IMG/VR virus record: IMGVR_UViG_3300042560_001323
Coordinates: 179,167-243,166 of that record
Reading direction: 5' to 3' (one strand)
DNA: 64,000 nucleotides
The notes under the pieces were generated by a model. The model did no database searches and had not been told where the DNA came from. It was given only the letters and a program-made list of their open reading frames with translations. The number at the start of each line of letters is the position of its first letter. Positions within the stretch are counted from its first letter, which is position 1. Made by a program: the position numbers and the translations under genes. Positions 1 to 64,000 of this stretch are shown here, in pieces.

Positions 1-426
1 GACATTACTAATGAAAGAACCATTAACTACTAGATTATTGTTGACTAGAACATTATTAGGAAATGTTACATCAGATCCACCGAAACCAACTGCGGTCTGT
101 CCCGTTGATGAAAGAATTTCATCACCGCTTACCCTAATCTTGCCTAGAAATGATGTAATACCTGGGGTTGAAGTATTACCAATAGTGAGTGTTGTTGTTG
201 CATAAGAAATTATGCTTCTATAAGGATTAAAACTTAGCCCCGAACTTGTAAAAACCTGACTAGTTGAAGGTGTCGTTGAATTAACTCCAACGAAAGTCAG
301 ATAATAAAGAGCATCATTCTCTTTCTTTTGTGTGTAAATCCTAAAGGCGGAATCTGCAATCGGGTCTTGAATCGTGCTTACTTTATAGACTCCCGCCCCT
401 AGTCTTACCGAATACTGGTCACTCAT
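1..426 (-). CDS. Partial (runs off window) tail fibre/structural-like protein, MSDQYSVRLGAG...
   Basis: Manually translated open frame from ATG at 426 (ATGA overlap with upstream stop) to window edge; G/S/T/N-rich. Confidence 0.6.
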   Translation of the reverse strand, partial: MSDQYSVRLGAGVYKVSTIQDPIADSAFRIYTQKKENDALYYLTFVGVNSTTPSTSQVFTSSGLSFNPYRSIISYATTTLTIGNTSTPGITSFLGKIRVSGDEILSSTGQTAVGFGGSDVTFPNNVLVNNNLVVNGSFISNV

Positions 427-755
427 CGTGCTGCGGTCTCCTCTACCATAATTGTACCTCTAACTGCCTTGATTGTCTCAAACTCATTTATAAGAAGAAC
501 ATCAAAGTAGTTTCTTCCGGTTTTCAGGTTTTGGGTGTCGGCTTTACCCATTTGGAGTGAAATATACCCGATTGCTCCTAGAGTTGCTGCGATAAACGTT
601 GCATAAGAAGGAGAACTGGGATACTTTCTTATTTTAGCAATAGGTGTATAACTTGATAAATCAAGGGGATTACCATCAAATGCGCTAATTAAAAAGGACA
701 CGGAAAAATCCGTTCCCTTATCAATTATAATACTAGTAATCTCTTGAACGGCCAT
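423..755 (-). CDS. Conserved cyanophage small virion protein (BppU N-terminal-like fold)
   Basis: IDKGTDFS...AKIRK...GRNYFDVLL...GTIMV pattern typical of these beta-sandwich virion proteins. Confidence 0.6.
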   Translation of the reverse strand: MAVQEITSIIIDKGTDFSVSFLISAFDGNPLDLSSYTPIAKIRKYPSSPSYATFIAATLGAIGYISLQMGKADTQNLKTGRNYFDVLLINEFETIKAVRGTIMVEETAAR

Positions 756-1021
756 TAGTTAGTAAATCCTACTTTATTTGCTTTAATTGCTGAATTGGTG
801 AAAATAACATCCGTTGGATTTTTTTGTAAAAATTCAACAGAATTTGCAGGAATTGTAAATACAAATGTTGCGGATGCACCAACAGAAGTTGAAATGCTGA
901 CTTGAATCGCTCCAGCGGTACTGTTACAGAGCCTAACGCAGGTTGCAGAGTTAAGGCTAGTAGCAGCCCCGGCAGATGTGGCGGTTGTAATTTCAGTCTC
1001 AATGAGTTTAGTGATTTGCAT
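755..1021 (-). CDS. Conserved cyanophage hypothetical protein
   Basis: ATCVRL.N...EFLQK.PTD.I...KVGFTN motif; late promoter directly upstream. Confidence 0.7.
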   Translation of the reverse strand: MQITKLIETEITTATSAGAATSLNSATCVRLCNSTAGAIQVSISTSVGASATFVFTIPANSVEFLQKNPTDVIFTNSAIKANKVGFTN

Positions 1022-1044
1022 TAGTAAAAATAGTCCATAATTAT

Positions 1045-1052
1045 TATTTATA
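1045..1052 (-). promoter_or_regulatory. T4-type late promoter TATAAATA
   Basis: Exact consensus about 24 nt upstream of the ATG at 1021. Confidence 0.7.
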
Positions 1053-1055
1053 TTC

Positions 1056-2300
1056 TTAACGACTAATCTCTTCCCAATCTATGGAAGCGTGAATTTTGGA
1101 GTCATTGGAATTAGCTGCAGCCGCCAGGGTTATTTCAAACGGTGTTTTAGTCAGACTATTTCTTTCTAATTGGAATTTGAAAAGGGCTTCTTTCAAAATG
1201 TCTACGTTTGAATTATTCTGATTGGATGCACTAAAATACCCAGATGCGAGTGTTTTACCGCCGGTAATAGAACCGCCATTAATTTTATACTCAACTGCGG
1301 AATCTATTCCAGCGTCAATCCAAGTGCCGCCAGCCGTAGTTCCACTTGCAATAACTTTCCAATTATAGTTTGAGTTATTAGTAGTGCCCATCATAGAGAT
1401 AGCGGTCAAAATAACAATGGCATCCAATCTATCTGGAATAGTTTTTAATCTAAGTGACAATACGGGATACATCATTCCCGCTGTTGGCAGATTAACAGGA
1501 ACAGTAATTGGAGTTCCAATGGCTTGCTGTAAACCTCTTAATTCGTAACCACCTTCTGAGATAACGGTTGAACAAACCTGTTTTAATGTGCTTGAACTTG
1601 TAGTTACACCAGTATTGGTAATTTCATATCTAAGAGGGAGAGATGCTGTTGTCATATAAGTTGCTTCAATCGCATTTGCATGATGAAACGAATGTGCGTG
1701 TATTGTTTTTCCGTCTATAATAAATCCTGCTCTAACAGTTCCTTCACCTAACCATTCAATGTCGGTCCAGAAAATTTGGGCTTTAGTAATGTCTAACTTT
1801 ATTCCAGTTGGATTAGATGAACCTACACCAGTTAAGGTATCAACATTCCAAGCAGATTGTGGAACTCTATTTTCTGAGAGAATTCCAGTAACGATACTGC
1901 GTTCTACAATGTTTACTATATCTCCATTCAATTCAAAGTAAATTCCATTATCTACCCCAAAATAACCAATTCTTTGCCTAAGATTTTCCTTTGGATGATT
2001 CATAACGCCAGTATTGTCTATAGTCAAACCTTTTCCGGGTTGATACGAAAATACTTTCGTTGTTTCTCGGATAATCTGACAGGTAGAGCCGACACCAACT
2101 GTAAGCTCAATTAAACCCTGATTTTGATTAAATGAGTATGTGGTTCCTGCTCCAGTTGCAAGAGTTGACCAGAGATTATTGTCTCTATAACGATAGCTAG
2201 AATCAAATAAAGTTAAAGGATTAGAAACTTTTAGTCGTCCAAAAGCATCGTATAAATTTTGACTAGGAGTAAATAAATATGACATTAAACTATTCTCCAA
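1056..2300 (-). CDS. Virion structural protein (conserved cyanophage hypothetical)
   Basis: 414-aa ORF, DAFGRL.VS.P.TLFDS N-terminal motif, in structural cluster. Confidence 0.6.
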   Translation of the reverse strand: MENSLMSYLFTPSQNLYDAFGRLKVSNPLTLFDSSYRYRDNNLWSTLATGAGTTYSFNQNQGLIELTVGVGSTCQIIRETTKVFSYQPGKGLTIDNTGVMNHPKENLRQRIGYFGVDNGIYFELNGDIVNIVERSIVTGILSENRVPQSAWNVDTLTGVGSSNPTGIKLDITKAQIFWTDIEWLGEGTVRAGFIIDGKTIHAHSFHHANAIEATYMTTASLPLRYEITNTGVTTSSSTLKQVCSTVISEGGYELRGLQQAIGTPITVPVNLPTAGMMYPVLSLRLKTIPDRLDAIVILTAISMMGTTNNSNYNWKVIASGTTAGGTWIDAGIDSAVEYKINGGSITGGKTLASGYFSASNQNNSNVDILKEALFKFQLERNSLTKTPFEITLAAAANSNDSKIHASIDWEEISR

Positions 2301-3061
2301 CCATTATTGTAAATAAATGTAAGCGAACCATAGTCAAAACCGATAACCGCTTTATCTTTTCCATCAACTGTATCTGCGCTTGTGGGAATTACTGTAATGT
2401 AACGATTTGCTCCTTTAGATGCTTGGCCTAGCTCATCCTTGACAACATAACAAGTTCCATTTTCAACATTACCCGGAAGCGTTATCGTTACCGCTCCGGG
2501 ATAGTTTACTCCAATATAGTAATCAGTTAACTGAACCACGTGTGCTGCAGATGTTACAGAAACGGTTGCATAACGAATTCCACTGCTTCCTGGATCGGCA
2601 CCCTCCCATTTTTTTGTTGTATCGTTGTAACGAAGAAACTTATTATTGACTTTAACTGAGTTTCTATCAACATCATCTAAAAATTCTAGGCGAGTTTCCC
2701 CGCCGCCACCTATAGTTGAAAGTTGCTGTTGTATTCTTGCCAAAAATGACTGATAATGCTTTTGAAAAGCCTCAACAGTCATAAAGTTCTGATTAAGAGG
2801 AGTTAAAGGATCCTCATTTTTTGTATTAGTTGGCTCAGCGAGAAGTCCTAATGATTTCTCTATTAAAGATACTTCTTCTTTAATTGGCTCAATCTTTGGT
2901 TTCGATTTTATTGTTTTAGTCTTTCTTTTTGGTTTGGCTTCCTCCAGTAAAGGCTTAACAAAAAAATCATCAAAAGAAGTGGAAACTAATTCTTCTACTT
3001 CTTTTTGTTGTATTTTTTTTTCTTTACTTACAGCCTCAAAGAAATCTTTGAGTTCGCTCAT
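2285..3061 (-). CDS. Hypothetical protein with C-terminal tail-fibre-like domain
   Basis: Charged N-terminus, GGGGETRLEFLDDV linker, DYYIGVN..AVTITLP...YGSLTFIYNNGWRIV C-terminal domain. Confidence 0.6.
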   Translation of the reverse strand: MSELKDFFEAVSKEKKIQQKEVEELVSTSFDDFFVKPLLEEAKPKRKTKTIKSKPKIEPIKEEVSLIEKSLGLLAEPTNTKNEDPLTPLNQNFMTVEAFQKHYQSFLARIQQQLSTIGGGGETRLEFLDDVDRNSVKVNNKFLRYNDTTKKWEGADPGSSGIRYATVSVTSAAHVVQLTDYYIGVNYPGAVTITLPGNVENGTCYVVKDELGQASKGANRYITVIPTSADTVDGKDKAVIGFDYGSLTFIYNNGWRIV

Positions 3062-3219
3062 TCATCCTCTGAACCATTAAAGAGTGAAGTAGAAACTTCG
3101 GGAACTAGTGCATCAACTTTTTCCATTGCCTTATCCTTAATGATATCCTTGATAAGGTCACTAATTTGTGCCGGTGATTCGTCTGCTGCAATCAAATCAA
3201 GTAGGTCTTGGTCTTCCAT
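3058..3219 (-). CDS. Small acidic protein following gp20 (gp67-like position), MEDQDLLDLIAADESPAQISD...
   Basis: 53-aa ORF translated manually; resembles the conserved small gene downstream of cyanophage g20. Confidence 0.65.
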   Translation of the reverse strand: MEDQDLLDLIAADESPAQISDLIKDIIKDKAMEKVDALVPEVSTSLFNGSEDE

Positions 3220-3244
3220 TTTGTTATAAATTAACTAAGTCTAT

Positions 3245-6200
3245 TTAGATTTCCCCGCCCTTAGGCATTTTGGGTTCTTTGGGTTTAATATCCGGTTCTA
3301 CGGGAACTTTACCAGATTGACCTTTTATGTTGTTACCCGCGCTAGAGGCTGCTGTGGGGCTCTGTGGGGTGGCTGCAGTGCCTTCTGGTGGGACCATACC
3401 CACTTCTATGGGTAAACCAGTTCGTGGGTCAACTGGTGCATTTGGGTCGGGAATAATACCGTCTTCAATCTCCTTTGCCATAATTTCATCTTGCTCAATA
3501 ATCTCCTCATCAGTCTGACGAAGAATCTTGCGGCGCAAATAATCTTGTGAGAAATATCTTCCAACATAAGGCTCTGCCATAGATGCCATATTGAGCCTTT
3601 CGGTGAAGAGTTCAGATTCCTTAAGTTCAGCAAAGTGATTATCATATAGAAAGTCAAACTGAATATGTTCAGCCATTTTTTTCCAGTCTTCTGGCGTTAC
3701 GATATTCTTCAGTAAAAGTTGGGTTCTTAGGAGATCAATAAAAAGTTGAGAGAAGCGTTTGCGGAGTCTTCCCACAAATTTTGTGAACTTAACTTCATCT
3801 CTGAGGATTTCAGTTGAACGGCCAAGGTTAAATCCACTATCTCCGCCGATGCGAGTCTCTGGCACATTTAGTGCCTTATATAGATTACGTTTGAAGTAAT
3901 CTAAATCGGACAATTCGCCAAGACTGCTATTTTTAGTATAAATGCCACAGGAAAGAGCAAAGGTGTGATAGTTATGAATAGACTCGTCTGAATCAATAGT
4001 TAATGTTCCAACTTCAATTTCATCAGTTAGATATTCAATATTTGTAATAGTATGGTTATAAAATTTAGTTTCCATTCTAAAATGATGCCAGTTTTTGTAA
4101 CCAAAATCTTTAACCATATTCCTAACAATATTTACTGTAAACCCATTGGAGACGTTTACATTTGGGATAGACTTGTTAGCATTAAGTTCGCTGAAAAGAT
4201 TCCGCATTGAAATATTTTCATTGAGCATATTGCATACGTCAATTGCCTTAACTTGATGTGTGGTTTTTCCAATAACTATATTTTTTACGAACTCGAAATG
4301 TGAACGGGAAACTGCAACTTTTTGTCGCTCTTGATGATTCTCTTTATATTGTCTTGCATAAACTGGGTCACTAAAGCGCATCTGCGAAGACTCTCTACTT
4401 CTGTTTGCAGCTTCTTCCTTCATTTCTTCAGTCCAACTATTTCGTATTTGTTGTCTGAACCATTCATTGTAATCTGGGTCTTTTAATTTCTCCTGAAGGG
4501 ATTCTGATGCACCCTCAAGATTTTTTATAGAGGTTTCAATCTTCTTCTCTTTTTCATCCTCTGTGAGATTTTTAAAATGATTAATCTGACTGTTTTTTAT
4601 GTTTAAACACCATTCTTCTCGTTTTTCGGGAGTAATTGTTTCCCAGGTTCTTTTTCTTGCTTCAGAAGCCCGCTTCTTATATTCAAGGTAGAGTTCTGGA
4701 TTAGTTTCTTTTAAGGATTCAAGAAACAGTTTCTTGATTTTATTGATTTCTTTTGAATGATAATGAATATGGTCAAAATGACCCATAAAGCATAGATTAT
4801 CTGGGTTATTATTAAAACGGTTTAAATCAATGTGATGAATGGTTTGTTTTGGTTCATTTTTGTCCTCATAGATGAAATCATTACAGTAAGAGCCTTTACA
4901 GCGATTTGCAATTAATCTATGGGTGAATTTCCAAGTTTTATCAACATTATCATAAATCATTTCATAATCTGAAGAACTCTTGCTGATTTTTTCCTTCTTC
5001 CTATGAAGAGGGATCATACTTTGTCCTACAGTCAAATCCTTTGCCTCAACAAAACCCAGGTCATAAATTGGGAACTTGTGGTCGTAAGTGCATACAAAGC
5101 TCTCATCGTTATCAAGAGTAATCTTTATAACCTTTGCACTCTTTTGTGTTACTCCGGCCCAAGAAATCAAACCCGGCGCAAACTCACCAGTTGAAGGATG
5201 ACAAGAGTAAGTCCAAAGTTGCTCACCATTTTTCATTTCGGACTCAATCTCTGAAATTGTCAATTCTCTTCCATCTAGTAGAGACACTTTTGTATCCATT
5301 GATAGACAGCCCGCCGGTAAGGTGGTAACCTCAGTTCCGCGACCACCTTCTCTACGGGGGAACCAAAAGTCTTCCATAAGACTCATAAACTTACGAGAAG
5401 TATCTACCTCACCGGTAAGGCTATTGTAGTTCATCTTATTACGATACTTCATCATCTGCTCACGAAGGAACTGCTCAGCCTTGGGTTTTGGTAGATTACC
5501 TACGTCAATATAGAAAATTCTTTTTTCTGAACTTCTACTGAGACGATAAATGACTACACTATCTTCAATCATTCTAAGTTGATTGAGAACTTTGATTGCT
5601 TTATTAAGATATGAAAGGGATGTCCCCTTATTTCTATCAACCAAGCCCGAGGTACAATATGCGATGGATTCTTTTGTAAATTTGATTCCCTTTTCCGCAC
5701 CAGCGGTCATACCTGCTGCACCTACTGGATATGTTTGTTTGGGACTATAAACAAAATATTCCTCAAGTTCTGGGAAAACTTGTTCATTTGGCCCTTGATC
5801 TCCATACATTTTTGGACCAAGAATATCTTTCTTTTGCTTTTTCGCTTGACGAACATAGCGAATTTTCATTGCATCCACATACCGAATATCTTGAATTCCA
5901 GCGTGTGGGTCTTTAATGTCAATTAGTTTATGATAATAAAGCCGCCCATCAATATACCAGTTCCTAAAAATTTCGTGAGACTTTTTATCAAAATCGAGCA
6001 TTTCAAGAATTGCTTTAAATTCCTGACGAATCGCATTTTTAATTCCATCACTTGCATTAAGATTAGAAAGTTCAATCTCAATTGGAGAATCGTTTGTATC
6101 CGATACAATTGCCTCGTTTACAATATCTTCAATGGCGCTATCAACTTCGTGATGAAGCGCCATTTCCCGATAACGTTTGATTAAATCAAACTCTGTTCTA

Positions 6201-6352
6201 TAAACACCTTCAACATCAACATAAGAACCAAAAAAGCCGGTTGTCAAATAATGATCGGAACCATCATCATTATTAGGGGGGACCGGCGAAATTATATTTT
6301 TAGATAATTTTTTATCGTTATCTTCAATAGAAAATCCAAATAATCTAGCCAT
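3245..6352 (-). CDS. gp20: Portal vertex protein gp20 containing an intein
   Basis: MARLFGFSI, YREMALHHEVDSAIEDIVNEA, RIFYIDVGNLPK, EDFWFPRREGGRGTEVTTLP motifs; 1035 aa = about 575 aa extein + 460 aa insert. Confidence 0.97.
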   Translation of the reverse strand: MARLFGFSIEDNDKKLSKNIISPVPPNNDDGSDHYLTTGFFGSYVDVEGVYRTEFDLIKRYREMALHHEVDSAIEDIVNEAIVSDTNDSPIEIELSNLNASDGIKNAIRQEFKAILEMLDFDKKSHEIFRNWYIDGRLYYHKLIDIKDPHAGIQDIRYVDAMKIRYVRQAKKQKKDILGPKMYGDQGPNEQVFPELEEYFVYSPKQTYPVGAAGMTAGAEKGIKFTKESIAYCTSGLVDRNKGTSLSYLNKAIKVLNQLRMIEDSVVIYRLSRSSEKRIFYIDVGNLPKPKAEQFLREQMMKYRNKMNYNSLTGEVDTSRKFMSLMEDFWFPRREGGRGTEVTTLPAGCLSMDTKVSLLDGRELTISEIESEMKNGEQLWTYSCHPSTGEFAPGLISWAGVTQKSAKVIKITLDNDESFVCTYDHKFPIYDLGFVEAKDLTVGQSMIPLHRKKEKISKSSSDYEMIYDNVDKTWKFTHRLIANRCKGSYCNDFIYEDKNEPKQTIHHIDLNRFNNNPDNLCFMGHFDHIHYHSKEINKIKKLFLESLKETNPELYLEYKKRASEARKRTWETITPEKREEWCLNIKNSQINHFKNLTEDEKEKKIETSIKNLEGASESLQEKLKDPDYNEWFRQQIRNSWTEEMKEEAANRSRESSQMRFSDPVYARQYKENHQERQKVAVSRSHFEFVKNIVIGKTTHQVKAIDVCNMLNENISMRNLFSELNANKSIPNVNVSNGFTVNIVRNMVKDFGYKNWHHFRMETKFYNHTITNIEYLTDEIEVGTLTIDSDESIHNYHTFALSCGIYTKNSSLGELSDLDYFKRNLYKALNVPETRIGGDSGFNLGRSTEILRDEVKFTKFVGRLRKRFSQLFIDLLRTQLLLKNIVTPEDWKKMAEHIQFDFLYDNHFAELKESELFTERLNMASMAEPYVGRYFSQDYLRRKILRQTDEEIIEQDEIMAKEIEDGIIPDPNAPVDPRTGLPIEVGMVPPEGTAATPQSPTAASSAGNNIKGQSGKVPVEPDIKPKEPKMPKGGEI
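3929..5308 (-). mobile_element. Intein in gp20 (aa 349-808) with HNH endonuclease domain
   Basis: Starts CLSMDTKVSLLDG, block B FVCTYDHKF, ends HNYHTFALSCGIYTKN followed by Ser +1; internal TIHHIDLNRFNNNPDNL HNH motif; removal gives TLPAG-SSLGELSD matching gp20 TLPGGQNLGEL. Confidence 0.92.
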
Positions 6353-6385
6353 TAATAAAGTTTACCTTTGTTTGACTTATTTAGA

Positions 6386-7012
6386 TTAGAAAATTGGGGC
6401 GTTTACTTGGTCAGTAATACCGTTAGCGTTACCAGCAGTCCAATGTGTCATTTGGAACTCTACAGTAAAGGTCTGAATTTGGTCAGTTGAATCCCAGTTG
6501 AGGTCAATAGAGCTGACATTGGTTGGCCAGATATTATGAATAATATAAGTGCGAATTGGGTTTACAGTGGTGCCATTTGTTGCATTTGAAACTTGAGTAG
6601 ATTCAATTCCACTATCATAACCTCGGCCGAGTTGGTGAACATATGCAAGGTTCGCCATAACAGATTCTGGCCTTGTCACACCAGTACCAGTCTCCATACG
6701 ATTAATGGAATTTGACCACGATTCAAAAGCGGTACGGATCTTAAAGTTTTCATCATTAATAACGGTAATAGACCAAGGATCATAAGTTCTATCTCCAGGA
6801 ACTCTTAGAATACGACCTCTGAAACTTACGTCTACTGGGTTAATATTAGATGCGGGAATTGGGGCACCTTTACACATAAATGTAAATGTATCGTTATCCC
6901 AGCCGGGAACAATATTAGGAAATGCTGGAATACTTACCTCAAATAGATTAGAGCGAGCGCCGCCGCCTGCTAGTCTAGATTTAAAGCCGGTGATTGTTTT
7001 TAATGATGCCAT
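6386..7012 (-). CDS. gp19: Tail tube protein gp19
   Basis: GGARSNLFEV, GDRTYDPWSITVINDENFKIR motifs; follows gp18. Confidence 0.95.
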   Translation of the reverse strand: MASLKTITGFKSRLAGGGARSNLFEVSIPAFPNIVPGWDNDTFTFMCKGAPIPASNINPVDVSFRGRILRVPGDRTYDPWSITVINDENFKIRTAFESWSNSINRMETGTGVTRPESVMANLAYVHQLGRGYDSGIESTQVSNATNGTTVNPIRTYIIHNIWPTNVSSIDLNWDSTDQIQTFTVEFQMTHWTAGNANGITDQVNAPIF

Positions 7013-7052
7013 TTTAGTTTTGAGACCTCCGTTTTTATTAGTTAGTTATAAA

Positions 7053-9218
7053 TCAAGCGCGACCAGTTACTTCTTCAAAACTTACACCCGTGCGGGTAGC
7101 AACGAAAGTAAGAGTTACAAAGTTAATTGCCTTAACTGGCTTGAGATAAATGTCGGCTCTAAACTCATTGTTATCAACAACATCATCTGTGTTATTTGAT
7201 TTATCACAAATAACTCGGAAATCGTAAATGCCACCCTTTGCTTGAATATCCCGAAGATACGGCTCAACAATGTTAATAAAGTTAGAGCGAGTTTGTTCGG
7301 TGTTGTTTTCAAATAATGTTGAATTTGCAGTTGAACTAATAGCCTGCTCTACAGTTAGGAACAACCTACGAACGTTAATCCGGTCAAATGCTGATGCATA
7401 ACCCAGAGCAGTTTTATCACCCCAAAGGGTTGGACCAAATCCCGGAACATTTACAATGGCATTAATGCGAGAAGGATATAGACGATCTCTCTGGCTCTTA
7501 TCCGGGCTATATGCAAGATTAATTGCACCATTGAGAACACCTCTTTGTTGGCCAGCAGGAGAATTCCAGGGATATGCAACAATATTAGTGCGAATCATTA
7601 GGCCGGCAATATCGGGGTTACAAGGAATGTAGCGGTAACTATTATTAAATCTATCAAACGTATATTTATAACCGGTATCAAATACTGCGTATGAACTACT
7701 AGAGAGACTGGTATAGAACTCAATAACGTTATTTGTCTGGGTTTCAGTATTTGTTAAACCTACAACATCAGGGCGATGTGGTGAAATGGTTGCGATACAA
7801 TCTTTTCTTTGGTTTGCGATAGAAATAAGTTGATTTGCTTTTGCCTGTGAATCAATCTTATTGGTATAACCTGGACCCATAATAAGGTAATCTAGGGGAT
7901 AATTATCCGCATCGGCAAAAAATTGATAAGAGGTAATAATATCGGCAAGAGTTGGCAGCATTCCACCATTATTGCCGTAATCTTTACCGCCTCTAAGTGA
8001 AAATACCGAATTGCCGATTGCACCAAATGTTACGCTTTGAGTGGGATTATTCCATAGACCTTGACCCAGCGTGAACGGGGTGAAACCACTACTAAATCCG
8101 GTTGAATAAACAACTTCATTGTTACTATTATCTGATGGATTATCTCCAACGTAAATATAATTAGAATACTCTGCAATATAACTTTTCCAGAAAATATTTT
8201 GAGGAACATTTACGGTTGAGCGGGCATCTGTCGCTTTAGAAAGATTAACAAACTTCTCAAGAAGATTTCCTTGAATGCCGGTAATAGTTCCGGTATCATC
8301 AATTACAACAATGTGAATTGCATCAGTTTTGCTATTGCGCTCCAGTGAATATTGATTAGATACGGGTTTAGGTGCGATTGATTTCCAATAAATGTTGCTA
8401 TTAGTAAGAGGAATTACTTGCTCGTTATACCAATCTTTTACTACTGAAGCAGTTGTAGTAGCAATACCGACACCATTATTATTGATTATAGAAATATTAT
8501 TGCTCGTTAGGAATGAACTAAGCTGTGAACGCTCAGCATAGGTTACGTCAGTTTCAACTCTATTTGAATCTACAACTGAAGTAATCTTTACATCAATGGT
8601 GCTATTGCCAACACCAGTGATAATTGCTTTTAGGTAACCATTGAAAAGAGATGTGGCACCGATACCAGCAGCGGGCTGATTGACTAATGGAGTAGTAACA
8701 GCAAAACCAACAATGCCTGAGGTTGCAGCGGCTCCTACGGTAAGAATTTGGTCTGCTTTGTCATCAATGATGGCGACTTTTAGATTATTTGCCCACTCAC
8801 CTGGAGTTTTGGCTGCGAAGATATAAGTTTGAGTATCGCTAGAATGATTAAGATTATAATCGTCAAAGTTTTTAATTTTTAAGTTGGCTTGCCCAACAGT
8901 TGAAACCCCAACCGCATCGTGTTTTGCATTAGCATTAACTAGATTGCTACCATCGCAACGGATAGTCTTAAGAACTCCACCATAAGTTAGAAAAGATGAG
9001 GCGGATAGCCAATACTCATACTGTGCATCATTATTTTGAGGCTTACCAAAAACGGTAAGCAGTTCCTGCTCGTTTCTAATATTTACAGCCTGTTCAACCG
9101 GCCCAATACTAAAAGGACCGGCAATCGCTCCAATATTATCAATAATGTTATCTACGCGACCAACCGTTTGGTCAACTTCTCTAATGATATATCCAGGAGA
9201 TAATTGGGGTGTCGCCAT
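7053..9218 (-). CDS. gp18: Tail sheath protein gp18
   Basis: LSPGYIIRE N-terminus, SPAGQQRG, FDRINVRRLF, YLKPVKAINFVTLTFVATRTGVSFEE. Confidence 0.97.
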   Translation of the reverse strand: MATPQLSPGYIIREVDQTVGRVDNIIDNIGAIAGPFSIGPVEQAVNIRNEQELLTVFGKPQNNDAQYEYWLSASSFLTYGGVLKTIRCDGSNLVNANAKHDAVGVSTVGQANLKIKNFDDYNLNHSSDTQTYIFAAKTPGEWANNLKVAIIDDKADQILTVGAAATSGIVGFAVTTPLVNQPAAGIGATSLFNGYLKAIITGVGNSTIDVKITSVVDSNRVETDVTYAERSQLSSFLTSNNISIINNNGVGIATTTASVVKDWYNEQVIPLTNSNIYWKSIAPKPVSNQYSLERNSKTDAIHIVVIDDTGTITGIQGNLLEKFVNLSKATDARSTVNVPQNIFWKSYIAEYSNYIYVGDNPSDNSNNEVVYSTGFSSGFTPFTLGQGLWNNPTQSVTFGAIGNSVFSLRGGKDYGNNGGMLPTLADIITSYQFFADADNYPLDYLIMGPGYTNKIDSQAKANQLISIANQRKDCIATISPHRPDVVGLTNTETQTNNVIEFYTSLSSSSYAVFDTGYKYTFDRFNNSYRYIPCNPDIAGLMIRTNIVAYPWNSPAGQQRGVLNGAINLAYSPDKSQRDRLYPSRINAIVNVPGFGPTLWGDKTALGYASAFDRINVRRLFLTVEQAISSTANSTLFENNTEQTRSNFINIVEPYLRDIQAKGGIYDFRVICDKSNNTDDVVDNNEFRADIYLKPVKAINFVTLTFVATRTGVSFEEVTGRA

Positions 9219-9279
9219 TTTTATGCCTAATTTCAGTAAGTCTTAATAGTATTTATGAATCTAAGCATTTAAACTACAA

Positions 9280-11046
9280 TTAATAATTGTAATTCCAGAA
9301 ATAAGAATAGTCGTCATCTGCTGTGTGCCAAAGATTACCCTCGCTGTCTCTCTCTGCTTCCAGATAATTATCATATAATTCTGCAATTTCATTTGGGAGG
9401 GAATCTGCTGAAGATACAAATCCAAATGGAGTTGAATCATTTTCTTCTAGTTCTTTTTCGTGCTCTTCTCTTAGTTTTTTGCGGATATCGGTTTCAGTCA
9501 TTTCTTTGAAATATTCCTGAGTGCTTATCCAAGCAAATAATACAAGGCAGATTGTCAGGTCATCATTTTTACCTTCTTCTGCACTAAAACTATTATAACG
9601 AGAAACAAATGTTGTAAGTTCTCCAATAATATCCCTATCGTTAAAAATAAGTTTATCTTCTTCAATAAATGTCTTTAAGTTTAAGCAACCAGTTCTTTTT
9701 ACTGGTTTAGACATCTTAATGCCATATTTAACACCCTTACCTGCTAAATTTTGACCTGCGACTTGTCCACCTCTACCCAAAGTTTTAGTTTGAATAACAT
9801 TAGGGTAACCATATTCAGTGTGAAGAATATATGCAACCTGGGAATCATTATTCACCTCACATAAAATAAATGCATCATTATATGCACGTCCAACTGGTTC
9901 AATAACATCTGGATATCTTAAACTTGGAATATCGTTGTTTCTATATTTTGCAACTACTCTATACGGAATCTGCGTCGTGTCAAATACAACAAATGCGGAA
10001 TAATCTAATTCAACACCTTCAGCAACGTCTACGGTAATAACATAGATTTTACCTGGCATTGGTTCTTCATAAACGTCAAGAAGGTCTTGGGTTCTTATTG
10101 GCGCTTCAACTACTAAATTGGAAAGTTTAGAACCGCTAATAAGGGTATCAGATGAGCCTAAAAATTCACACTCATATTCAGCATCCCAACGGGACTGTCC
10201 AATATTGGCAATAGTCTCTTCTTTAAAGGCAACATCATACTTATCTTGCCAATAAACGCGCATAGGAACATACTTGTTTATTCGCTTCAGTGCATCATCC
10301 CACAGCTTATAGTAGTGGTTCATACCCGCCGGGGTTGAAACGATAATAACTTTAGATTCTTTACCGGAAGTAATAGTCGGATATACCGAACTCATAAATT
10401 CATCGGCAACTTGGTGAGGGACGAAAGCAAATTCGTCAAGAAAAATAATATTGTATGAGCCACCTCTGACTGATGATGCCGAAGTTGATGCGGAAAAGAT
10501 TTTAGAACCATTTTCTATTTCTAATGATGCCTTATTCCAAGAGATAACTCCCTGTTGAAGCCACTTTGGAAGATTTTCGTATCCCCTCTGTAATCTGCTA
10601 AGAAGTTCCTTTGCGGTGCTTGCCTTGTTTGCTAGAACTGCAATATTTACGTTATCATTAAAAATAGCATAATGTAGTAGAAATGCCACCACTGCGGTTG
10701 AATTATGTGAGACAATATTATTAGTATAATAAATATTTCCATTTTCAACATCAATCAAGTCATACATATTCGACTTAACAGATGTTCTTTCTACAGATAA
10801 TATTTTTTCTAAACCTTCTTTTGTTTGTATTAAATCTCCAACCTTTAAATTTTTACAATAAATTTCATTCCAATTTTCGTCATATAGTATATGATTATCC
10901 GCACAAACTAGGGATGTTTCGTTTTCTGTTACTAAAATCCATTCCTCATATTCTATAGTTTTCCCTATTCCTGAAAAAGATTGCCACCCAGATGGCGTTT
11001 CAACTTCCCATTCATCTGTTAATAGTTCTTCTATAAATTTAGCCAT
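9280..11046 (-). CDS. gp17: Terminase large subunit gp17, C-terminal part fused to split-intein IntC (first 115 aa)
   Basis: aa 1-115 end YYTNNIVSHN then STAVVAFLLH; Walker B IIFLDEFAFV, IIVSTPAGMNH, nuclease ITVDVAEG and DDLTICL. Confidence 0.95.
   Translation of the reverse strand: MAKFIEELLTDEWEVETPSGWQSFSGIGKTIEYEEWILVTENETSLVCADNHILYDENWNEIYCKNLKVGDLIQTKEGLEKILSVERTSVKSNMYDLIDVENGNIYYTNNIVSHNSTAVVAFLLHYAIFNDNVNIAVLANKASTAKELLSRLQRGYENLPKWLQQGVISWNKASLEIENGSKIFSASTSASSVRGGSYNIIFLDEFAFVPHQVADEFMSSVYPTITSGKESKVIIVSTPAGMNHYYKLWDDALKRINKYVPMRVYWQDKYDVAFKEETIANIGQSRWDAEYECEFLGSSDTLISGSKLSNLVVEAPIRTQDLLDVYEEPMPGKIYVITVDVAEGVELDYSAFVVFDTTQIPYRVVAKYRNNDIPSLRYPDVIEPVGRAYNDAFILCEVNNDSQVAYILHTEYGYPNVIQTKTLGRGGQVAGQNLAGKGVKYGIKMSKPVKRTGCLNLKTFIEEDKLIFNDRDIIGELTTFVSRYNSFSAEEGKNDDLTICLVLFAWISTQEYFKEMTETDIRKKLREEHEKELEENDSTPFGFVSSADSLPNEIAELYDNYLEAERDSEGNLWHTADDDYSYFWNYNY
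10702..11046 (-). mobile_element. C-terminal half (IntC, 115 aa) of atypically split TerL intein
   Basis: EVETPSGWQSFSGI...CADNH...LKVGD...MYDLIDV...YYTNNIVSHN|S resembles AceL/GOS-TerL and Cat IntC sequences. Confidence 0.9.
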
Positions 11047-11110
11047 TTAAAAACTCTAAGCAAGTGTTCACGATAAAATTTGGACTTTTTCTATATTCTT
11101 CTTCTTTTAT
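11039..11110 (-). pseudogene. Putative C-terminal remnant of a Vsr-like/EDxHD free-standing homing endonuclease (IKEEEYRKSPNFIVNTCLEFLNG*)
   Basis: Manual translation; resembles the C-terminal helix of Vsr-like phage endonucleases; overlaps IntC start (AATGGCTAA). Confidence 0.45.
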
Positions 11111-11290
11111 AGTAACAAAAACCAATAAAATTCAAAAACTCTATTGGGTTTCTAGACGCTTCATAGCAGATGCTAAATGATGTGAATCACCATTTAGTCT
11201 TAATTCCGCTCCACGCCAGTAATCGACGTACTCCGCCGATGAAATTTCTTTATCGGTTAGATTCCTCCAACCTTCCTTTAAAATATTAAT
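11110..11290 (-). ncRNA. Predicted omegaRNA/reRNA scaffold overlapping tnpB 3' end and right end (approximate limits)
   Basis: Known TnpB architecture; this segment is conserved in copy 2 and its distal part survives in the deleted copy at 20.9 kb. Confidence 0.5.
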
Positions 11291-12337
11291 AGAGGCATTC
11301 AAATCTCTATCGTGCTGACAACCACAAGAAAGACAAGTCCATTCCCTAACCGAAAGCTGCATCTTGTCTTCTTTATGACCACAGTTAGAACAAGTCTTAC
11401 TGGAAGGAAAGAATCGGTTAATTTTAACCAGGACTTTACCATACCAGTTGCACTTGTATTCCAACATAGAAACAAAAGTAGACCACGCCGCATCGCTAAT
11501 AGACTTCGCTAATTTATGGTTCTTCCGCATTCCAGAAACGTTCAAGTTTTCAAGAACTATCAAGTCAAAAGTGTTCACTAAAGCAGTAGACACATTATGA
11601 AGAAAGTAAGTTCTTGAATTAGTAATGAAATCGTGTACTTTAGCAACTTTAATTCGTTGCTTAATGTAGCGGTTACTACCTTTAGTTTTACGACTTAAAT
11701 GTTTCTGGGCTTTTTTTAGTTTCGCTTGGTTCTTGCGAAACCATTTAGGATTGTTAATGACTTGACCATTACTTAAAACCATCAGGTCTTTAATGCCCAA
11801 ATCAATACCTACTACCTTGCCGGTTGAGGGTATTGGATTGAGTTCTTGTTTTACCAGGATAGAAACAAAATACTTTCCTGTTGGTGTTTTAGAAACCGTG
11901 ATGATCCTGAAATCTGCATCCTCCGGGATTTCACGGTCAATAACAACTTTAATCCAACCAATTTTCTCAAGTCTTACCAGACCGTTTTCTTGGTCTAAAA
12001 CGAACTTTTGATTGGGTAATCTAAAAGACTGCCGATTAGATTTTTTCTTAAAAGAAGGTCTACCTAGTTTGATTTTACGTTTTTTATTGAAAAACTGTTT
12101 CTCAAATTCAATAAAGTCATTTCTTTTCTGTTGAAGGGTAGCGGCAGAAACTTCTTTAAGAAACTCAAATTCAGGAGTGTCTTTTAATGTCTTTTCTGTA
12201 ACTACTTCTTTTGTCTGACTATTGAAGTTCTCAACAAGTTTATTCCAAACAAACCTGCAACAGCCGAAAGTTTTCGCTAATATAACTTCTTGTTCTTTAT
12301 CTGGATAAATCCGAAACTTGTATGCTTTTAAGTGCAT
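11141..12337 (-). CDS. tnpB: RNA-guided endonuclease TnpB, copy 1
   Basis: KAYKFRIYP HTH start; RuvC VGIDLG, VLENL, DRDLNASINI all intact; CxxC...CxxC zinc finger. Confidence 0.95.
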   Translation of the reverse strand: MHLKAYKFRIYPDKEQEVILAKTFGCCRFVWNKLVENFNSQTKEVVTEKTLKDTPEFEFLKEVSAATLQQKRNDFIEFEKQFFNKKRKIKLGRPSFKKKSNRQSFRLPNQKFVLDQENGLVRLEKIGWIKVVIDREIPEDADFRIITVSKTPTGKYFVSILVKQELNPIPSTGKVVGIDLGIKDLMVLSNGQVINNPKWFRKNQAKLKKAQKHLSRKTKGSNRYIKQRIKVAKVHDFITNSRTYFLHNVSTALVNTFDLIVLENLNVSGMRKNHKLAKSISDAAWSTFVSMLEYKCNWYGKVLVKINRFFPSSKTCSNCGHKEDKMQLSVREWTCLSCGCQHDRDLNASINILKEGWRNLTDKEISSAEYVDYWRGAELRLNGDSHHLASAMKRLETQ

Positions 12338-12361
12338 TTGCTCTTTGGTTAGTCGTAATAC

Positions 12362-12369
12362 TATTTATA
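12362..12369 (-). promoter_or_regulatory. T4-type late promoter TATAAATA upstream of tnpB copy 1
   Basis: Exact consensus about 25 nt before ATG; copy 2 has CTAAATA at the equivalent position. Confidence 0.65.
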
Positions 12370-12477
12370 AAACTTAATAGTTTAAGAGGAGGAATAAATC
12401 CTCCTCAACCTGAAAAGCACGACCAACCCAGGCATCTTTATTTAGTGAAGTTTCATTTCACTTTCTCAAACTTTTTC

Positions 12478-12576
12478 TTAAGACTCGGTTTGAACGTGAA
12501 TTGAAAGAGCTTGACCACTCTTAAATTCTTTCCCACAATCAAGACACTTCGGAATCTTTCTCTCTAATTTTGCCAT
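12478..12576 (-). pseudogene. Truncated ORF with C2H2-like zinc finger start (MAKLERKIPKCLDCGKEFKSGQALSIHVQTES*), probable N-terminal remnant of homing endonuclease
   Basis: Manual translation; overlaps the end of IntN in another frame; C-x2-C-x3-F-x5-L-x2-H pattern. Confidence 0.5.
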
Positions 12577-12913
12577 AAAATTCACCCACAGTTATTTCAA
12601 GTATTTCGCCAGTTTTTTTATTTCTGACTCTTACAATTGTATTTATGTCAAAACACTTTCCAACTTGTCTAGGACATAAGACAATATTAAATCTATTTTC
12701 CTGGAACGAAGTCAACATCCTTTCTTGAAAAGGATACATATTAAAATTCTGTAACCCGTGATCGAGGGTTACAATTTTCATATATTTTTTAGAAAAATAA
12801 ACAGAATCTTCGGAACATTTGGCTAGTTCCAAGATTTGCTCTTCTGTCAAATCGACTTTAGTATTCGCTTTTTTTAGAAGCGGATTACCAAGATAGTGCT
12901 GTTCGGGCATCAA
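12539..12913 (-). CDS. gp17: Terminase large subunit gp17, N-terminal 86 aa fused to 38-aa split-intein IntN
   Basis: HYLGNPLLKKAN...MYPFQ...NRFNIVLCPRQVGK then CFDINTIVRVRNKKTGEILEITVGEFY (IntN at 12542-12655). Confidence 0.93.
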   Translation of the reverse strand: MMPEQHYLGNPLLKKANTKVDLTEEQILELAKCSEDSVYFSKKYMKIVTLDHGLQNFNMYPFQERMLTSFQENRFNIVLCPRQVGKCFDINTIVRVRNKKTGEILEITVGEFYGKIREKDSEVS

Positions 12914-12940
12914 ATGTTACAGATTAGTTCAGCATATTTA

Positions 12941-14314
12941 TTAACATTTCCATCTTCTACGGGCTGCTAGTCCTCTTGGTTTGTTCCAACTTCTTGAACG
13001 ACTGCAGAAATTTTTACGACGCTTCCAGGCTTTACTTCCCTTTTCAACATCTCCGGTTACTGGCGCCTTAAGGTTAGAACCAGTTGCACGATTGTATTTT
13101 TTTCTTCCTTTTGCTGTTAAACCGCCACCCGCTTCCACGGAAAGTTTTTCACCTCTGCCTACAGAAAGGCTAGGGCCAGCCTCTTCGAGATGATCAACTT
13201 CTTCTCCGATTGTTTTATTTTGAAGAAGATAGTTTTTTGACTTTGTATTGGGAAGCTGAATAATTGGCTGACCCACATTCTGGTTACCAACTTTATAACT
13301 TAAAACTCTTGCATCGGGATACACCTTAACAATGGCATCAGTTACTTCCTTCCTATTTGGAATCCGAACTTGGGGGAAGAAGAGTTGGCTGGTCATCATC
13401 TTTCCTCTCCAGGAGAAGAGGATCTGCATTACTTGACCATTCTGAACCGGTAGAGTTGCCTCCGATACTGGAACGCAGTTGGGGACTTCTTTCCCACCTT
13501 TTTTCTTAGTTCCAACCATCTCATAACCTTTCCAGCAGGGGTCTTTGCCTTTCATTTTTCTAGCCTCTTTAAGGCTAGCAGGAAGAACTAAATCAATAAA
13601 CTCAAATTTTGGGTTACCGAAAAGGTCAGTAACAATAGTTGATTCAGTTTGAACTTTCTCTACTTTTTTCAGTTCTGTGTAATAATTCGGTTTTTCTGCA
13701 AGATGTTGAAGTGCAATACCTTCTGCTTCTTCTTTATTGGTGGTATGCTCGCTTTCAACCTTAATGCCCATATTGAGTTGTTTTTGGATTCTCGCGGAAG
13801 ATACGCCGTGCTTGCCTGCAATATCCTCAACACTCATTACTGGCTTTGAGCCTTTTACATATCCTTTTTCCTTTTCTTTTTTATTTTCGGGACAGGGGCA
13901 TTCATCATCTTCGTTAAGTGAATTTAAAATTCTGTCTACGATTGTTGATTCCGTGCTAAATTTTGGTAATACCGATTCTTTTATTTTGTCAGTAATATCT
14001 TTTGTTAATTTACTGGTTGGAATTTTTGATTTTGCTTTGGTCCCAGCAGCAGGCCGTGAATGAGTTTCGGGGTTAATTTCAAACGATGATTCTTCTAACT
14101 CCTTACCAGTATTGAGATACTGTGCAGCATCTGTAGTAAAATCGGCTGCTCTCGTAATTTTAGATTGAATCCAGGCTGGAAGCTGTTGATTTTTACTTTT
14201 AATCTTTTTTCTTAAAATTGCAAGATTGGCTTCAATAGTATCTAATTCAACTGAAGACATATAACCTTCGGTATCATTCTTCATACCAGACTTAGCATTT
14301 TTACTTTTTGGCAT
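12941..14314 (-). CDS. Conserved cyanophage multi-motif protein between gp16 and gp17 (probable head-associated)
   Basis: MGIKVESEHT...ALQHLAEKPNYY, DPCWKGYEMVGTKKKGGKEVPNC and GGLTAKGRKKYN...RRWKC motifs. Confidence 0.7.
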   Translation of the reverse strand: MPKSKNAKSGMKNDTEGYMSSVELDTIEANLAILRKKIKSKNQQLPAWIQSKITRAADFTTDAAQYLNTGKELEESSFEINPETHSRPAAGTKAKSKIPTSKLTKDITDKIKESVLPKFSTESTIVDRILNSLNEDDECPCPENKKEKEKGYVKGSKPVMSVEDIAGKHGVSSARIQKQLNMGIKVESEHTTNKEEAEGIALQHLAEKPNYYTELKKVEKVQTESTIVTDLFGNPKFEFIDLVLPASLKEARKMKGKDPCWKGYEMVGTKKKGGKEVPNCVPVSEATLPVQNGQVMQILFSWRGKMMTSQLFFPQVRIPNRKEVTDAIVKVYPDARVLSYKVGNQNVGQPIIQLPNTKSKNYLLQNKTIGEEVDHLEEAGPSLSVGRGEKLSVEAGGGLTAKGRKKYNRATGSNLKAPVTGDVEKGSKAWKRRKNFCSRSRSWNKPRGLAARRRWKC

Positions 14315-14344
14315 TGAATTAGAAGCACAAGTTCATCTTATTAT

Positions 14345-14779
14345 TTATTCCACGACACCTTTTGGTTGTTGTCTTATAAGTTTTAATGCTTCTGCAGTTG
14401 TTCCAGTGAATACTACATTATTTGTAACAGTTGATGGACCTTTTTGAGATTTTTCTTCATTCATAACCTTCATTTTCTTCTGAAGGTCAATTAACTTGTC
14501 TGCTGCATCTGAAACGCTTTTGATAAGATGACTAACAACCTCATATCCTCTAGGTGTATCAAGTTCTTGGGCTAGGTCTAAGGCATTTGATATAGCCTCT
14601 TGACCCTTTTCAATAATCATATAGTAACTGTCTCTAGAGTATTTGTAATCTCCTTCAACATCTTCGGATACTTTTTGGATTGATTTTGGTTCTTCAACTA
14701 CTACTACTACATCCACATCAACAGGTTCTGCCAGATTGAAAGTTTCGTTTAGTTTACTGAACTTTTTAGGTCTTCCCAT
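14345..14779 (-). CDS. gp16: Terminase small subunit gp16
   Basis: DYKYSR...IEKGQEAI...PRGYEV...KLIDLQKKMK...VTNNVVFTGTT. Confidence 0.92.
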   Translation of the reverse strand: MGRPKKFSKLNETFNLAEPVDVDVVVVVEEPKSIQKVSEDVEGDYKYSRDSYYMIIEKGQEAISNALDLAQELDTPRGYEVVSHLIKSVSDAADKLIDLQKKMKVMNEEKSQKGPSTVTNNVVFTGTTAEALKLIRQQPKGVVE

Positions 14780-14790
14780 AATATCACCCC

Positions 14791-15795
14791 TTAATTTATA
14801 TCAGAATCAAAGCCAAAACTGTCGCCATAAGGAATCAGTGAATTATCAGCTATGGTAATTCGTTTAACATTTGAACCTGAAACGTGTACCATAGCTGTTG
14901 TCCCATCTTGACCTCGTTTGACTTTTAGTTTATTGTTGTCCTTGGAGTCAACTAACATTTCTTCACCATTAATATCTATGTATGAATTTACTGCAATATT
15001 AGTTGCATCTACAACTTCAATTTGTTTATCATTTGCTGAAACTTCTTTTGTTAGGGTAGTTTCAACAATTCCGGTATAATTTTGAATGGCCCTTGGTGTG
15101 CTGCTTGAAACGACATCCCTTATAGGTGAAGTAGAGAGTTCTCCTGCAACAAGACCGATAGAAACTTTTTTAATGATTTGTGAACCAAGTGAACCAGAAG
15201 AGATTGGTCCAAATATATAAGTTTTTACAGTAAACTTTAAAGTATAAATTAGTGCCCGCCTTTCTTTGAAATCTCCCTCAAAATTATCTGTCATAGTAAT
15301 GTTATCAAGAACAATATCAAGGTCCCTTTTTTCGGATATTGAATCTAAAAGTGTCGCACTAATTTTAAGATTGGGTTGAAAATATGGAATAATCTGTTCA
15401 ATAATCTGGAACATATCATCATTGTGTTTTGTCATAATGTTCAACTCAAAGTTGAGATTATAAGGTGCCGGCATACTTACCACCCTTAAGACATTGTTAT
15501 TAATGTCCTTGGCGCAAAAAGAAGTTGCCGTGGTTAATTTTCTTGTTGAATCATAAGATAAACCAATCATTTCAAAAGACATTCTCGGTAATGTAATTTG
15601 AACAGGTTTATTGAGATCGGGAACTTCTCTTAACCGAGCTAAAAATTTTTGGGTTGGAGCATATGCAAGAGGGACTTTACCCTGAAAGAAGACCTCTCCC
15701 TGATCGTTGACTTGCCTAATCATAATATTTTCAAAGAGGCTACCGAAAACTATAACAGCTTTGCGGATGGATTCGTTGTAAAAATATTCAAACAT
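14791..15795 (-). CDS. gp15: Tail terminator / sheath stabiliser gp15
   Basis: MFEYFYNESIRKAVIVFGSLF, VPLAYAPTQKFLARL, ITLPRMSFE. Confidence 0.95.
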   Translation of the reverse strand: MFEYFYNESIRKAVIVFGSLFENIMIRQVNDQGEVFFQGKVPLAYAPTQKFLARLREVPDLNKPVQITLPRMSFEMIGLSYDSTRKLTTATSFCAKDINNNVLRVVSMPAPYNLNFELNIMTKHNDDMFQIIEQIIPYFQPNLKISATLLDSISEKRDLDIVLDNITMTDNFEGDFKERRALIYTLKFTVKTYIFGPISSGSLGSQIIKKVSIGLVAGELSTSPIRDVVSSSTPRAIQNYTGIVETTLTKEVSANDKQIEVVDATNIAVNSYIDINGEEMLVDSKDNNKLKVKRGQDGTTAMVHVSGSNVKRITIADNSLIPYGDSFGFDSDIN

Positions 15796-15830
15796 AAGAA
15801 ATTGTTACCGTCCCATAGCTATTTAATGCT

Positions 15831-17210
15831 TCAGAATATTCCAAATGGATTTTTTTCTGAAAAATTAACAATCTTATCAGATTCTTCTCGAATGTCTATA
15901 TTACTAGCGTATTCATCTGTAATATTGTCACCATAACTTGAAATTGCTACTTTATATTGTGCCCCACTTTCGGTGCCCAATACGATCTCATCTTGTAAGA
16001 ATGTTCCAGTTGGATTTGCAACTTGAAGAAGTTTTGACGTGGCATCCCAGCTTCTTACTCTTGCGGTATAACCAGTTGCTGAACCTACAACAATCTCGTT
16101 ATACTTATAGGTTCCTATGCCAACAAAAATTGGACTTGAAATTAAAATGGATGGCGGTTGAGTGTAACCGTAGCCGGTATTTGATAATACAATTGTTTTA
16201 ATGCTTCCATTTTCAATAATTGCGCGTCCTTCGGCCGGAAGGGAAGCAATGCCTACAAATGATACGGTAACAATGCCAACATATCCACTTCCTCCATTAA
16301 CTATATTAATAGTCTGAATAACTCCATTTCCTATAGTTGCAATGGCACTTGCATCTTTTCCACCACCCCCATTAAAGATAACAGATGGGGCTACAGTATA
16401 ACCAAACCCCGAGTTGGTTATATTGACTGATTGAACCCTTAATTTATCTGGATTGGGTCCACAAAGATCAACAATACCTCCAATCATATCCGCAACACCT
16501 GTGGCAGTCTGCCCGATACTTGGAGCGGAGCTAAACTTTACACTAGGAGCTGAAGTGTAATCATACCCCCTATTCAACATAGTTACAAAACGCACGCCAC
16601 CATTTACAATATTTGCAGTTGCTGATGCAGATGAGCCTGCTCCAACCATAACATAAGTTTGAATAAATCCCTCATTAATAATAATATTATCAACGGTGTC
16701 AATACCAGTAGCAATAACTTCATTTTGATATCTAAATAACTCACAATTTAACTTATAAATATAAGTTTTTCCTAGTTGATAGAATGGCTGCTCGTGCTCT
16801 ACGAACTTTATCTCAAAAATTCTATCTCCAAGTGGAAAATATATTAAATCTCCTTCTTTCGGGCGAGTTGATAGCTCTACATTTGGTAATCTTTTAATGA
16901 GAGCTGAAATATAAGTTTCAAACCTATCTTTAGATATAGTCAAAGTCATATCATTCATAGGTTGAATGCCAAACTTTGTCAATAGTGTTCCCGCGCCCTC
17001 ATAACCTTCATAAGTTTCAAGATAAGCCTCTAATGGGAAGGCATTTGTAAATTCTGATTCAATAACTTCTCTGATGACTGTTTTCTTAGTCAAGTAGAAT
17101 CTGGGCAGATAAAAAACATCAATGCCGTGTATCTGAATTGCTTCATTGATTAAATCTTGAAGCAATCCTTGTTCAACTTTTGTCTCGTTATGAAAGAAGG
17201 GGTTTAACAT
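15831..17210 (-). CDS. gp14: Neck protein gp14
   Basis: MLNPFF..EQGLLQDLINE, RPKEGDLIYFPLG, FSEKNPFG. Confidence 0.95.
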   Translation of the reverse strand: MLNPFFHNETKVEQGLLQDLINEAIQIHGIDVFYLPRFYLTKKTVIREVIESEFTNAFPLEAYLETYEGYEGAGTLLTKFGIQPMNDMTLTISKDRFETYISALIKRLPNVELSTRPKEGDLIYFPLGDRIFEIKFVEHEQPFYQLGKTYIYKLNCELFRYQNEVIATGIDTVDNIIINEGFIQTYVMVGAGSSASATANIVNGGVRFVTMLNRGYDYTSAPSVKFSSAPSIGQTATGVADMIGGIVDLCGPNPDKLRVQSVNITNSGFGYTVAPSVIFNGGGGKDASAIATIGNGVIQTINIVNGGSGYVGIVTVSFVGIASLPAEGRAIIENGSIKTIVLSNTGYGYTQPPSILISSPIFVGIGTYKYNEIVVGSATGYTARVRSWDATSKLLQVANPTGTFLQDEIVLGTESGAQYKVAISSYGDNITDEYASNIDIREESDKIVNFSEKNPFGIF

Positions 17211-17213
17211 TTT

Positions 17214-18020
17214 TTACCCAATTAAATCAAATGCCGGCATTTCATAATCATAAGTCATCCTTTCCATAATAATGTCAATTTCTTTTTGGGCATCATCATA
17301 GATTTGGCGACCATTAAACTCGACTCCTCCTGGCAATTTTATTCCTTGATATTTTATCAAATTATTACCCCATTGCCGCTTAATAATGGCCGTGGCATAC
17401 CGTTTGATGAAAGAATCATTCCAAACTTTTGAAGATTCTGTTGGATCCATTGCCCGGTAACAATCAAGAACAATATAATTTCCAACTTGAACATCTGACC
17501 AATTAATATCAAGATAAAGTTTATCGCCTCTTTTATTAAACCGAACCATTTTTTCTGGTGTTAAAATCCAGTCAATATCCTCAAGATACCGCTGAACCAT
17601 TGTATAGGAGAGCAATTCCATTGACCCCCAATAATATAAATCATTGAGGAATAGTTGATATTTAATATTGAAAAGACCGCTGGATAGAGTGCTACCCATT
17701 GAGAAGTTAAAAATCTTATTGATTCCAATAATGTGTGGTGGAACCTTAATATAGTTTGCTGTTTCTGTAAAATTATAACCATCTATTGAAGTGGATGCAA
17801 ACCCAACTCCACCCTTCGCCCTATCAATATCTTCTTGTTTTATTTGATATTTAAGAAATGCTTGAATAGTTCCATCAAAATGCCGCTCATAAAATAGTTG
17901 CAGGGCATCATCAATTAAATCGTCAAGTTGCTCTTCAGCAATTTCAATGTTGATTACTGGTGCTCCAAGTTTGCGGAGGCAATAATCAATTAGTTCTTGG
18001 CGGGATGATGGTTGTGCCAT
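17214..18020 (-). CDS. gp13: Neck protein gp13
   Basis: SRQELIDYCLRKLGAPV, KRQWGNNLIKYQGIKLPGGVEFNG. Confidence 0.95.
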   Translation of the reverse strand: MAQPSSRQELIDYCLRKLGAPVINIEIAEEQLDDLIDDALQLFYERHFDGTIQAFLKYQIKQEDIDRAKGGVGFASTSIDGYNFTETANYIKVPPHIIGINKIFNFSMGSTLSSGLFNIKYQLFLNDLYYWGSMELLSYTMVQRYLEDIDWILTPEKMVRFNKRGDKLYLDINWSDVQVGNYIVLDCYRAMDPTESSKVWNDSFIKRYATAIIKRQWGNNLIKYQGIKLPGGVEFNGRQIYDDAQKEIDIIMERMTYDYEMPAFDLIG

Positions 18021-18170
18021 TAGATTTTAGAAAGAACTTCTTGTTGTTTTAAGTAAAGTTTAATATAAGATTTGGACATATTTTTCAATGTCTCAATATC
18101 ATTAATACTATCTATATCTCTAGAAAGTTTTTCATATTCAAAAAGTTTATTCACATCATTTAAAATAATT

Positions 18171-18398
18171 TTATCGGGTTGCATTAAGTAGCTCCAGTAG
18201 TAACGATTTAACTTGATTAATTTCTTCTTTTATTGTATCTAAATTCCTCTCTAAATCTTCAACTTTATTTTGTTCTTTTTGCTTTGCTAACGCCATTGTT
18301 AAATATTCTTCATAACCGCTTTTATTCGTATTTAGTATGGCATTTGTGTTCATATCCCTGATTAAATCTGGGTGACCTTCAATTTTAGATTGCTTCAA
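18171..18398 (-). CDS. Conserved cyanophage hypothetical protein
   Basis: IEGHPDLIRD..TNAILN motif; coiled-coil C-terminus. Confidence 0.75.
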   Translation of the reverse strand: MKQSKIEGHPDLIRDMNTNAILNTNKSGYEEYLTMALAKQKEQNKVEDLERNLDTIKEEINQVKSLLLELLNATR

Positions 18399-20905
18399 AC
18401 TGCTGCTCCCGCAAGTGCGATTACTCTTAGTTCTTTCACTCTTGGTGGATATGCCTGATTGATGGAAGTTCCAACAAGTTTAATACTATAATAACGGAAA
18501 GACGGTAGATTATCTACAGTGAATAAGTATTCCTTAAATTTAACACTATCACCTTCAAATCCGAGAGAATCTTCCTTAATTAATTTAGAATCGGAAAGAC
18601 CACTATTTTGAGAGGGGTCTATAGGTTTGTTGAAACTGTTTAGGTTAGTATAACCGGGAAATGGATAATAAACAAGCTCATCCCCTATTGTATTTGATAC
18701 TGAATAGAGACACTTTATTTCGTTGAAAATATTAACGTGTGCTGATATGTAAATTTTAATAGAATTTGCAGGAAGTTCAAGTTGAATTGGGACATTAGCA
18801 TAAACAAAGGCTGATGGATCGGTAGTTAATTTTGCAACCTTATCATCAATAATAAAATTGGTAATTAAATTGTCAACTCTATTGGTCGTAAAACTTATTG
18901 CAACTCTTTGTAAATCAATTGTTGGCGAGATATAAGAATTTGCTGTATTTAACTGCATATTAAGTGTAAAAGATTTTTTACCAGGAAGAGTAGTCAAGTT
19001 TTGAGTCTCATTAATTTTTGATGCAATAATTCTCGGTGAGTTTAAGTAATTATTTGAATTTAGATTTATTTCAGTAAATCCCGAATCAATATAAGAAAGT
19101 TCGCTTCCACTAATACTCGTTCCAGAGACTGTTCTTATTTTTGAGGAAATGCTCGTGCCCGGTAAAACCGTAGAGTCCACAATTGGTCGCACAATTTCAA
19201 ATGGAATATTTTGAGTTGCCTTAATATTCTCTCCCCCGGATGATTTAGTTTGTTTAAAGTATAATCTACCAAGTGGTGAACCTACGCCACGGCTAGTTTG
19301 TCCCTGAGGCAATGCTGTAATATTACCACCGTTTGTAAAATCAACCCTAACTTTGTAATAATCTAGGCCAATTGAATTATTCTCAGTTGAATCGCTAAGA
19401 GTAAATGTTTTGTTTATTCGTCTTAGTGATACACCATTTATCTCATACTTCATTACTGGAGTTAATGCAGAATAAGAACTCGCTAAAGTTTGGTCAATTT
19501 GCCTGGTGATTCCCGTTAATGTATTTCCCGAAACTCCATTATATGCAATAATTTCATTCCCTATCTTTACATAACCAGGATTTGTTATTGCAACACCGAT
19601 GTTTTCAAATGTTGAAAAATTAGTTGCATCTTGAATGCTAATGTTTCCAGTTGTGTTATTTGAATATGCAGTGGTTAGTTTGGATGGACTAATATCGCTA
19701 GAAGCATTATTTATAATAACTCTGTTTACATTAGAGTGCATTCCGTGGTTTCTGTGATTAATTTTGATGTGTTCTCCATTTTCATTTACAACTATGCTAC
19801 TTGGATATGCTTTTATGCCAGATGAAAAATAGATATCGCTAGTTATCCCAGAATTATTAACATAAGTTAAAGTTTTGGCAGAGAGGGCTTCTTCAAAATC
19901 TCCTTGAACGTTATCAACGATAAGCTCATTAATACCTGCAATATTTTGAACCGAAAGTTGCATATTTAATCCTAAATTCGAGGCCCCTATTTGAGTTGGA
20001 ACTAGGACATCACCAATAAGATAGCCGTTACCACCAGCCGTAATAGTAGCGCCAGCCGATGCTACTGAGCCATTAGTTATTGTAATGCTTGCCGTTGCAT
20101 TTCTGCCGCTTCCTGTCTTTGAGGTAAGTGCAATATTATTATAAGTGATTGAACCTGAAAATGGAGTATAACCTATACCAGCATTAACGATACCGAGAGT
20201 TCCAGTAGCAGAGCCAGCATAACCCACATAATTCCCGCTTCCCGATGCATTGAGTTGGGTAATATCGTTTCCAAATGTCAAATTTGAGGTTAAAATAGTA
20301 GCACCCAATCCAATTTTAATCTTTCTGGCGTTCATTTCAAGAGGATTGCTAATTAAATTTGCAACTTGATTATTGCCTTCTGTTAAATCTGGATTGTAAA
20401 AATTAATGTCTCCCTGAGAAGCCTTAAAGTTAGCGCGATAGAGAGTGAACTTTAAATCATCACTCTGCACTGGAGTCCAAGTTGAACCATTCTGTGATTT
20501 AAATACTGAACCAGATAATGGTTGTTTTGTTACAAAAACCCCGCTAGTTGAACTAGAGGTTAAATCCATTTCAGTTAATCTTGAAATGTGGACTAAATAT
20601 TGGTCTGAATTAGAAAGGATGCAAACGCAATGAAATGTATCACCCTTCAGAAAAACCGGAGATTCAAATGTAACCCTTGTTGCTAGAGTTCCATTATTTG
20701 ATGTTGAAATAATTTCTGGTCTTAAAACTACTTCAGAATGTCGGTAAACTGAATCTGTTGGCAATCCATATTCCATTGGGCGGAGTTGAACCGTTACCGG
20801 AAGCTCTGGATCTTTACTATAAAAGAATAAATCCAATGATGTTACAAAATAACCGCTAGTGGGTGCAACATAAAAAGACTGGGCAATTGGATCTACTAAC
20901 TTCAT
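18395..20905 (-). CDS. Virion structural protein, C-terminal part of the DUF4815-type giant protein
   Basis: DPIAQSF, SVFKSQNGSTWT..Q.DDLKFTLYRA.F, PPRVKELRVIALA motifs. Confidence 0.75.
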   Translation of the reverse strand: MKLVDPIAQSFYVAPTSGYFVTSLDLFFYSKDPELPVTVQLRPMEYGLPTDSVYRHSEVVLRPEIISTSNNGTLATRVTFESPVFLKGDTFHCVCILSNSDQYLVHISRLTEMDLTSSSTSGVFVTKQPLSGSVFKSQNGSTWTPVQSDDLKFTLYRANFKASQGDINFYNPDLTEGNNQVANLISNPLEMNARKIKIGLGATILTSNLTFGNDITQLNASGSGNYVGYAGSATGTLGIVNAGIGYTPFSGSITYNNIALTSKTGSGRNATASITITNGSVASAGATITAGGNGYLIGDVLVPTQIGASNLGLNMQLSVQNIAGINELIVDNVQGDFEEALSAKTLTYVNNSGITSDIYFSSGIKAYPSSIVVNENGEHIKINHRNHGMHSNVNRVIINNASSDISPSKLTTAYSNNTTGNISIQDATNFSTFENIGVAITNPGYVKIGNEIIAYNGVSGNTLTGITRQIDQTLASSYSALTPVMKYEINGVSLRRINKTFTLSDSTENNSIGLDYYKVRVDFTNGGNITALPQGQTSRGVGSPLGRLYFKQTKSSGGENIKATQNIPFEIVRPIVDSTVLPGTSISSKIRTVSGTSISGSELSYIDSGFTEINLNSNNYLNSPRIIASKINETQNLTTLPGKKSFTLNMQLNTANSYISPTIDLQRVAISFTTNRVDNLITNFIIDDKVAKLTTDPSAFVYANVPIQLELPANSIKIYISAHVNIFNEIKCLYSVSNTIGDELVYYPFPGYTNLNSFNKPIDPSQNSGLSDSKLIKEDSLGFEGDSVKFKEYLFTVDNLPSFRYYSIKLVGTSINQAYPPRVKELRVIALAGAAV

Positions 20906-20931
20906 CTATCTTATTATTCTAACGAACTATT

Positions 20932-21038
20932 TAGTAACAAAAACCAATAAAAATAAAACTCTATTGATTTTCTAGACGCTTCATAGAAGATGCTAAGTGG
21001 TGAAAGTCAATATTTTAAGAGAAATAATAAATCCTCTT
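20932..21038 (-). mobile_element. Internally deleted (MITE-like) derivative of the TnpB element
   Basis: GAGGATTTATT..CTCTTAAA.TATT (upstream leader piece) fused to CACCACTTAGCATCTTCTATGAAGCGTCTAGAAAATCAATAGAG...TTTTATTGGTTTTTGTTACTA (tnpB 3' end + right end). Confidence 0.8.
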
Positions 21039-24000
21039 AACTACTCCAATAGGTAGGATTCCCCTCGTAAAGTTTTTTAGCTATTGCATTTATTCTTTGA
21101 AGTTCAGAAACTGTATTTATTCTTCTAAGGCCAATGGCATCCATTAACACCCCAACTGTGAATGAAGTCCCATTTTTAGAATTTATACTGTTAACCAAAC
21201 TTTGTCCCTCGTCTGACGTAGTGACGCTTCTTCCATTAACTACAATATCACCATCTTGCCAGGGGCGAGAAACTTGAGTTTGCATGGGTTCTGGTGCCGG
21301 TGCAATTACGTCTGGTATAGCTACTTCGGGTGCTGGGGTAGATTGAACCTGTGTAGACACTTCGGGTGCTGGGGTAGATTGAACCGGTGTAGGTTCTGGC
21401 GGCGGGGGAGGAGTTTGTGGAGGCTCAACTCTAACGATATTCTCTTCAATAGAATTAAGTCTACCAGAAGAGTAATACTTTTCCTCTGCGAAGGATGTTG
21501 CAGCGCCTTCAACTAATGAATTTGTAGGACTATTAGTTAATCTAAAGACTCTAATTCCACTTTCAAAAGATGGATTCTGTTGAATATTACGGTTTGGAAT
21601 AAACAATGAACCTATAATATCGCCGGAATTGTCCGCTATCAGCTTAATATCCGAACTTATAGTGGCTTCCGCTCCGGTTGTTTGGCCCTTTATGGTCATA
21701 CCGCTTTCAATATAACCACTAAAACCACCTTGAACCATATTAGCTAAACTATAAGTGTCAACATTAATGATAGTAGATGTTGATGAATAATTTTCTGAAA
21801 TTATTGTATCTGGATAATATGGATTAGTGGAATACGTTACGGATGGAGAATCATATTGACCATATTTATGGTTACTTTTTGCAACTCTAAATTTAATTTC
21901 CGCACCGGTTGTGATGTTTGACCCAATTACTGTCTCGCCAATTTGGAACGTTCCGCTGGTCATTTGAATTTGAATAAGTTTAGGTACGATAAATTTATCC
22001 ATTGCTCTTCCATCAAAATAAGAATACAATCTAGAAAGAGGTTTCATTCTCTTAGCAGTAAATTCAATATTTCTGGAACGAAGATACGGAATAATTTCAC
22101 TTTTAATAAGTGTATTCCCCTTTTCCCAAATACTAGATACAGAATTCCATAAAACGGGATTAAATCCAAGTTGCTGGTCAAAACTAACTGCTGCAAGTTG
22201 AGAAATTGTAGGTGAATAGTTTGCAGCTGAAACTGTTTTAGTGGATACTGTTACTTGATCTGCCCACACATCCGAGGATGGGTAAACTATTATAGTTCCA
22301 CTAAATGTATTATTCCTATAAGAAGCAACATTATCAACTCTAGTTGAATACGGTTGGCTAAATGCAACAACTTCGTCATAATCTAATGTTAAAAGTTGAC
22401 CAGTTTTCTTGACATTAGAGCCAATTAAATCTGCGATATATCTTAGGTCAATACGACTATCTGCAACTGTTCCAATACCTGCAATAGAGTTTGTTGAAAT
22501 AACAAGATCGAGTGCGGTTGTGTAGTGGCTGGGCCGGAGTTCACCTGTATCTAAATCAACACTATTCTTAACTTCGGTAGTTTTAAGTTGGGATATAGTA
22601 TTAGAGAAATTGTCAACAAAGAAACCAGATTTAAAGCGGTTTAGACCGGAGCTATCTGGAATGAAAAGATTAGAGGTATGATTCTCTAGCAGTGTCAATG
22701 AGGTATAATATTCAAGATTTAAAATCCTATCTTCAAGATTTTTAATATCATTCATTCTATATCTTTTATTGGTTGCCAATTGAATGTCGGCATCTTCTGG
22801 AGCACAGAGATAGGCTGGGAGATAAATTGTAGCGATTTCCAAAGAATCTTCAATTTGATTGGGTGGCTGAGGTAACTCTGCTGGTGCCCCAGAAGAAAGT
22901 TGAAGTTGGCCGGTTTTAGATAAAAATATCTTATCAATTCTTGGTAAATAGAACGAGTAGTCTAAAATAATAGATTCATCTGATGCTAGAATGTTCTTAA
23001 TATTGGCAGAATTATTTGAAAAATCTCTACCTAAAAATTCAAAAGGAGACCTGGAGTTAACATTCACAACATTACGCGAAACTCTGGGGCGAGCATCAAT
23101 GATATCTGAGACAGAAATTCCATCAACTTTCGGTAAATCGCAGTAATCAAAGTTTGAATACGAGTTAACAGTTACAATATCTCCATCATCGGAAGTAAGA
23201 TAATCAGCCGATTCAAATACTACACTTAACTCTCTTGTCGGCTCTTTTGCATTTGTTTTTCTGACTAATTTTGAATAATCATAAATTGATGATTTTTGTC
23301 CAGGTTCAAATGTAAAGTTTGAAGTTATATTTGAATCGCCAAAATCCAAAGAAACAACATTTGCCGTAACACCAGTATCTTTAAATGTAAGGGTTTCGTT
23401 TACAGTAAAAGTAGAAGAATTTAGATAAACAAAGTTAATACTCAAATCGTTTACACTTTTAACATAAATTGCAACTGCCTTGGAATTTGAACCAATTATT
23501 GTTTCCCCGACTAACAAATCTCCTGTTTTGTTTGTTGGACCACTAATAGATGATAGAGTTAATCTAGGCAAAGATGGTGGAGTTACAGTAGATGACTCAA
23601 ATACTCCATAAATTTTTGTAACATCGGGCTCGAGAAGACAAATATCTATATCTTGAACTCTAGAACCATATGGGTAGTTTCCGTAAATTAGGCCATCGTT
23701 TAGTGTGGTATTTCCAATACCCGAGGCAATATATTTTGACTTGTCAATTGTAATTGTTTTTACTCTATTTTTATATTTAACTTTTTCCTTTACGTTAATT
23801 TTTCTAAGAGTTACAATAAGTTTTGCTTTAGAATTACTGCCGAGACCACTTATTGTAATAGTTGATGAACCACTTCCGTATGTAAATTTATCGGAAGTTA
23901 GAGTCTCGGTTATTCCATCTTCACGAATAAGGACATATCTTTCTTCATCAAATGGTAAGAAAGTTTCATTGGTATCTGATAAAATTGGGCCAACGGCATT

Positions 24001-26127
24001 TGATGAAATAATAACATCAAACTGCTTTCTTATGATAAGATTAGAACCCAATAGATTAACGTTATTTACATTCTCTTTTGGTAACTCCGTGTAAAGGGTA
24101 TTATCTTGTGATTTTGTTAATTGTGAAGACAGTAAAGTAAAATCTGAAGGATTAATCACAATAGAAGGCAATTTACCTTCACAAATACCGCTAACAGTTG
24201 TTACACCAGCTAATGTTAATGTTTTAGAACCAACGGTTTCAACCCTGGCATAATTGCTTGTTGAAATTCCTGGGGTAGTAAACGCGACCAGATTTCCAAC
24301 TTTAACGCTGCCAATAAATGAATTGTTTGTTCTAGTTACTGTTGATATGCCGGTTGATTGGTCAAATGCCGTGATATTTACTTGGCCAATTTGAGTTGAA
24401 GGGTACTGTTTAACATCTGCAGTAAAAGTATAAGCTGTACCTACTATTCCATATACAGCCTTTACATCATTTAAGGAATATGCTGTTACTGCCGTTGTTA
24501 CCCTTGTATTTTCAATACCGTTGAAAATAAGTTTTTCCCCGGTTGCAAATGTTCCACGAATATCGTATGCCGTAACAATGCCACTATTTCTTGAATCGTA
24601 ACGTATGAACCCAGATGCCCCACTAGATTTGCCGACAATTTGGCACGGAACATTATACTGAATGTCACTGTCTAGACTTTGATTTAATGTTAATTCTGTG
24701 TAGGATTGCACGTCAAAAAGCGAAATATCCCATTCATTTAGATTAGGATTATTCGTGGTATATGACCCAGATTCTAATGCAAAGTCATAAACCCTCGCCA
24801 GACCGATCTCTTTTCCTGGTGCAGATAGTTGAGAATTGCCTACTCTTGAATCTCTAAGACTTAAAGTATAATTTGTGCCAATTCCAATTACAGGCGTTCC
24901 ATAAACTCTGTTTAGGGTAAGAGTTGAACCGGTATAATAAATAATCTCTTGACCTTCAAGAAGTTTGGTGGTTCTAGGTTTTTTAAAATCAATAAATCTG
25001 GGGCTTGCGGTTTTCGCTTCGTAACCTTGAACGTATGCCTTTAGTGGGGAAACTTGATAAATGCCTAAACTATCACTTGGAGTATTGCCATCGTAAGTTA
25101 CTTCTCCTGCACCATAAACGCCATTATTACCAATAAGATTATTTAAAGATTCGCTAATTGATACAACTGGGGAATTGACGTAATAGTTTCCAGATTCATC
25201 AAATGTTCTTTTTGCAAACTCTTGCTCTAAAATATTGTAATTTACTACATCCTGATTTGAGATTAAAACCCCTTTTCTAATTTCTAAAAGTTGAACAAAG
25301 TTGCTAGGTTTCTCTTCTTCTGCAGCATATTTTGTTAGAATTAATTGAATGGAAAATCTATCAGCACCTGGAGCGGTATAGTTTGGGAAACCGCTAGCGT
25401 TATCAACAAGTTCAATCTTATCATCAGAAGTAACAATGGTTTCGGAAACAAAAAACCCCACCTTATAAGATGAAATATTCGAGTATTGGTCTAAGAGTAA
25501 TGTTTGTTTGTAAACGTTTACAAATGTTCCTCTAATAAAGTAAACTCCGTCAGAAATCGTTACAGATGATGCAACGGAATTACAATTGCTGGGAATAGTT
25601 ACAGCAATTGTTTCTCCAGCAGTAAAAACGACAATTTCACCTGTAGAGAGAGTTTCGGTTGAAGATGCCTCTAAGATGAGTTCTTCACCATCAGAAAATA
25701 ATTCTTCTAAACCGGTTGAAGTGTCTGAACTAATATATTTAATGTAAAGAGATGCATTACCTCTTTCTGACTCCTTTTGAGTTTGAAATAGAATTACGGT
25801 TGCCCTAATGTTGCTTCTTTTGCCTCTGATTGTTTTGCCAACTAATAGCGGAATATAAGTAGATACACTGGTTCCATTGTATGAGTTTTGTAGTTCTATT
25901 GCTTGAAGATCGTTATCATAATCAATATTGCCCGGAATTACTACTGACCCTTCTTTAAAAATATGATTACCAAATTGCTCAACTTGATTTTGAAGAATTG
26001 ATTGCAGGTTATTTAGTTCTCTACCTTGAACTGGATTTGATGGTTTAAATAATACGCGATAATAATTATCAACGGTATTAAAATCGTCATTATATGGAGT
26101 GATATTGAGATTTGTTTCCTGCGGCAT
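21037..26127 (-). CDS. Virion structural protein, DUF4815-type, N-terminal part
   Basis: MPQETNLNITPYNDDF..YYRVLFKP..VQGRELN.LQS.LQ.Q, RFKSGFFVDNF; Pro-rich tail with a 36-bp-period duplication at 21323-21385. Confidence 0.85.
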   Translation of the reverse strand: MPQETNLNITPYNDDFNTVDNYYRVLFKPSNPVQGRELNNLQSILQNQVEQFGNHIFKEGSVVIPGNIDYDNDLQAIELQNSYNGTSVSTYIPLLVGKTIRGKRSNIRATVILFQTQKESERGNASLYIKYISSDTSTGLEELFSDGEELILEASSTETLSTGEIVVFTAGETIAVTIPSNCNSVASSVTISDGVYFIRGTFVNVYKQTLLLDQYSNISSYKVGFFVSETIVTSDDKIELVDNASGFPNYTAPGADRFSIQLILTKYAAEEEKPSNFVQLLEIRKGVLISNQDVVNYNILEQEFAKRTFDESGNYYVNSPVVSISESLNNLIGNNGVYGAGEVTYDGNTPSDSLGIYQVSPLKAYVQGYEAKTASPRFIDFKKPRTTKLLEGQEIIYYTGSTLTLNRVYGTPVIGIGTNYTLSLRDSRVGNSQLSAPGKEIGLARVYDFALESGSYTTNNPNLNEWDISLFDVQSYTELTLNQSLDSDIQYNVPCQIVGKSSGASGFIRYDSRNSGIVTAYDIRGTFATGEKLIFNGIENTRVTTAVTAYSLNDVKAVYGIVGTAYTFTADVKQYPSTQIGQVNITAFDQSTGISTVTRTNNSFIGSVKVGNLVAFTTPGISTSNYARVETVGSKTLTLAGVTTVSGICEGKLPSIVINPSDFTLLSSQLTKSQDNTLYTELPKENVNNVNLLGSNLIIRKQFDVIISSNAVGPILSDTNETFLPFDEERYVLIREDGITETLTSDKFTYGSGSSTITISGLGSNSKAKLIVTLRKINVKEKVKYKNRVKTITIDKSKYIASGIGNTTLNDGLIYGNYPYGSRVQDIDICLLEPDVTKIYGVFESSTVTPPSLPRLTLSSISGPTNKTGDLLVGETIIGSNSKAVAIYVKSVNDLSINFVYLNSSTFTVNETLTFKDTGVTANVVSLDFGDSNITSNFTFEPGQKSSIYDYSKLVRKTNAKEPTRELSVVFESADYLTSDDGDIVTVNSYSNFDYCDLPKVDGISVSDIIDARPRVSRNVVNVNSRSPFEFLGRDFSNNSANIKNILASDESIILDYSFYLPRIDKIFLSKTGQLQLSSGAPAELPQPPNQIEDSLEIATIYLPAYLCAPEDADIQLATNKRYRMNDIKNLEDRILNLEYYTSLTLLENHTSNLFIPDSSGLNRFKSGFFVDNFSNTISQLKTTEVKNSVDLDTGELRPSHYTTALDLVISTNSIAGIGTVADSRIDLRYIADLIGSNVKKTGQLLTLDYDEVVAFSQPYSTRVDNVASYRNNTFSGTIIVYPSSDVWADQVTVSTKTVSAANYSPTISQLAAVSFDQQLGFNPVLWNSVSSIWEKGNTLIKSEIIPYLRSRNIEFTAKRMKPLSRLYSYFDGRAMDKFIVPKLIQIQMTSGTFQIGETVIGSNITTGAEIKFRVAKSNHKYGQYDSPSVTYSTNPYYPDTIISENYSSTSTIINVDTYSLANMVQGGFSGYIESGMTIKGQTTGAEATISSDIKLIADNSGDIIGSLFIPNRNIQQNPSFESGIRVFRLTNSPTNSLVEGAATSFAEEKYYSSGRLNSIEENIVRVEPPQTPPPPPEPTPVQSTPAPEVSTQVQSTPAPEVAIPDVIAPAPEPMQTQVSRPWQDGDIVVNGRSVTTSDEGQSLVNSINSKNGTSFTVGVLMDAIGLRRINTVSELQRINAIAKKLYEGNPTYWSS

Positions 26128-26133
26128 TGGAGA

Positions 26134-27681
26134 TTAGAACTGCAAAATTACCTTGATGTCTTCTTTTTGATTAGTAGACCTAGTGAAAGACGGTCTATTA
26201 TCAATATGAATAATGTCCCCGGAATATTTCTTTACTTCTGAATTGGATAGTCCATTTGTAAAATATTGACCTAGATAACTATTATTTATTGGGTTATAAT
26301 CTCCATTAAAAGACGAGTCAATTGGAACAGTGTTGCTACCACAAATTAGATTTAAAGAACCTCCTGTTGAAGGGGAGGAGGTAAAACGATTTAGTTTAAA
26401 CCCATAAGTGGGTGAACCATTTTGAGTTCCATTAGTATTAAACCCAACAAGTGAACGATCTTGCCAATATTTAAGCACATTATTCGTATAATCAAATGAT
26501 GCTACTCTACCAACTGCTGTAATACCTGCTCCTACTGTCTGGGTAAATCTAGAATCTGCTGGAAAAGACGCTGCGGTTAGATTAGTCCCCGTTACCTTAA
26601 TAGCATAAAGAGCACTGGCTTTATCTACATTCAATCTAGATGTTGAGCCATAAGTTTGTGGGTTCTTTACAATACCAACTCTTGCGGTTTGATTGCCGAC
26701 AATGAAATCTGGATTTAAGGTGTCATTTTCAAATCTGGAATATAAAATAGCCTTCGTTGCACCGAGTTCTCTATAAATGTCATAACCGTGCCCACCCTTC
26801 GGTGGAATTATTACATTAAAAATTGGAGTAGTAGAACCTGTTGGGACACCGCCTGCAACCAAATCGACAGTCCCGTATGTATAACCAGAACCACCTTTTG
26901 TTATAATAATAGAATCAACTTGTGCATCATTATTTACAACAATTGTTGCTTCTGCATCGCTCCCATCCCCATTAATCGGGACTTTAGTGTAAGTGGTATT
27001 TGGTGAACCTATTGAAAAGCCCCGATTTACTACAGTAATAATTTTTAATTGGCCGCTATTTGATGCATTATTGCGAATGGAAGTATATTCTGAATTTGTT
27101 TCCCAATCAGAAGGAACTGGAATATAATTTGTTGAGTCAAATTTAATAATATCACTCGGCTTGATGGTATAGAGATATTTCCAAATATAACCATCACCAC
27201 TCTCACCAGCTTTTCTCGGCTCCAAATCCGTAAAAGTTGGCTCATTTAAAGATGGCTGCCCTCTTGGATTTTCTGGGTCAGTGCCATTAAAAAGACAGAT
27301 ATAAACTTTATAATCTTGGTTTACGACAAAATAATTTGAGGAATATAGACTAGTTGCCCCGGAAGGTTTTGATGTATTACTTCTAGTAATATCGTGCCGG
27401 TACATATCATAAGTTGTACCCGAAGTCCAAGCTGTTTTTTTAATAATTTGTTTAGCATTGGCAATGGTTACCTTTTTCAGTGCAATCATTGTATCCCAAT
27501 AATCGTTTTCTTGGTCAAAACTATCCTTAGGTGCCGGCGGCGCGGTATCCCAATCTGTTTGATAATCTGAGGCGTTCGGTAGTCCAATAAAAGTATAATA
27601 GGTATCCGTGCCAGTCGTAACAGTTTCAACAAACTTTTTAGCCTGAAAAATTCTAATTTGGTCGGTAATTATGGCTGACAT
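26134..27681 (-). CDS. gp8: Baseplate wedge subunit gp8
   Basis: MSAIITDQIR, DGYIWKYLYTI, SGDIIHIDNR..TRS.NQKEDIKVILQF. Confidence 0.92.
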   Translation of the reverse strand: MSAIITDQIRIFQAKKFVETVTTGTDTYYTFIGLPNASDYQTDWDTAPPAPKDSFDQENDYWDTMIALKKVTIANAKQIIKKTAWTSGTTYDMYRHDITRSNTSKPSGATSLYSSNYFVVNQDYKVYICLFNGTDPENPRGQPSLNEPTFTDLEPRKAGESGDGYIWKYLYTIKPSDIIKFDSTNYIPVPSDWETNSEYTSIRNNASNSGQLKIITVVNRGFSIGSPNTTYTKVPINGDGSDAEATIVVNNDAQVDSIIITKGGSGYTYGTVDLVAGGVPTGSTTPIFNVIIPPKGGHGYDIYRELGATKAILYSRFENDTLNPDFIVGNQTARVGIVKNPQTYGSTSRLNVDKASALYAIKVTGTNLTAASFPADSRFTQTVGAGITAVGRVASFDYTNNVLKYWQDRSLVGFNTNGTQNGSPTYGFKLNRFTSSPSTGGSLNLICGSNTVPIDSSFNGDYNPINNSYLGQYFTNGLSNSEVKKYSGDIIHIDNRPSFTRSTNQKEDIKVILQF

Positions 27682-27699
27682 ATTAAACTTTTTAGCTAT

Positions 27700-30600
27700 T
27701 TAGGTGTAATTTTTATATTTGAGTGGATTTACTCTTTTTAGTATAGGAGATGTAGATATTCCAGATAACCCATTATTATAAACTGTAAACTCATTTGAGG
27801 ATGCTCTTTGGAGAACTGTGATTTTACCCCAACTATAAGTTCCGTAAATGCCAGTGAAACCGATACCGGTAATGCCGTTGTTGGTGATACTTACAGTAAC
27901 TTTAGAAACTGAAGTTGTACCAACGCCGGTCACAAATGTTTGAGTAATTGAAACATCTGCAACTCTATAAACATTATCTATGAAACTACTTCCAATTGAA
28001 ATAATAGAGCCGGATTCATCTAAAGATGTGATTCCATTTCCAACGAAAGAATTTTTTAGAACAAAATAGTAACCAGTTTGAATGCCACTAATTGTAACAG
28101 CAGCGCCAACAATACTGTTGTTTCTCATTGCAGATTCTTGTGGTATGTAAAGATTGAATACGAGACCAGTAGATGCAACTCCAACAGAAGTTGTTGCCAC
28201 TCCAGTAATGATTCCAAAATCACCTTCAATTGTGCTTGCAGTTATATCTTCAAAAACACTGGAAGGATTGCTGACCATTACTTGTGGTGGTAGTGATGAA
28301 GTATATCCCGTTCCTGGTGTTGTTATGGTTATTGAACTAATTGAACCGGAGGATACAGTTGCTGTTGCATAAGCCCTAGACGCAGTTGTTAGCCCAATTG
28401 GATTTGAGAAAGAAACCACTGGAGGACTTATATACCCCCAACCTCCATCTAAAATTGTAACACTTCTAATTGTACCCGCAATAGAAACGGTAGCAGTAGA
28501 AATAGCCGGACGAGTTTCGTCTTGTGTAATAATTTTAAATTTATTTCTATAATCTACTATAGCGTTCTCGCGTTGATCATCAAAGAATGTCCTAATGTTT
28601 TCAACAAAAATTGTGGTAGAGTTAATGCCAACAGTTTTAATAATATTAGTTGAAGGTTCAATAATTGGCTCATAAATTTCTCTAGTTTTTGGAACTTCTT
28701 TTTGGTCAATAAATAAGTCTTCAGTTTGTCTGCACCATTTTACCGGCCTTGTATATGTTTCGTCTTCTGAAATTCCTGGACCGCTATATGAAATTGTATT
28801 AATAGAATCTGAAGAATTTACGCTGGTAACGACTCTTTCATTTTCTGAATAACCCCGATCACCATTTAATTTAACTGTATCACCCCGTTTTATAGACTCT
28901 AAAACGTCAACATCCACTACATCAACAGAACCAGTACCGCGATAGAAAAGAACTACACAAGAATATCCTTCTTTTGGTGCCTCAGTAAATGTGATGAAAC
29001 TACTACCCGTAAAGTTATATCCATCACCTGGAATTTGAAGTATACCATTCACGAAGATAAGGAGAGTAGATTTGATATCAATAGGTGAACCATAACGAGC
29101 CCTAATGCTTCTAAGTTCGTTATCAATTTTGATTGGGAAAGATTTTCTTAATCCATTGAAAAGGTTTTCAATTGAGTCAATAATTTGAAGTTCACCGAAT
29201 GTCCAACCCGCAAATTTATTATTGTAAATCTCATCAACAGATAATCTAAAATTGCTATACGACGGCGAAGTAATAGTAGGAATACCAACTGTACCACCTA
29301 GACCTATAGTTAAAATGTCTCCTTTTTTATATCCAAATCCTCTATTTGTTAACTCGAGATTGACAACACTCATTCCAAGTCCAACATTAATTTTAACTTT
29401 TCCTCCGGTTCCAATACCAGAAGAGAGTGATTGATATTGAAGGGGCAGGTCTACATATGGAAGTGGGTCATCAAATTTAACAACTGGTGGATTGGTTGAA
29501 GTGTAGCTAAAACCTGGATTAGTTATTGCAACAGAAACAACATTACCATTTAAAATTGAGGCAATGCCGATATATCTCACTGTTGAAATGCCAGTAGTTG
29601 AAACATAAAGTCCAACATTTACAGTCTGAAGACCCGATCTATACCCGGAACCACTATTTCCAATACTAATTGATCTGATAGTTCCAGCAGTAGAAACAAC
29701 TGCAGTTCCCCCCGCCGCTACAAGTGGCTGAAGACCAAATCCCTGCGAATAGCCTACGGAAACAATAACTCCACCAATTGGTAGTCCTGTGCCATTTACA
29801 TCATAAGTCTGCGCTGCAGGGGCTCCTAGGAACCTTATAGATGTGATTCCAGAAGACTCCTCTAATGTGTAACTCCCGTAAGTTCTAAATGAACCGGCAA
29901 AATCTGATGGCGTTTGAAAGACCTCATTAATAAGTATTGCCCCATTGTTTGGAGAAAATTCTGCTATATTTTGATAATTAGATTTTAAAGTAAAAGATGA
30001 TGAGATTCCATTAAAATTATTTGAGATATCGTCAAATATAAAGTTTGTAGAATACGCATCAACCGTGGAATTCTTTGCACCACTCCTCATAAATACTCTA
30101 CCATTAAAATCTAATGTCGTTGTAACCCCAACATAGTCGACATCTTCGCCAGAACCTGTTGTGGTGCCAATTGGAGATGGACCTTTCGGCGGATCAACAA
30201 AATGAATAGTGTTATTGATGATATTATAATCGCCCAGAATTTTATATACGGTTGAATTTGTTGAATGGGTTTCAATTCCGGTGCCAACCCAGCCACGTTG
30301 AACTGAAACATCGTTTGTTGAGGCAATGCCAACAGCCACTACTTTTACAATTTCACTATTAATTTTTGCAAAATCGCCACTGCTGAAATTCTCAATACTC
30401 GAGAATAAAATAACTGTAGAACCTATTCCAACATAAGAAGTAGTTTTAGTGGAAGATGCAGATGAAACAACTGGTGACTGTATAGCCCCTCCCAATGAAA
30501 TAAGTGCTCTAGTATTTTGAGATGTTGCAGTTAAAGTATGTGTTAAACCTGCACCAACATTAGTTAAAATGATAGGAACTGGAATATCTCTAAGGGCAGA

Positions 30601-33600
30601 TTCTGCAGATGTTGAAAGACCAATAGCTGATTCACTGTATTTTATTACATATACCGTTGAAGGAAGTTTGTCAGTTGAACCAATTCCACTGATTGATGTA
30701 GTTTTAATACCAATTGGCGAAACATCATAAGAGTATGCAAGTTTTTCACCGTTTGTGAAAAAGTGATTCTCTAACTGTAAAACATTTGATGCTACATTCA
30801 CAACAGATGAATTACTGCCGACAAAACTCCTATTAAAAATTGGGTCGCTATTATATTTTAAGTCAAATTGTTTATTGAAACCATCAAAACCTAGACTAAT
30901 ATCGTCAATAGTTAGAACCCTATTGCCTACCGTTTCTGAATAATCTTGGAGTATTCTATTATTAAAATAAACTTGGTTTGAACCTAAATTTGAATCTATC
31001 AGATAATTATTTTCTGTAACAAGATCATAATCCTCAACACAATTTAAATTAACTTCCGAATCATTAAAAATTATAATGTTGGTTAATGACTCGGTTTCAG
31101 ATGAGCCGGTTCCGATTATATTTTCTGACTCAACTACGAGATCACTAAATTTCTTAAAACCGGAGATATGATTTAGACTGCTAACTGCATTGTTCCAAGT
31201 TTGATAATCAACTTTTGATTTTAATGAATATGCAAAAGAATTATAGTAATTATTGTCTTGAATTCTTTGGAACTCGTTATCAAGGAACCCCTTTTCGGTA
31301 TTCCAACCTTTTTTAACTATAGATGAAGATTTAATAATATAACGTGAATTGAAATCATATACTGTAGAAATTTTACCCCCGGAACGAGAATCTGAACCAA
31401 TAATTAATTGACCGGGTGTAAACTGATCTGTTGTGGATATTGTTAGGAGTTCATTATCACTATTCCAAAACTGAACAATTCCCTTTAAATTGTCTGCCGT
31501 TACAACTTCACCAATTAAGAATAAATTTTTAGAAAGTTCTGTGATAAATTGTGGGAAGAATTTTTCGGGAACTACAGAACCCGATGAAACGGTTGAATTG
31601 TATACGCCAGGATATTCGGTGTCACTTAATTTGTTGGCCAAATTATAAGTTATGGAGCCGTTTGAACCGCCAATATTCGGGCTAATACTAGTAATAGTAA
31701 ATCTGGAGTAGTCATAAGAAGATGAATTGTAGCCTTTGGCGGATGAGTCGGTTAAAATTGATACATTTTCAACCAAAACTTTGTCTCCGATAGCAAATGG
31801 AAAATCTTCAATATTGCTATAACTTGTAGTGAGGACTATGGCAACATCTTTAGTTGTTTCATTGAAAGAAATTGAGCTGATACCAATTGCATTTGAGTTA
31901 TTTGTTGGTATAATAATAGGTTGAGCATTATTAATACCTTTGCTATTTTTAATAATTTGAACTTCAGAATCACCAAGTTGATATCTTAAATCAACACCCG
32001 GAACCGGCTTTAAAGTTAAGCCATCCAATAGAACTAAAGTTGGAGCAAAAATATAATTTCTTCCAGTTGAAACAACAGATATTGTTTTTAATGAAGTCTG
32101 GGGGGCTACAATGATAACTACTGGAGTTTGGGTGGACGGTGTAAGAGTTAAATCTGCAGGATAATCAAAACCAATGTTATTAATATTAACTCGGTTGACT
32201 GAGCCAATGGACTTACTAACTACTTCAAAAATTGCATTCCTTCCTTGGTTGGTTATAACTGAACTAATTCCTGGTAAAAATTTATAGTTGCTACCACCAG
32301 AAGTAACTCGTATCGTATTAACGGGGCCGGTTGTAGTTTTAGATGTTGTTGTGTATGTTACATTATTTGTATAAACAGCAGCCTCCGGGGTTGCATCAAC
32401 GCTGTATGTGAATGACGTTGAACCAACCCCGCTAATTGCATACGTTCCTGAATAACCGCTATCAACATAATTAAGAGTATTATATTTTGATGTATTTTCT
32501 TCATCAATGATGACTTGTTTATTTTTTCTGGGGGTTAATTTATAGAATAACTGATTTGGTAGATTTTCATCATAGTTTAAAGTTACTGTTGCATCTAAAT
32601 CTACACCGATACGTCCAGATTTAATTACATTAAATGACGGCCCGCTGAAAGTAGTTTCAAATTTATTAATAAATTGCTTGTCTGTATAAAAATCAAAATC
32701 AAAAGCTGGAACCAATTGGAAACCATCATTGTCAGACAAACTTGAGTCCGAAAGATCAAAAATTGCGGAATTATTTTTTACGATATTTATACTAGGATTT
32801 ACTTCTGAAATTGTTCCATACGAAGCATTAGAAAGAGAAATTATATTTGGCTCGCTTAAAGATGCATTATAATATGAACTAGACAAACTTATTACATTTG
32901 AATTCAGTACAATGACATAATAACTCGTATTGCTAATTAACCCAGTAGTCGGAACTAATGAAGTATGAAGAATCTTTTGTCCAGTAAAATAATTATGGTT
33001 GGGGATTTTTATCGTTCCATATATTATATTAACATCTGTGGCCAAAAACTCTCTGGGATTTACAAGTAGCCGTTGGGTTGCCTGATTGTATATAATTTTA
33101 ATGTTTTTTGTTGAATTGGGTGTGGCCGAAACTGTAATTAAATCGCCAACATTAAGCTCCGAACTAGTTTTGGGGAAAACTGATACTAAATTTTTATCTA
33201 CTTGACCAATAGTTGAATCATACGAAGTTATGATGCTATGCTTTTTACCAGTTCCATTAACATTAAAATAAAGAATATTTGCCCCACTCGTTGTGTTATA
33301 ACCAACAAAGTTTCCAGTAGCACCAACTCCAACCTTTTCAGTGGATAAGCCAACAAAATCACTTGAATACCTAACTGCATAGACGGTAGTATTATCTTTC
33401 AATAGCGAAGTTGTAATACCATTAGTTGATATGGTAATTTCAGTGCCACCATTTATTTTATATGTTAACTTTTCACCAGTTTTCAGATTATGATCTGGAA
33501 TATAGATTGATCTTGACGGAACAAAAATATTAGTTAGACCAACACCTGGGGTAGAAAATGTTATCGTCTTGCCGAGGCCAATTCCTACACATTCCTCTGG

Positions 33601-36600
33601 ATTAAAGTAAATTTCTTTATTGATAAAAGAATTATTGAAGTCTTGAATCTCTGCACTAAAAGAGAACTTTCTTGGTACTTCTTTTATCGTGACTCCCACA
33701 GTATGATAAGTTCCAGCAGTGCCACCATAAGCTCGCTCCACGAAAAGTCTGGATGATTGTGTATCAATGTTTAGGACTTTTACATTTTCATTGTCAATTT
33801 GTAAAATATCATTTTCTCGGAGATATGGAAAATCTAAGTTTCCGTAAAGATTGATATATGTTACAATTCCGGTAATACCTGAGACATTAACATCGGTATT
33901 TAATGTGTACTTTTGGCTTGAAACCGATGCCCTAAAAGATTTTTGCAGATTTAATTTATTGTGACTTAGATTTTTAATAGAAACTATATCTCCATTAGAA
34001 ATATTGTGAGGTAAACTACTAAATCCAATTACATTATTTGATGAATTAGGTATAAACTCTACATTAAAAATTGTTGTTGAACCTACACTAATGATGTTAA
34101 CATCTTTCCCTTTAACGGAAGAAACTTCTGCTGATGCATTAATACCTCCCGAAGTTTCGCTATCAAAAATTAACTTATCTTTAACTTTATAACCATCTCC
34201 ACCATCGGTGACCAAAACCTCTTCAACCGAACCAGTTAAAGTGCTGGTTACAGTAGAGGAATGATCGTATGTGTTAAATGGAGATAGAAGATATTTATAG
34301 AAACTTTTTTCAGATTTAAGCCTAAATGGGGTTGTATTTCTAAGCCAACCGGTTTTGTTTAAATCTATTGTATCTTGATTTGAATAATAATCAAAATTAA
34401 AAGTAATTGGTTTAGATTTATAGGATTCACCGATAAGATAAGGAAATACCGGTCTAAAATAATCCTTAAATGGGCCAGAGTTTTCAACCCCTTGGTCAGA
34501 AACGGTTGCAAAATATGCATAGGTTCCGTTGGGGAAATCTGGAGTGATGCAATATCTGCCATTATGCTCATCTAAATCACCAGAATTATTAAATTCGTAA
34601 TCTTCAATAAAAATACCAGCAGAATAGAGAGTCGTATTTGGGCGGCCTTCTTTAAGGGATAATCCATAACTACTCTGTAGTAATTTTACCCTTCCCGAGG
34701 TTTTATGTTCATAACCATACGGGCCGTAAATGGGATTCCCATCATATGCCCAACCAATAATAGGAGAATGTGAATCTGAAATTGTTTCCCTATTATAAGA
34801 ATCTAGAGTTAAGTCTGGACGATAGGTTGGGTTATTTGATACATATTTTACACCTTGCAGCATTTGCCGCAATTTCCTAGGGGCATACCCGTGGACATAC
34901 TCTAAACCTAAATCTGAGCGAGTTCCTCTTGTTATAAGTCCATCATCAGCCGTAATTTGATTGGTTTGTATTAAACGTTCATTCCAATTAATACTCCACG
35001 ATTTTGTATTAGTTCTTATTTCAGCATTTGAACCAGCGGAAACTACGGTTAGAGATGTATTTTTTTGCTCATAACCGTATCCAGAATTGATAATATTAAC
35101 ACTTTTTAATTCGCCGTCAGCGATAATTGGTGTTAATACTGCACCATTGCCGTTACCGCTGATTATAATATCTGGTGGAGAATTGTAACCTGAACCAGAG
35201 TTTATAATAAGAACTTCAGTAATTTTTCCATTTGATATAATTACTTGAAGTGTGGCATCTTTTCCGCTATTAATGGATATATTTGGCTGGCGATTATAGT
35301 TAATGATATTCTCTTGGCCATAATTTTGCCCACCACCCTCTACAAAAACTCTATTAATCCTTCCTCTGAAGATAGGGTTGGCGGGCGGTAATTCTGGAGT
35401 CGGTGTTGAACATAAATCTATAACCCCTTCAATAGTAACTTTAATTGGCTCATAATTAAAGAAATGTTTACCAATGCCGGAGGATGAAAAGTTGATATAT
35501 TGCTGAGAAGTTAAGTAAAAATCTTTACTTGTTAAAATACCTACGCTTGCTACTTGAGATAGCTTAAAATTGTTTTCATCAACTTCAGTTGCATAATAAG
35601 AAGTATTAGTTTGTATGCCTACGATTGGACTTTGGCTATAAGACTCGTAATTTATAAGTTCTCCAGTTTTAAAACCGTGACCGGGAAAGTTTATTGTATC
35701 GGTTATAATATTAATAGCTGAGGAATCAACAGAAATTCTACGATTTGTGTAACCTTTTCCTGGATTTGTTACCACGATTGATGAAATCTTTAGTTTCGGA
35801 CTAAAAGAAACTAACCTGTGAATACCAAATCCGGTTACATTAAGATTTATTGTATTTAAATCAGAAACTGAATCATCATAAGTTTTATAAAGTTTAACTT
35901 CATTTGGACTTACCCGCGAGACGTAATATTCGGCATTTGTTGTGATTCCTGTTACATATGAATAACCATCTGGAACGAATAGCACTTTTTCGTAATTAAA
36001 AAAGTTATGGCAATCTGTAAACTTGATAATATTACCAAAAATATTTTTAGTATTGAAGGTAGCAAAGTGCTCAAAATTACCAATTTCGGGTTCTGCTTTT
36101 GCTCCAGTTCCGTTACCACCAGTTATCGTTATTGATGGTTCACCGATAACGATTAGATTTGAGTTATTTAAGCGAATTTCTTTAAGATCCCCGACAATTT
36201 CTGGGGTTAATTTTGCTCCAGAACCCCGTTCATCTATAATATTAATTGTCGGTGGATTGTTAATGTCGTATCCATCGCCGGATGAAACCACAACAGCAGA
36301 TACAATTGGTCCATAGTAAACAGAATTTTGGGACTTATAATTTAAAATTTCAACACCATTTAAAAGAATACCAATATTGCCAACTGGAGTTGTTTCAACG
36401 GTCTTTCTATTGATTGGCTGCGTAATTTTTCTAATTATCTTTTGATTGGTTAATGTTTTACCAGTAAAATCATTATATTCTAAAGTATTATTGTTTACGG
36501 TGCCAGAAACGGTTAAATAACTCTCAGCTTTAAGATTGGAGAGGCTTGTTGCCAAAGAGAAAAAATCATCATTTACTTTTTTAATATAATATGTTCCTTT

Positions 36601-38385
36601 GGGTATACCCAAATTATTAACTGATGGATAGTCATATAAAACAATATCTCCAGATAAGAAGCCGTGATTTGTATAATTTAAAATTTCCCCAGAAAAGGTT
36701 CCAGATAATACGATTTTACGATTGGATACTTCTAGGGGCTGCTGAAAATAAAAAGGTAGTGATGGAGATGCAACAAAAACACTTTCGTTTAAATCTTCAT
36801 AAACATTTTGGACATTAGCTGAATAGATTTCTACATTTTTAAAATTGCTTGCGGAAACATTTGAAATGTTCTTTTCAATATAATCAATCGAAGAAAGCGT
36901 TAGCACCCCCTGCCCCTGAACAATAAAATTTGTAACATTTAATTTTGAGTAAACGTCTGTGGTTATTATTGTTCCATTGGTTAGAATAATATTCAAAGAG
37001 TCGCCAACTGAAAAAATGTTATCGTCAAAAGTTTTAATTTGATATTTTGATGTTATTGCATCAATAAGAGTAATACTTTCAACATAGTATGAGATTGGGA
37101 TATTATAAATCCAATTTTTTGAACGAACAGAACTGCTGAGTTTACCTAAAGTTTTTGGCTTAATAGAATCTCCTACTATTAGATTATATGCAGAATCAAT
37201 TTCTTCAAATTCGCCGATAACACCAGTTACTCTAACCGCAACAATATTGTTTTTATCTGAACCGCTATAACCATAAGCAAATGCATCAACTCTAACCGAT
37301 TCACCTGCTTCTAAATCTGATAAAATTCCACTACAGTCAAAAAATTGGGTTAAAGATTTTGATTCGTATTGAATTAAAGAATAATCATCTAAAACCAAAA
37401 AACCACTATAGGGAAATCCGACTGTAGAATCCACACTAATTGCATTTGAGCCCGCAATAACTTTTTTGCTTATTCTAGTCTTAGGATGAATAGAAAATTC
37501 ACCAAAAACAGAACCAGCAACGTCAATATCTTTGTTAAAATCGTAATCAAGACTTATAATGTAATAGTCACTACCGTTGCGAGATATTTTTTCGACTTTA
37601 CTGATTGAACCACTTGCCTTAGGATACTGGTCGGTCCTATCTTGGAATAAAGTTCTGTTTTCCAATAATAGTGGATCACCTAAAATAGCTTCAACAAAAA
37701 TATCTTTTGTTACCCGATATTCTGCCGCAGATGGTGTAAATAGATAATCTCTTGGTTTAATTACCTCTACTTTTTCACCGTAAAGAGCGCCGAAAAGAAT
37801 TTCAAAAGATTTGTCTGTTCCTTTTACTGAATAGAAGTCTTTTGATTTCTCAATGAATAGTTTTTGATTTACATTAGAACCAAATTCACGTCCTTCAAAT
37901 CCCGGAATATATTGCTTTTTGAGTTTATCTAGAAATTTATTAAGAAAAAGTATGCTAAGATTTTCTACAACTTCACCACTTAGATGACTATCAGAGACAC
38001 TTGCAGAAAATTCTAATTGAGAATTGGAAATTCCACTAAATCCCCTAACGCAATCAACAAAAGAAGTTTCAGTTTTTGAAGTATATGTAATAATTTCAGA
38101 ACCAATCTTCAATAGACCATAAGAAATTGGAAAGCCATCTGTAGATTCAACAAGAATGTCAGTATCTGAAAATGAAATGTCTGCAGAAAGGGTCGTATTT
38201 TCTACAAGATTGGTTAGATTTTGAAGCTTTGTATGATTAGAAAGATTTGATATTAAGTCAAAAGAAGCTCCAGGATATTCTCCAGAAATGTAATACTGCT
38301 TGATAAACTCCACTAAAAGTGGAGACTCTTGCCGCATAAATTCGGGAAATTGATTCTCAATAATAGAACTTATTTTAACTGACAT
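27700..38385 (-). CDS. gp7: Baseplate wedge initiator gp7-like (3561 aa)
   Basis: Position between gp6 and gp8; FY.VKGT..SF.ILF.AL.G, HSPIIGWAYDGNPIYGPYG, RIQDNNYY..FAYSLKS motifs. Confidence 0.85.
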   Translation of the reverse strand: MSVKISSIIENQFPEFMRQESPLLVEFIKQYYISGEYPGASFDLISNLSNHTKLQNLTNLVENTTLSADISFSDTDILVESTDGFPISYGLLKIGSEIITYTSKTETSFVDCVRGFSGISNSQLEFSASVSDSHLSGEVVENLSILFLNKFLDKLKKQYIPGFEGREFGSNVNQKLFIEKSKDFYSVKGTDKSFEILFGALYGEKVEVIKPRDYLFTPSAAEYRVTKDIFVEAILGDPLLLENRTLFQDRTDQYPKASGSISKVEKISRNGSDYYIISLDYDFNKDIDVAGSVFGEFSIHPKTRISKKVIAGSNAISVDSTVGFPYSGFLVLDDYSLIQYESKSLTQFFDCSGILSDLEAGESVRVDAFAYGYSGSDKNNIVAVRVTGVIGEFEEIDSAYNLIVGDSIKPKTLGKLSSSVRSKNWIYNIPISYYVESITLIDAITSKYQIKTFDDNIFSVGDSLNIILTNGTIITTDVYSKLNVTNFIVQGQGVLTLSSIDYIEKNISNVSASNFKNVEIYSANVQNVYEDLNESVFVASPSLPFYFQQPLEVSNRKIVLSGTFSGEILNYTNHGFLSGDIVLYDYPSVNNLGIPKGTYYIKKVNDDFFSLATSLSNLKAESYLTVSGTVNNNTLEYNDFTGKTLTNQKIIRKITQPINRKTVETTPVGNIGILLNGVEILNYKSQNSVYYGPIVSAVVVSSGDGYDINNPPTINIIDERGSGAKLTPEIVGDLKEIRLNNSNLIVIGEPSITITGGNGTGAKAEPEIGNFEHFATFNTKNIFGNIIKFTDCHNFFNYEKVLFVPDGYSYVTGITTNAEYYVSRVSPNEVKLYKTYDDSVSDLNTINLNVTGFGIHRLVSFSPKLKISSIVVTNPGKGYTNRRISVDSSAINIITDTINFPGHGFKTGELINYESYSQSPIVGIQTNTSYYATEVDENNFKLSQVASVGILTSKDFYLTSQQYINFSSSGIGKHFFNYEPIKVTIEGVIDLCSTPTPELPPANPIFRGRINRVFVEGGGQNYGQENIINYNRQPNISINSGKDATLQVIISNGKITEVLIINSGSGYNSPPDIIISGNGNGAVLTPIIADGELKSVNIINSGYGYEQKNTSLTVVSAGSNAEIRTNTKSWSINWNERLIQTNQITADDGLITRGTRSDLGLEYVHGYAPRKLRQMLQGVKYVSNNPTYRPDLTLDSYNRETISDSHSPIIGWAYDGNPIYGPYGYEHKTSGRVKLLQSSYGLSLKEGRPNTTLYSAGIFIEDYEFNNSGDLDEHNGRYCITPDFPNGTYAYFATVSDQGVENSGPFKDYFRPVFPYLIGESYKSKPITFNFDYYSNQDTIDLNKTGWLRNTTPFRLKSEKSFYKYLLSPFNTYDHSSTVTSTLTGSVEEVLVTDGGDGYKVKDKLIFDSETSGGINASAEVSSVKGKDVNIISVGSTTIFNVEFIPNSSNNVIGFSSLPHNISNGDIVSIKNLSHNKLNLQKSFRASVSSQKYTLNTDVNVSGITGIVTYINLYGNLDFPYLRENDILQIDNENVKVLNIDTQSSRLFVERAYGGTAGTYHTVGVTIKEVPRKFSFSAEIQDFNNSFINKEIYFNPEECVGIGLGKTITFSTPGVGLTNIFVPSRSIYIPDHNLKTGEKLTYKINGGTEITISTNGITTSLLKDNTTVYAVRYSSDFVGLSTEKVGVGATGNFVGYNTTSGANILYFNVNGTGKKHSIITSYDSTIGQVDKNLVSVFPKTSSELNVGDLITVSATPNSTKNIKIIYNQATQRLLVNPREFLATDVNIIYGTIKIPNHNYFTGQKILHTSLVPTTGLISNTSYYVIVLNSNVISLSSSYYNASLSEPNIISLSNASYGTISEVNPSINIVKNNSAIFDLSDSSLSDNDGFQLVPAFDFDFYTDKQFINKFETTFSGPSFNVIKSGRIGVDLDATVTLNYDENLPNQLFYKLTPRKNKQVIIDEENTSKYNTLNYVDSGYSGTYAISGVGSTSFTYSVDATPEAAVYTNNVTYTTTSKTTTGPVNTIRVTSGGSNYKFLPGISSVITNQGRNAIFEVVSKSIGSVNRVNINNIGFDYPADLTLTPSTQTPVVIIVAPQTSLKTISVVSTGRNYIFAPTLVLLDGLTLKPVPGVDLRYQLGDSEVQIIKNSKGINNAQPIIIPTNNSNAIGISSISFNETTKDVAIVLTTSYSNIEDFPFAIGDKVLVENVSILTDSSAKGYNSSSYDYSRFTITSISPNIGGSNGSITYNLANKLSDTEYPGVYNSTVSSGSVVPEKFFPQFITELSKNLFLIGEVVTADNLKGIVQFWNSDNELLTISTTDQFTPGQLIIGSDSRSGGKISTVYDFNSRYIIKSSSIVKKGWNTEKGFLDNEFQRIQDNNYYNSFAYSLKSKVDYQTWNNAVSSLNHISGFKKFSDLVVESENIIGTGSSETESLTNIIIFNDSEVNLNCVEDYDLVTENNYLIDSNLGSNQVYFNNRILQDYSETVGNRVLTIDDISLGFDGFNKQFDLKYNSDPIFNRSFVGSNSSVVNVASNVLQLENHFFTNGEKLAYSYDVSPIGIKTTSISGIGSTDKLPSTVYVIKYSESAIGLSTSAESALRDIPVPIILTNVGAGLTHTLTATSQNTRALISLGGAIQSPVVSSASSTKTTSYVGIGSTVILFSSIENFSSGDFAKINSEIVKVVAVGIASTNDVSVQRGWVGTGIETHSTNSTVYKILGDYNIINNTIHFVDPPKGPSPIGTTTGSGEDVDYVGVTTTLDFNGRVFMRSGAKNSTVDAYSTNFIFDDISNNFNGISSSFTLKSNYQNIAEFSPNNGAILINEVFQTPSDFAGSFRTYGSYTLEESSGITSIRFLGAPAAQTYDVNGTGLPIGGVIVSVGYSQGFGLQPLVAAGGTAVVSTAGTIRSISIGNSGSGYRSGLQTVNVGLYVSTTGISTVRYIGIASILNGNVVSVAITNPGFSYTSTNPPVVKFDDPLPYVDLPLQYQSLSSGIGTGGKVKINVGLGMSVVNLELTNRGFGYKKGDILTIGLGGTVGIPTITSPSYSNFRLSVDEIYNNKFAGWTFGELQIIDSIENLFNGLRKSFPIKIDNELRSIRARYGSPIDIKSTLLIFVNGILQIPGDGYNFTGSSFITFTEAPKEGYSCVVLFYRGTGSVDVVDVDVLESIKRGDTVKLNGDRGYSENERVVTSVNSSDSINTISYSGPGISEDETYTRPVKWCRQTEDLFIDQKEVPKTREIYEPIIEPSTNIIKTVGINSTTIFVENIRTFFDDQRENAIVDYRNKFKIITQDETRPAISTATVSIAGTIRSVTILDGGWGYISPPVVSFSNPIGLTTASRAYATATVSSGSISSITITTPGTGYTSSLPPQVMVSNPSSVFEDITASTIEGDFGIITGVATTSVGVASTGLVFNLYIPQESAMRNNSIVGAAVTISGIQTGYYFVLKNSFVGNGITSLDESGSIISIGSSFIDNVYRVADVSITQTFVTGVGTTSVSKVTVSITNNGITGIGFTGIYGTYSWGKITVLQRASSNEFTVYNNGLSGISTSPILKRVNPLKYKNYT

Positions 38386-38387
38386 AT

Positions 38388-40298
38388 TTAACGTATTATA
38401 GTTTTATCTGAATAACTTGATGTAGTAATATATGTAGTACCGGAAATATCACCACCGGAAGAAATATCATCTGTAACCATATTAATGACTGATTTACTTA
38501 TATCCATTTGTAAATACAAATCCTGTAAACCAATAACATCATTAGATGTTGGAGAAGCAGAGATTTCAATAAAATTTTGACTATCTTTAACTATAGTTGT
38601 TGATAGAATATTGATTGAGCTTATTTTTATCTCACCTTTTGAATAATCAATGGTTCCAACATTGCTGCGAATTATGATTGGAGTTATAGTAATGGAAAAT
38701 AAAACTAATGTTCCAGTAAAATTATCGTTTGGAATATCAGCCAAATAAACAGTATCGGCTATACCACTTACTTTAAAACCTGAAGATTTTATATTGTAAC
38801 CCTTTGAATCTTTAATATGAAAAGGGTTACCGAAGCAAATTTCATAATTTGCGAATGTGTTTATTAGAGCCTTTAAATCACGACGAATCTGAATATTTGT
38901 TATATTTGATGTTATAGCTGATAGGCTGTCATCAATAAGTTTTTGGAATTTACTATATTTAAATCTAGCACCATATCTGTTTAGTTCGTGGGAATCTGCA
39001 TAAGCCTGTATATTTTTTGCAACAGTGCTCTTAACTTGTTCAACTGAAGAGGTAAGATTAGGATTATAGTAAACATTTGTTACATATTCAATGAAAAGAT
39101 ATTTTAAGTCAATAATTTCGGGAACAATCCCGGATACTGCATAACGTCTTAGTTTCTTTTTGAGATTATCTTTGATACTATTTGGAACAAAGTTACCGTA
39201 GAATGGTTTAATAGTAATGAATACTTTTCCATATTGTGGCGGAGTTAATGTCTCTCCTCCATATGCCGAAACGCTCTCTGCCTCTGGATATATTCTAGGA
39301 ATAACGGCCTCATAATCTTCCGGGGTCACACATCTGCCTTGAGCGGAATAGTTCTTCGGTGCCAGGGTTTTAATTGAACTAATACTCTCTATTTCTTTGC
39401 CACCACTAGAAGAGATATTGGTAGTTAATAATGAAATTCCAGAAGTAACTGAATTGTTGTTATTATCTACAATTCTACCAATAAAGGAAAAGGAAGAAAC
39501 GCCGTTGGCTTCCCTTTGGTTTGTTACAACGTATGACACTTCAATAAAATTTTGGTCTTGAAGTGCTACTCCAAAGATTCCGTCACCAAAAATTAACTCA
39601 TATCTTTGGTCTTCAACTTCTTGAACAAAGAAAATATTAGAGGTGGAGGTAACATTGAATAAATTATCCGCAAAAGTGAACTTATTACTCTTAGAAGAAA
39701 TTCTATTATCTCTTACTGTAACTGTTATGGTTGAGGTATCAATATTTGGGTTATCTAAAATGTATCTTTGCGGCGGGGCCGGGTTAGTTCCCGCGACTGT
39801 AAAATTATCAACTACAAATGAACCTTCAACAATCTCTATGCTCTCAAAATATGCAATATCGTTGACAACTGGAACTGTAATATCGCTAGAGACTGAAAAA
39901 GCATAAGACTCATTACCAAATGCTGAAGATGAACAAACAAGTCCTTTCTTTAATGTTAATGAAACAGGGCGATAGGAATAGGAAGAAGTATCAACAAAGA
40001 ATGAAATATTTGCCCGTGCTGCTGTTGCACTTCTAGGAAGATAACCGATTTCTCTGGCAGCAGAGACAACGTTTTCTCTTAGTGTTGCGCTGTCAAGAAA
40101 GACCTCATTAGAGAGCATATTGCCAATGAAGGCATTAGTATAGGTATTGTATGCAAGAACATCAAGAATAACTGAAAGGTTAGAGCCCTCAAAGTCATAA
40201 TCGGTAAAATTGGAGTTCGCTCTTAGATAATCCTGTAGTGAGGCTCTTATCTGGTCGTAATCTAAAGTGGTAAAATTAACAATTGGTGATGTTGCCAT
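38388..40298 (-). CDS. gp6: Baseplate wedge subunit gp6
   Basis: NFTDYDFEGSNLSVILDVLAYNTY, AQGRCVT.EDY, PPQYGKVFI. Confidence 0.95.
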   Translation of the reverse strand: MATSPIVNFTTLDYDQIRASLQDYLRANSNFTDYDFEGSNLSVILDVLAYNTYTNAFIGNMLSNEVFLDSATLRENVVSAAREIGYLPRSATAARANISFFVDTSSYSYRPVSLTLKKGLVCSSSAFGNESYAFSVSSDITVPVVNDIAYFESIEIVEGSFVVDNFTVAGTNPAPPQRYILDNPNIDTSTITVTVRDNRISSKSNKFTFADNLFNVTSTSNIFFVQEVEDQRYELIFGDGIFGVALQDQNFIEVSYVVTNQREANGVSSFSFIGRIVDNNNNSVTSGISLLTTNISSSGGKEIESISSIKTLAPKNYSAQGRCVTPEDYEAVIPRIYPEAESVSAYGGETLTPPQYGKVFITIKPFYGNFVPNSIKDNLKKKLRRYAVSGIVPEIIDLKYLFIEYVTNVYYNPNLTSSVEQVKSTVAKNIQAYADSHELNRYGARFKYSKFQKLIDDSLSAITSNITNIQIRRDLKALINTFANYEICFGNPFHIKDSKGYNIKSSGFKVSGIADTVYLADIPNDNFTGTLVLFSITITPIIIRSNVGTIDYSKGEIKISSINILSTTIVKDSQNFIEISASPTSNDVIGLQDLYLQMDISKSVINMVTDDISSGGDISGTTYITTSSYSDKTIIR

Positions 40299-40699
40299 TA
40301 TCGTGTGGGCTGAAGGGCAAAAGATAACTGTTGTGGTAGGGCTTCAATGCCAATTATATTGTAACGAATGACCACATCATAGGCATTTTCATCATAATTT
40401 GGAATAACTTCAACCGCGATTAGAGATATTCTTGGTTCGTAGTTATTAAGAGTATTTTCAATCTCGCTCTGTATTGACGAAGCCGTTGAGTCTGTAATAT
40501 TTTCAAAAAGACTTCTTGATACGCTACAGCCAAGATTGCTCTGAAAAAACCGTTCGCCTTGTATAGTCAGAACTAGATTGCGAACCGAGCGGGAAATAGC
40601 AGTTTCATTTTTGATTGCAATAATATCATAGGATAAGGGATTGACCTTAAACGATGAAGAAATGTCCTTAAATGATTGAGTAACCCTCTCTACCGGCAT
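40298..40699 (-). CDS. gp25: Baseplate wedge subunit gp25
   Basis: FKDIS.SF.VNP, GERFF..LG, NYEPRI. Confidence 0.93.
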   Translation of the reverse strand: MPVERVTQSFKDISSSFKVNPLSYDIIAIKNETAISRSVRNLVLTIQGERFFQSNLGCSVSRSLFENITDSTASSIQSEIENTLNNYEPRISLIAVEVIPNYDENAYDVVIRYNIIGIEALPQQLSFALQPTR

Positions 40700-40727
40700 T
40701 TAATTATAGAAATCTACTTCTTATTTA

Positions 40728-40847
40728 TCACTCGAGGATTACCTTATCTTTCTCCTTTTTTTCTTTCAGTTCAAAGATTTCAGTCTCTTCTAGTGTGGTC
40801 TCAAAGAACTCTTCGCTCTCTACTTCTCTGATTAGTCGTTGTTCCAT
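40728..40847 (-). CDS. Small acidic hypothetical protein (MEQRLIREVESEEF...)
   Basis: 39-aa ORF translated manually; ATAAATA late-promoter-like motif upstream. Confidence 0.45.
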   Translation of the reverse strand: MEQRLIREVESEEFFETTLEETEIFELKEKKEKDKVILE

Positions 40848-40915
40848 TGTGATTTAGAATGAGTTCCACTATTTATTGAAATTATAAATAGTTTCACCAT
40901 AGTTAGAAAACAGTA

Positions 40916-41491
40916 ATGGACAGACAGGAAATGCTTAGGTTATATGAGTCTTATGTGAACGTTTATGAAAAGAATGAGTCCTGTGATGAATACGAAGATG
41001 TAGAAAAGGGCGAAAAAGAAGAAAAAGGTGAAAAGGAGGAAAAAAAATCCAAATCTAAGGCTAAAAAAGATAAAGATGAAAAGGAAATGAAAGAGTCTAA
41101 TGACCTTTATGACATAGTTCTTGGGTATCTTCTTGATGAAGGTCTTTGCGAGTCAGTTGAAAATGCTGAGATTATGATGGCTCATATGAGCGAAGGTTGG
41201 GTTGAAAGTATTATTGAAGTAACTGGAGGCGGCAAGGTGGAGTATAAACCCGTCTTTAGGGGAACTTCTGAAAGACCAGGACATCGAATTCAACCAAAAC
41301 CAGGATGGGATCCAGAAAAAAGAGGGATGGGGAGTTACCCTGGCCATAAAACTGCCAATAAAATAGATCAATTAAACTACCAAAGATCAAATACACCAAA
41401 GAGCCAGAGAAGTAAATTAAATAAAAGAATTTCAAAATTACAAGCAAGATTCGATAAGGATGGCGGAGATGATCAAGCGTATTCGGGGTAA
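40916..41491 (+). CDS. Late-expressed hypothetical protein with acidic helical domain (internal-protein-like)
   Basis: TATAAATA at 40883-40890; DLYDIVLGYLLDEG...AEIMM..MSEGW domain shared with ORFs at 44034 and 45808. Confidence 0.7.
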   Translation: MDRQEMLRLYESYVNVYEKNESCDEYEDVEKGEKEEKGEKEEKKSKSKAKKDKDEKEMKESNDLYDIVLGYLLDEGLCESVENAEIMMAHMSEGWVESIIEVTGGGKVEYKPVFRGTSERPGHRIQPKPGWDPEKRGMGSYPGHKTANKIDQLNYQRSNTPKSQRSKLNKRISKLQARFDKDGGDDQAYSG

Positions 41492-41531
41492 GATTTCCCA
41501 CATTTAAAGGTAAAAATCTCGGTAAATTCTA

Positions 41532-41571
41532 ACAACAAAAAAGCCCTCGGTTAGGAGGGCTTTTTTGTTGT
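41532..41571. terminator. Bidirectional intrinsic terminator
   Basis: AACAACAAAAAAGCCCTC-GGTTA-GGAGGGCTTTTTTGTTGT between convergent genes. Confidence 0.8.
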
Positions 41572-41605
41572 CAAAAATCGTTATACGCCAACTATTTCCT
41601 TATAA

Positions 41606-42943
41606 TAGTAACAAAAACCAATAAAAGTAAACCTCTATTGATTTCCTAAACGCTTCACAGCAGATGCTAAAGGGTGAAAATCACCGCTCAGTCTTAATTC
41701 CGCTCCACGCCAGTAATCGACGTACTCCGCCGATGAAAGTTCTTTATCGGTTAGGCTGCGCCAACCTTCCTTTAAAATATTAATAGAGGCATTCAAGTCT
41801 CTATCGTGTTTTGAACCGCAAGACGGACAAGTCCATTCCCGAATTTTTAAAGGCATCTTGTCTTCCTTATGTCCACAAGAACTACAAGTCTTACTGGAAG
41901 GAAAGAATCGGTTAATTTTAACCAGGACTTTGCCATACCAATCACACTTATACTCTAACATAGTAACAAAAGTAGACCAAGAGGCATCCGAGATTGATTT
42001 GGACAACTTGTGATTCTTCAACATCCCAGAAACATTCAAGTCTTCAACCGAAATTACATCAAAAGTTCTAACCAGAGCTGTTGAGATGTTATGGAGAAAG
42101 TAAGTTCTGGAATTGGTAATGTATTCGTGTATTCTAGCAACTTTAATACGTTGCTTAATGTAACGATTACTGCCTTTAGTCTTGCGACTTAAATGCTTCT
42201 GGGCTCTTTTGAGTTTCGCTTGGTTCTTGCGAAACCATTTAGGATTGTTAATGGCTTGACCGTTTGAAAGAATGAACAAGTCTTTAATACCCAAATCAAT
42301 ACCTACTACCTTGCCGGTAGAGGGTATTGGATTGAGTTCTTGCTTAACCAGAATAGAAACGAAGTATTTACCGGTTGGAGTTTTAGAAACCGTGATGATC
42401 CTGAAATCTGCATCCTCCGGGATTTCACGGTCAATAACAACTTTAACCCAACCAATTTTCTCCAGTCTAACCACTGAATTTTCTTGGTCTAACTTGAACT
42501 TTTGATTGGGAAGTCTAAAAGACTGACGATTTGATTTCTTCTTAAAAGAAGGCCGTCCTAATTTGGCCTTTCTTTTCTTATTGAAAAACTGTTTCTTGAA
42601 CTCAATAAAGTCATTTCTTTTTTGTTGAAGTGTAGAAGCTGAAACTTCTTTAAGAAACTCAAATTCTGGAGTGTCTTTTAATGTCTTTTCGTTAATAAAT
42701 TCCTTAGAGTTACTGTTGAAGTTTTCAACGAGTTTATTCCAAACAAACCTGCAACAACCGAAAGTCTTCGCCAGTAAAACTTCTTGCTCTTTATCTGGAT
42801 AAATCCTGAACTTGTATGCTTTTAAGTGCATCTGCTCTGATTATTGGTTGGCAATACTATTTAGTAAAGTTTTATTTTATAAGGGGAGAAGAAATTCTCC
42901 CCACCTGAAAAGCGCCAACCAACCAGGCATCTTTATTTAGTGA
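41606..42943 (-). mobile_element. TnpB-only element, copy 2 (about 1.34 kb)
   Basis: Shares both end sequences with copy 1; no tnpA adjacent. Confidence 0.85.
41635..42831 (-). CDS. tnpB: RNA-guided endonuclease TnpB, copy 2
   Basis: Same length (398 aa) as copy 1, about 47 substitutions by hand count (about 88% identity); RuvC D/E/D intact. Confidence 0.95.
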   Translation of the reverse strand: MHLKAYKFRIYPDKEQEVLLAKTFGCCRFVWNKLVENFNSNSKEFINEKTLKDTPEFEFLKEVSASTLQQKRNDFIEFKKQFFNKKRKAKLGRPSFKKKSNRQSFRLPNQKFKLDQENSVVRLEKIGWVKVVIDREIPEDADFRIITVSKTPTGKYFVSILVKQELNPIPSTGKVVGIDLGIKDLFILSNGQAINNPKWFRKNQAKLKRAQKHLSRKTKGSNRYIKQRIKVARIHEYITNSRTYFLHNISTALVRTFDVISVEDLNVSGMLKNHKLSKSISDASWSTFVTMLEYKCDWYGKVLVKINRFFPSSKTCSSCGHKEDKMPLKIREWTCPSCGSKHDRDLNASINILKEGWRSLTDKELSSAEYVDYWRGAELRLSGDFHPLASAVKRLGNQ

Positions 42944-42968
42944 TGTTTTTACTGCCATTTTTTACTCC

Positions 42969-43109
42969 TTAGATATATTCAAAGTCAATTTTGTCTTCGT
43001 CAATTTCGCCTTTATAGGCTTGTTCTGCAAGTTCAAGAAGAATGGGCACGGCTTCTTCTTCTGTAATCTGGCGATGAATAATGCGCCCATCATAGAGAAT
43101 ATTAATCAT
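42969..43109 (-). CDS. Conserved small cyanophage hypothetical (MINILYDGRIIHRQITEEE...)
   Basis: 46-aa ORF translated manually, directly after the 43113 gene. Confidence 0.6.
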   Translation of the reverse strand: MINILYDGRIIHRQITEEEAVPILLELAEQAYKGEIDEDKIDFEYI

Positions 43110-43112
43110 TGC

Positions 43113-43952
43113 TCAAATAGGGAAGGTTTTTTCGTGACCAACGCGAATACGAGGGTCAACCCAGATTTTAAAGCCCTTTTCCTTGGCTTTCAGGCAGAAA
43201 CCAACGTCTTCACCACAGAAATCAACGATTGCGCCATCTTCAAATGACTGAAGAAGCGGCGGCCACCAGGGATAATCCATTCCTTCAAACACACCTTTTT
43301 GAATCATCAGCCAGCCGCCACCGACATAATCACAACTAAAGGGCTTCTTGCGATTCATCATCGTTTCAATCTTCTCCATATTCATCACACCACCGTTCTT
43401 GCGGAACTCTTCGGCTTCTAGCCAGAATGCACAGGCAGTATGAACACGGTCTTCAGTTGAATACCAGCCAGATGCAATTGCATTAGTCTTGGTTTCATCC
43501 ACTAGTTGCTTATAGCCAACAAGTTCACCTGCTTCATTCTTAACTTCTTCATATGATACTGCCTCATCGGGTAGGGCAAGGTCACAAAGTTGCCAGAAAT
43601 GCTCTGCGGTGAAGGCAATGTCGCTATCAATCCACATTTGATAATCGTATTCAATCTGTCCCTGCCAAGGCTTTTGTTTGGGGCCAGCAAGAACATTTGC
43701 CCCGAGAACTTTACAGCGGGCAAAGTTCACCATACTACTGTAATCTTGGCTGATATGAAATTGCATATTGTTGCCTGCAATTTCAAAGCAGAGTTGAACA
43801 AAGTTCTTTAGGAAATTATAGGAACAACCGCGACCGGGAAGACAGAGCATAATTGTTTTGCCCTGCATCTTCTGTTTAATTTTTGCATAATCCCAATTTG
43901 GTTGGGATTCTTGTTGTGGCTCTTTAGCCTTGATTTGAAAACCTTTTGCCAT
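43113..43952 (-). CDS. Conserved cyanomyophage glycosyltransferase-like (GT-A fold) protein
   Basis: MAKGF.IKAK, CLPGRG.S, YSSMVNFAR, WIDSDI (DxD), GEDVGFCL, RVGHEK. Confidence 0.8.
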   Translation of the reverse strand: MAKGFQIKAKEPQQESQPNWDYAKIKQKMQGKTIMLCLPGRGCSYNFLKNFVQLCFEIAGNNMQFHISQDYSSMVNFARCKVLGANVLAGPKQKPWQGQIEYDYQMWIDSDIAFTAEHFWQLCDLALPDEAVSYEEVKNEAGELVGYKQLVDETKTNAIASGWYSTEDRVHTACAFWLEAEEFRKNGGVMNMEKIETMMNRKKPFSCDYVGGGWLMIQKGVFEGMDYPWWPPLLQSFEDGAIVDFCGEDVGFCLKAKEKGFKIWVDPRIRVGHEKTFPI

Positions 43953-44033
43953 AATAATCGTGATAATTGTTTAAACGCGCACTATATAGGCATCCGAAAA
44001 TCAATAAATAATATGAACAGATATTGGTAAAAG

Positions 44034-44543
44034 ATGGATAGTAATAAGTTAAAAGCTGCAATTGCGCGAGGCGCGGAAAGTCTTAAAACGCCAGCCAAAG
44101 AAGGTCAAACCCATAGCAGACAAACCGATGATGCACATAAAAAGAGAAAGGAAATAACGGCAGAACTGGCCAAAGAATCTTATGAAGTGGTGGCGGATTA
44201 TCTCTTCTCTGAAGGATATGCTAATTCATTTGAGAGTGCTCTTATTGTTGCAGATGTTATTAGCGATGAGTGGTTTGATGATATTTTAGAGGCAACGGCT
44301 GCAACTAGGGCAACTGTAAGAGGCCGTGGCAGAGTTCCCGGTGCGGCTCAAAGGGCAACCGCGACAAATGATAGGAAAGCCGAAGCCAAAGCAAGAGCAG
44401 ATGACCGGCGGGCGCAGTTAGAGACTGAGAGAAAATATGCTGAAGAAAGACGGAATAATCCTGCGATTCTTACGAAGGAAGCCAGAAAAAGAACTCTTTC
44501 AACAAGAATGGAAAGAGCCGCCCAGAAGTTAGGACTACAATGA
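44034..44543 (+). CDS. Internal-protein-like hypothetical
   Basis: YEVVADYLFSEGYANSFESA...ISDEWF domain + basic tail; ATAAATA upstream. Confidence 0.65.
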   Translation: MDSNKLKAAIARGAESLKTPAKEGQTHSRQTDDAHKKRKEITAELAKESYEVVADYLFSEGYANSFESALIVADVISDEWFDDILEATAATRATVRGRGRVPGAAQRATATNDRKAEAKARADDRRAQLETERKYAEERRNNPAILTKEARKRTLSTRMERAAQKLGLQ

Positions 44544-44773
44544 AAACATTTGAACAGTTTATAGATGAGGCCAAAAAGCCTCTTCCTATTGAAAAAATGC
44601 TAAAACAGGCTGGAAGGCATAGAGAATATGCTGGTTGGGTTACCGGTGAGTTGGAAGGAAATAGATTCAATCAACATAAAAAGCGCAAGCCCGCACAAGA
44701 GATTATCCAAAGGGCAAATGATAAGGCTGATATGATTAATAGGGTTCTTCTTTCTAAAGTTCAAGAAAAATGA
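44540..44773 (+). CDS. Putative internal head protein with capsid-targeting sequence
   Basis: N-terminus MKTFEQFIDEA resembles T4 IP MKTYQEFIAE. Confidence 0.65.
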   Translation: MKTFEQFIDEAKKPLPIEKMLKQAGRHREYAGWVTGELEGNRFNQHKKRKPAQEIIQRANDKADMINRVLLSKVQEK

Positions 44774-45411
44774 AAACATTTGAAGAGTTTATAGCGGAAG
44801 TAAAACACGGCCCGCGCACCGGGAGAGCCGGTTTACGCCAAAGGGGGGAGAATCTTTCAAAAGCACTGCAAAGAAAAATGGGAACCAGAGCACCAATTAG
44901 AGGTGGAGTTGGAGAATATACGCATAGAACAACAGATCCTGACGATGTTTCAACTGAAGTAGAAGTTTACAAAAATCCTTCCCATTATGCTGCGGCACAT
45001 TCACCAAAGGTAACAACTAAAGACGGGAAGAAAAAAGTAATTTCTACCGGTGAACGAGCATTTAAGGCAAAGCAATTTCGCCAGCAGTTGACGAATAATC
45101 GTAAAACCCCAAAGGGAAGAGTTTATAATGTTGATATTGAGCCAAATCTCCAAAGAGACCACGGAGATACCGAGAATCTAAGAAAGAGAACGACAAACTT
45201 TAAAGGGGCTGTTGCAAATGTTCCAAAAGTTGTAAAAGATGCTGGAGCAAAAAGTGGCGATTATACGGTTGGTGCCCCCGGACAACCACAAAGAATAAAA
45301 GGAGTTCCCCATGGGGCAGGAACACGTTCTAGGGCTAGACTTTATACTCAACTACCGGGGGCTGGCAAACTTTCTAAAACAACTGGTCGTATTGTGGGTA
45401 AAGTAAAATGA
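44770..45411 (+). CDS. Putative internal head protein, basic
   Basis: N-terminus MKTFEEFIAE; paralogous to ORF 51665-52336. Confidence 0.7.
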   Translation: MKTFEEFIAEVKHGPRTGRAGLRQRGENLSKALQRKMGTRAPIRGGVGEYTHRTTDPDDVSTEVEVYKNPSHYAAAHSPKVTTKDGKKKVISTGERAFKAKQFRQQLTNNRKTPKGRVYNVDIEPNLQRDHGDTENLRKRTTNFKGAVANVPKVVKDAGAKSGDYTVGAPGQPQRIKGVPHGAGTRSRARLYTQLPGAGKLSKTTGRIVGKVK

Positions 45412-45787
45412 AAACCTTTGACGACTTCATCAATGAGGCAAAAGAAGCAAAACCCGATGCCCTGAGAACCATTGAAAGAAAATGGAAAAATAGACCCGGA
45501 CATAAAGGTTTAAATGTTTATGCATCTAAAAAGATAGTCACATAAAACTCCACGATTTATTTGTTCCTCCACATTTAAGAGGCAAAAAAGTCGGCAGTAG
45601 AATTATGAAAGGCTTAACTAAGTATGCCGACCGTCAAAATGCATCAATGTCTTTAAAACAAGCACCGGAAAAAGGATGCAAACGTAAACTTGGAGACTTC
45701 TACAAGAGATTTGGCTTTAAATCGAATAAGGGACGAAACAAAGACTTTACAACTAGAGATACACATATTAGGCAACCTAATAAATAG
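45408..45787 (+). pseudogene. Capsid-targeted GNAT acetyltransferase-like gene with single-base frameshift at about 45530
   Basis: MKTFDDFINEA... frame stops at 45546; -1 frame continues HIKLHDLFVPPHLRGKKVGSRIM...FYKRFGF (GNAT motifs A/B). Confidence 0.7.
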
Positions 45788-45807
45788 TTTTACTATAGTT
45801 AAATGTA

Positions 45808-46161
45808 ATGAATACCCCTAGCGAACTGTTTGATTTTTATGGAGCTTATTTGAATATTTACGAAGCTCAAAGTGATAATAACTCTAACATTCCGAATAGT
45901 CCTAATGATGTGTATAGAACCGCATTAGGTCGTTTAAGTGTTGAAAAACTTAGAAAACTTAAACTACTTGCAGATAAACAAAAGTTAGAGAGCTTATTTA
46001 GAAAAAAAAGTGCTACAGTGGAAGATTCTATTGAATACGTTCTAAATTATCTTATTGATGAAGGCTTTACTGATTCTTATGAGGGTGCAGAAGCCATTCT
46101 AGAAACAATGTCGGATAAATGGTTGAAGGAGATTATTGAAGGCGCAATTGATTTGTATTAA
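45808..46161 (+). CDS. Internal-protein-like hypothetical
   Basis: EYVLNYLIDEGFTDSYEGAEAIL..MSDKW domain. Confidence 0.65.
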   Translation: MNTPSELFDFYGAYLNIYEAQSDNNSNIPNSPNDVYRTALGRLSVEKLRKLKLLADKQKLESLFRKKSATVEDSIEYVLNYLIDEGFTDSYEGAEAILETMSDKWLKEIIEGAIDLY

Positions 46162-46188
46162 AAAAAGCCCCTTGCGAGGCTCTTTTAT
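46160..46188. terminator. Intrinsic terminator between convergent genes
   Basis: AAAAAAAGCCCCTTGCGAGGCTCTTTT. Confidence 0.6.
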
Positions 46189-46189
46189 T

Positions 46190-46348
46190 TCAACTATCTA
46201 CAAACTTACATTCAAATTCTTGGTTCCAGGCATCAATGCCAATATTAGCAATCATCTGTTCTTTCCATTCATTATTTCTTCCTGGAATCTCATCACATTT
46301 GATTAGGGTTCTTACGAACTGATTCTTACCGTCTTCGGAGTCTTTTAA
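46190..46348 (-). pseudogene. Stand-alone fragment homologous to the gp17 linker region
   Basis: Translation LKDSEDGKNQF...DEIPGRNNEWKEQMIANIGIDAWNQEFECKF resembles gp17 EVPGRD..WKE.TIAN....EFECEF. Confidence 0.55.
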
Positions 46349-46544
46349 CTAGATATCCATCTGAAAACATGGCTTTTTCCATATAATAAATATGTTTTTG
46401 ACTCCATTCAAGAGGTCCAGCATCAAGTTGTTGTTGAACTCCTTCCATAGATGCAAATTTGCAATAGAATTCTCTATCATTCTCTTTAATACCAACAAAA
46501 GCATCTTCAAGAGTTTTAATTTGTTCAGGTGTGAGTTGTTTCAT
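46326..46544 (-). CDS. Hypothetical protein
   Basis: ORF track; codirectional cluster. Confidence 0.55.
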   Translation of the reverse strand: MKQLTPEQIKTLEDAFVGIKENDREFYCKFASMEGVQQQLDAGPLEWSQKHIYYMEKAMFSDGYLVKRLRRR

Positions 46545-46570
46545 AATGTTTCAATTTATTGGCGTACTAT

Positions 46571-46924
46571 TTAGGAGTCCTCTTCTTTTAGAATATTCTT
46601 GGCGAATTCAATTACATCATCTTCCCACATATCAGAATCTTCTAATACGCCATTCGCCCATTTTGCATCTGGTATAGAAAATGGCTTTACGCCTCCATAA
46701 GATTCCCAGGCTCTAAGCATATCATATTTTTTAACTACCCAAGTACCTTCAAGGATATCATAACGATTTTCTCCAAATTTAGCATTTTCTAAAACGTAAT
46801 CTCTCTTGCATTTCTTACAAAATCCATAAGTTTTATCTGAAAGTCCTAGAGTAAACCCGCACCAAGGTTTTTCTTTAAAATTAAATTCACACGAATCGGG
46901 TTTTGTTCTTTGTTGAAGTTTCAT
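46571..46924 (-). CDS. Hypothetical protein (Cys-containing)
   Basis: ORF track; overlapping stop/start with neighbour. Confidence 0.55.
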   Translation of the reverse strand: MKLQQRTKPDSCEFNFKEKPWCGFTLGLSDKTYGFCKKCKRDYVLENAKFGENRYDILEGTWVVKKYDMLRAWESYGGVKPFSIPDAKWANGVLEDSDMWEDDVIEFAKNILKEEDS

Positions 46925-47148
46925 ATTGTTTGGTTGTCGTCAAGTTCTTGAAGCACCTCTCTAATTAATCTTTTAATTCTCAGATCCTCTTCTATTCTGG
47001 CAAGTTTTTCGTTTTGCTCTCTAAGTTTTTCAGTCTCCTCTCTGATTTTTTCAGTTTCTTGTCTTATTTTCTCAGTTCCTTCTCTCATTTTTACGTTTTC
47101 TTGTCTGATGCGTTCAGTATCTCGTCTGAAGGGTTCTAGCCAATCCAT
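46921..47148 (-). CDS. Small coiled-coil hypothetical protein
   Basis: Heptad repeats ETEKIRE. Confidence 0.6.
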   Translation of the reverse strand: MDWLEPFRRDTERIRQENVKMREGTEKIRQETEKIREETEKLREQNEKLARIEEDLRIKRLIREVLQELDDNQTI

Positions 47149-47155
47149 TTGTTTG

Positions 47156-47296
47156 TTAAATCTTTTCTATCTTATAGGTTTTCCCATTTACTGTAACCGT
47201 TCCATCACTCTCGCCCGTTAATGCTCTTCTTAATTGCTTACTGGCATCGGGGTCTCGGAGTATTTCTTCTAGCTTTTTACTTATTGGTAGTTTCAT
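47156..47296 (-). CDS. Small hypothetical (MKLPISKKLEEILRDPDA...)
   Basis: 46-aa ORF translated manually. Confidence 0.5.
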   Translation of the reverse strand: MKLPISKKLEEILRDPDASKQLRRALTGESDGTVTVNGKTYKIEKI

Positions 47297-47323
47297 TTTG
47301 TTTGTGCTGCTGTGGCGTCTTAT

Positions 47324-47716
47324 TTAAGATAATTTTGAGGTATCTTCATTTTTCAGGACTTCTTCTTGAAGTTTTAGAACTGGTTGCAAAATGAATTTTC
47401 TGAACTTGTTTATGATATTTTCACGAAGATAACGTTCCATTAGAACCGAATCCCACTTTGGCGGGCAAGATAAGACTTTTCCGTAATGATGGGCAAATAG
47501 TTCTCCCCAGAATGATTTATGGTCTTGTAGTGCTTCCCTATTTACGGTAATCTTAAATTCTACTACTGGAATTAGATTCTCATTAACATAGGTTTTTTCT
47601 TCAAATTGAAATGCATTCTCGTCTTCAAAAATATTGTATTCTGGAATATGAATACCTTGAGATTTTAGAGTCTTTTTAAGGTGTTCGTCAATTGTAAAGT
47701 TTGAAAATAATGTCAT
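47324..47716 (-). CDS. Hypothetical protein
   Basis: ORF track. Confidence 0.55.
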   Translation of the reverse strand: MTLFSNFTIDEHLKKTLKSQGIHIPEYNIFEDENAFQFEEKTYVNENLIPVVEFKITVNREALQDHKSFWGELFAHHYGKVLSCPPKWDSVLMERYLRENIINKFRKFILQPVLKLQEEVLKNEDTSKLS

Positions 47717-47746
47717 AATGTTTGGGTTTGGGAGTCTTATGTATGG

Positions 47747-47950
47747 TTATGGAATGGTGGCAATATTTTCTGGTTCTACGTAAGGTTCAAACTCTCTCAA
47801 AAAAACTCCAAGAGAGCATCTAAACTTATTACCATCTGGATTTGTTCCCAACACTCTTGAGTGATAAACTTCGGTGATAGTAAGAATGTAGTTTGGTTCA
47901 TCTGGTCTTATCCATTTGGTTCCTGGTATTAATTCTTCTACTTTAGCCAT
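47747..47950 (-). CDS. Hypothetical protein
   Basis: ORF track; same leader GGTTATG...ATAATG context as neighbours. Confidence 0.5.
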   Translation of the reverse strand: MAKVEELIPGTKWIRPDEPNYILTITEVYHSRVLGTNPDGNKFRCSLGVFLREFEPYVEPENIATIP

Positions 47951-48054
47951 AATGTTTGGTTCTTATGTATGGTTATGAAAACATTGATAGTATGAAGAGG
48001 AAGACTCCGAAGAGTTCAAAGAATAGGAGGATTTGGAGCATTTTGAACTTTAAT

Positions 48055-48081
48055 GAAAAAGGAACTCCGAAGAGTTCCCTT
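48055..48081 (-). terminator. psbA terminator with C(UUCG)G tetraloop
   Basis: GGGAACTCTTCGGAGTTCCTTTTTC on minus strand; related hairpin at about 48003-48017. Confidence 0.75.
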
Positions 48082-48086
48082 ATTTA

Positions 48087-48562
48087 TCAACCAATAGTTG
48101 GGGCTTTTAGAGCAATTTCTTGAGTAGAAACTGCAGCCAAATCTACACTTGACCCATAAGTTTACCATTCTTATGGAGTGGACTATATCATCACCCTTTA
48201 AGGTGTCGGACGCTTATTCCTGTTATTAAGGGAACTATATCCCCCAGGTAGTCTCTGAAGTTTCCTTGAGTGTACTCAAGGCTCACCTGCTGATTGCCCA
48301 TGTTTTTGGGGGGGGGGGTTCCAGCAATTCACCCAGTTTCGTCAATACTCTTACGAGTAAGGGACACCGATTAAAACTTAATGTCCACGGGAGGTGCTGC
48401 AATAAATGCTAAAATAAAGCAAATAGTAGCAGCAAGTAAACAGGGAATCATAAGAACCGAAAAATGCCCAAGATAGAGGCGATTATTCGTACTTGTTACC
48501 CAATTAAGATAACGTTCCCAGAGGTTGTCGCCAGAACGGCGTGTAGCAATTGTAGCAGTCAT
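48087..48562 (-). pseudogene. psbA: psbA remnant: exon 1 (48381-48562, D1 residues 1-60) + group I intron + extreme C-terminal exon (48087-48145); central about 280 codons missing
   Basis: [53 protein letters not shown]; DLAAVSTQEIALKAPTIG* matches the D1 C-terminus. Confidence 0.9.
48146..48380 (-). mobile_element. ORF-less group I intron (235 nt)
   Basis: P AATTGCTGGAA, Q AATCAGCAG, R TTCAGAGACTA, S GATATAGTCC; IGS GTGTCC pairs with exon GGACAT (U-G at splice site); P9 hairpin; P9.0 AC/GT and terminal G at 48146. Confidence 0.88.
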
Positions 48563-48631
48563 ATTTGAAAATAGGGTAGAAAAAGTTCGTAGGGACGAAC
48601 GTGTTTATTATTTCTTCTCACCCCTAGAGAA

Positions 48632-48684
48632 GATATGAGAGACGTATTTGACGTGCAAAGTCTCGGTAAGCACGAGCAGCAATG
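48632..48684 (-). repeat. psbA leader motif (PhotoRC-II-like), copy 1 of a 53-bp direct repeat
   Basis: CATTGCTGCTCGTGCTTACCGAGACTTTGCACGTCAAATACGTCTCTCATATC; 1 mismatch to 49200-49252. Confidence 0.75.
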
Positions 48685-48710
48685 AAGTTTATGTTATTAT
48701 TTTGTAATAA

Positions 48711-48878
48711 TCAAAAACTTAATCCTTTAAATCCATCAATAATATTTTGTAAATGTTTCTCGGCACTTTCTATATTAGAACCATTTTTCTTTATTAATTC
48801 CATCAATTCATCATAACTTCTTCCAGATATTTCTGGGTCAAGAGGAACAGATTTGATAAATTCTTCTTTAGTAATCAT
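48711..48878 (-). CDS. Small hypothetical (MITKEEFIKSVPLDPE...)
   Basis: 55-aa ORF translated manually. Confidence 0.5.
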   Translation of the reverse strand: MITKEEFIKSVPLDPEISGRSYDELMELIKKNGSNIESAEKHLQNIIDGFKGLSF

Positions 48879-48905
48879 AAGTATTAAAAAATTATTTTAG
48901 TAAAA

Positions 48906-49250
48906 TTAATGTTTCATCCATTCACCATTTTCAACATCCCAATGCCTCCTATCATAAACTTGGAAATTAACAGTTATGAAAAATAGTGAAATACTAGTCC
49001 AAAGTCCTGCGTGGTCTGTTTTGATAGTATATTTAAACTCAACTCCAAACAAAATATTATCTATATTTACTTCAAATTCCCAGAACTTATGTTTAAGTGG
49101 AGTTTTATCAGAAATAAAATAAATATTTTTAAAGTTGTCTATTGGCAGTTCAATTTTAAAATTTACCGTAATCATTATTTTTATAAAAATGGCGGTATGG
49201 ATATGAGAGACGTATTTAACGTGCAAAGTCTCGGTAAGCACGAGCAGCAA
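48906..49250 (-). CDS. Hypothetical protein; true start probably MITVNF at about 49175
   Basis: Annotated N-terminus is the repeat read in frame; C-terminal TDHAGL...YDRRHWD motif. Confidence 0.55.
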   Translation of the reverse strand: MLLVLTETLHVKYVSHIHTAIFIKIMITVNFKIELPIDNFKNIYFISDKTPLKHKFWEFEVNIDNILFGVEFKYTIKTDHAGLWTSISLFFITVNFQVYDRRHWDVENGEWMKH

Positions 49251-49252
49251 TG
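49200..49252 (-). repeat. Second copy of psbA leader motif
   Basis: 53-bp near-identical direct repeat. Confidence 0.8.
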
Positions 49253-49306
49253 TGAGGATTTCCTGACTTGCTGATGTATTTATAGTAACACCAGTTCACG
49301 TTTTTG

Positions 49307-49969
49307 TCAATGAGTATTTGTGCCGGTTAAAGGAGCGTCCAGGTTATCAAACATAAGAAAGAAAACTGGTTGCTGGCCCCGTTCTTCCAGAATGTGTCGT
49401 CCTATTAATTCACATGATGCTGCTAATACGGCAGAGGTGACTTGTAGGGTTAAAGCAGACCAGCAACCATTAGCTGGATTATAGCCGTAAGATGATTGTA
49501 ATAGTGCATCATACTGGTCCTTAACATTATTAATCGGGGAGGGTTTTACAGTTGAAGCCGGATACTCACTAAAGACAATATCTGCTACCTCTTTTGCAAT
49601 ATTTTCCGCTTCTTGTCTGGCGTCCCAAGAAACACTTTCAGCTGCTTTTCTAGAATTTAGCCAGGTTAAAAGTTTGGCTGCACTCAAGTTATTTGTTCCA
49701 ATAGCCTCATCTAAGGCTGCATCTGCGGCAGCCAAGCTATGACTAAGCTCGGGAAAATTATTGAACCGTATTTTTACTTCATTCCATTGTTTTTCCGTAA
49801 GAGTATCAATATATTTCCAAAAGTCAATAACGGCTTGATAGTTTGGTCCAAGGTAATATTGGGGATACCACAACATTTTGGGGTCATTTATTTTTTCGCT
49901 AAAATTACTGTGCGTTTTTGAAAATGGAAAATATTGTAGTAAATGAGATGGTAGTTTTAAGTCGTTCAT
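49307..49969 (-). CDS. Hypothetical, paralog of 63381-63995 family
   Basis: YLGPNYQAV.DFW.YID.LT..QW..V...ELIG...PVF..MF shared motifs. Confidence 0.7.
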   Translation of the reverse strand: MNDLKLPSHLLQYFPFSKTHSNFSEKINDPKMLWYPQYYLGPNYQAVIDFWKYIDTLTEKQWNEVKIRFNNFPELSHSLAAADAALDEAIGTNNLSAAKLLTWLNSRKAAESVSWDARQEAENIAKEVADIVFSEYPASTVKPSPINNVKDQYDALLQSSYGYNPANGCWSALTLQVTSAVLAASCELIGRHILEERGQQPVFFLMFDNLDAPLTGTNTH

Positions 49970-50078
49970 AATTTTCCTTGTAATTTGTTTATTCTATACT
50001 TATTTAGTAAAGTAATGCTTTTCAGCGTGATAAATGTTTATTTGTTGTCAGTTGAGGGAATGTCCTTCTTTAAGAATG

Positions 50079-50318
50079 TTAACTGGTGGCAAATTTATTA
50101 TATTTTTTGTTACACTGAATCGCTTCTTCTATAAGAGAATCATCATTTAACTCATATTCCTCAATAAAAACTTGAGGTTTTCTGGTAGCAACACGAACGA
50201 AAGACTCCTTTAATAATTCCATCTGCGCATTTGCCAGATGATAATCATCAAAGAGTCCACAAGTAACCTTCTCATCATATGGCCATTGATAGTTAACAGA
50301 ATAGATTGTCATAATCAA
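50079..50318 (-). CDS. Hypothetical protein
   Basis: ORF track, coupled to neighbour. Confidence 0.55.
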   Translation of the reverse strand: MIMTIYSVNYQWPYDEKVTCGLFDDYHLANAQMELLKESFVRVATRKPQVFIEEYELNDDSLIEEAIQCNKKYNKFATS

Positions 50319-50866
50319 TTGGTAATAGTAATCTTTTGAGTAAGAAAGTCGCCAATAATATGAATAATGTTATGCCATCTGAAGTATCTTTCCTTAGTGG
50401 TATAAAAGAGTTCAATATCTTCTGCACAAAGAAACTTCGAGTCATTCTTTAAAATGCTTTCTACAATATTAATATCCAAGTTCCACTGCTCGGCAATCTG
50501 TTGAGCAGTCAACCAGCCATATCTAGATTCCTTGATTGCAAAAACAATTGTAGAAGTTGTTTCTTCTAATGTATTAAAATGTTCAGCAACAAGAGCTTCA
50601 ACATCCACTGACTTGATGGCCGCTCTTACTTGTTCTAGAGGAATTGTTGGTTCACCAGAATTTCGATGGTCTTCCAGAGCAGTTGTGCCGGTTTTAACAT
50701 CTTCTGCATACTCTAAACCGATCATAATCCGATGAGCAACAATTTGTTCAAAGGCTTCTCCCAAACTATCTGCACAACCGTCATAATGGTCAATACCTTC
50801 GGGACCATCATATAATGACCACTCATAATGGTCATTTTCTACTCTATGCCATATTTCAATGTTCAT
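50315..50866 (-). CDS. Hypothetical protein
   Basis: ORF track, coupled. Confidence 0.6.
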   Translation of the reverse strand: MNIEIWHRVENDHYEWSLYDGPEGIDHYDGCADSLGEAFEQIVAHRIMIGLEYAEDVKTGTTALEDHRNSGEPTIPLEQVRAAIKSVDVEALVAEHFNTLEETTSTIVFAIKESRYGWLTAQQIAEQWNLDINIVESILKNDSKFLCAEDIELFYTTKERYFRWHNIIHIIGDFLTQKITITN

Positions 50867-51044
50867 TTCGTTCTCCTTTTGCTCTATCTTCAGAATAGAC
50901 TTTGGTTGCTATCTTGGCAAGTTCAAGGTAAGTTTTAAACATTTTTTCTTGATTTTCTGCTCCCCATTTACAAACAACTCTATAAGAAACTTTTTCCGTT
51001 ATAAGTCTAGTGTAAATGTTTGCTAAAAGTTCTTCGTCGCTCAT
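50856..51044 (-). CDS. Hypothetical protein
   Basis: ORF track, coupled. Confidence 0.5.
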   Translation of the reverse strand: MSDEELLANIYTRLITEKVSYRVVCKWGAENQEKMFKTYLELAKIATKVYSEDRAKGERNEH

Positions 51045-51614
51045 TTAAACTCCTCCAGATTCTTGAATTGTATTAAACCTAATTTTTCCATTACTAAAAA
51101 CTGTAATTGGAATATCCTCTTCACCTACGATTAATGTTTGGTTCCATTTCTTGCTATAGGGGTTTCCCCACCAATCTGTACGAGGTAAATATGCCCTGTA
51201 TCCTTCCACAGTCCTTTCAATTTTTACTATAACAGTTCCGAGTTTATTTCCATGAACAGGATAATTTCCATTGATATACCACTGAGATTTTTTATCTCTA
51301 AAAACTACTTTTAATGCCCAGGATACAGCATAGCCATATTCACCAATTTCCATTTCATTGATAGGCTTTTCTTTTCTCACTGCAGAAATCTTATAATTAT
51401 TCCCCTCAAGTATTTTAACTCTTTCTTCCAGAGACTCAATTCTATATGTCAATGAAAGGTTCTCGTCTTCCGGTTCCGGTTCACATAATCCGAGAGCGTT
51501 TATAATTTCATCCATATATTTTTCAATGGAAGTTAATCTTTTTCTTGTCTCATCAACGAAATCTTTAATCCACCAACGTTTTTTGATCATATTAGTGTTC
51601 TGCTTTTTGAACAC
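51045..51614 (-). CDS. Hypothetical protein (start may be a few codons downstream)
   Basis: ORF track; early-type palindrome at 51654-51677 upstream. Confidence 0.55.
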   Translation of the reverse strand: MFKKQNTNMIKKRWWIKDFVDETRKRLTSIEKYMDEIINALGLCEPEPEDENLSLTYRIESLEERVKILEGNNYKISAVRKEKPINEMEIGEYGYAVSWALKVVFRDKKSQWYINGNYPVHGNKLGTVIVKIERTVEGYRAYLPRTDWWGNPYSKKWNQTLIVGEEDIPITVFSNGKIRFNTIQESGGV

Positions 51615-51664
51615 TACCTATTATGGACCATTTTTGGCGAAATGGTTGATTGAGTGGACAGTTT

Positions 51665-52336
51665 TTAGGGTGTCCACTCTTCAATAAACTGAGAGAAGGT
51701 CTTATATTCTTTTACCTGGGCAACTTGTACTCGTGTTACAGGGTCCCATTTCGTTGCCCCAAGTGCCCTAGAATACAAACTTCTCCTAGACTTTCTCCCT
51801 TTTTCTGGGTCTTTTGAACCAACCATAACTTCAGCCGCTTTTCCTACAATCTTATCTCCTTTATTACCACCAGACTTTTTAACTTCCTTTGGAATTTCTC
51901 TTACTGCTTGATGATATTCCTTTCCCCTGGAAATTAATTCTTTTGAATCATTTTTTTTAAAATCACCTTTTGGTAAAACGTCTACATTATGAACGCCTCT
52001 TCTCGTTCTGGTGGTTCTTAATTGTCTACGCAGTCTTCTTAAATATAATGCCCTGTCTTGTGTTTTTCTTACTCCTCCTCCATACATACGTTCCTTCTCT
52101 TTACTAGGAAGCATATCCTTTGCATATGCTGATTGAGATGGATACGAAGTAATTGCGGTTTTACTATAATTGTTTTGGTCGTTTGTTGAAGTGAATCTTT
52201 GTCTCTTTCCCCCGGTATGGGTTCTTCTCATACCTGCCCGGCGAAATGCTGCTCTTTCCGATGCATCTTGCCTTTGCCTGGTTGAACCTGCTCGGCTACG
52301 ACTTGGACCAGTTGTGAGTTGTTTTAACTTACCCAT
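51665..52336 (-). CDS. Late basic protein, paralog of 44770-45411, with capsid-targeting-like motif at C-terminus
   Basis: TATAAATA at 52349-52356; ends KEYKTFSQFIEEWTP. Confidence 0.7.
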   Translation of the reverse strand: MGKLKQLTTGPSRSRAGSTRQRQDASERAAFRRAGMRRTHTGGKRQRFTSTNDQNNYSKTAITSYPSQSAYAKDMLPSKEKERMYGGGVRKTQDRALYLRRLRRQLRTTRTRRGVHNVDVLPKGDFKKNDSKELISRGKEYHQAVREIPKEVKKSGGNKGDKIVGKAAEVMVGSKDPEKGRKSRRSLYSRALGATKWDPVTRVQVAQVKEYKTFSQFIEEWTP

Positions 52337-52616
52337 TATTTTTAGTTCTATTTATATTGGGGATATTTGGGTGAATTTTTTGGGCGGGAAATTTTTTTGA
52401 GGACAAGGGGTGTCTTAAGCCATATGGGACCCAATGGTTTTTATTATAAAACGCACTTGGGGGTTAGTATCTTATCGCTAGGCCACGGGGCTAGGCGACG
52501 GGGACGGTAGTACAACTGTCCTATAAGAACTGCTAATAGTACACACATACCCTATACCGACTGCTAGGATCGGCCCCAATAAGATATACCAACCAGGGCC
52601 AACTGCTAATCATACT

Positions 52617-52898
52617 TTACACCCCCAACTCTCCAAGGCGGAGAGCTATCTTATGACGGGCAATCCTGGCCCCATTCAATGTAAACGTAAACCGACGATT
52701 GCCAGCTTGATTAACTTTAATCCGGCAGCCAATCACTACATCAGAAGGAGGATTGCCATGCCCAGTGTATCCCTGGCAGTGATACTCTGCCTCGGCGATC
52801 ATACCATCGCCGCGTAATCCGCCACGATCGAGAGAATCAATAGCAAACTGTTCTGTATCATTAACCTTTGAGATTAGCTCGTTCATTGTAGACAACAT
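52617..52898 (-). CDS. Early-region hypothetical
   Basis: ORF track; -10-like CATTCT just upstream. Confidence 0.55.
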   Translation of the reverse strand: MLSTMNELISKVNDTEQFAIDSLDRGGLRGDGMIAEAEYHCQGYTGHGNPPSDVVIGCRIKVNQAGNRRFTFTLNGARIARHKIALRLGELGV

Positions 52899-52945
52899 GG
52901 CTGAGAATGCGATGGGATTGTGTGAATGAAAGTGTCGCCGATTGT

Positions 52946-53221
52946 TTACATCCTCTCATTACAAACGATGCGGGAAGTATATTGCCGGCCGTCACGGTAG
53001 AATGTTTCAAGATCATCATCCAGTTCTTGAAGAGTATCATTCAAGGTTTCGTATTCTTCTCTTTCAATATAACCAGACTGCAGCATTCCAACATTGCACA
53101 TACCACCAAATACTAGGAACTTTGGTGTTGAAACTACTTCAAAGTATCCTCTTAGAGTCCCAATAATTCCGACATAATCTGCATTGGAGATGTCAACCGC
53201 AGACCATTGTGTGTTGGCCAT
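52946..53221 (-). CDS. Early-region hypothetical (conserved in cyanophages)
   Basis: GGMCNVGMLQSGY...LQEL..DLE.F..DG.QY.S.IVCNERM motif. Confidence 0.65.
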   Translation of the reverse strand: MANTQWSAVDISNADYVGIIGTLRGYFEVVSTPKFLVFGGMCNVGMLQSGYIEREEYETLNDTLQELDDDLETFYRDGRQYTSRIVCNERM

Positions 53222-53287
53222 TGTTCTAACGAAAGGGGAAAGGATTGGAGGTGCCGGGATTATGGCTCCCGGCTGGCCAGAGTGTAA

Positions 53288-53452
53288 CTAACCCTCAATA
53301 AAGTTGGTATGAAAATGCTCTGCAAAATCGCGGGCATCGTCTACATCCATCCGGTTAATCATCTCTCGTGCTACAGTTTCCCACGAGAAATCATCGGCAA
53401 AGCAGATAATGGCACTGCGGGCATCATTTGCATTGAGAGTAGAGAAATCCAT
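53288..53452 (-). CDS. Early-region small hypothetical (MDFSTLNANDAR..I..FAD.FSWETVAREMI.RM..D.ARDF)
   Basis: 54-aa ORF translated manually. Confidence 0.6.
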   Translation of the reverse strand: MDFSTLNANDARSAIICFADDFSWETVAREMINRMDVDDARDFAEHFHTNFIEG

Positions 53453-53556
53453 TGTTTGCACCGGCAACCTGCCGGGGCTGAACTACCCTGTAAGAATACA
53501 GCATCCACAACCGGAACGGTCGGAATAACCGATAAGCATTGCTAATGGTTGAGGAC

Positions 53557-53700
53557 TTGACAGGCTGGGCTGGTTCTGTTATTATAGTTTCATACAAGGA
53601 AACCAGCGCAAGAAGCGCATCATATAAGCGGCCACAATAAACCTGCTCGTTAATAACACTATAAAAAGTATAAAGAAAAGGCCCGCAATCGCGGGCCTGT
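53557..53700 (+). ncRNA. Repeat module A: sigma70 promoter + conserved structured segment + terminator
   Basis: TTGACA-17-TATTAT, GCGC-AAGAA-GCGC hairpin, GGCCACAATAAACCTG, AGGCCCGC-AATC-GCGGGCCT. Confidence 0.6.
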
Positions 53701-53716
53701 AGGGTATGCTGGCAGA

Positions 53717-53851
53717 TCAATCAATCCAGGCCAGCCACGCTGCCGCAACAGCATGGGGAACCATTAGCATCCCGCCCGCGATGGGGCCAGCCGGAACCGC
53801 CAGCACGGCCAGCACGGCGGCGGTGGCAAGCAGGCAATGGCGGCGATTCAT
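53717..53851 (-). CDS. 44-aa hydrophobic peptide (MNRRHCLLATAAVLAVLA...)
   Basis: Manual translation; early-type -10 (TAGGAT) upstream; GC-rich. Confidence 0.5.
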   Translation of the reverse strand: MNRRHCLLATAAVLAVLAVPAGPIAGGMLMVPHAVAAAWLAWID

Positions 53852-53941
53852 GGGAGGAATCCTAAACTGCTCCGCCATCCTACAACATCGGCGGCCAGAT
53901 CAGCCGGATTGAACGATCAGAATTGCTGATCGTTCCAGGGC

Positions 53942-54095
53942 TTGACGGATCGGCCATTCCATCCTATAGTATATTCAACAACGAAAGACGAGCGGGCGAA
54001 CCGCGATGATACAAACGGCCACGTTAATTCTGCCTTCTAATAATAAGAAATGAGGAGATCATCAAGATTCATCGGAGGAACTTTTAAGGTCTCCT
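53942..54095 (+). ncRNA. Repeat module B
   Basis: TTGACG-17-TATAGT, GCGG-GCGAA-CCGC, GGCCACGTTAATTCTG. Confidence 0.5.
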
Positions 54096-54182
54096 AATAA
54101 TAGTCTATTTTAGGCCAGCCGTAGTTAGTGTGTGTGCCAACTGTCAAACCGTCACCAGAGGCACCCAGAAGCCCCTAGAAGG

Positions 54183-54298
54183 TGCTACAATACAGTGAGA
54201 CAAGTAAAGACAGCAGGCGAACCGCATTTATATAAATTAGCACAATAAACCAGCCTTGAGATAATAAAATATAAAGAAAGGCCCGCGATTGCGAGCCC
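54183..54298 (+). ncRNA. Repeat module C
   Basis: Extended -10 TGCTACAAT downstream of palindrome at 54134-54155, GCAG-GCGAA-CCGC, GCACAATAAACCAG, terminator GGCCCGC..GCGAGCC. Confidence 0.5.
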
Positions 54299-54306
54299 AT
54301 TGGTTA

Positions 54307-54738
54307 TCAATAAACCACTTCAATGACGGCACATTGAAGTAAGCCACGGGGTTCAAGTCTGATAGAATCGCCATAATCGGACTTGATGCACGGAATGTTA
54401 TTCCAACCCAGTTCATATTTCACCGCCCGAATGATAGCAAGATCCGTTTTCTTGCCGAGAATTGGCACCTCAAACCTCCTATCGGTGGTGTTCACTTCAC
54501 CACCAAATAATCCGTAAACAGTAACCATAACCGATGGCACTTGTTCATAGCTGATACTATCAACACAATAATTGGCATAATCTGTTACTGCCTCCACTAT
54601 ATCATCCTCCCCATCAACAATGAATACCTTATTGCTAAACCTTTTATTGTAGTCTGTGGTTTTTTCTTGAGTGAGTTCTTCATCTTCACAGTCGGTGCTA
54701 AAGTCGAACTCAACTTTGGTGATTCTGTAAGCTGGCAT
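54307..54738 (-). CDS. Early-region hypothetical
   Basis: ORF track. Confidence 0.6.
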   Translation of the reverse strand: MPAYRITKVEFDFSTDCEDEELTQEKTTDYNKRFSNKVFIVDGEDDIVEAVTDYANYCVDSISYEQVPSVMVTVYGLFGGEVNTTDRRFEVPILGKKTDLAIIRAVKYELGWNNIPCIKSDYGDSIRLEPRGLLQCAVIEVVY

Positions 54739-54828
54739 TGATCCGAATCTGAATGTCCCACTAACAATAAACTGTTTTCGTCAGTGTGTCAATGGTTGTT
54801 TGATAAGCATTACTGATCATTCGGGGGC

Positions 54829-54975
54829 TTGACATACTGGATTGGTTCGGTTATTATAGTTTCATACAAAGAAAACCAGCGGAAGAACCGCTACAAATAA
54901 GAGGCCACGATAAACCTGTCTTTCATTATTAGAATATAAACAATACAAAAAGGCTTCCAGATTGGAAGCCTTTAT
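54829..54975 (+). ncRNA. Repeat module D
   Basis: TTGACA-17-TATTAT, GCGG-AAGAA-CCGC, GGCCACGATAAACCTG, AAGGCTTCC-AGATT-GGAAGCCTT. Confidence 0.6.
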
Positions 54976-55402
54976 TATATTTTAGGAGTTGACTAATTGT
55001 TATAGTCAACCCCACAGACTTACCGGCAGTCAGTGATAACGACGGTCATTGGGCGGGGGCGTGCCAATGCAGCCGGAACACCATTTGGGCGGTAAACCGG
55101 GCGGGGGGCAGGTTGACGGACAGGGCGGGGGGTGAGTGTGGCAGCCATGGGGGGTGATAGGCTTGGAACTCCATCATCCTACACCACAGACCGCCAAACC
55201 GTCAACCAATCGGGGGCCATTGGTCAGAAAATGCTCACACTAGGACGGTTTCATAGATTATCGGTGATTCTATCCGACTGACAGAACCATCCTACCTGGC
55301 TAGCCAGAACACCACAAAAACCAAAAGTATAATAAAACCCGCAGACAATAAAAAGGCCAGGGTTATTAACTCCCTGGCGCCGGTTATACTGGAGCCCGAA
55401 AA

Positions 55403-56059
55403 TCACTCCGGGAACTGCGAAGAATATGAAGGAAGTATGTTTACTTTCATACAATGTTCAAACGGAATATCACCTTCCATAGGATTGAACACATACCATT
55501 CGTGGTCCCTCTGGAATAACTGACAACCGCAATAACGCATCAGGATTCTATTCATTCGCTCTTTAGTTGAGCGGCTCCTTTTAATAGGATCATATAGTGT
55601 TACTCTTCCTAATACAGGAGCATAAAGGGCAATTAGCTTACCATGATGCATAAAATGAATCAGCTCAAAGATAGAGCCTACATCCGTAGCCTTAATTTCA
55701 TCGTTATTTTTCTTATAGTTGACACGATTCTCAGCATAGAATATCATCGTCTTGATACAATCTGCCCCGCCGCGATCGTTCATAAGATCCTGGCGTTGTT
55801 GCCAGTGTTTGATCTTAAGAACCGCCTCGTAATACTCTGTGAAGCATAGACGCTCGGCCCCATCTTTATTCAACCGAGTATAACCAGCCGTGCGGACTTT
55901 CTCTCCTTTAGTATAATGAAATGCCTTGTGGTGCGCTAGAAGAGTAGAACCCGTGAGGCGTTTCTGTGGAAACTCTATAGGCAGTTGCTCCATAGGAGCC
56001 TGGCGAAACATTACAGGCGGAAAGGTGCGGGTGATAAGATCCATCTGGGAAACCGGCAA
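55403..56059 (-). CDS. Early-region hypothetical
   Basis: ORF track; flanked by repeat modules. Confidence 0.6.
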   Translation of the reverse strand: MPVSQMDLITRTFPPVMFRQAPMEQLPIEFPQKRLTGSTLLAHHKAFHYTKGEKVRTAGYTRLNKDGAERLCFTEYYEAVLKIKHWQQRQDLMNDRGGADCIKTMIFYAENRVNYKKNNDEIKATDVGSIFELIHFMHHGKLIALYAPVLGRVTLYDPIKRSRSTKERMNRILMRYCGCQLFQRDHEWYVFNPMEGDIPFEHCMKVNILPSYSSQFPE

Positions 56060-56150
56060 CCTGCCGGTGCTTTGTTTGCCTGCTTATCCTACAGCATCGG
56101 CAAGCATTCCGGCCGTTTCCGTTGATAAGCACTACTAATGGTTCGGGGTC

Positions 56151-56295
56151 TTGACAGACAGTGTTGAATGGGTTATTATAGTTTCATACAAGGAAACCAG
56201 CGCAAGAAGCGCATCATATAAGCGGCCACAATAAACCTGCTTCTTAATAAGAAAATATAACATATAAAGAAAGGGGAAGGAATGCTCCCTCCCCG
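56151..56295 (+). ncRNA. Repeat module E
   Basis: TTGACA-17-TATTAT; 70 nt (56172-56241) identical to 53578-53647. Confidence 0.6.
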
Positions 56296-56302
56296 GTTAT
56301 AC

Positions 56303-56686
56303 TCAGTCTGCAATCGTCGGACATTTAATACCTTCCCACGCCCTTGAATAATTATCAATAACCTTGTCAATGAGTGATTCTAGCTTAGGGTGATAAGTGT
56401 AATCACAGACAATCTCTTCCGGTTCATGGTCGAGAACAATCCACAATCTAGCCCGCATTCCGTCTTTGTTAATGTAGACTGTGGCCGCATCTACTGAAAC
56501 TACAATATCTGTAGCAGCATGGCGGATTTTTGTATTAGATTGCTCTTGGTCAATCTTGATAGTCTCCTCGCCATCATTTACAGCAGTGATAGCGAATCCT
56601 TCCTGTTGAAACTTGGCAAGAAGAGACCTAACGGGAACCGACCAATTAAAAGCCGTTTGGAAAGGTTCCAATTTGTGGCTAGCCAT
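56303..56686 (-). CDS. Early-region hypothetical
   Basis: V.DGEE.......A...I.SVD...Y......WIVL....EEIVCDY pattern. Confidence 0.65.
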   Translation of the reverse strand: MASHKLEPFQTAFNWSVPVRSLLAKFQQEGFAITAVNDGEETIKIDQEQSNTKIRHAATDIVVSVDAATVYINKDGMRARLWIVLDHEPEEIVCDYTYHPKLESLIDKVIDNYSRAWEGIKCPTIAD

Positions 56687-56746
56687 GATGTAATTCCTGA
56701 AGACTCTTTAAGAATACCAGAATTGAGAGACCGGGGCTCTTAGTGT

Positions 56747-56768
56747 GTGCCAGTTCAACAACTGGCAC
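56747..56768. promoter_or_regulatory. Perfect copy of early-promoter palindrome GTGCCAGTT-N4-AACTGGCAC
   Basis: Degenerate copies at about 51654, 54134, 58752, 59128, 59554, 60269, 60769, 61783, 63370, each about 30-45 nt from a -10 box. Confidence 0.7.
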
Positions 56769-56813
56769 ACACAGCCTGCTTTTGCTGCTCACATAAATAA
56801 TACCAAAAAACCT

Positions 56814-56987
56814 TTAATTGTTCCAGGAATGAATACGCTTCCGGCGGCCGTCTTCCTGGATTTCCCATAGATTGCCGCGCCATACATTAAACCCGTAGGC
56901 ATAATGTAGGTTACCGGTAGTGATCTTAAACCTTTTTCCCTTCCGGTCGATTCCGGTGATAACGTAGCTGGTGGCGGGAGTTGCCAT
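56814..56987 (-). CDS. Conserved phage hypothetical (MATPATSYVITGIDRKGKRFKI...)
   Basis: 57-aa ORF translated manually with promoter leader TATTGTATGAAGGTCAACC. Confidence 0.65.
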   Translation of the reverse strand: MATPATSYVITGIDRKGKRFKITTGNLHYAYGFNVWRGNLWEIQEDGRRKRIHSWNN

Positions 56988-57241
56988 GGTCTGTGGTGCG
57001 GTTGACCTTCATACAATAGCACCGGGAAGCCCGACCCGTCAAGCATCTGTCAGCGATTGCCCACACTTGAGCGGAAACTCTTTTTATCGTAGATTCTGGC
57101 GGAACCGATGGGCTATCCTACCCTTGCCACCAGAATACGAAAAAACAGAAAGTATAGTAAACCATTGGCCATTCTTAATTACAATAAAAAGGGCCAGAGG
57201 GATTCTTATATCCCCCGGCCCGTTATACTATCGGTTAGGTA

Positions 57242-57931
57242 TCACCGTGCCCCACACAATGCACGGGTTTGGCTACCTGATGTTTGACGATGTAGACTTG
57301 CATTCGCTCCAGCACTGGAGCCTAATTGAGCGGCAATTCCACTAGCCCGAGATGTACGATGGGTCCGAAGTTTAAGACGAGCGATCACTACTGCAGTGTG
57401 TTCCTTATCGGGATGATCCGCACGATTGAGTTTCATTTCATACAACCGATCTCGCACCATGGCTGCGTATTGTTTACAGAAATTGGATCGGAATCCGTAG
57501 GCACTATAGGAATTGCCCTTCAATTCTGCTAATACCTTCTCACCAGCAATTGCAGTCTCACACTCCCGGATCATACAACCCTTCAGGAAATCGTAGTATA
57601 AACGAACCTGAATCTGTTGCGCCTCTGTGCCAATACACTTAAGAGTTGTAACCTTCCTTCCAGTTTGATGGCTAGGGCTGGACATACCGAGAGCATCATA
57701 AAACCGGGCGATTGCACAAAAAAGAATAAGATGCGATTCGTCAAGTTTCTTATAAGTCTCAAACGCTTCAGTAAGAACCTCAGGTGTATTGACATCATCA
57801 ATTGTTACACCGTGTTGTTTACACAGTTTATCAATAAGTGTGGCGGCAGCATTAGCCTCGCCATCAAAACCAGTTGATTCTTGCAGCCTGAGCATGGCTG
57901 AAATTTTCTTAAGAATGGCTTGACGATCCAT
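57242..57931 (-). CDS. DUF2786-domain protein
   Basis: MDRQAILKKISAMLRL..ST.F.GEA.AA...I.KL..QH N-terminal motif; start reassigned to ATG 57931 after the leader motif. Confidence 0.75.
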   Translation of the reverse strand: MDRQAILKKISAMLRLQESTGFDGEANAAATLIDKLCKQHGVTIDDVNTPEVLTEAFETYKKLDESHLILFCAIARFYDALGMSSPSHQTGRKVTTLKCIGTEAQQIQVRLYYDFLKGCMIRECETAIAGEKVLAELKGNSYSAYGFRSNFCKQYAAMVRDRLYEMKLNRADHPDKEHTAVVIARLKLRTHRTSRASGIAAQLGSSAGANASLHRQTSGSQTRALCGAR

Positions 57932-58022
57932 TGATCTGTGGTGCGGTTGACCTTCATACAATAACCGATTAGGAGCCCTTTGAAAGGGTTTCATTGATTA
58001 GCAATGCTTATTGTTCTAAGGC

Positions 58023-58155
58023 TTGACATACTGGCTGGAATCTGTCATACTGTATTCAACAGGCGGAAGAACCGCGACAGATAAAGTGACACAATAAGCC
58101 TGCTTCTTAATAAAATATACAGAATAAAGAAAGGGGAAGGATTATTCCCTCCCCG
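58023..58155 (+). ncRNA. Repeat module F
   Basis: TTGACA-17-CATACT, CAGGCGG-AAGAA-CCGC...GACACAATAAGCCTG, GGGGAAGG..CCCTCCCC terminator. Confidence 0.6.
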
Positions 58156-58183
58156 ATAAGTATGAGAATCGTTTTAGTATTGC

Positions 58184-58417
58184 TTATGCATACCAGTTTG
58201 CGGCAATTTCCTTTGCATTGTCTCCAAGAAAAATATGAAAAGCACGATTAGGTGATCTACCGAGAATTTGACAACAGCGTTTCAATTCGTCTCCATCCGC
58301 TTGCACTTGGACGTAGGCTTCATAAGCCATATTGACGGTTGATGCTAAACCATTGTCGCCAATGTGGCCGTTTACATTATAATTTGAATGGCTGGCACAT
58401 GTAGTGAAGAAAATCAT
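58184..58417 (-). CDS. Early-region hypothetical
   Basis: ORF track. Confidence 0.5.
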   Translation of the reverse strand: MIFFTTCASHSNYNVNGHIGDNGLASTVNMAYEAYVQVQADGDELKRCCQILGRSPNRAFHIFLGDNAKEIAANWYA

Positions 58418-58468
58418 TGAAGGGAAGCGATTGGGTTGGAAAGGAAACCGGGAAACTTCTTGTTGTAA

Positions 58469-58690
58469 TCAATAGGCGTGAAATACCTCTAGGATCTTAC
58501 CGTTTTGAACAATCTTGGCATGAGGATAGAATACCCATTTTGAACCAACATTGTTGATTGCATCATAAGCATCTTCTAATGTTTCGTAAACCCCATCTCT
58601 AACTTGTTCATCATCGTCATTGAAAAAGTAAACAATTAGATCATCTTCTGAAACCAAATTGGCGGGTCTTTTGTTGAAAAAGGTGAACAT
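58469..58690 (-). CDS. Early-region hypothetical
   Basis: ORF track; leader ATTCATAAGTCACC. Confidence 0.55.
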   Translation of the reverse strand: MFTFFNKRPANLVSEDDLIVYFFNDDDEQVRDGVYETLEDAYDAINNVGSKWVFYPHAKIVQNGKILEVFHAY

Positions 58691-58842
58691 TGGATGCCTG
58701 GGGGTGACTTATGAATAATAGGGCACCTAGAAGCCTCTCTAGGTGCCGCTGGTGACACTTATTAAGCTGGCACACTAGCCCTTGACTTCAGGACAGAATA
58801 GAGAAAGGGGAAGGATTGCTCCCTCCCCGATAAGTATGAGAT

Positions 58843-59051
58843 TCAATAACAACCATACCCCATTAGCATAATTTCCTGTCCGATTAACTGTTCACAATCT
58901 CCACTTTCTTTGGCATCATTGGTGGTAACGGTGTACCTAATTGGCCCGAGATTGATTTCCCTTGGATGACCGCCGCCGTTAAATCCATCCAAAATCATTA
59001 TTTCGTGATTCGGACCTTTGAGTAAACGTTGAGCGAGTTCGTGGGCTTTCA
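58843..59051 (-). CDS. Early-region hypothetical (probable start MKAHELAQRLL)
   Basis: Upstream part of the tracked ORF overlaps the promoter motif, so start reassigned (approximate). Confidence 0.55.
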
Positions 59052-59154
59052 TTTTCAGCTCAGAAAAGTGGGTGACTTGTATAGAATACCCGTTTATCGG
59101 GTTAAGTGTTGGAAGTGTTGGAAGTGTGCGCCAGTTGTTTAACCGGCACATTGT

Positions 59155-59493
59155 TCAGCTAATTGCAAACTCCATATTATCTTCAAACTCTCCTTTATCA
59201 CAATACCATACATAATCCTTCTGGAAGATTCCACCCAGGTTGTAATGATGCAGGATAGAATTCAACCGACTTTTGGTTGTTTTTGTCGCCCAACCACAAG
59301 AAGAAAGAATCATCTTATTGCCAGGGAAGATGCTGGCAATCTTATGGCCGTGAAGTTTAACTTGAATCTCCTTTTGATAAGAATGTGTCCCGTGAATGCC
59401 ATTGTGAACAACCTCTACTGATGTGTTATCTTTCCGCCAATCGGTCTCATTTGAGATGGCTCGGATCATCTGTTGCTCAATGATGCGAGACAT
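59155..59493 (-). CDS. Conserved cyanophage early hypothetical
   Basis: IEQQM..AI.....W...NT.V...LHGHKIA...GW.TKTTKSRLN motif. Confidence 0.75.
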   Translation of the reverse strand: MSRIIEQQMIRAISNETDWRKDNTSVEVVHNGIHGTHSYQKEIQVKLHGHKIASIFPGNKMILSSCGWATKTTKSRLNSILHHYNLGGIFQKDYVWYCDKGEFEDNMEFAIS

Positions 59494-59599
59494 TGCGGTT
59501 GGAGCTGCTTACTTGTATAGAATACCAGGATTGAAGCCTTGTGCTCCTATTGTGTGCCAGTTGTTGAACCGTCCACCTGGCCGGTTAAACCGTCTTAAT

Positions 59600-59713
59600 T
59601 CGTGCCATACTGTATTCATTGGGCGGAAGAACCGCGACAGATAAAGAGCCACAACAAACCTGCCGTTTTATAGTCATATAAATAATACCAAAAAGCCTCC
59701 AATAAGGAGGCTA
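59600..59713 (+). ncRNA. Repeat module G
   Basis: TG-C-CATACT extended -10, GGGCGG-AAGAA-CCGCGACAGATAAAGAGCCACAACAAACCTG, AGCCTCC..GGAGGCT terminator. Confidence 0.55.
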
Positions 59714-59740
59714 ATGGAGTTAAAATTCAAATAACAAAAT

Positions 59741-60207
59741 TCAATAAGAAACACACCGGACGGAACGCACACAGTAAGTGCTGCTCTTGTAGTTGGTGTA
59801 GTGGTAACCACTATTGGAGAAGCGGATGCCACAAGCGCAAGACGCATTGAACTCGCTAGAACTCCAATAGCTTGCCTTATTAAATTCATTAGGAATTACT
59901 TTATATGCAAGTTTCAGTTGTTCTACTGAAGGGATAAACCATTGAGACTTATTAAACCCTTCTTCCGCAAGTCTATCAAAGACTTCTGAGAACTCTTTGG
60001 ACCACTTACAATTAACTTCCGTCGATTTCGGTGCAACAAGAAGGGCAAGACCGTTTTCTTTCTTTAGAACAATTGAACCGTCTTCAAGGGTATCACCAAC
60101 GACGGCTTCTTGAATGGTTGGTGTTTTTTATTCAGTTGTTCCTTTAGTCTACTCAGTTGTTCTTCGGTTTCTTGAATAGACTTAAGGAGTTGTTGCTTGG
60201 TGTTCAT
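59741..60207 (-). pseudogene. DUF1566/C-type-lectin-like protein, copy 1, frameshifted in an A-run at about 60125
   Basis: MNTKQQLLKSIQETEEQLSRLKEQLNKK then -1 frame TPTIQEAVVGDTLEDG...WFIPSVEQL...YWSSSE...CVRSVRCVSY. Confidence 0.75.
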
Positions 60208-60488
60208 TTGAAAAACAGTGGTTGACTTGTATAGAATACCAGATTATCATTCCCCGTCTTGCTCTACTGTGCCAGTTCTTATTGTGACACAATAATCCAA
60301 ATAATCACTATTTGATTTTCTACCATCCCTCAAATAAGACGTAACAATGACGGGCACCATATCGGGCCACTTATATGCCCCAGTATCCTCTAGACCTTCG
60401 GATACGCCAGTAACTTCTACTTAACCGCCGTCTGGGGTTTTGTAGATCTTAGTGCCAAACTGTTTTGCTGCAGAAGGACTATAAAATG

Positions 60489-60707
60489 CTAGTCTTTGCA
60501 TGGTGAGCAAGAGTAAATAAACTTCAAAAATGCCGACACTTTACCATCATCGTAGAAACAATCTGCTTCTTTCGGGATAATAATAGACGGGTTCTCATCC
60601 ATAAATCGGCCACTAAGAAACTGTCCGTATCTTAGACCCCCTTTATGTGTATGTGTATGCCATGCAGAGTTTGCATCTCTCAAAAACAATTCGGGGCAGA
60701 ATTCCAT
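60489..60707 (-). CDS. Early-region hypothetical
   Basis: ORF track; palindrome + TATTCT promoter upstream. Confidence 0.6.
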   Translation of the reverse strand: MEFCPELFLRDANSAWHTHTHKGGLRYGQFLSGRFMDENPSIIIPKEADCFYDDGKVSAFLKFIYSCSPCKD

Positions 60708-60914
60708 CAGTGGTTGGAGCGGTTGACTCTTATAGAATACCAGAATCTGTGGCCTGGGGGGAGTCGGTGTGCCAGTTTGTTGGCCGGCTGGGGGTTCTTT
60801 ATACTTTGTGATTTTTCGGTGATTCTATTTGCGGGCGGGTGTTCGTGTGCATTTGGTGCAGGGTTGTTGATCGTTTTATATAAGGCGGGCCAAGTCCACT
60901 AAGACTGGCCACAC

Positions 60915-61154
60915 GAGAACTATTTTTAATAAGAGAGAACTATTTTTAATAAGAGAGAACTATTTTTAATAAGAGAGAACTATTTTTAATAAGAGAGAAC
61001 GGATTTTAATAAGAGAGAACGGATTTTAATAAGAGAGAACGGATTTTAATAAGAGAGAACTATTTTTAATAAGAGAGAACTATTTTTAATAAGAGAGAAC
61101 TATTTTTAATAAGAGAGAACTATTTTTAATAAGAGAGAACTATTTTTAATAAGA
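60915..61154. repeat. Tandem array of 20-bp units TATTTTTAATAAGAGAGAAC (11 full units, three with GGATTTT variant) plus degenerate flanks to about 61305
   Basis: Directly visible periodicity. Confidence 0.95.
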
Positions 61155-61800
61155 AGAAATGACTATAAACAGTTTACAATAAGACTAGCCAACATAAAAT
61201 GACTTTTAATAAGAAGGAATAGCTATAAACAGTTTACACTAAGACCGGCCACACAATAATGACTTTTAATAAGATATACCAACTAAGAATGGTTCTCAAT
61301 AAGATACTTTTGGATACTATCCAAAAACACCATAAAAAACAATAATAAACGATTAAACAATAAAAAATGACCATTTTTAGTGGTCATTTTAGATAAATTC
61401 AAAACGGCACACTGTTATACGCAACCTTAAACATCATACAGCATCCTGTGCAGATTGCTCACTATACATAACAGCTCGAGCTGATTGATTGGCTGGATTA
61501 TCCTGAACTAAAGGTTCGTGCCATTCACCAGCACAAGGAGTTTCGTCAGTGAAACTCAACACAAACTTATCTGGGTTCTTAAGATAAGATTACAGAACCC
61601 GTGCTTTCATCGTATCAGAATAGGCATGAAATGTTAGAGGGTGTTGAATTTTATCAAATCCAGATTCAACAATAGACTTAGTGGAAATACCACCAATGAT
61701 TTGCACCTTGATTGTTTTCATTGTCTTTGTGTGGTTGACTTCGTTAGTTTAGGCTATGTTCTGGTTGGTTTGGTGGTCGCTTGTGCCAGTTTATTGACTG

Positions 61801-62337
61801 TCACGGTACAAATTCTACCCTATTATTAATATGTTCTTGCAACAACAATCTCCAATTTGTGAGTCCTTGTTTTATCTTTTCATTATAGTCTTCAATAAGA
61901 TAAGAATCAATTACTGTAATCTTTTTCTCGAGATACCAGAAGTGTGCATCTGTTGGATTACGGAATTCTTTCTCTAATCTCTTTCCGTTTCTATTTTTAC
62001 ATCCTGCACGATAGCATTTGTTTGCAGTATGATAATGGACTCCTAACGGCAGTTCACCTCTATCATTATGACGAAGAGTAAACAATGAATTGAGTGCTAG
62101 TGGTAAGAATAAACAGGTTTCTGCTGAATAAATCTTATTTCTTGGAAATAGCAAATCTTTATCTAATTGCCACCCGTCAACATAATTCTCATCAAACCAT
62201 ACTTTATAGTTGGAGAGTGTATGCCATTCTTCACTGACAGTACAACCAATGTATGTTGGTCTTTTTATATGAAAGGAAGGTGAATAACACCTTATAAAAA
62301 TACTCTTCCAAGAATTATAAAGTTTTTTATCTGCCAT
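61801..62337 (-). CDS. Putative HNH-type phage endonuclease (start MADKKLYNSW)
   Basis: RPTYIGCTVSEEW...F.ENYV.GWQLDKDLL....KIYS.ETCLFLP..LNSLF...LP.GV motif; start reassigned from 62481. Confidence 0.65.
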   Translation of the reverse strand: MADKKLYNSWKSIFIRCYSPSFHIKRPTYIGCTVSEEWHTLSNYKVWFDENYVDGWQLDKDLLFPRNKIYSAETCLFLPLALNSLFTLRHNDRGELPLGVHYHTANKCYRAGCKNRNGKRLEKEFRNPTDAHFWYLEKKITVIDSYLIEDYNEKIKQGLTNWRLLLQEHINNRVEFVP

Positions 62338-62338
62338 T

Positions 62339-63031
62339 TCAATAAGAAACACACCTGAAAGCCCGCACACAGAGAGCGTTGCTCTTGGTGATGTTCTGGG
62401 TACGATTATTGAAGTAGACGTGACAAGAGAAAGGGGCAGTGTTCTCGCTAGAACTCCAATACCATACCCTATTAAATTCATCAGGAATTACTTTATGTGC
62501 AAGTTTCAGTTGTTCTACTGAAGGGATAAACCATTGAGAAGAAATAAACCCTTGTTCTGTAAGTTTATCGAAGACTTCTGAAAATTCCTTGGACCACTTA
62601 CAATTAACTTCCGTTGATTTGGGTGCAACCACCAGGGCAAGACCGTTTTCTTTTTTAATAACAATTGAACCGTCTTCAAGGGTATCACCTACTTCTGCAT
62701 TTTCAATTGTAGGTGCCTTTTTGGATTTAAGTTGTTCCTTTAGTCTACTCAGTTGTTGTTCAGTGTCCTTAATAGACTGGAGCAGTTGTAGTTTAGGCTG
62801 TGTTTTTACGATCATTACAATGTCCATTGGGTGTTCGTAATCGTAATTGTAATCGTAATTGTAGACATAATTTCCTTCTGCGGTCCAAGTTTCAGTCCCC
62901 CATAATACTTCCATTTTGAATGGATAGACACTTCCATTTGTGTGTGCCTTAATGATGCCCGTAAGAACTTCACCGTTGCGTAGAGTAATCCTTACTTCGG
63001 TGTTGAGGAATTTGGAGAGATTGATAGTCAT
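62339..63031 (-). CDS. DUF1566/C-type-lectin-like protein, copy 2, with extra N-terminal domain
   Basis: WFIPSVEQL...WYWSSSE...CVRAFRCVSY; start reassigned to MTINLSKF. Confidence 0.75.
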   Translation of the reverse strand: MTINLSKFLNTEVRITLRNGEVLTGIIKAHTNGSVYPFKMEVLWGTETWTAEGNYVYNYDYNYDYEHPMDIVMIVKTQPKLQLLQSIKDTEQQLSRLKEQLKSKKAPTIENAEVGDTLEDGSIVIKKENGLALVVAPKSTEVNCKWSKEFSEVFDKLTEQGFISSQWFIPSVEQLKLAHKVIPDEFNRVWYWSSSENTAPFSCHVYFNNRTQNITKSNALCVRAFRCVSY

Positions 63032-63380
63032 TTGGTGTTGTTGGGTGAACAGAGCAAGACCTAGCTCAAAATGAAACCAATCGGCTTCATAGGCCTCGTA
63101 AGTTTGGTAGGATGAGCGGTTTTTCTTGACATTTTCGATGCAAAATTCTAGGGAATCTTTTGTGTAGTAAGATGCACTAGCAAACGGTTTGGTACACATT
63201 GCCAGGCCGTCTTTAGTCAGTTGCCAATTGCCCAGTTGCCCAGTTGCATTAGAACCACTCGGAGGAATGTTTAGTATTACAGGTAAATCAATATTCTGCG
63301 GAAGTCATTGTTCGGTAGCAGTGAACGTTTGTATTCTACGGGTAACGGATGCCAGTCCTAGTTGCCATTGTGCCAGTTAA

Positions 63381-63995
63381 TCAACCGGCCGCAAAACCTT
63401 CAAACATCGGTAGAAAAACAGGTTTCTCAATACCTCCAATTAGTTCATAAGTGGCAGACCCGGCGGCAGACCCGGCGGCATCCCAGGCGGCATCCCCGGC
63501 GGCAGACCCGGCGGCATTCCTGGCGGCATACCAGGCGGCAGACCCGGCGGCATTCCTGGCGGCAGACCAGGCGGCATAGTCTAGGGCGCGGTAGCGGCGG
63601 GCAACTTCTTTCCATTGGTCGGCAGTAAGACTATCCATGAACCACCAGAAGTTAAGGACCGCCCGGTAGTTCTTGCCGATGTATTTCTTGGGATTGGTTA
63701 GAACATCAGACGGGGCTCCAGGTTCACCATCGTTAATTCTGCGAAGAAGAACCGAATGTGCAACTGAAATACCGAGCAGTCGGGCAACTTCTTGGTCGGC
63801 TTTAGATTGTTCGGTGTTGCGGAGCTGTTCCTCGCTATAACCGCCAATCTTGTATAGTACCTGACCTTGAGCACACATACAGGTTGTTGGTTCTTTACCA
63901 TCTTTAGGTGGTTCACTGGAGATAAGACTATTCTTAAAGGGGATGTTGCGGGGATCTTCCCAGAAAGCCAGAAGTGTTTCGGCTGCGGTGTTCAT
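63381..63995 (-). CDS. Hypothetical with AAxx tetrapeptide repeats
   Basis: 10 x GCCGCCNGGNNT units; paralog of 49307-49969. Confidence 0.75.
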
Positions 63996-64000
63996 TGGTG

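Follow-up and report, generated by a model that had tools for sequence, protein, structure and literature searches.

A tnpB-only insertion sequence in place of the homing endonuclease of a fractured phage terminase gene

Fractured phage genes with an endonuclease in the gap, including a gp17 locus from Lake Gatun, have been described previously (Dassa 2009, PMC2677866). Several of the terminase (TerL) inteins are atypically split: the N- and C-terminal halves (IntN/IntC) measure 37/115 residues in GOS-TerL and 25/104 in AceL-TerL, with Ser1/Cys+1 and Cys1/Cys+1 at the respective splice junctions (PMC11766414). For TnpB, the guide is the sequence that flanks the right end of the element (PMC8612924, PMC10055086). 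IS607/IS605 TnpB elements are also found nested in group I introns, as IStrons (PMC10690162). Here we analysed a window of 64,000 nucleotides (positions 179,167 to 243,166 of IMG/VR record IMGVR_UViG_3300042560_001323) from a cyanophage-like virus, on the minus strand of which the ORF calls place the first part of the terminase gene (terL-N), an intact tnpB and the second part (terL-C) in a row (Table 1). The locus shares with the published fractured genes (PMC2677866) an essential gene cut at a conserved motif, two same-strand ORFs with intein halves at their ends, and a free-standing nuclease gene between them; in its relatives, the Vsr-like (later EDxHD) endonuclease of that study is present in an ORF that overlaps both neighbours. 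It differs in that only the two ends of the endonuclease are left, and that the gap has as its intact nuclease an RNA-guided TnpB within its own insertion sequence (IS), which does not belong to the fractured-gene unit.

The position of the break was taken from alignments of both gene parts with T4 gp17. The terL-N product aligns as far as SRQLGK/TT, and gp17 residues 166-568 (3ezk) align with residues 115-522 of the terL-C product (E 6e-65). These alignments place the break inside Walker A, between GK and ST (RQVGK/ST), and trans-splicing would restore this motif together with a TerL of 559 aa (86 + 473). IntC matched the consensus atypical TerL intein CatC (6dsl_B, E 4e-13) and VidaL (E 5e-7), and IntN alone gave no PDB match. 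Cys1, the block-B ADxH and the terminal SHN followed by Ser/Thr are invariant over 10-14 relatives and are all present here, as a class-1 catalytic set with Cys1/Ser+1. Judged from its size and residues, the intein is an intact, atypically split, short-IntN intein of the GOS-TerL/AceL-TerL/Cat type. It resembles that group (6DSL for Cat) in its short IntN, its long IntC (38/115) and its class-1 catalytic set; it departs from GOS-TerL and AceL-TerL in pairing Cys1 with Ser+1, and from Cat in that its IntC is a diverged CatC homologue. Since the catalytic residues are conserved and TerL is essential, we infer that late in infection the two TerL polypeptides would associate through the split intein and trans-splice. 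A second sample (3300059473) contained the identical gene order with proteins 100% identical, and a Logan assembly (SRR27489776) spans the right-end junction of the IS with 160/160 nt identical. Since both agree with the record, the arrangement of terL-N, tnpB and terL-C is not an assembly artefact.

Table 1. Coordinates of the terminase, endonuclease and insertion sequence features in the window.
Feature	Position	Strand	Remarks
terL-N	12539..12913	-	ORF; ATG 12910; 86-aa N-extein + 38-aa IntN; PHROG terminase match
N-extein	12913/12910..12656	-	ends PRQVGK; aligned with gp17 up to Walker A
IntN, 38 aa	12655..12542	-	starts CFDINT; Cys1 invariant in alignment
Homing endonuclease 5' remnant, Vsr-like/EDxHD	12450..12576	-	ATG 12576; DNA alignment with L121 endonuclease nt 34-147
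TAM-like pentamer GAAAC	12450..12454	-	directly 5' of IS left end; family consensus AAAAC
tnpB-only IS200/IS605-type IS, 1,341 bp	11109..12449	-	ends are where the similarity of 14 copies stops
IS left end	12449..12338	-	subterminal hairpin 12406..12386; DNA fold z = -3.9
tnpB, 398 aa	11141..12337	-	Pfam; ISDra2 TnpB E 1e-70; RuvC D/E/D intact
Predicted ωRNA scaffold core	11109..11240	-	RNAalifold, 10 copies; start possibly near 11329
IS right end	...GTTACTAT at 11109	-	exact end motifs found in window
Predicted guide AAAAGAAGAAGAATATAGAA	11089..11108	-	first 20 nt past right end, within endonuclease 3' remnant
Homing endonuclease 3' remnant	11039..11108	-	last ~22 codons, ...KEEEYRKSPNFIVNTCLEFLNG*; DNA alignment with 13 relatives
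terL-C	9280..11046	-	ORF, 588 aa: 115-aa IntC + 473-aa extein
IntC, 115 aa	11046..10702	-	ends IVSHN; CatC/VidaL homology
C-extein	10701..9283	-	starts STAVV; ATPase remainder + nuclease domain
Second full IS copy	41605..42944	-	tnpB 42831..41635; 88% aa identity (tblastn), 85% nt
Solo right-end IS relic, ~75 nt	20931..21005	-	intergenic; 19/20 match to right-end motif

In related loci the gap holds ORFs of 330-350 aa that begin ...TCLDCG...H..H and match DUF559/Vsr. No intact endonuclease gene lies between the halves here, where about 40 eroded 5' codons and about 22 3' codons are left. The 5' remnant encodes a C2H2-like zinc finger (CLDCGKEF...H) after its ATG; a premature stop at 12480..12478 reduces it to a 32-codon ORF, beyond which it is eroded. 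This ORF, also called as a 32-aa gene, overlaps the end of terL-N, and the stop of the 3' remnant overlaps the start of terL-C, both like relatives. The predicted guide, within the 3' remnant, has the same 62-nt distance to the IntC ATG as its counterpart in relatives. Both ends of the endonuclease are kept in the right frames and with the right overlaps, and about 830 nt of its interior are missing, replaced by the IS. The alignments show that the gap evidently once held a zinc-finger plus Vsr-like/EDxHD endonuclease of about 340 aa, such as occurs at more than ten related loci. It is preserved whole in L116-L118, L121, L123-L128 and L130, and has been cut down by deletion, with no IS present, in L119, L122 and L136.

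The protein encoded by the IS matched Pfam HTH_OrfB_IS605, OrfB_IS605 and Cas12f1-like_TNB, and a PDB search aligned it with ISDra2 TnpB. The alignment to 9yyg shows the DLG, E-x-LN and HDRD motifs of RuvC intact, together with the CxxC zinc finger, and the TnpB is apparently functional. Hairpins are found at both ends of the IS, with the right-end terminal stem at alignment columns 195-231. In every copy the tnpB ATG follows the left end by 112 nt and the stop precedes the right end by 32 nt, which leaves no space for tnpA; TnpA (Y1) was not found within any IS copy examined. In the 14-copy alignment, (T)AAAAC stands 5' of the left end at 9 of the 11 independent sites, the deviants being the terL-locus copy (GAAAC) and L089 (TATTC). 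The single IS-less counterpart (n=1), which corresponds to the second full copy and has about 500 nt where that copy has the IS, has an AAAAAC of its own at the left junction. From these flanks, AAAAC is probably the TAM of the IS family. The preliminary description of this DNA had reported a gp17 split over two genes (PRQVGK followed by a 38-aa IntN, then a 115-aa IntC ending SHN/STAVV), a short-IntN GOS-TerL-like split intein, and an intact tnpB between its halves, in the slot of a homing endonuclease. The ORFs and alignments confirm the first of these; the 38/115 sizes, CatC/VidaL matches and invariant residues bear out the second; and the Pfam domains, the ISDra2 alignment, the intact RuvC and zinc finger, and the position of the IS between both eroded endonuclease ends uphold the third.

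The predicted ωRNA takes in the last ~33 codons of tnpB and extends to the right end. RNAalifold on 10 copies returned 65 pairs, seven of them with compensatory changes, and one hairpin with three covarying pairs; the single-sequence fold of the region had z = -4.5, and synonymous divergence over tnpB codons 357-398 was reduced in most copy pairs. The predicted ωRNA matched no Rfam family. The element resembles ISDra2 and IS200/IS605 elements (PMC8612924, PMC10055086) in its TnpB domain set, catalytic residues and subterminal hairpins, in the ωRNA-like structure over the tnpB 3' end and right end with an expected guide in the right-end flank, and in a short motif that recurs 5' of the left end at most sites. 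It is unlike them in that its copies lack tnpA, its lineage is seen on viral contigs only, several old diverged copies occur in one lytic-type phage genome, and target DNA is replaced.

Since the guide of TnpB is the right-end flank, we placed the predicted guide directly past the right end. Six related loci contain a match to it, with 1-3 mismatches, at the 3' end of their endonuclease gene, and there too it lies 62 nt from IntC. These endonuclease-bearing alleles read CTTCATAT 5' of the match, not (T)AAAAC. With up to three mismatches the guide found no match in 80 intein-free or contiguous-intein terL loci, including the L004/L005 alleles, whose exteins are ~90% identical at the nucleotide level. 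If the split intein and TnpB formed one mobile unit, then ωRNA-guided cutting of intein-free or endonuclease-bearing terL in co-infecting phages should be followed by repair that copies IntN-IS-IntC into the cut alleles. The preliminary description had proposed such a composite invader, and OMEGA homing into co-infecting phages has been put forward as a category (PMC13565253). The exact placement of TnpB in the endonuclease slot, its co-orientation with terL and the six guide matches would fit this idea, which we nevertheless consider highly improbable in view of the sequence at the TAM position of the endonuclease alleles, the 80 unmatched loci, the presence of the IS in multiple copies with unrelated flanks elsewhere, and the lack of recurrence. 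The metagenome search that the description had called for found tnpB in the slot at 0 of the 30 further viral contigs whose IntC is related and at 0 of ~96 other tnpB loci (IMG/VR and JGI metagenomes), and the sole other occurrences were the same phage in other samples. As for the target of the guide, protospacer-like matches are confined to the 3' ends of endonuclease genes, where the TAM is missing, and none was found in intein-free or contiguous-intein terL. The description had also named what would mark a chance insertion, namely a tnpB that occupies this slot in this genome only, with a guide that matches nothing in related terL loci. The first holds; the second is escaped only technically, since the guide matches the endonuclease gene and not terL.

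That the predicted guide is a conserved piece of the endonuclease's own gene would also fit a functional succession, in which TnpB took over from the decayed endonuclease and cut endonuclease-bearing fractured terL of co-infecting phages, if a non-consensus TAM were tolerated. Repair would then swap the endonuclease for the IS and so give the arrangement found at this locus. We regard this as quite unlikely. If true, it would mean that, within one intein slot, an RNA-guided element displaced a protein-guided element, with the split intein dragged along by co-conversion and, more broadly, that RNA-guided homing is all that maintains a TnpA-less IS lineage in lytic phages.

The genome holds at least four full IS copies, one truncated copy (L095) and one solo right end. 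The second full copy stands in place of two small ORFs, ~500 nt, that relatives carry. The tnpB copies are separated by dS of 0.58-0.85, and the terL-locus tnpB has dN/dS of 0.06-0.13 against seven other copies over 356 codons; by these estimates the copies are old and under purifying selection (dN/dS ~0.1). Divergence between copies of one genome is as large as that between them and the copies of other contigs, and a search of 185,579 species genomes found no cellular relative with more than 42% identity. Known nuclease-dead TnpB regulators have lost their RuvC residues. The residues are kept here, and it is very unlikely that the terL-locus copy has no part in cleavage or homing, whether as a dead passenger or after domestication (for instance into a regulator): the missing TnpA, the off-consensus local TAM, and the solo right end and truncated copy, which show that copies decay, would agree with such a fate, whereas the ORF is full-length and keeps both RuvC D/E/D and the zinc finger, dN/dS is ~0.1 against every other copy, and the ωRNA scaffold is conserved with compensatory changes.

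The IS replaces its target (~830 nt at terL, ~500 nt at the second copy) rather than merely interrupting it, which is not predicted by simple peel-and-paste insertion. The IS could have arrived by break repair instead of transposition. A double-strand break in the endonuclease gene, made by the endonuclease system, by an off-target TnpB cut or by replication, would have been resected and the IS copied in from another site or phage through short homologies, one at the TAM and one at a sequence resembling the right end, replacing the gene interior in one step. Both of the copies inspected (2/2) indeed replace DNA exactly between a left (A)AAAC and a sequence like the right-end terminus, no copy contains tnpA, and the equal divergence of copies within and between contigs fits recombinational import rather than intragenomic bursts. 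The comparison covers two sites, however; the microhomologies are short, and weak at the terL site (7/10), an ordinary insertion with an earlier or later deletion would give the same picture, and relatives show frequent decay of the endonuclease through deletions in which no IS is involved (L119, L122, L136). We therefore consider import by break repair unlikely.

We think it probable that this is a classical fractured terL whose resident endonuclease decayed and has since been overwritten by an unrelated selfish IS, for which the gap was a neutral harbour. The gap between the intein halves would be safe since nothing there is needed for TerL. The insertion of tnpB at terL appears to be a single event rather than the mark of a new mobile unit, and on the best reading intein and IS are co-located, not co-adapted. 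Of the endonuclease, the first ~40 and last ~22 codons are left, with the IS between these remnants, co-oriented with terL. From what is known of the family, TnpB and an ωRNA derived from the 3' end of its own transcript would form an RNA-guided nuclease. Its guide would be the 16-20 nt past the right end, and it would cut only where a TAM (~AAAAC; here GAAAC) abuts the guide sequence, a junction expected only where this decayed allele occurs without the IS, as it may in a sibling phage that co-infects the cell or once the IS has been excised. Repair of the cut by recombination would restore the IS, which could home only into such IS-free copies. An IS-free version of this exact terL allele was not found, and we infer the empty site and its TAM. 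Besides the replacement of target DNA, the deviation of the local GAAAC from the AAAAC consensus and the absence of TnpA from every copy speak against the overwriting of a decayed endonuclease. As in IStrons (PMC10690162), a TnpB element lies inside a self-splicing element, so that an essential gene can carry the insertion without a phenotype. In IStrons, intron and IS share ends and move together, whereas here splicing is at the protein level and there is no sign of shared ends or co-mobility.

On the present evidence, intein and TnpB are not shown to form a new mobile unit. The locus contributes a natural split intein of the GOS-TerL-like, short-IntN type with Cys1/Ser+1, and ~30 relatives, to a class that is valued for protein labelling. 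It also makes the life cycle of a fractured gene visible in one family, with the endonuclease intact, truncated or overwritten by another selfish element; at some loci of the family the endonuclease is deleted and the intein halves are re-fused. Finally, it documents a tnpB-only IS lineage so far known only from T4-like viral contigs, several old copies of which sit in one genome under purifying selection, with no transposase in any copy, and lend indirect support to the idea that TnpB and its ωRNA alone can sustain an element in phages through homing during co-infection.

The window forms the closing 64 kb of the 243-kb IMG/VR contig 3300042560_001323. The terL locus is part of a T4-like structural module that encodes neck/gp15, the small terminase, a DUF6321 protein, TerL, sheath, tube and portal, with all features on the minus strand. 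The preliminary description had reported a large terminase fractured into two genes that carry the halves of a split intein, with tnpB lying between them. This observation was confirmed by alignments, by the gene layout and by recurrence in independent assemblies. Sample 3300059473 showed the same arrangement with proteins 100% identical, and a Logan assembly (SRR27489776) matched at all 160 nt spanning the right-end junction of the insertion sequence (IS). These occurrences are the same phage again; they rule out misassembly but not uniqueness. Among cultured phages, TerL matched Synechococcus and Prochlorococcus myoviruses best, the closest match, in Synechococcus phages, being 56% identical. 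Elsewhere the window also has a PhotoRC-II motif and the start of a psbA, and we therefore treat the phage as cyanomyovirus-like. In a megablast search, the region matched none of 50,697 GenBank phage records. The psbA-like segment comprises the PhotoRC-II motif, then a 63-codon ORF that by eye resembles the N-terminus of psbA (D1), and a group I intron scoring 66 bits in Rfam. Among ORFs of at least 50 aa, none was seen downstream that could be a long exon, and the ORF could represent a truncated psbA or one with an overlooked exon.

Features of the terL locus and related elements in the window
Feature	Coordinates	Strand	Length
terL-N	12913..12539	minus	124 aa (123 counted from ATG)
IS at terL	12449..11109	minus	1,341 bp
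tnpB	12337..11141	minus	398 aa
terL-C	11046..9280	minus	588 aa
Second full IS copy (L094)	41605-42944	minus	
Solo right end of IS	20931-21005	minus	~75 nt
T4-type portal protein	3245-6352	minus	1,035 aa
psbA-like ORF and group I intron	48154-48687	minus	

The terL-N product aligned with T4 gp17 as far as SRQLGK/TT, and terL-C aligned from its residue 115 onward to gp17 residues 166-568 (E 6e-65); the break therefore lies inside Walker A. Together the exteins amount to 86 + 473 = 559 aa. Residues 1-115 of terL-C matched CatC, an engineered consensus atypical TerL intein (6dsl_B, E 4e-13), as well as VidaL and gp41-1. Alignments with 9 and 13 relatives showed that the invariant Cys1, block-B A-D-x-H, M-Y-D and terminal S-H-N followed by Ser/Thr are all present here, with Cys1/Ser+1 as the catalytic pair. 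The geometry of an IntN of 38 aa and an IntC of 115 aa matches that of GOS-TerL (37/115) (PMC11766414). From these features we infer that whole TerL is produced by protein trans-splicing. In tblastn searches, some intein-free cyanophage TerLs seemed to cover IntC residues 62-115; this is probably alignment over-extension. Such TerL genes encode ordinary 550-565-aa proteins.

Relatives of the IntC were found on 30 further viral contigs (37-69% identical), and a thirty-first related locus, L006, was 74% identical over the entire terL-C. Scored only for loci with both halves on the contig, the gap between the halves fell into three length classes, namely about 1 kb (eleven loci), 1.2-1.5 kb (two loci), and short gaps of 298 nt (L119/L120), 88 nt (L122/L139) and 60 nt (L136). 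The 1-kb gaps contain a 330-350-aa ORF with N-terminal C2H2-like zinc fingers and a C-terminal DUF559/Vsr-like domain. These ORFs belong to the family of Vsr-like (later EDxHD) homing endonucleases that Dassa et al. (PMC2677866) described in fractured genes, a gp17 locus among them. The short gaps derive from the same endonuclease gene through deletion. L119 retains the final 90 codons. In L122 (5764-6060) and L139, all that is left of the endonuclease is a zinc-finger remnant, which joins IntN to IntC in frame; the two intein halves have apparently become one ORF again. Separately, two or three IntC-like segments were seen in some related terL genes (L130, L117, L118, L119, L135, L138); the terminase there has several points of fracture or interruption.

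Both ends of the endonuclease gene remain in the present locus. To the left of the IS, a frame starting with the ATG at 12576 overlaps the end of terL-N, encodes a zinc finger as in relatives and is cut short by a stop after 32 codons; as far as 12450, the DNA can be aligned to nt 34-147 of the L121 endonuclease gene. To the right, 11108..11039 encodes ...KEEEYRKSPNFIVNTCLEFLNG*, which is collinear with the final ~22 endonuclease codons of relatives; the overlap of its stop with the terL-C start is exactly that found in those loci. With remnants on both flanks, the IS therefore lies within the endonuclease gene, about 830 nt of whose interior are missing.

The ends of the IS were set from 14 copies on ten viral contigs, which are alike from ...TTCACTAAATAAAG to ...TTATTGGTTTTTGTTACTAT and unrelated beyond those points. 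Only 112 nt precede the tnpB ATG and 32 nt follow its stop, so tnpA does not fit. At the left end, which is preceded by (T)AAAAC at 9 of 11 independent sites, by GAAAC here and by TATTC in L089, the DNA folds into a strong subterminal hairpin (z = -3.9). TnpB matched ISDra2 TnpB with E 1e-70, and alignment to 9yyg showed its RuvC motifs and zinc finger to be intact. Three further full copies (L084, L088, L094) and a truncated one (L095) lie on the same contig, and a solo right end that includes the last predicted ωRNA stem sits between two large genes; IS copies decay through tnpB loss. Between copies in the contig dS was about 0.6-0.75 (0.58-0.89 among closer family members) and dN/dS 0.07-0.13 (codons 1-356). 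A left-end pattern search returned known copies only, and a metagenome scan with TnpB returned only two close relatives, one being the contig of L100 again. A pattern-based scan of 185,579 species genomes, which detects fairly close relatives only, gave no cellular relative with more than 42% identity. In L085, L087 and L093 the right end is ~19 nt shorter (AGTTTTTTACTAT) and the flanks are rearranged, partly repeating one another; no clean empty site could be resolved from them. The left end also holds TATAAATA (12362-12369, minus), 25 nt upstream of the tnpB ATG, which is kept in several copies and resembles a T4 late promoter. We rejected it as a T4-type late promoter, the motif not being enriched in the window (11 found vs 8.2 expected).

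Synonymous divergence was reduced in most pairs over the last 42 codons of tnpB. These codons and the right end share a conserved fold with 65 consensus pairs, 7 of them with compensatory changes; one hairpin has three covarying pairs, and the single-sequence fold gave z = -4.5. Judged from sequence, this 3' structure fits a predicted ωRNA scaffold, which occupies this position in characterised TnpB systems (PMC8612924, PMC10278001). Rfam offered no family for the region, only chance-level matches.

At both sites with an uninterrupted counterpart (2/2), the IS replaces DNA instead of interrupting it. On the left, relatives of the L094 site are collinear as far as a native ...AAAAAC; collinearity resumes at the first base past the right end, and the about 500 nt missing in between correspond to two small ORFs of relatives (45 aa and 158 aa; L292:504-1044). 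The right junction in L292 follows 20 nt that are similar to the right-end terminus of the IS; the equivalent bases at the terL site are ..TTCTTCATAT vs ..TTGTTACTAT. Viral sequences were also scanned for uninterrupted versions of the L084 and L088 sites; no relatives of the adjoining gene turned up. Replacement could have come about by insertion followed by deletion, or by break repair in which the IS was copied through short homologies, and either route could account for what is seen at the two sites.

It had been proposed that split intein and TnpB form one mobile unit that spreads by RNA-guided homing. The survey spoke against such a composite invader, since tnpB lay between intein halves at 0/30 related split-TerL loci and occupied the slot at 0/~96 other tnpB loci (IMG/VR and JGI metagenomes). 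The nearest case, L100/L212, has a family member, 81% identical, ~100 nt upstream of the terL start (L100:1535-2895), and at the Walker A site of the L100 terL there is an insertion of ~470 nt. The family member of L108 directly follows the DUF6321 gene, which precedes terL in the window. The family thus adjoins terL at 3 of about 13 sites, which may be chance. By the TnpB family rule, the predicted guide is the DNA directly after the right end (11108..11089). Among L003-L209 (terL, IntC, TerL-N and tnpB loci), matches with at most 3 mismatches occurred only at the 3' end of the endonuclease in L116-L120 and L126, at the homologous place 62 nt before the IntC ATG, and none in intein-free alleles or in the contiguous-intein alleles L004/L005. 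The endonuclease-bearing alleles match the guide with 1-3 mismatches, but the preceding bases are CTTCATAT instead of AAAAC. This leaves a single predicted target, namely the same decayed allele free of the IS, which would join ...GAAAC directly to AAAAGAAG...; an exact-pattern search of IMG/VR with the right flank returned only this contig. These results point to an incidental, single-lineage event and not a new kind of mobile unit.

The closest TerL relatives, L004 (4774-7440) and L005 (182-2848), share 97% aa and about 90% nt identity in the exteins. Each encodes a single 888-aa TerL with a different, contiguous 329-aa LAGLIDADG intein at the same GK/ST site, and one site therefore holds alternative inteins in sister phages. 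That intein begins with Pro, not Cys/Ser, has a Cys in the block-F region and may be class-3-like. Extein identity to L004 showed no gradient of the kind expected from co-conversion. The portal protein has a ~430-aa insertion (residues 356-786) that matches the Pfam intein-splicing domain and is a second intein within the same structural module.

In the working that we propose for the locus, TerL would arise from two pieces by trans-splicing, and the IS would be tolerated as a passenger in a functionally dispensable gap. The IS is co-oriented with terL, and scanning the interval from tnpB to terL-C turned up no intrinsic terminator; terL-C should therefore be reachable by read-through. TnpB-ωRNA would cut IS-free copies and provoke recombinational repair, a mechanism shown for IS605-family elements (PMC10055086), and the IS would so be kept or spread among siblings; for co-infecting phages this mechanism has been proposed under the term non-restorative homing (PMC13565253). 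Several TnpA-less copies, old, diverged and under purifying selection in a lytic-type genome, fit a homing lifestyle but do not prove it. The split intein is an addition to a known and useful intein class, and a fractured gene whose endonuclease slot is taken by a TnpB IS is a new form of this arrangement.

What the first reader, a model, noticed from the sequence alone, without database searches (positions are those of the whole stretch)
20906..21038. Miniature TnpB derivative at the break of the giant DUF4815 virion gene
Seen: the 130-bp gap between the 1696-aa and 836-aa ORFs holds a left-leader fragment fused to the last tnpB codons and right end. Its junction reads GTTACTAAATAG, creating a CTAAATA late promoter in front of the second ORF. 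Known: cyanophage homologues usually encode both parts (MPQ.TNLN... and DPLAQSF...) as one polypeptide. Inference: element insertion split an essential virion gene, was then trimmed, and now supplies a promoter and possibly an orphan guide-RNA stub.
Basis: partly seen in the sequence, partly recalled or inferred. Interest (0 to 1): 0.65.

Follow-up and report, generated by a model that had tools for sequence, protein, structure and literature searches.

The report
Decayed TnpB scar between virion genes
The 131-base gap between two large tail genes of a freshwater cyanophage does hold a broken piece of a TnpB mobile element. The piece landed in a gene boundary that already existed, so it neither split the gene nor created its promoter, and it is an ordinary scar.

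Summary

**What is there**
- The gap 20906-21036 (- strand) carries a 34-nt left-end hairpin piece (82% identity).
- This piece is fused to the last 78 nt of a tnpB element: about 14 codons plus the right end, 85-92% identical to nine other copies in this 243-kb phage genome.
- Distant cyanophages (S-SCSM1, S-SM2, Sf-FS3) do encode both parts as one 2510-2603-aa protein.

**Why the split is older than the insertion**
- Every closer relative found is split at exactly the same place. These are 13 contigs at 68-80% identity, one of them a complete 248-kb genome with no TnpB at all.
- In those relatives the spacer is only 23-29 nt, reads TAAATAG...ATG, and holds no element sequence.
- In a tree, the window and its sister L019 sit deep inside all-split clades.

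**The promoter is native**
- The window keeps the whole native 28-nt spacer directly after the right end.
- TAAATA and its 22-nt distance to the ATG are therefore native. Only the C of CTAAATA comes from the element; relatives have A there.
- Both (A/C)TAAATA forms are about 12-fold enriched upstream of genes in this genome.

**State of the remnant**
- It lacks the left terminus.
- It keeps 17 of 43 predicted guide-RNA scaffold pairs.
- It replaced the conserved ORF A end AGK* with YEGNPTYWSS*.

It is most likely an immobile scar.

The parts
21037..26127 (-). ORF A, 1696 aa. It is the DUF4815 N-terminal part of the VrlC-like giant virion protein and lies directly downstream of a gp8-like gene.
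   Evidence: DUF4815, E 1.6e-54; gp8 next door. (aligns to residues 1 to about 1650 of the fused homologues).
21037..21069 (-). Non-native last 10 codons plus the stop of ORF A (YEGNPTYWSS*). They replace the conserved native end AGK*/AGR*. Their origin is unknown.
   Evidence: relatives end ...RRLAGK* or AGR*. (no significant similarity to the left end or to anything else in the genome).
21003..21036 (-). Left-end hairpin fragment of a tnpB element, corresponding to positions 158-191 of the reference element. The 43 nt of the left terminus are absent.
   Evidence: 82% identity over 34 nt, E 6e-4 and 5e-5. (forms a 9-bp hairpin that includes the ORF A stop codon).
20932..21009 (-). Last 78 nt of a tnpB element: about 14 terminal tnpB codons (stop TAG at 20961-20963) plus the right end, which finishes ...GTTACT(A).
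   Evidence: 85-92% identity to nine copies. (only the terminal hairpin, 17 of 43 consensus pairs, is retained).
20906..20933 (-). Complete native 28-nt intergenic spacer. It holds the former ORF A stop TAA (20931-20933). The late-promoter-like motif CTAAATA lies at 20928-20934, 22 nt before the ATG; only its C (20934) comes from the element.
   Evidence: aligned with the spacers of 13 relatives. (motif enrichment and spacing).
18395..20905 (-). ORF B, 836 aa. It is the C-terminal part of the VrlC-like virion protein and starts MKLVDPIAQSF.
   Evidence: aligns to the last ~820 residues of the fused homologues. (residues 2-163 match residues 789-946 of a solved DUF4815 protein).
11110..12453 (-). 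Full tnpB element El1 (tnpB 11141-12337, 398 aa). It served as a reference copy for the ends.
41606..42945 (-). Full tnpB element El2 (tnpB 41635-42831, 398 aa). It served as a reference copy for the ends.

Best explanation
The VrlC-like giant virion gene was already two separate genes in the ancestor of this freshwater cyanomyovirus clade. They were separated by a ~25-nt spacer whose first bases (stop TAA + ATAG) form a T4-type late-promoter motif 21-22 nt before the ORF B start.

Later, in the lineage of this phage, an ISDra2-like TnpB element landed at the very end of ORF A, immediately upstream of that spacer. It then decayed. It lost its left terminus, almost all of tnpB and the 5' two-thirds of the guide-RNA scaffold region. 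What remains is a 34-nt left-end hairpin piece joined to the last 78 nt.

Shown effects:
- ORF A lost its conserved last three codons and now ends in ten foreign codons.
- The gap grew from about 25 to 131 nt.
- The base before TAAATA changed from A to C.

Inferred:
- ORF B still uses its own native promoter.
- The remnant can no longer move, because it has no left terminus and the genome has no TnpA.
- It has no function of its own.
For: - All relatives with at least 55% identity in the ORF B N-terminus are split, and all below about 51% are fused except one unrelated split group.
- Thirteen contigs have a 23-29-nt spacer TAAATAG...ATG with no element sequence. Spacer lengths differ modulo 3, so there is no read-through fusion.
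- In the tree, window+L019 (100/98) is nested in all-split clades of 8 (99/88), 11 (100/100) and 17 rows (99/87). The one row of the 17 labelled fused, L031, has no upstream sequence to judge.
- The complete 247,932-bp relative G004 is split and has no TnpB match.
- The window's 28 nt after GTTAC align along their whole length with the native spacers.
- ATAAATA and CTAAATA occur 24 and 23 times in the 52-nt windows upstream of ORF starts, against about 2 expected. GTAAATA and TTAAATA are not enriched. Distances to the ATG cluster at 20-27 nt; ORF B is at 22 nt, and the relatives are at 21-22 nt.
- The published cyanomyovirus late-promoter motif is NATAAATA (PMC2984593).
- The remnant keeps 17 of 43 consensus pairs.
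- The genome has no Y1 or serine TnpA.
Against: - No transcript data exist, because no RNA run holds this phage. Promoter use and the absence of a small RNA are therefore inferred.
- The sister phage L019 also carries element sequence in the same spacer. This could mean that the site is targeted or that the insert is kept for a reason.
- The same remnant is present in a second lake sample, so it is at least stably inherited.
- The origin of the 33 nt that now end ORF A is unexplained.
Confidence: 0.8

Rival explanations
1. One reading: insertion of the TnpB element into a single giant gene split it. The element was then trimmed, and its junction now provides the promoter for the second half.
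For: More distant cyanophages have one fused gene of 2510-2603 aa. The remnant lies exactly at the break.
Against: - Thirteen closer relatives with no remnant are split at the same codon.
- A complete TnpB-free genome is also split.
- The element-bearing pair is nested deep inside all-split clades.
- The window still holds the complete native spacer beside the remnant, including the old stop codon and the TAAATAG motif at the native spacing.
- Precise excision would restore a fused gene, not a conserved spacer with its own ATG.
Confidence: 0.03
2. The remnant is an exapted, shortened guide RNA. It would be transcribed with the adjoining spacer as guide and loaded onto TnpB made by the four full copies. 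It would then direct cutting of the remnant-free allele of this spacer in co-infecting relatives, either as homing or as competition between phages.
For: - The four full TnpB copies are ISDra2-like with the catalytic motifs present.
- The right end, terminal hairpin and flank are intact.
- A sister phage has a different mini-element in the same spacer, which suggests a site that is hit repeatedly.
Against: - 26 of 43 predicted scaffold pairs have lost their 5' arm, including the first hairpin and both long-range stems, which show covariation in the intact copies.
- No promoter motif lies upstream inside the remnant.
- The TAM could not be defined from the left flanks.
- There are no RNA data.
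Confidence: 0.07
3. The remnant is kept because its hairpins act on RNA. They could work as a terminator, a processing site or a stabiliser that uncouples ORF A and ORF B transcripts.
For: The gap folds into two hairpins, z = -2.2 against shuffles. The second is followed by a U-rich run. The remnant is present in two lake samples.
Against: The stems are AT-rich, and the simple terminator scan finds none on the - strand in the gap. Relatives manage with 25 nt and no such structure. The z-score is modest, and the structure is inherited from the element.
Confidence: 0.1

Closest known systems
ISDra2-type TnpB / omega-RNA elements of the IS200/IS605 family
   Same: The full copies in this genome encode a 398-aa TnpB that matches solved ISDra2 TnpB at E 1e-70, with the HTH, OrfB_IS605 and zinc-ribbon domains. 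The 3' end of the gene plus the right end forms conserved hairpins with covariation. The gap carries the last 78 nt of this.
   Different: The gap copy has no tnpB, no left terminus and only the terminal hairpin. The genome has no TnpA of either type.
Miniature non-autonomous derivatives of IS200/IS605 elements (MITE/PATE-like)
   Same: It is an internally deleted left end joined to a right end. A true family of this kind exists here: genome copies at 112493 and 92833, and the one in relative L019, share one deletion junction.
   Different: The gap remnant has a unique deletion junction. It keeps a left-end part that the mini family lacks, and it lacks the left terminus that the mini family keeps. 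It is a fossil, not a mobile miniature.
VrlC / DUF4815 giant virion proteins of T4-like cyanophages (S-SM2 VrlC 2519 aa, S-SCSM1 2603 aa)
   Same: It has the same position after gp8 and the same two blocks, and 44-46% identity over both parts.
   Different: It is encoded as two genes. ORF A has an extra ~90-aa tail after the proline-rich linker, shared across most of the freshwater split clade (L027 ends differently).
T4-type late promoter (TATAAATA; NATAAATA in cyanomyoviruses; CTAAATA in Aeromonas phage Aeh1)
   Same: (A/C)TAAATA is about 12-fold enriched 20-27 nt before ORF starts in this genome, and the ORF B site fits.
   Different: The start site was not measured. The motif here is native to the spacer, not made by the element.

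Membership tests
IS200/IS605-family TnpB element (intact) | tnpB open reading frame | tested here: not met
   Only about 14 terminal codons remain in the gap.
IS200/IS605-family TnpB element (intact) | Right end identical in register with other copies | tested here: met
   78 nt at 85-92% identity, ending ...TTGGTTTTTGTTACTA as in all ten other copies (nine in this genome and the mini in L019).
IS200/IS605-family TnpB element (intact) | Left terminus next to the target motif | tested here: not met
   Left-end positions 115-157 are absent. The 33 nt in their place show no significant similarity, p 0.1-0.97.
IS200/IS605-family TnpB element (intact) | TnpA transposase available in the genome | tested here: not met
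   No Y1_Tnp or Resolvase match in the 243-kb genome.
Functional omega (guide) RNA | Complete scaffold upstream of the guide | tested here: not met
   17 of 43 consensus pairs are retained. The first hairpin and the long-range stems are lost. No Rfam family matches in the window.
Functional omega (guide) RNA | Transcribed and bound by TnpB | not testable with these tools
   No RNA run holds this phage.
Mobile miniature (MITE/PATE-like) derivative | Both termini present and the deletion junction shared with other copies | tested here: not met
   The junction is unique and the left terminus is missing. The true mini family has a different junction.
Gene fission caused by a mobile-element insertion | Nearest element-free relatives carry the unsplit gene | tested here: not met
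   All 13 nearest element-free relatives are split at the same codon.
T4-type late promoter | Motif at the typical distance before the ATG, and enriched genome-wide | tested here: met
   CTAAATA lies 22 nt before the ATG. Counts upstream of ORFs are 23 and 24 against about 2 expected.
T4-type late promoter | Transcript start a few bases downstream of the motif, late in infection | not testable with these tools
   No RNA data.

The most novel reading that the evidence does not exclude
This short spacer may be a recurrent landing site for TnpB elements, since two sister phages carry two structurally different derivatives in it. The surviving right end plus native spacer may still act as a minimal guide RNA that lets the phage's TnpB cut the empty allele in co-infecting relatives. 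TnpB would then act as a homing or competition weapon between cyanophages.
Probability: 0.08. Interest if true: 0.6.

Novelty: new member of a known kind. Interest (0 to 1): 0.3.

Why it matters
It shows that the striking picture of a mobile element sitting at the break of an essential giant gene is a coincidence of position, not a cause. The fission of this virion gene is an old trait of the whole clade, at a natural domain boundary.

The useful residue is contextual. This is a freshwater T4-like cyanophage heavily colonised by TnpB-only elements: four full copies, one truncated copy and five fragments, with no TnpA. These elements sit in intergenic spacers next to late promoters without breaking them. 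That makes it a good natural system for asking how TnpB elements persist and move in lytic phage genomes.

Tried and rejected
- A megablast of the region against GenBank phages found nothing, because the closest records are withheld or absent.
- Rfam has no family matching the element's RNA in the window.
- I looked for the origin of the 33 nt that now end ORF A. There was no second copy in the genome and no significant similarity to any left end in global or local alignments with shuffles, p 0.1-0.97.
- I tried to define the element's ends and TAM from an empty site of El1 in relatives. This failed because El1 lies inside an intein that the relatives lack altogether.
- Left flanks of full copies share AAAC(T/A)T(C/G)A(C/A) before TAAATAAAG, but the minis do not, so no TAM could be fixed.
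- I searched for population variants lacking the remnant. No joints were seen in contigs of four lake samples. Contigs drop rare variants, so this is not evidence of absence.
- No RNA runs were available.
- The sigma-70 and terminator scans of the gap gave nothing above the shuffles on the relevant strand.
- A paper search for DUF4815 gave no functional information.

Full report
**Setting.** The window is the last 64 kb of a 243,166-bp viral record with direct terminal repeats. It comes from lake-water metagenomes. The gene order on the - strand is typical of a T4-like cyanomyovirus:
- a gp8-like gene at 26134-27681;
- ORF A at 21037-26127 (1696 aa, DUF4815, E 1.6e-54);
- a 131-nt gap;
- ORF B at 18395-20905 (836 aa).

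**The observation.**
- Two full tnpB genes lie in the window, at 11141-12337 and 41635-42831. Both are 398 aa with the HTH_OrfB_IS605, OrfB_IS605 and Cas12f1-like_TNB domains.
- A repeat search groups gap bases 20932-21009 with the 3' ends of both elements (family D8).
- Genome-wide, gap positions 28-105 match nine other copies at 85-92% identity (E 1e-21 to 1e-24). Gap positions 1-34 match the left-end hairpin of two full copies at 82% (E 6e-4).
- Against the four full elements, the gap holds reference positions 158-191 (left-end hairpin) joined to 1374-1451, the last 78 nt.
- The retained codons read ...FHHLASSMKRLENQ*, and the right end finishes ...TTGGTTTTTGTTACTA as in every other copy.
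- Contigs from the source sample cover both junctions. An independent lake sample has a contig spanning 20676-20996 with one mismatch.

**Fused homologues exist, but only at a distance.**
- By tblastn, ORF B matches the C-terminal third of VrlC / DUF4815 proteins of marine cyanophages.
- In S-SCSM1, S-SM2 and Sf-FS3 this is one gene of 2603, 2519 and 2510 aa directly after gp8.
- ORF A aligns to residues 1 to about 1650 of these proteins and ORF B to the remainder.
- The conserved DPLAQSF block follows a variable, low-complexity linker. The window's break lies in that linker. ORF A also carries about 90 extra residues after a proline-rich stretch.

**The decisive test: closer relatives.** I scanned IMG/VR and JGI metagenome contigs with ORF B and with an alignment of its first 300 residues. 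This returned about 160 loci.
- For each locus I asked whether the frame is open upstream of the DPIAQSF block. Every locus with at least 55% identity whose upstream sequence could be read has a stop within 0-8 codons. Almost every locus below 51% is open for more than 500 codons. The exception is one separate group at about 37-40% that is split independently.
- Thirteen contigs (L020-L029, L037, L098, L099; 68-80% identity) have the same layout: an ORF A that ends ...RRLAGK* or ...AGR* (one, L027, ends differently), then a 23-29-nt spacer reading TAAATAG..., then ATG and MK(L/I)xDPIAQ(S/T)F. None holds any element sequence.
- Spacer lengths differ modulo 3, so the two genes are not joined by read-through.
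- A maximum-likelihood tree of 112 rows puts window+L019 together (100/98). That pair sits inside all-split clades of 8 (99/88), 11 (100/100) and 17 rows (99/87). The single row of the 17 labelled fused has no upstream sequence to judge.
- G004 is a complete 247,932-bp genome of this clade. It is split and has no TnpB match at all.

**Where the remnant sits.** A DNA alignment of the junctions shows that the window's 28 nt after ...GTTAC (20933-20906) align along their whole length with the native spacers, old stop codon TAA included. The element-derived 112 nt, plus 33 nt of unknown origin, lie between the codon for Leu (CTT) and that old stop. As a result, ORF A lost the conserved AGK and now ends YEGNPTYWSS*. 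I could not trace those 33 nt to the left end or to anything else in the genome.

**The promoter claim.**
- In this genome ATAAATA and CTAAATA occur 24 and 23 times in the 52 nt before ORF starts, against about 2 expected. GTAAATA and TTAAATA occur 1 and 4 times.
- Distances to the ATG cluster at 20-27 nt.
- ORF B's CTAAATA lies 22 nt before the ATG. The relatives' ATAAATA lies 21-22 nt before theirs.
- The published cyanomyovirus late motif is NATAAATA (PMC2984593). CTAAATA was described for Aeh1 (PMC1524935).
- So six of the seven motif bases and the spacing are native. The element only changed the first base from A to C, both of which this phage uses. The junction preserved a promoter-like site and did not create one.

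**The guide-RNA stub.**
- I aligned the last 135 nt of nine genomic copies and the L019 copy. The consensus fold has 43 pairs: a first hairpin, two long-range stems, a central hairpin and a terminal hairpin.
- Seven pairs change on both sides.
- The gap retains 17 pairs, essentially only the terminal hairpin.
- TnpB itself looks active. It matches ISDra2 TnpB at E 1e-70 and has the GIDLG, ENLN and HDRD motifs.
- The genome has neither a Y1 nor a serine TnpA.
- With no left terminus the remnant cannot be excised. With a third of the scaffold it is unlikely to load TnpB, though this was not tested.

**The sister phage.** L019 (L004) is 90% identical in ORF B. In the same spacer it has a larger mini-element of about 190 nt.
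- Its internal deletion junction is the same as in two mini copies of the window's genome, at 112493 and 92833. It therefore belongs to a miniature family that has spread.
- The window's remnant keeps a left-end part that this family lacks.
- The flanks also differ. L019 keeps the native ORF A end and has lost the native spacer. The window does the reverse.
- Two independent hits on one 25-nt spacer seem more likely than one ancestral insertion, but replacement by recombination between copies cannot be excluded.
- In L019 the right end is followed by a 20-nt near-copy of ORF B codons 5-11, two bases different, both at synonymous sites. This is unexplained.

**Verdict.** The remnant is a real but ordinary fossil of an ISDra2-like TnpB element in a pre-existing intergenic spacer. 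It did not split the gene and did not create the promoter. The remaining open points are whether the stub makes any RNA and whether this spacer is a preferred target.

Noticed in passing
window 9280-12913 (- strand): The full tnpB element El1 lies between two halves of the large terminase gene. A relative has one uninterrupted 560-aa TerL reading ...RQVGK|STAVV.... In the window, the upstream ORF ends ...RQVGK|CFDINT...* and the downstream ORF starts MAKFIE... and reads ...IVSHN|STAVV.... That looks like an intein in the Walker A loop, broken into a short N piece (about 38 aa) and a long C piece (about 113 aa). From memory this resembles atypical split inteins of the AceL-TerL kind. Terminase_6N starts only at residue 116 of the 588-aa ORF.
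   Followed up: partly
whole genome G000 (window = 179167-243166): The phage carries four full tnpB genes, one 5'-truncated copy (14199-14945) and five short remnants (63043, 92833, 112493, 129511 and the gap). It has no TnpA of either type.
   Followed up: yes
genome 92833 and 112493; L004 3805-3985: Three mini-elements share one deletion junction (...TTTTCGGGTAT|CGGTGGAG...), so a miniature derivative has spread within and between phages. The copy at 92833 is followed by a ~55-nt near-duplicate of the 3' coding end of the gene upstream of it.
   Followed up: partly
L004 3978-3999 versus 4013-4033: In the sister phage the right end is followed by a 20-nt near-copy of ORF B codons 5-11 (PIAQSF). 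It is out of frame, differs at two synonymous positions and lies just before the real ATG. The native promoter motif is absent there.
   Followed up: no
L030-L035, L100-L102 (e.g. L032 1228-1476): In the marine sister clade the A/B boundary holds a ~275-nt gap with an 82-aa ORF that matches Peptidase_S74, the self-cleaving chaperone of endosialidase (E 4e-9). The start of the domain appears to lie at the end of ORF A in another frame. So the boundary is a natural module junction.
   Followed up: partly
window 48154-48390 and 48600-48687 (- strand): Rfam finds a group I intron (66 bits) and a PhotoRC-II RNA (53 bits). A 53-nt repeat at 48632 and 49200 flanks this area.
   Followed up: no
window 53528-59672: Four to five copies of a 70-75-nt repeat contain TTGACA...TATTAT-like boxes and a GC-rich hairpin. 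They are spaced 1.3-1.9 kb apart and look like repeated early promoters or leaders (families D5, D7, D10).
   Followed up: no
window 60875-61234 and 63441-63588: There is a 20-nt tandem array of about 13 or more units, and a 12-nt GC-rich tandem array inside an ORF that looks collagen-like (families D1, D2).
   Followed up: no

Follow-up and report, generated by a model that had tools for sequence, protein, structure and literature searches.

The psbA locus of the window, a term used here for the whole 64,000-nucleotide stretch of DNA that was analysed, consists of a first exon, a group I intron and the last 19 codons of the gene with their stop codon, and is framed by a PhotoRC-II leader and a terminator-like hairpin. 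The same reduced composition had been read from the sequence in a preliminary description, and the coordinates, the Rfam score and the translation agree with it. The features are, in their order along the minus strand:

49167..49255, minus strand: second, partial copy of the PhotoRC-II motif (33.9 bits, below the gathering score), with a 53-nt direct repeat of 48632-48684
48600..48687, minus strand: PhotoRC-II RNA motif, intact (Rfam RF01717, 52.7 bits compared to a gathering score of 39)
48381..48562, minus strand: psbA exon 1, 182 nt, encoding D1 residues 1-60 plus 2 nt (canonical nt 1-179), with the 3' end GACAU
48146..48380, minus strand: group I intron as a whole, 235 nt (Rfam RF00028)
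48328..48380, minus strand: intron segment assigned to the site-179 intron "A", with the P1/P10 guide sequence, P2 and the 5' strand of P3 (CUGGGUG)
48308..48327, minus strand: putative crossover zone, with TTGCTGGAA (48327..48319) followed by a run of eleven C residues, C11 (48318..48308)
48146..48307, minus strand: intron segment assigned to the site-1021 intron "Z", with P5 to P9, the 3' strand of P3 (CGUCCGA), P7 and the terminal G at 48146
48087..48145, minus strand: remnant of the last psbA exon, with TA, DLAAVSTQEIALKAPTIG (codons D342 to G359) and the TGA stop codon at 48089..48087
48056..48079, minus strand: terminator-like hairpin directly 3' of the stop codon, GGGAACUC-UUCG-GAGUUCC followed by U5, as read from the sequence

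The PhotoRC-II motif is the usual leader 5' of cyanophage psbA and ends here 37 nt before the start codon at 48562. Exon 1 has a length of 182 nt because D1 carries one additional N-terminal codon, and it ends in GAC-AU, at canonical D1 nt 179. It was matched by amino acids 1-61 of the S-PM2 D1 protein at an E-value of 1e-23 (tblastn) and is 97% identical to P0001. If extended into the intron, the exon-1 ORF ends in PPVDIKF and a stop codon, an ending shared with many relatives; a protein search with this ORF retrieved many metagenomic first-exon ORFs ending in PPVDIKF, and the same exon-1 ORF as in the window is present on a contig of 1494 bp from a third JGI metagenome. Decay of exon 1, as judged from the substitutions W32H, G34S and T40C, was considered and rejected, since the residues in question (YLGHFS and IPCLL) are also present in many relatives whose genes are long or complete.

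The intron was identified with 66.2 bits (gathering score 50, E 1.4e-14) over the full RF00028 model, positions 1-253, and it follows directly upon the end of exon 1 at 48381, which bears out the earlier reading of a complete intron core inserted after GAC-AT at D1 nt 179. The 11-nt homopolymer that had been pointed out within the intron is the C11 run on the coding strand. The 3' exon is identical to the last psbA exon of the IMG/VR contig L008, and the D1 tail that it encodes, amino acids 341-359, was recovered by tblastn with the S-PM2 D1 protein. The terminator-like hairpin is the same as that located 3' of psbA in S-PM2 and S-SRM01. Further upstream, the 53-nt direct repeat (48632-48684 and 49200-49252) has copies that are 98% identical and represent the 5' half of the PhotoRC-II motif. 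The 568-bp insert between the two PhotoRC-II copies contains small ORFs on the minus strand (48711-48878 and 48906-49175), for which no Pfam match was obtained, and is missing in the scaffold L010 and in a relative from sequencing run X3.

The window lies at the end of a 243,166-bp IMG/VR record, of which it covers the final 64 kb; the record has direct terminal repeats and is rated 100% complete. The genome, which was found in lake-water metagenome runs, is that of a large freshwater T4-like cyanophage. T4-type genes for terminase, sheath, neck, gp6 and gp8 are present in it, and Synechococcus phages of ~244 kb gave the best matches to the ORF at 12941-14314 in the structural region. The structural-gene region also contains two minus-strand ORFs of 398 aa (11141-12337 and 41635-42831) with the full TnpB / IS605 OrfB architecture, comprising the domains HTH_OrfB_IS605, OrfB_IS605 and Cas12f1-like TNB, and a minus-strand ORF of 3561 aa (27700-38385) is located amid the baseplate and tail genes. 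Two more group I introns were identified in the genome outside of the window, at C1:116376-116570 (55.2 bits; L016, L017 for this and the following) and C1:21275-21511 (54.8 bits).

The locus does not encode the full set of five helices and of P680, pheophytin, QB and Mn-cluster ligands that a functional D1 comprises. Across the complete genome, the Pfam profile PF00124 (Photo_RC) recovered exon 1 only, at profile positions 1-62 and with 25.8 bits compared to a cut-off of 27, and tblastn with the S-PM2 D1 and D2 proteins (E up to 10, word size 2) recovered only amino acids 1-61 and 341-359. The suggestion of the preliminary description that the missing exons might reside elsewhere is contradicted by both searches of a complete, terminally repeated 243-kb genome. 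The tblastn search with D2 over the same 243 kb revealed no psbD either, and psbD is likewise absent from S-SRM01, a freshwater relative of 241 kb. PF00504 gave no match to hli genes in the genome, a search that short hli genes may escape. With no other psbA and no psbD, the phage would replicate without a reaction-centre gene of its own.

The intron of the window is composed of two parts that resemble two different introns of related phages. Its nt 1-53 are identical to intron A of the psbA gene in contig L011 (53/53), and the 46-nt core of this segment has an exact match in 31 IMG/VR contigs (L018-L048). The 162 nt assigned to intron Z are identical at 148 positions (91%) to Z of L008 and at 139 positions to Z of L011, as compared to a median of 99 positions (61%) for 32 A introns, and they differ from the X3 relative only at 48152 (~99% identity). 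The switch from A to Z occurs within the conserved core element GAATTGCTGGAA, or GAATTGCTGGAA(ACC) in its extended form. Both parent introns contain TTGCTGGAA, and they have GAATTGCTGGAAACC in common at J3/4-P4; in L011, the length shared between A and Z is at most 21 nt anywhere and ~15 nt at the switch point. What is found is, accordingly, a collinear intron with a 5' part from one intron and a 3' part from another, joined in a conserved core element, and the DNA that separates the parent introns in relatives is deleted from the window genome, as in hybrids of the T4 type. These comparisons support the interpretation of the window intron as a chimera of the site-179 intron A and the site-1021 intron Z, for which the parents were observed either on separate relatives or on L011, which is more distant, and not in a direct ancestor.

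The switch point itself is not clean. The parental sequences are GGAAACCGAAAGG in A and GGAAACCCTCCAAAACA in Z, and the C11 run (48308-48318; G11 on the plus strand), the exact length of which may be uncertain in short-read data, is located precisely at the switch and is present in neither parent type. The junction also carries one extra A seen in neither parent. From the absence of the C11 run in both parents it follows that the exchange was not cleanly homologous or that the true parent is unsampled, and slippage during repair, later growth of the homopolymer or an unsampled parent are all possible origins of the run and of the extra A.

The P3 helix provides a separate line of evidence. A P3 of 7 bp with 6 Watson-Crick pairs and 1 G-U pair is present in 40 of the 41 natural introns of this family that were compared, from 21 loci, and seven types of compensating strand sequences can be distinguished among these 40, such as CUGGGUG/CGCCCAG (A) and UCGGAUG/CGUCCGA (Z). 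With an A-type 5' strand and a Z-type 3' strand, the P3 of the window has 3 Watson-Crick pairs, 3 G-U pairs, 1 mismatch and a duplex energy of -2.9 kcal/mol as compared to -11.9 kcal/mol for A and -9.5 kcal/mol for Z. Two unmatched halves of a covarying helix is the pattern that a recent fusion should leave behind, and the mismatch suggests that the ribozyme would be weakened.

The splice sites show the same mixed descent. P1 is intact (GGACAU with GUGUCC, -7.2 kcal/mol), the pair at the 5' splice site being U-G, and the intron ends in ...CAAGUG, with the terminal G at a position homologous to that of Z in L008 and L011. The guide sequence AAUCG, just upstream of the intron's part of P1, matches the start of exon 2 in relatives (CGA...; L011) and does not match the present 3' exon, UAGAUU, in accordance with the earlier remark that the P10 segment AATCG suits an expected CGAT rather than the actual 3' exon. 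In both L008 and L011, the guide sequence of Z pairs with the last exon in a P10 of 7 bp (AAAUCUA with UAGAUUU in L008), which fixes the 3' splice site of Z at the position homologous to 48146/48145, canonical nt 1021. The hybrid intron has no P10 for 48146/48145, nor for an alternative site at G48148. Because P3 is badly weakened and no P10 can form with the present 3' exon, splicing of the hybrid is likely to be inefficient.

The missing coding sequence spans canonical nt 180-1021, that is 842 nt or 280.7 codons, and the exons are therefore joined out of frame. If the transcript were not spliced, translation would stop after 63 aa (at PPVDIKF), and if it were spliced at the native site 48146/48145, the product would be a frameshifted protein of 103 aa; this computed translation confirms the out-of-frame product that had been anticipated. 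We infer that D1 can be made neither with splicing at the native Z site nor without splicing. Use of the G located 2 nt upstream (48148) as the 3' splice site would give an in-frame product of 80 aa; this possibility was weighed and nothing was found in its support. None of the RNA runs searched contains the locus. The locus is probably still transcribed, as judged from its promoter region, PhotoRC-II leader and terminator, which are intact.

Relatives of the phage show what the locus may have looked like before the deletion. The contig L008, which was found by an exact-pattern search across the 3' junction, has a psbA gene that terminates with intron Z; with splice sites marked by a slash, this intron starts at ...AACUUCCCAU/UAGAAAAUCUAGUGG... 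and finishes at ...CUUAUGGGCCAAGUG/UAGAUUUGGCUGCAG. In L011 (L011:99-3990; JGI 3300040743 Ga0439277_03240) and L012, two of the contigs retrieved with the exon-1 ORF, psbA is interrupted by seven group I introns scored by Rfam, which are located at canonical nt 179, 230, 317, 556, 990, 1002 and 1021 and of which the first is A and the last is Z. The L011 gene has micro-exons with lengths of 12 nt (ATGCACGAGCGT) and 19 nt, a LAGLIDADG ORF in intron 1 (A, behind the core) and a GIY-YIG ORF in intron 2, and its introns 6 and 7 have an identical stretch of 119 nt in common, which suggests gene conversion between introns. Exon 1 of L011 is ~76% identical to exon 1 of the window, although the 46-nt segment of intron A is exactly conserved, as would fit an intron that spreads horizontally.

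All of the 31 IMG/VR carriers of intron A continue into the native A core (...GGAAACCGAAAGGYAAUCAGCAGCC...), and exon 2 follows behind intron A in each of them that extends far enough; only the window has a Z core and no exon 2. The number of psbA introns in these 31 contigs varies widely, from one to seven or more. The X3 relative, from a run of another study, has flanks that are ~97% identical to those of the window: a 1317-bp contig tracks the window from 47318 to 48306 and then departs into the 5' part of Z, and a 3663-bp contig starts at the psbA leader and connects it to central psbA exons, so that its psbA locus measures at least ~2.5 kb as compared to 476 nt in the window. By these comparisons, the deletion is specific to the window genome. 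The exact 5' junction pattern GGACATTAAG...GTGTCC had no match in IMG/VR, and no further copy of the hybrid junction was found among the JGI metagenome contigs scanned, where the window's own record may be hidden; as far as these scans go, the hybrid is a single case, seen in its own lineage only. A search of IMG/VR with the 130-aa ORF located 3' of psbA gave one distant locus (L004), which has no psbA.

The closest exon 1 (97% amino acid and 94.6% nucleotide identity) is that of L010, an ENA scaffold of 75.7 kb with psbA at 1634-3951. This gene has no intron at site 179; it has one at site 276 with a 283-aa ORF, for which no Pfam match was obtained, and another at the S-PM2 site, behind which a short Endonuclease_7 ORF is located. 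That the closest exon 1 is accompanied by other introns indicates that exon and intron complements are mosaic among close relatives. The psbA gene of S-SRM01 (L003, NC_070963.1: 207378-209780) has three group I introns, at sites 276 (with an endonuclease ORF), ~750 and 1002; only two partial D1 CDS are annotated in the record, leaving the last two exons unannotated, and the S-SRM01 paper (PMC8557907) mentions one endonuclease-bearing intron.

Taken together, the sequence comparisons indicate that the locus is very probably a real and recent psbA pseudogene that arose when two group I introns of the same gene recombined. The ancestral psbA would have resembled that of close relatives and would have had a number of related group I introns, with A (nt 179) and Z (nt 1021) among them. 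At the J3/4-P4 element GAATTGCTGGAAACC shared by A and Z, a homology-guided exchange or a template switch would have eliminated everything in between, that is ~842 nt of coding sequence together with the introns located there, at least 2 kb overall. The resulting hybrid would owe its guide sequence, P2 and the 5' strand of P3 to A, and the catalytic core with P9 and the 3' splice site would stem from Z. A recombination between two introns with a loss of about 280 codons had been put forward in the preliminary description, and it is supported by the A/Z chimera, the unmatched P3 halves and the 280.7 missing codons; its phrase "AMG loss in progress" is a fair label for a recent pseudogene.

One alternative, which we consider improbable, is that the locus is retained as a mini-gene for a useful product, such as the 80-aa peptide obtained via G48148 or a regulatory RNA. 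The leader, the start codon, exon 1 and the terminator are all intact, the use of G48148 would restore the frame, and the sequence is the same in two studies. However, the 3' site of the relatives is set at 48146/48145 by the 7-bp P10, the hybrid has a crippled P3 and lacks a P10 for either site, the identity between samples is equally accounted for by a recent event, and there was no other instance among the 31 intron-A carriers or in the JGI metagenome scans. In its most explicit form, the remnant would be kept because the hybrid splices partly at G48148 to yield an 80-aa membrane peptide (D1 helix A and the C-terminal tail), or because a leader-plus-ribozyme RNA is formed, with an effect on the turnover of photosystem II in the host; we give little credence to this scenario.

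A second alternative is that the locus is an assembly artefact, in which a full psbA with both A and Z was present and the assembler jumped between the similar cores, possibly helped by the homopolymer, and omitted the loop. Introns of one gene can indeed have long identical tracts, as seen in introns 6 and 7 of L011 (119 nt), and contigs from other samples stop at the conserved element (L014 ends in ...GAATTGCTGGA). Also, in run X2, from a different study, both exon-intron junctions are identical to those of the window, but a gap at 48266-48362 lies exactly over the crossover and the homopolymer, and the crossover is bridged in the source sample only, by two short-read assemblies. Against an artefact, the independent Logan assembly (k=31) of the source run X1 spans the locus with one contig of 5861 bp at a depth of 742 and with 0 differences, while it breaks at the true 53-nt repeat 250 nt away, where the repeat unitig has a depth of 1575, twice 742, these depths being whole-contig means and not local values. 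All loose ends inside the intron in X1 stem from contigs with a depth of 13 or less, and when psbA-like contigs from X1 were placed on the central exons of L008, their summed depth was always below 742 and only 0-13 over positions 514-684, so that no central psbA exon of comparable depth is present. Likewise, the identity between A and Z is short at the switch point and elsewhere, and the IMG assembly gave the same sequence independently, in a closed 243-kb record with terminal repeats. The collapse across similar introns that had been raised as an alternative in the earlier work is contradicted by these data, and we regard it as very unlikely.

It is equally hard to believe that a real deletion unrelated to the introns, that is a random illegitimate event, had its ends in two introns by chance. 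Such an event would agree with the unclean junction, where the C11 run and the extra A are absent from both parents. However, both ends fall at the same J3/4-P4 position of homologous ribozymes, within a shared element of 12-15 nt, and the outcome is a collinear, full-length core that still scores 66 bits in Rfam, which would be rare if the ends were random. Finally, a split gene, with central exons elsewhere in the genome that are joined by trans-splicing, has a practically negligible probability: it could appeal to the two additional group I introns in the genome, but the Photo_RC profile and tblastn with full D1 and D2 recover exon 1 and the 19-codon tail only, and the window intron has a complete contiguous core and is no half-intron.

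Among the auxiliary metabolic genes of cyanophages, psbA is the emblematic one, and the loss of such genes is rarely seen directly, while here the scar that a recombination between introns would have left is still legible. The locus suggests that a heavy load of introns, up to seven in relatives, is a liability in addition to being a parasite burden. The hybrid ribozyme with its mismatched P3 would offer a natural test of how much mispairing in the core is tolerated by group I introns, and the presence of this phage at a depth of ~742x in one lake metagenome, with neither a D1 nor a D2 gene, bears on the dispensability of psbA in fresh water. The intron-dense psbA genes of the relatives are a noteworthy by-product of the analysis. 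Our literature search retrieved no description of freshwater cyanophage psbA genes with multiple introns (up to seven), nor any paper on the natural loss of psbA through recombination between introns.

We compared the locus to known systems with psbA introns. The freshwater cyanophages S-SRM01 (NC_070963), L008, L010 and L011 belong to the same D1 clade (YLGHFS, IPCLL) and share with the window the intron families A and Z as well as the PhotoRC-II leader. Their psbA genes, with three introns in S-SRM01 and seven in L011, have kept all exons, whereas the window has the first and last exons only. The S-PM2 psbA intron, with its free-standing endonuclease F-CphI (NC_006820; Zeng et al. 2009, as cited in PMC3984707; PMC6083498), is of the same family; the window core at 48334..48175 is 79% identical to it, and the layout of psbA from leader to terminator is the same. 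In S-PM2, the intron is located after MHER, at nt 1002 of an intact gene, and thus near the 3' end of psbA as stated in the earlier description, whereas the splice sites of the window correspond to nt 179 (5') and nt 1021 (3'). Unlike S-PM2, the window has no Endo VII gene 3' of psbA. The insertion site of the 5' half is the same as that of Oc.psbA.1 in the chloroplast of Oedogonium cardiacum, a site-179 intron of subgroup IA1 with a LAGLIDADG ORF in L9 (PMC2442088, Table 4), which upholds the earlier identification of site 179 as an intron site in green-algal chloroplast psbA. The full phage intron A in L011 also has a LAGLIDADG ORF, whereas in the window the ORF-bearing 3' part of A is gone, and so is exon 2.

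The process that best explains the locus is known so far from T4 laboratory crosses, and the locus would be a natural counterpart of those hybrid-intron experiments of 1989-90. Bryk and Belfort reportedly described hybrid introns from recombination between T4 self-splicing introns in 1990. Such a precedent for hybrid introns that arose when self-splicing introns recombined is attributed to Hall, Liu and Shub (1989, Nature 340:574) where it is cited in PMC4810243. The T4 hybrids have much in common with the window: both concern a T4-like phage, an exchange at short conserved core elements, the deletion of the intervening DNA and one collinear hybrid intron between the outer exons. The T4 hybrids were reportedly laboratory events between introns of different genes, whereas the hybrid of the window is natural and arose, by our interpretation, within one gene. 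The T4 hybrids are also reported to splice, whereas the hybrid of the window has unmatched P3 halves and exons joined out of frame, which would lead to the loss of a gene and not to exon shuffling.

Follow-up and report, generated by a model that had tools for sequence, protein, structure and literature searches.

Conserved units with backward-facing promoters and a predicted non-coding RNA module between the early genes of a large cyanobacterial virus

The window, the whole stretch of 64,000 nucleotides analysed here (positions 179,167 to 243,166 of IMG/VR record IMGVR_UViG_3300042560_001323), contains a cluster of small early genes on the minus strand, as shown by Pfam hits to Kyano_Gp96 and DUF2786 and by PHROG hits. 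Between these genes, at 53.5-59.7 kb and in a region of distinct GC content, lie seven copies of a conserved unit on the plus strand, each with a sigma70-type promoter that points backwards towards the end of the preceding gene. The units and the neighbouring elements are as follows.

53528..53700, plus strand: unit 1, with an upstream block at 53528-53556, -35 TTGACA at 53557-53562, -10 TATTAT at 53580-53585, a predicted start at about 53592, hairpin GCGC-AAGAA-GCGC at 53606-53618, motif at 53630-53645, an AT-rich stretch at 53646-53678 and the mirror of the terminator at 53679-53698.
53913..54096, plus strand: unit 2, with -35 TTGACG at 53942-53947, -10 TATAGT at 53965-53970, hairpin GCGG-GCGAA-CCGC at 53992-54004 and a motif variant at 54017-54032; it has no canonical terminator and lies in tandem with unit 3, with no gene between them.
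54165..54300, plus strand: unit 3, the most degenerate copy, with no -35, TGn + TACAAT at 54183-54191, hairpin GCAG-GCGAA-CCGC with one A·C mismatch at 54213-54225, a motif variant at 54238-54253 and the mirror of the terminator at 54279-54298.
54800..54980, plus strand: unit 4, with an upstream block at 54800-54828, -35 at 54829-54834, -10 at 54852-54857, hairpin at 54879-54891, motif at 54903-54918 and a hairpin at 54949-54973 that scores as a terminator on both strands (folding z -5.4 for the unit).
56122..56296, plus strand: unit 5, with -35 at 56151-56156, -10 at 56174-56179, hairpin at 56200-56212, motif at 56224-56239 and the mirror of the terminator at 56273-56294.
57994..58156, plus strand: unit 6, of a short class with the hairpin about 5 nt after the predicted start, with -35 at 58023-58028, TGn + CATACT at 58043-58051, hairpin at 58063-58075, a motif variant at 58087-58102 and the mirror of the terminator at 58133-58154.
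59575..59714, plus strand: unit 7, also of the short class, with no -35, TGn + CATACT at 59603-59611, hairpin at 59623-59635, a motif variant at 59647-59662 and the mirror of the terminator at 59694-59712.
58759..58839, plus strand: a half unit, in which only the A-rich tract and the terminator mirror (58807-58828) are present, with no promoter, hairpin or motif.
54764..54792, minus strand: an example of the forward (gene-strand) promoter, TTGACA-17-TATTGT, back to back with the unit 4 promoter and driving the gene 54738..54307.
57932..57963, minus strand: forward promoter and leader of the DUF2786 gene (TATTGT, 6 nt, GTCAACC, then ATG at 57931), divergent from unit 6; the same layout is seen at 56987-57018 and in the more distant relative L238.

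The first-pass annotation, made from the sequence alone, had described these seven units as a dispersed family of promoter, motif and terminator opposite the early genes, and this observation is confirmed. All seven promoters lie on the plus strand. TTGACA-17-TATTAT is found at 53557, 54829 and 56151 (11 of 12 matches to consensus), TTGACG-17-TATAGT at 53942 and TTGACA-17-CATACT at 58023 (10 of 12), so that five have the 17-bp spacing that had been claimed. The units at 54183 and 59600 lack a -35 but carry extended -10 elements, TGn + TACAAT and TGn + CATACT. Minus-strand intrinsic terminators face six of the seven units (53698..53679, 54298..54279, 54973..54949, 56294..56273, 58154..58133 and 59712..59694), the exception being the unit at 53942. 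The claim that no open reading frame fits also holds, as no conserved ORF fits the units. The RNA length of 110-130 nt given in the annotation is however corrected to 97-119 nt, as predicted from the -10 elements and hairpin ends.

The motif GGCCACAATAAACCTG, searched with up to 3 mismatches, gave 6 hits against 0.41 expected, 5 of them in units, while the other two units carry more divergent versions. The hairpin pattern GCGNNNGAMNCGC gave 6 hits against 0.14 expected, all in units and all on the plus strand; the seventh unit reads GCAG...CCGC. The seven units align at 66% mean column identity and a profile search recovers them with E values of 1e-27 to 1e-42. A covariance model finds exactly these seven in the window, at 55-72 bits. 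The identical run of 70 nt noticed between two units is exact, 53578-53647 in unit 1 being equal to 56172-56241 in unit 5.

The family extends beyond the window. The covariance model gave 63 hits at 51-80 bits in 12 contigs of related cyanomyoviruses. Seventeen of the hits are in contigs that were not used to build the model (L236 and L237), and none were found in the contigs L238 and L239 or in the marine phage S-SM1. In the seven contigs where gene direction was checked, 52 of 55 units lie opposite to the genes. Four copies in relatives precede real genes as a 5' leader, a natural reporter: an HNH_3 endonuclease ORF in the relative L013 starts about 80 nt after the predicted start of one unit and on the strand of the unit, and UvrD-like helicase genes are preceded by a co-oriented unit in three genomes.

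Comparison of copies indicates that the promoter is selected on the strand of the unit. In an alignment of 45 copies the second position of the -10 is A in 43 copies and the sixth is T in 42, the exceptions being misaligned copies, while the hexamers themselves vary (TATTAT, CATACT, TAGAAT, TAGGAT, TATAAT and others). TGn is present in 25 copies, 17 of which lack TTGAC. The conserved part downstream of the promoter consists of a 4-bp GC hairpin with an NNGAA loop, an A-rich linker and an unstructured CCAC-N7-CTGYC motif, followed by an AT-rich stretch and the mirror image of the terminator of the neighbouring gene. The predicted folds have a 5' hairpin, an open middle and a 3' hairpin.

The hairpin is supported at the RNA level, although the covariation is limited to one base pair. 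Of the cells 99.4% are paired, against 87.5% in shuffles, and the closing pair is GC in 27, CG in 11, AU in 5 and UG in 2 copies. The covariation score is 0.284 against 0.056, a value reached by 0 of 500 shuffles, and slid controls fall to 17-63% paired. The two U·G pairs would be C·A on the gene strand, whereas the A·C mismatch in one copy would be a G·U pair on the other strand, so the strand call from wobble pairs is 2 against 1. The loops in the 45 copies are AAGAA, GCGAA, ACGAA, CCGAA or ACGAC.

The relative L238 lacks the hairpin but keeps the layout of backward promoter, short unit and terminator. In this contig 9 of the 10 best sigma70-type sites are TTGACA-16-TGnTAGAAT on the antisense strand, each followed by CCAAC-N7-CTGTC (13 hits against 1.2 expected), an AU-rich stretch and the reversed terminator. 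The forward promoters there score only 9 of 12. The distance of the motif from the promoter differs between the clades, being about +35 in the window clade and about +1 in L238.

Gene order and content differ between the window and the relatives L012 and L013, with units at the joints, and unit 6 is a mosaic of three units of L012.

No Rfam family is matched. A search of the whole window against Rfam 15 at gathering scores gave only a group I intron and PhotoRC-II near 48 kb, with nothing in 53-60 kb, and searches by E value gave only hits below threshold. Two units gave full-length matches to RsmY (RF00195, clan CL00106), at 30.6 bits (window 53597-53700) and 28.2 bits (L013 8166-8266) against a gathering score of 57, and other units gave no hit. 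These matches rest on a GCGC-AGGAA-GCGC-like hairpin plus a terminator. RsmY, RsmZ and CsrB share with the units a single-stranded 5' end, a 4-bp GC hairpin with a purine pentaloop, an unstructured middle and a terminator hairpin, but the loop of the units is never GGA and there is one hairpin per unit rather than several GGA hairpins.

The PeSL (promoter-early stem-loop) cassettes of T4-like phages (Arbiol 2010; Comeau 2014, PMC4122927) are likewise repeated elements of terminator and sigma70-type promoter between small genes of a hyperplastic region, conserved within a genome, with degraded and half copies, and associated with insertions, replacements and reordering of ORFs between close relatives. 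Recombination between PeSL copies would excise circles or delete the intervening DNA. Six of the seven units combine a gene-strand terminator hairpin and a promoter with 10-11 of 12 matches within about 170 bp, and they lie next to ORFs that differ between relatives. In a PeSL, however, the stem-loop lies just upstream of a promoter that points at the next gene and is followed by its Shine-Dalgarno sequence and start codon (PMC4122927, Fig. 3 legend). Here the consensus promoter points the other way, at the stem-loop, and precedes a conserved non-coding module of 45 nt, while a second, weaker forward promoter serves the next gene. The units are therefore not canonical PeSLs.

The lambda OOP RNA (77 nt), like phage cis-antisense RNAs in general (table in PMC12197685), is made from a host-type promoter convergent with a gene and is complementary to the 3' end of its mRNA. 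The sequence anatomy of six of the seven window units and of most units in relatives fits this arrangement. OOP is a single gene with one known target (cII), whereas here there are 7-11 paralogous copies per genome, each facing a different gene and sharing a 5' module that has no counterpart in OOP. A terminator working in both directions would have its hairpin flanked by an A-tract and a U-tract, but the terminators look built for the gene strand: at least 5 A precede the hairpin in 20 of 24 scored units, at least 5 T follow it on the unit strand in only 7 of 24, and in the window only 54949-54973 is scored on both strands. The CfrI RNA of the cyanomyovirus S-PM2 (PMC2984593) is a non-coding antisense RNA in a T4-like cyanophage linked to a homing-endonuclease gene, as one unit here is linked to an HNH gene, but it is a single RNA of about 225 nt opposite psbA / F-CphI, is not a repeated family, and no sequence similarity to the units was found.

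The interpretation in the first-pass annotation, early RNAs made in multiple copies, is partly supported. The dispersed, non-coding family on the strand opposite the early genes, the covarying hairpin and the absence of an Rfam match hold, and comparative data strongly support active promoters on that strand. The conserved 16-mer is however unstructured and is really a bipartite CCAC-N7-CTGYC signature. The functions it proposed (anti-defence protein decoy, replication primer or antisense regulator) could not be told apart, and since the module is also the 5' leader of four protein-coding genes it is a portable promoter-leader rather than a dedicated sRNA body. Its alternative, PeSL-like cassette borders, is also partly supported by the shuffled gene order and the mosaic unit.

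The explanation preferred, held with no more than even confidence, is that each unit is a small transcription unit read by the unmodified host RNA polymerase with the primary sigma factor early in infection, running backwards from the bidirectional promoter region that separates two early gene cassettes. Cyanomyovirus early genes are thought to use unmodified host polymerase with sigma70-like promoters (PMC2984593). The RNA would start 5-18 nt before the hairpin, continue through the linker, the motif and an A/U-rich stretch, and reach the mirror image of the preceding gene's intrinsic terminator. Where that hairpin also stops polymerase in this direction, the product would be a non-coding RNA of roughly 100-120 nt with its last 30 nt or so perfectly complementary to the 3' end of the neighbouring mRNA; where it does not, the RNA would continue as an antisense transcript of that gene. 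The conserved 5' part would be a shared handle for stability or for a binding partner. The most likely role would be post-transcriptional, acting on the convergent early mRNAs or on a common host or phage RNA-binding factor. As a side effect or second function, the 60-130 bp of near-identical sequence at every cassette border would give homologous recombination the patches by which gene cassettes are shuffled, as proposed for PeSLs. The family and its spread, its orientation, selection on the promoter, the hairpin, the predicted folds, the genes led by units, the layout in L238 and the shuffling are demonstrated by the sequence comparisons, whereas transcription, the RNA products and their role are inferred. 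Weighing against this view, only one base pair covaries, the terminators look built for the gene strand, the distance of the motif from the promoter differs between clades, the unstructured bipartite motif with its variable 7-nt core fits a DNA-binding site as well as an RNA site, no complementary target was found in the phage sequences, and strong antisense transcription concurrent with sense early transcription would seem costly.

The other explanations considered are all unlikely on present evidence. The least improbable is that many copies of an abundant early RNA act as decoys, displaying the loop and the single-stranded motif to soak up a host or phage RNA-binding protein or ribonuclease, as RsmY, RsmZ and CsrB do for CsrA, with the leader copies on helicase and HNH mRNAs regulated by the same protein. 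The RsmY matches below threshold, the G and A invariant in the loop in 45 copies, the strong promoters of a multi-copy family, the unstructured conserved motif and the presence of the module on mRNAs agree with this. The loop however never has the GGA that is the defining CsrA contact, there is only one hairpin per RNA, L238 units lack it altogether and no candidate binding protein was identified. Nearly as likely is a purely DNA-level recombination cassette of the PeSL type, copied between cassette borders, with a backward promoter that is incidental or a relic of inverted early promoters. The position of units at every border, the permuted gene order, the mosaic unit, the 70-nt run, the tandem units 2 and 3, the half unit and the distinct GC content all fit. 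Incidental promoters would decay, though, and instead the -10 positions are kept while hexamers diverge, TGn is frequent where TTGAC is missing, the backward promoters are the best consensus promoters of the region in two clades, the hairpin pair covaries and 52 of 55 units share the orientation.

Slightly less likely again, the bipartite element could be a strand-specific DNA site for a protein, separate from the product of the promoter, such as an operator or roadblock that shuts off the backward promoters or a site for a nicking or recombination enzyme. Its half-sites lie one helical turn apart around a free 7-bp core, it is strongly strand-biased (for example 13 to 1 in L238 and 13 to 1 in L012, against about 1.2-1.5 expected), it has no conserved RNA structure, and in L238 it overlaps the predicted start site, a typical operator position. 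Its position relative to the promoter is not fixed between clades, no cognate protein was identified, and the existence of the promoters would remain unexplained. R-loop replication origins or primers like T4 oriF/oriG, in which a transcript from a host-polymerase promoter stays hybridised at an AT-rich unwinding element and primes leading-strand synthesis, are doubtful. The resemblance is anatomical only: the minimal T4 origin of about 100 bp has a promoter with a sigma70 -10 and an A+T-rich downstream element, and its transcript need not code (PMC3016281), while in the units a 30-45 nt AT-rich stretch follows the promoter at about +55 to +95. The predicted RNA is purine-rich across this part, and a 12-copy array of 20-nt iteron-like repeats at 60915-61158, 1.2 kb away, is reminiscent of T4 oriE. 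T4 origins are however single and dispersed with no shared sequence motif, seven to eleven origins within 6-9 kb have no precedent, R-loop formation in T4 is not sequence-specific so that the hairpin and motif are unexplained, and the module also serves as an mRNA leader. Least likely are helper promoters, in which backward transcription makes local negative supercoiling or recruits polymerase to fire the weak forward promoter of the next gene on freshly injected linear DNA. The two promoters are back to back, about 60-100 bp apart, and the forward ones are poor (9 of 12, weak -35) where the backward ones are near consensus, but this explains neither the conserved transcribed module nor the covarying hairpin, and a short untranslated RNA gives little rotational drag.

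The unit recurs 63 times in related viral contigs, so it is most likely an undescribed multi-copy family of short non-coding or antisense RNAs. A further-reaching possibility, tentative and judged less likely than not, is that a lineage of large cyanomyoviruses devotes the strongest host-type promoters of its early region to such a family and not to genes, with 7-13 copies per genome, each antisense to the 3' end of one early gene and all carrying the shared CCAC-N7-CTGYC signature. This would be a previously unrecognised layer of phage early regulation, in which the RNAs might stabilise or silence each early mRNA, or might also divert a host factor such as RNase E in a host that lacks Rho and classical Hfq function.

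The source contig, IMG/VR record IMGVR_UViG_3300042560_001323, is 243,166 bp long, with the window as its last 64 kb, and it belongs to a T4-like cyanophage. Proteins of the region hit Pfam Kyano_Gp96 and DUF2786 and several PHROGs, and almost all ORFs of 90 aa or more are on the minus strand. The stretch 52000-60000 has a GC content of 0.42-0.47, against 0.32-0.40 in the rest of the window except its last 2 kb at 0.44, which suggests that the cassette region has a different history or different constraints from the structural genes. It is a run of small genes upstream of the baseplate module, which is the kind of hyperplastic early region known from T4-like phages. A group I intron and a PhotoRC-II RNA at 48.1-48.7 kb both score above the Rfam gathering thresholds, and this fits an intron-containing psbA region, as in S-PM2. 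In addition to the repeated units the following features were found in the window.

48154-48390, minus strand: group I intron (66 bits).
48600-48687, minus strand: PhotoRC-II RNA (52.7 bits).
53470-53484 and 56052-56068, minus strand: an identical perfect hairpin, CCGGCA-GGT-TGCCGG, just upstream of two minus-strand start codons, with no obvious Shine-Dalgarno sequence.
55250-55400 and 57100-57230: a second, shorter family of intergenic cassettes, in which an AGTATAAT / AGTATAGT element is followed within about 30 nt by a gene-strand terminator and then CGGTTATACT; it has neither the hairpin nor the motif of the units and may be a truncated relative of them.
56702-56768, 59064-59147, 59500-59573, 60214-60248, 60715-60788, 61782-61804 and 63369-63391: repeated forward-promoter and leader blocks upstream of minus-strand genes, reading TGGCACAC ... 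GGTATTCTATACAAGTCAACC on the gene strand, just before the start codons (repeat families D10, D12, D14, D15 and D17-D19).
59793-60092 versus 62385-62684, and 60131-60198 versus 62727-62794: direct repeats of 300 nt and 68 nt, 83-84% identical and 2.6 kb apart, which point to paralogous genes within the region (repeat families D3, D13 and D16).
60915-61158 (flanks to about 60875-61300): a non-coding tandem array of 12.2 copies of a 20-nt unit (GAGAACTATTTTTAATAAGA, 96% matches), with degenerate TTTTAATAAGA repeats at 60-nt spacing beside it.
63453-63576: a 12-nt (36-nt super-period) tandem repeat, GGCAGACCCGGC, inside the minus-strand ORF 63381-63995, which would encode a short proline/glycine-rich peptide repeat.

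Everything observed in the first-pass annotation is present in the sequence. Five promoters on the plus strand have 17-bp spacing, three of them TTGACA/TATTAT with 11 of 12 consensus matches and the other two TTGACG/TATAGT and TTGACA/CATACT with 10 of 12. Minus-strand intrinsic terminators face six of the seven units. The conserved 16-mer occurs 6 times at up to 3 mismatches, against 0.41 expected, and the hairpin pattern occurs 6 times, against 0.14 expected, always on the plus strand and always in a unit. The seven units align over about 165 nt at 66% identity, and the conservation extends about 30 nt upstream of the -35 in a GATAAGCAYTRCTAATGG block (repeat family D7). The 70-nt identical run between units 1 and 5, which lie 2.6 kb apart, is exact. 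A profile search and a covariance model search both find these seven units and nothing else in the window. The predicted RNAs, taken from 7 nt after the -10 to the end of the hairpin, are 97-119 nt. The interpretation in that annotation, a candidate small-RNA family, is partly supported.

Outside the source contig the family was found in related viral contigs only. Megablast and blastn searches with the 6.7-kb region against 50,697 phage records found no match among isolated phages. Scans of IMG/VR with three motif patterns found true units only in the source contig, the other nine-locus hits of the first pattern being chance matches, and a protein-based scan also found only the source contig. 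A single pattern scan of 185,579 species genomes for a host homologue gave 101 hits, of which none was cyanobacterial and none was confirmed by the profile. Homologues of the DUF2786 protein led to the related large contigs designated L012 (243 kb), L013 (237 kb), L236 (116 kb) and L237 (15 kb). One metagenome pattern scan returned mostly chance hits but also brought in seven further contigs that carry true units. The covariance model gives 63 hits at 51-80 bits in 12 contigs, 17 of them in two contigs that were not used to build it; because only part of the metagenome hits was covered, the family is larger than the 63 copies counted. In the seven contigs where gene direction was checked, 52 of 55 units lie on the strand opposite to the genes, directly after the 3' end of a gene.

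The alignment of 45 copies shows which strand carries the promoter. The -10 hexamer varies (TATTAT, CATACT, TATACT, TAGAAT, TAGGAT, TATAAT, TACAAT, TATTGT and others), while position 2 is A in 43 copies and position 6 is T in 42, the exceptions being the misaligned helicase-leader copies. TG at -15/-14 is present in 25 copies, 17 of which lack TTGAC. This is the signature of selection on a sigma70-type promoter read on the unit strand. A reading of the units on the gene strand was rejected, because no consistent -35/-10 could be placed on the minus strand across copies and the invariant A...T spacing reads as TAnnnT only on the unit strand, the same columns giving AnnnTA on the gene strand. 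A natural experiment agrees with this. In L013 an HNH_3 endonuclease ORF on the strand of the unit begins about 80 nt after the predicted start, directly behind the hairpin and motif. This free-standing homing-endonuclease gene (L013 8714-9211, minus strand) is inserted on the antisense strand behind the leader of a unit, its 3' end overlaps that of a Kyano_Gp96 gene by about 10 nt, and the usual AT-rich stretch and terminator are missing there. In L012, L013 and L237 a co-oriented unit, back to back with an ordinary antisense unit, precedes a UvrD-like helicase gene. As judged from these sequences, the promoter plus module is therefore a working expression cassette, and in the other 59 copies it has no ORF behind it.

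RNAalifold on the 45 copies predicts one element only in the putatively transcribed part, the 4-bp hairpin. Three of its pairs are essentially invariant, and the closing pair is G:C in 27 copies, C:G in 11, A:U in 5 and U·G in 2. Compared with shuffles, 99.4% of cells are paired versus 87.5%, and the covariation score is 0.284 versus 0.056, a value reached by 0 of 500 shuffles, while sliding the partner drops pairing to 17-63%. The statistic is honest but thin, because only one pair varies and the copies are related. On the gene strand the two U·G pairs become C·A, whereas the one A·C mismatch (unit 3 of the window) becomes G·U, so that wobble pairs favour the unit strand only 2 to 1. The loop always has G and A at positions 3 and 4. 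The rest of the conserved core, an A-rich linker followed by CCAC-N7-CTGYC, is unstructured in every fold and shows no covariation. A closing CAGG/CCTG helix and a helix flanking the motif were also tested, but they are not predicted and the flanking positions do not covary. Downstream lie 30-45 nt of A/T-rich sequence with a recurring TATAAAS-R-ATAAA tract, and then the mirror image of the terminator of the neighbouring gene. That terminator is built for the gene strand, with an A-tract preceding the hairpin in 20 of 24 scored units and a T-rich tail following on the unit strand in 7 of 24. Only 54949-54973 is scored as a terminator on both strands in the window.

Other readings of the conserved module were not upheld. 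An ATG-initiated 15-codon frame, which could give a small peptide, exists only in the 'ATGATACAA' subclass, and other subclasses carry in-frame stops. As for a trans target in the phage, no site complementary to the motif with up to 3 mismatches lies outside the units, and complementary 7-mers are not enriched near gene starts. A GGCAGGTTGCC hairpin in two 5' UTRs gives only a 7-nt match; seven nucleotides of the perfect hairpin at 53470-53484 and 56052-56068 are complementary to the unit motif, which could be chance. An analogy with lambda nut/boxB was dropped since only the GCGAA loops fit a GNRNA pentaloop and AAGAA does not. CUAAUCCUG is complementary to 16S rRNA, but the copies in the window do not conserve it and this reading was also dropped.

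The layout is conserved more deeply than the module itself. L238 is a 117-kb contig whose DUF2786 protein is 53% identical and which the covariance model does not match, yet nearly every intergenic region there has the same layout on the antisense strand. It consists of CTTGACA, 16 nt, TGnTAGAAT and then CCAAC-N7-CTGTC starting about 5 nt after the -10, followed by an AU-rich stretch with the same TATAAAC-N-ATAAA tract and the reversed terminator. Nine of the ten best sigma70-type sites in that locus are these antisense promoters (11-12 of 12, all with TG), while the forward promoters of the genes (TTGCCA-17-CATACT, then GTCAACC, a Shine-Dalgarno sequence and ATG) score 9 of 12. The bipartite signature is strongly strand-biased in most of these loci, for example 13 to 1 in L238 and 13 to 1 in L012, against about 1.2-1.5 expected by mononucleotide shuffle. 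The bias is weak in the L123 locus, at 5 to 4, where several units carry GCAC variants that the pattern misses. In the marine isolate S-SM1 the homologous region has short intergenic spacers and no excess of promoter-like sites (40 found, 38.2 expected), its best sites are on the gene strand, and the bipartite signature is absent from the antisense strand. The arrangement of terminator, short backward unit and backward promoter, followed by forward promoter and gene, is therefore a lineage trait older than the hairpin-motif module and not a general property of cyanomyoviruses.

PeSLs are defined as a stem-loop just upstream of a sigma70-like early promoter that is followed by the Shine-Dalgarno sequence and start codon of the next gene (PMC4122927). 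The units share with them the composite terminator-plus-promoter nature, the location and the association with shuffling. The homologues of the 77-aa and 102-aa genes of the window sit in different places in L012, and the helicase and HNH genes are present in relatives but absent here. Unit 6 of the window is 83-93% identical to one L012 unit region in its promoter half and to another in its terminator half. The units fail the orientation criterion and are therefore not classified as PeSLs, although the L238 cassettes contain a canonical forward PeSL-type promoter as well as the backward one. The units match no Rfam family at gathering score. Two of them give full-length but sub-threshold RsmY matches (28-31 bits against 57), which rest on a GCGC-AGGAA-GCGC-like hairpin and the terminator, and the defining GGA is never present. 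The nearest functional analogue is lambda OOP, a short RNA convergent with cII and complementary to its 3' end, and CfrI is the only antisense RNA shown in a T4-like cyanophage (PMC12197685 and PMC2984593). Neither is a repeated family with a shared 5' module.

The anatomy also resembles the minimal T4 R-loop origin, a promoter plus an AT-rich downstream element (PMC3016281). The 12-copy 20-nt array at 60915-61158 lies 1.2 kb away, looks iteron-like and recalls T4 oriE, and similar sequence is present in L012 and L013 as seen with tblastx. However, a cluster of 7-11 origins with a conserved transcribed motif that doubles as an mRNA leader is hard to reconcile with that model. Besides an R-loop origin, the explanations competing with the preferred one are a decoy RNA, recombination alone, a DNA site and a helper promoter.

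The sequence comparisons establish the family, its orientation, selection on the promoter, a conserved small hairpin, use of the module as an mRNA leader, conservation of the layout in a more distant clade, and mosaicism at the units. That host polymerase makes short RNAs from the units early in infection, and that these end at or run through the reversed terminator, is inferred from sequence alone. Their 3' part would therefore pair with the 3' end, or the body, of the convergent early mRNA. It is likewise an inference that the 5' module is a shared handle for stability or for a binding partner. Transcription from these promoters is considered quite probable, while it is only somewhat more likely than not that the RNA rather than the DNA is the selected entity, and the combined explanation is about as likely to hold as not.

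For practical use, the units are compact, apparently strong, terminator-bounded promoter modules for cyanobacterial hosts. The family would extend the PeSL picture of how T4-like genomes shuffle accessory genes to a group where PeSLs had been judged unlikely to act (PMC4503421). Only one antisense RNA, CfrI, has been shown experimentally in T4-like cyanophages, and early regulation in these viruses, which lack the T4 Alt/Mod/MotA/AsiA machinery, is poorly understood. The family would give a defined RNA and motif to test for partners such as RNase E or other RNA-binding proteins. A conserved, orientation-locked family of backward transcription units at every early cassette border would show that non-coding transcription is a built-in part of early gene cassettes.
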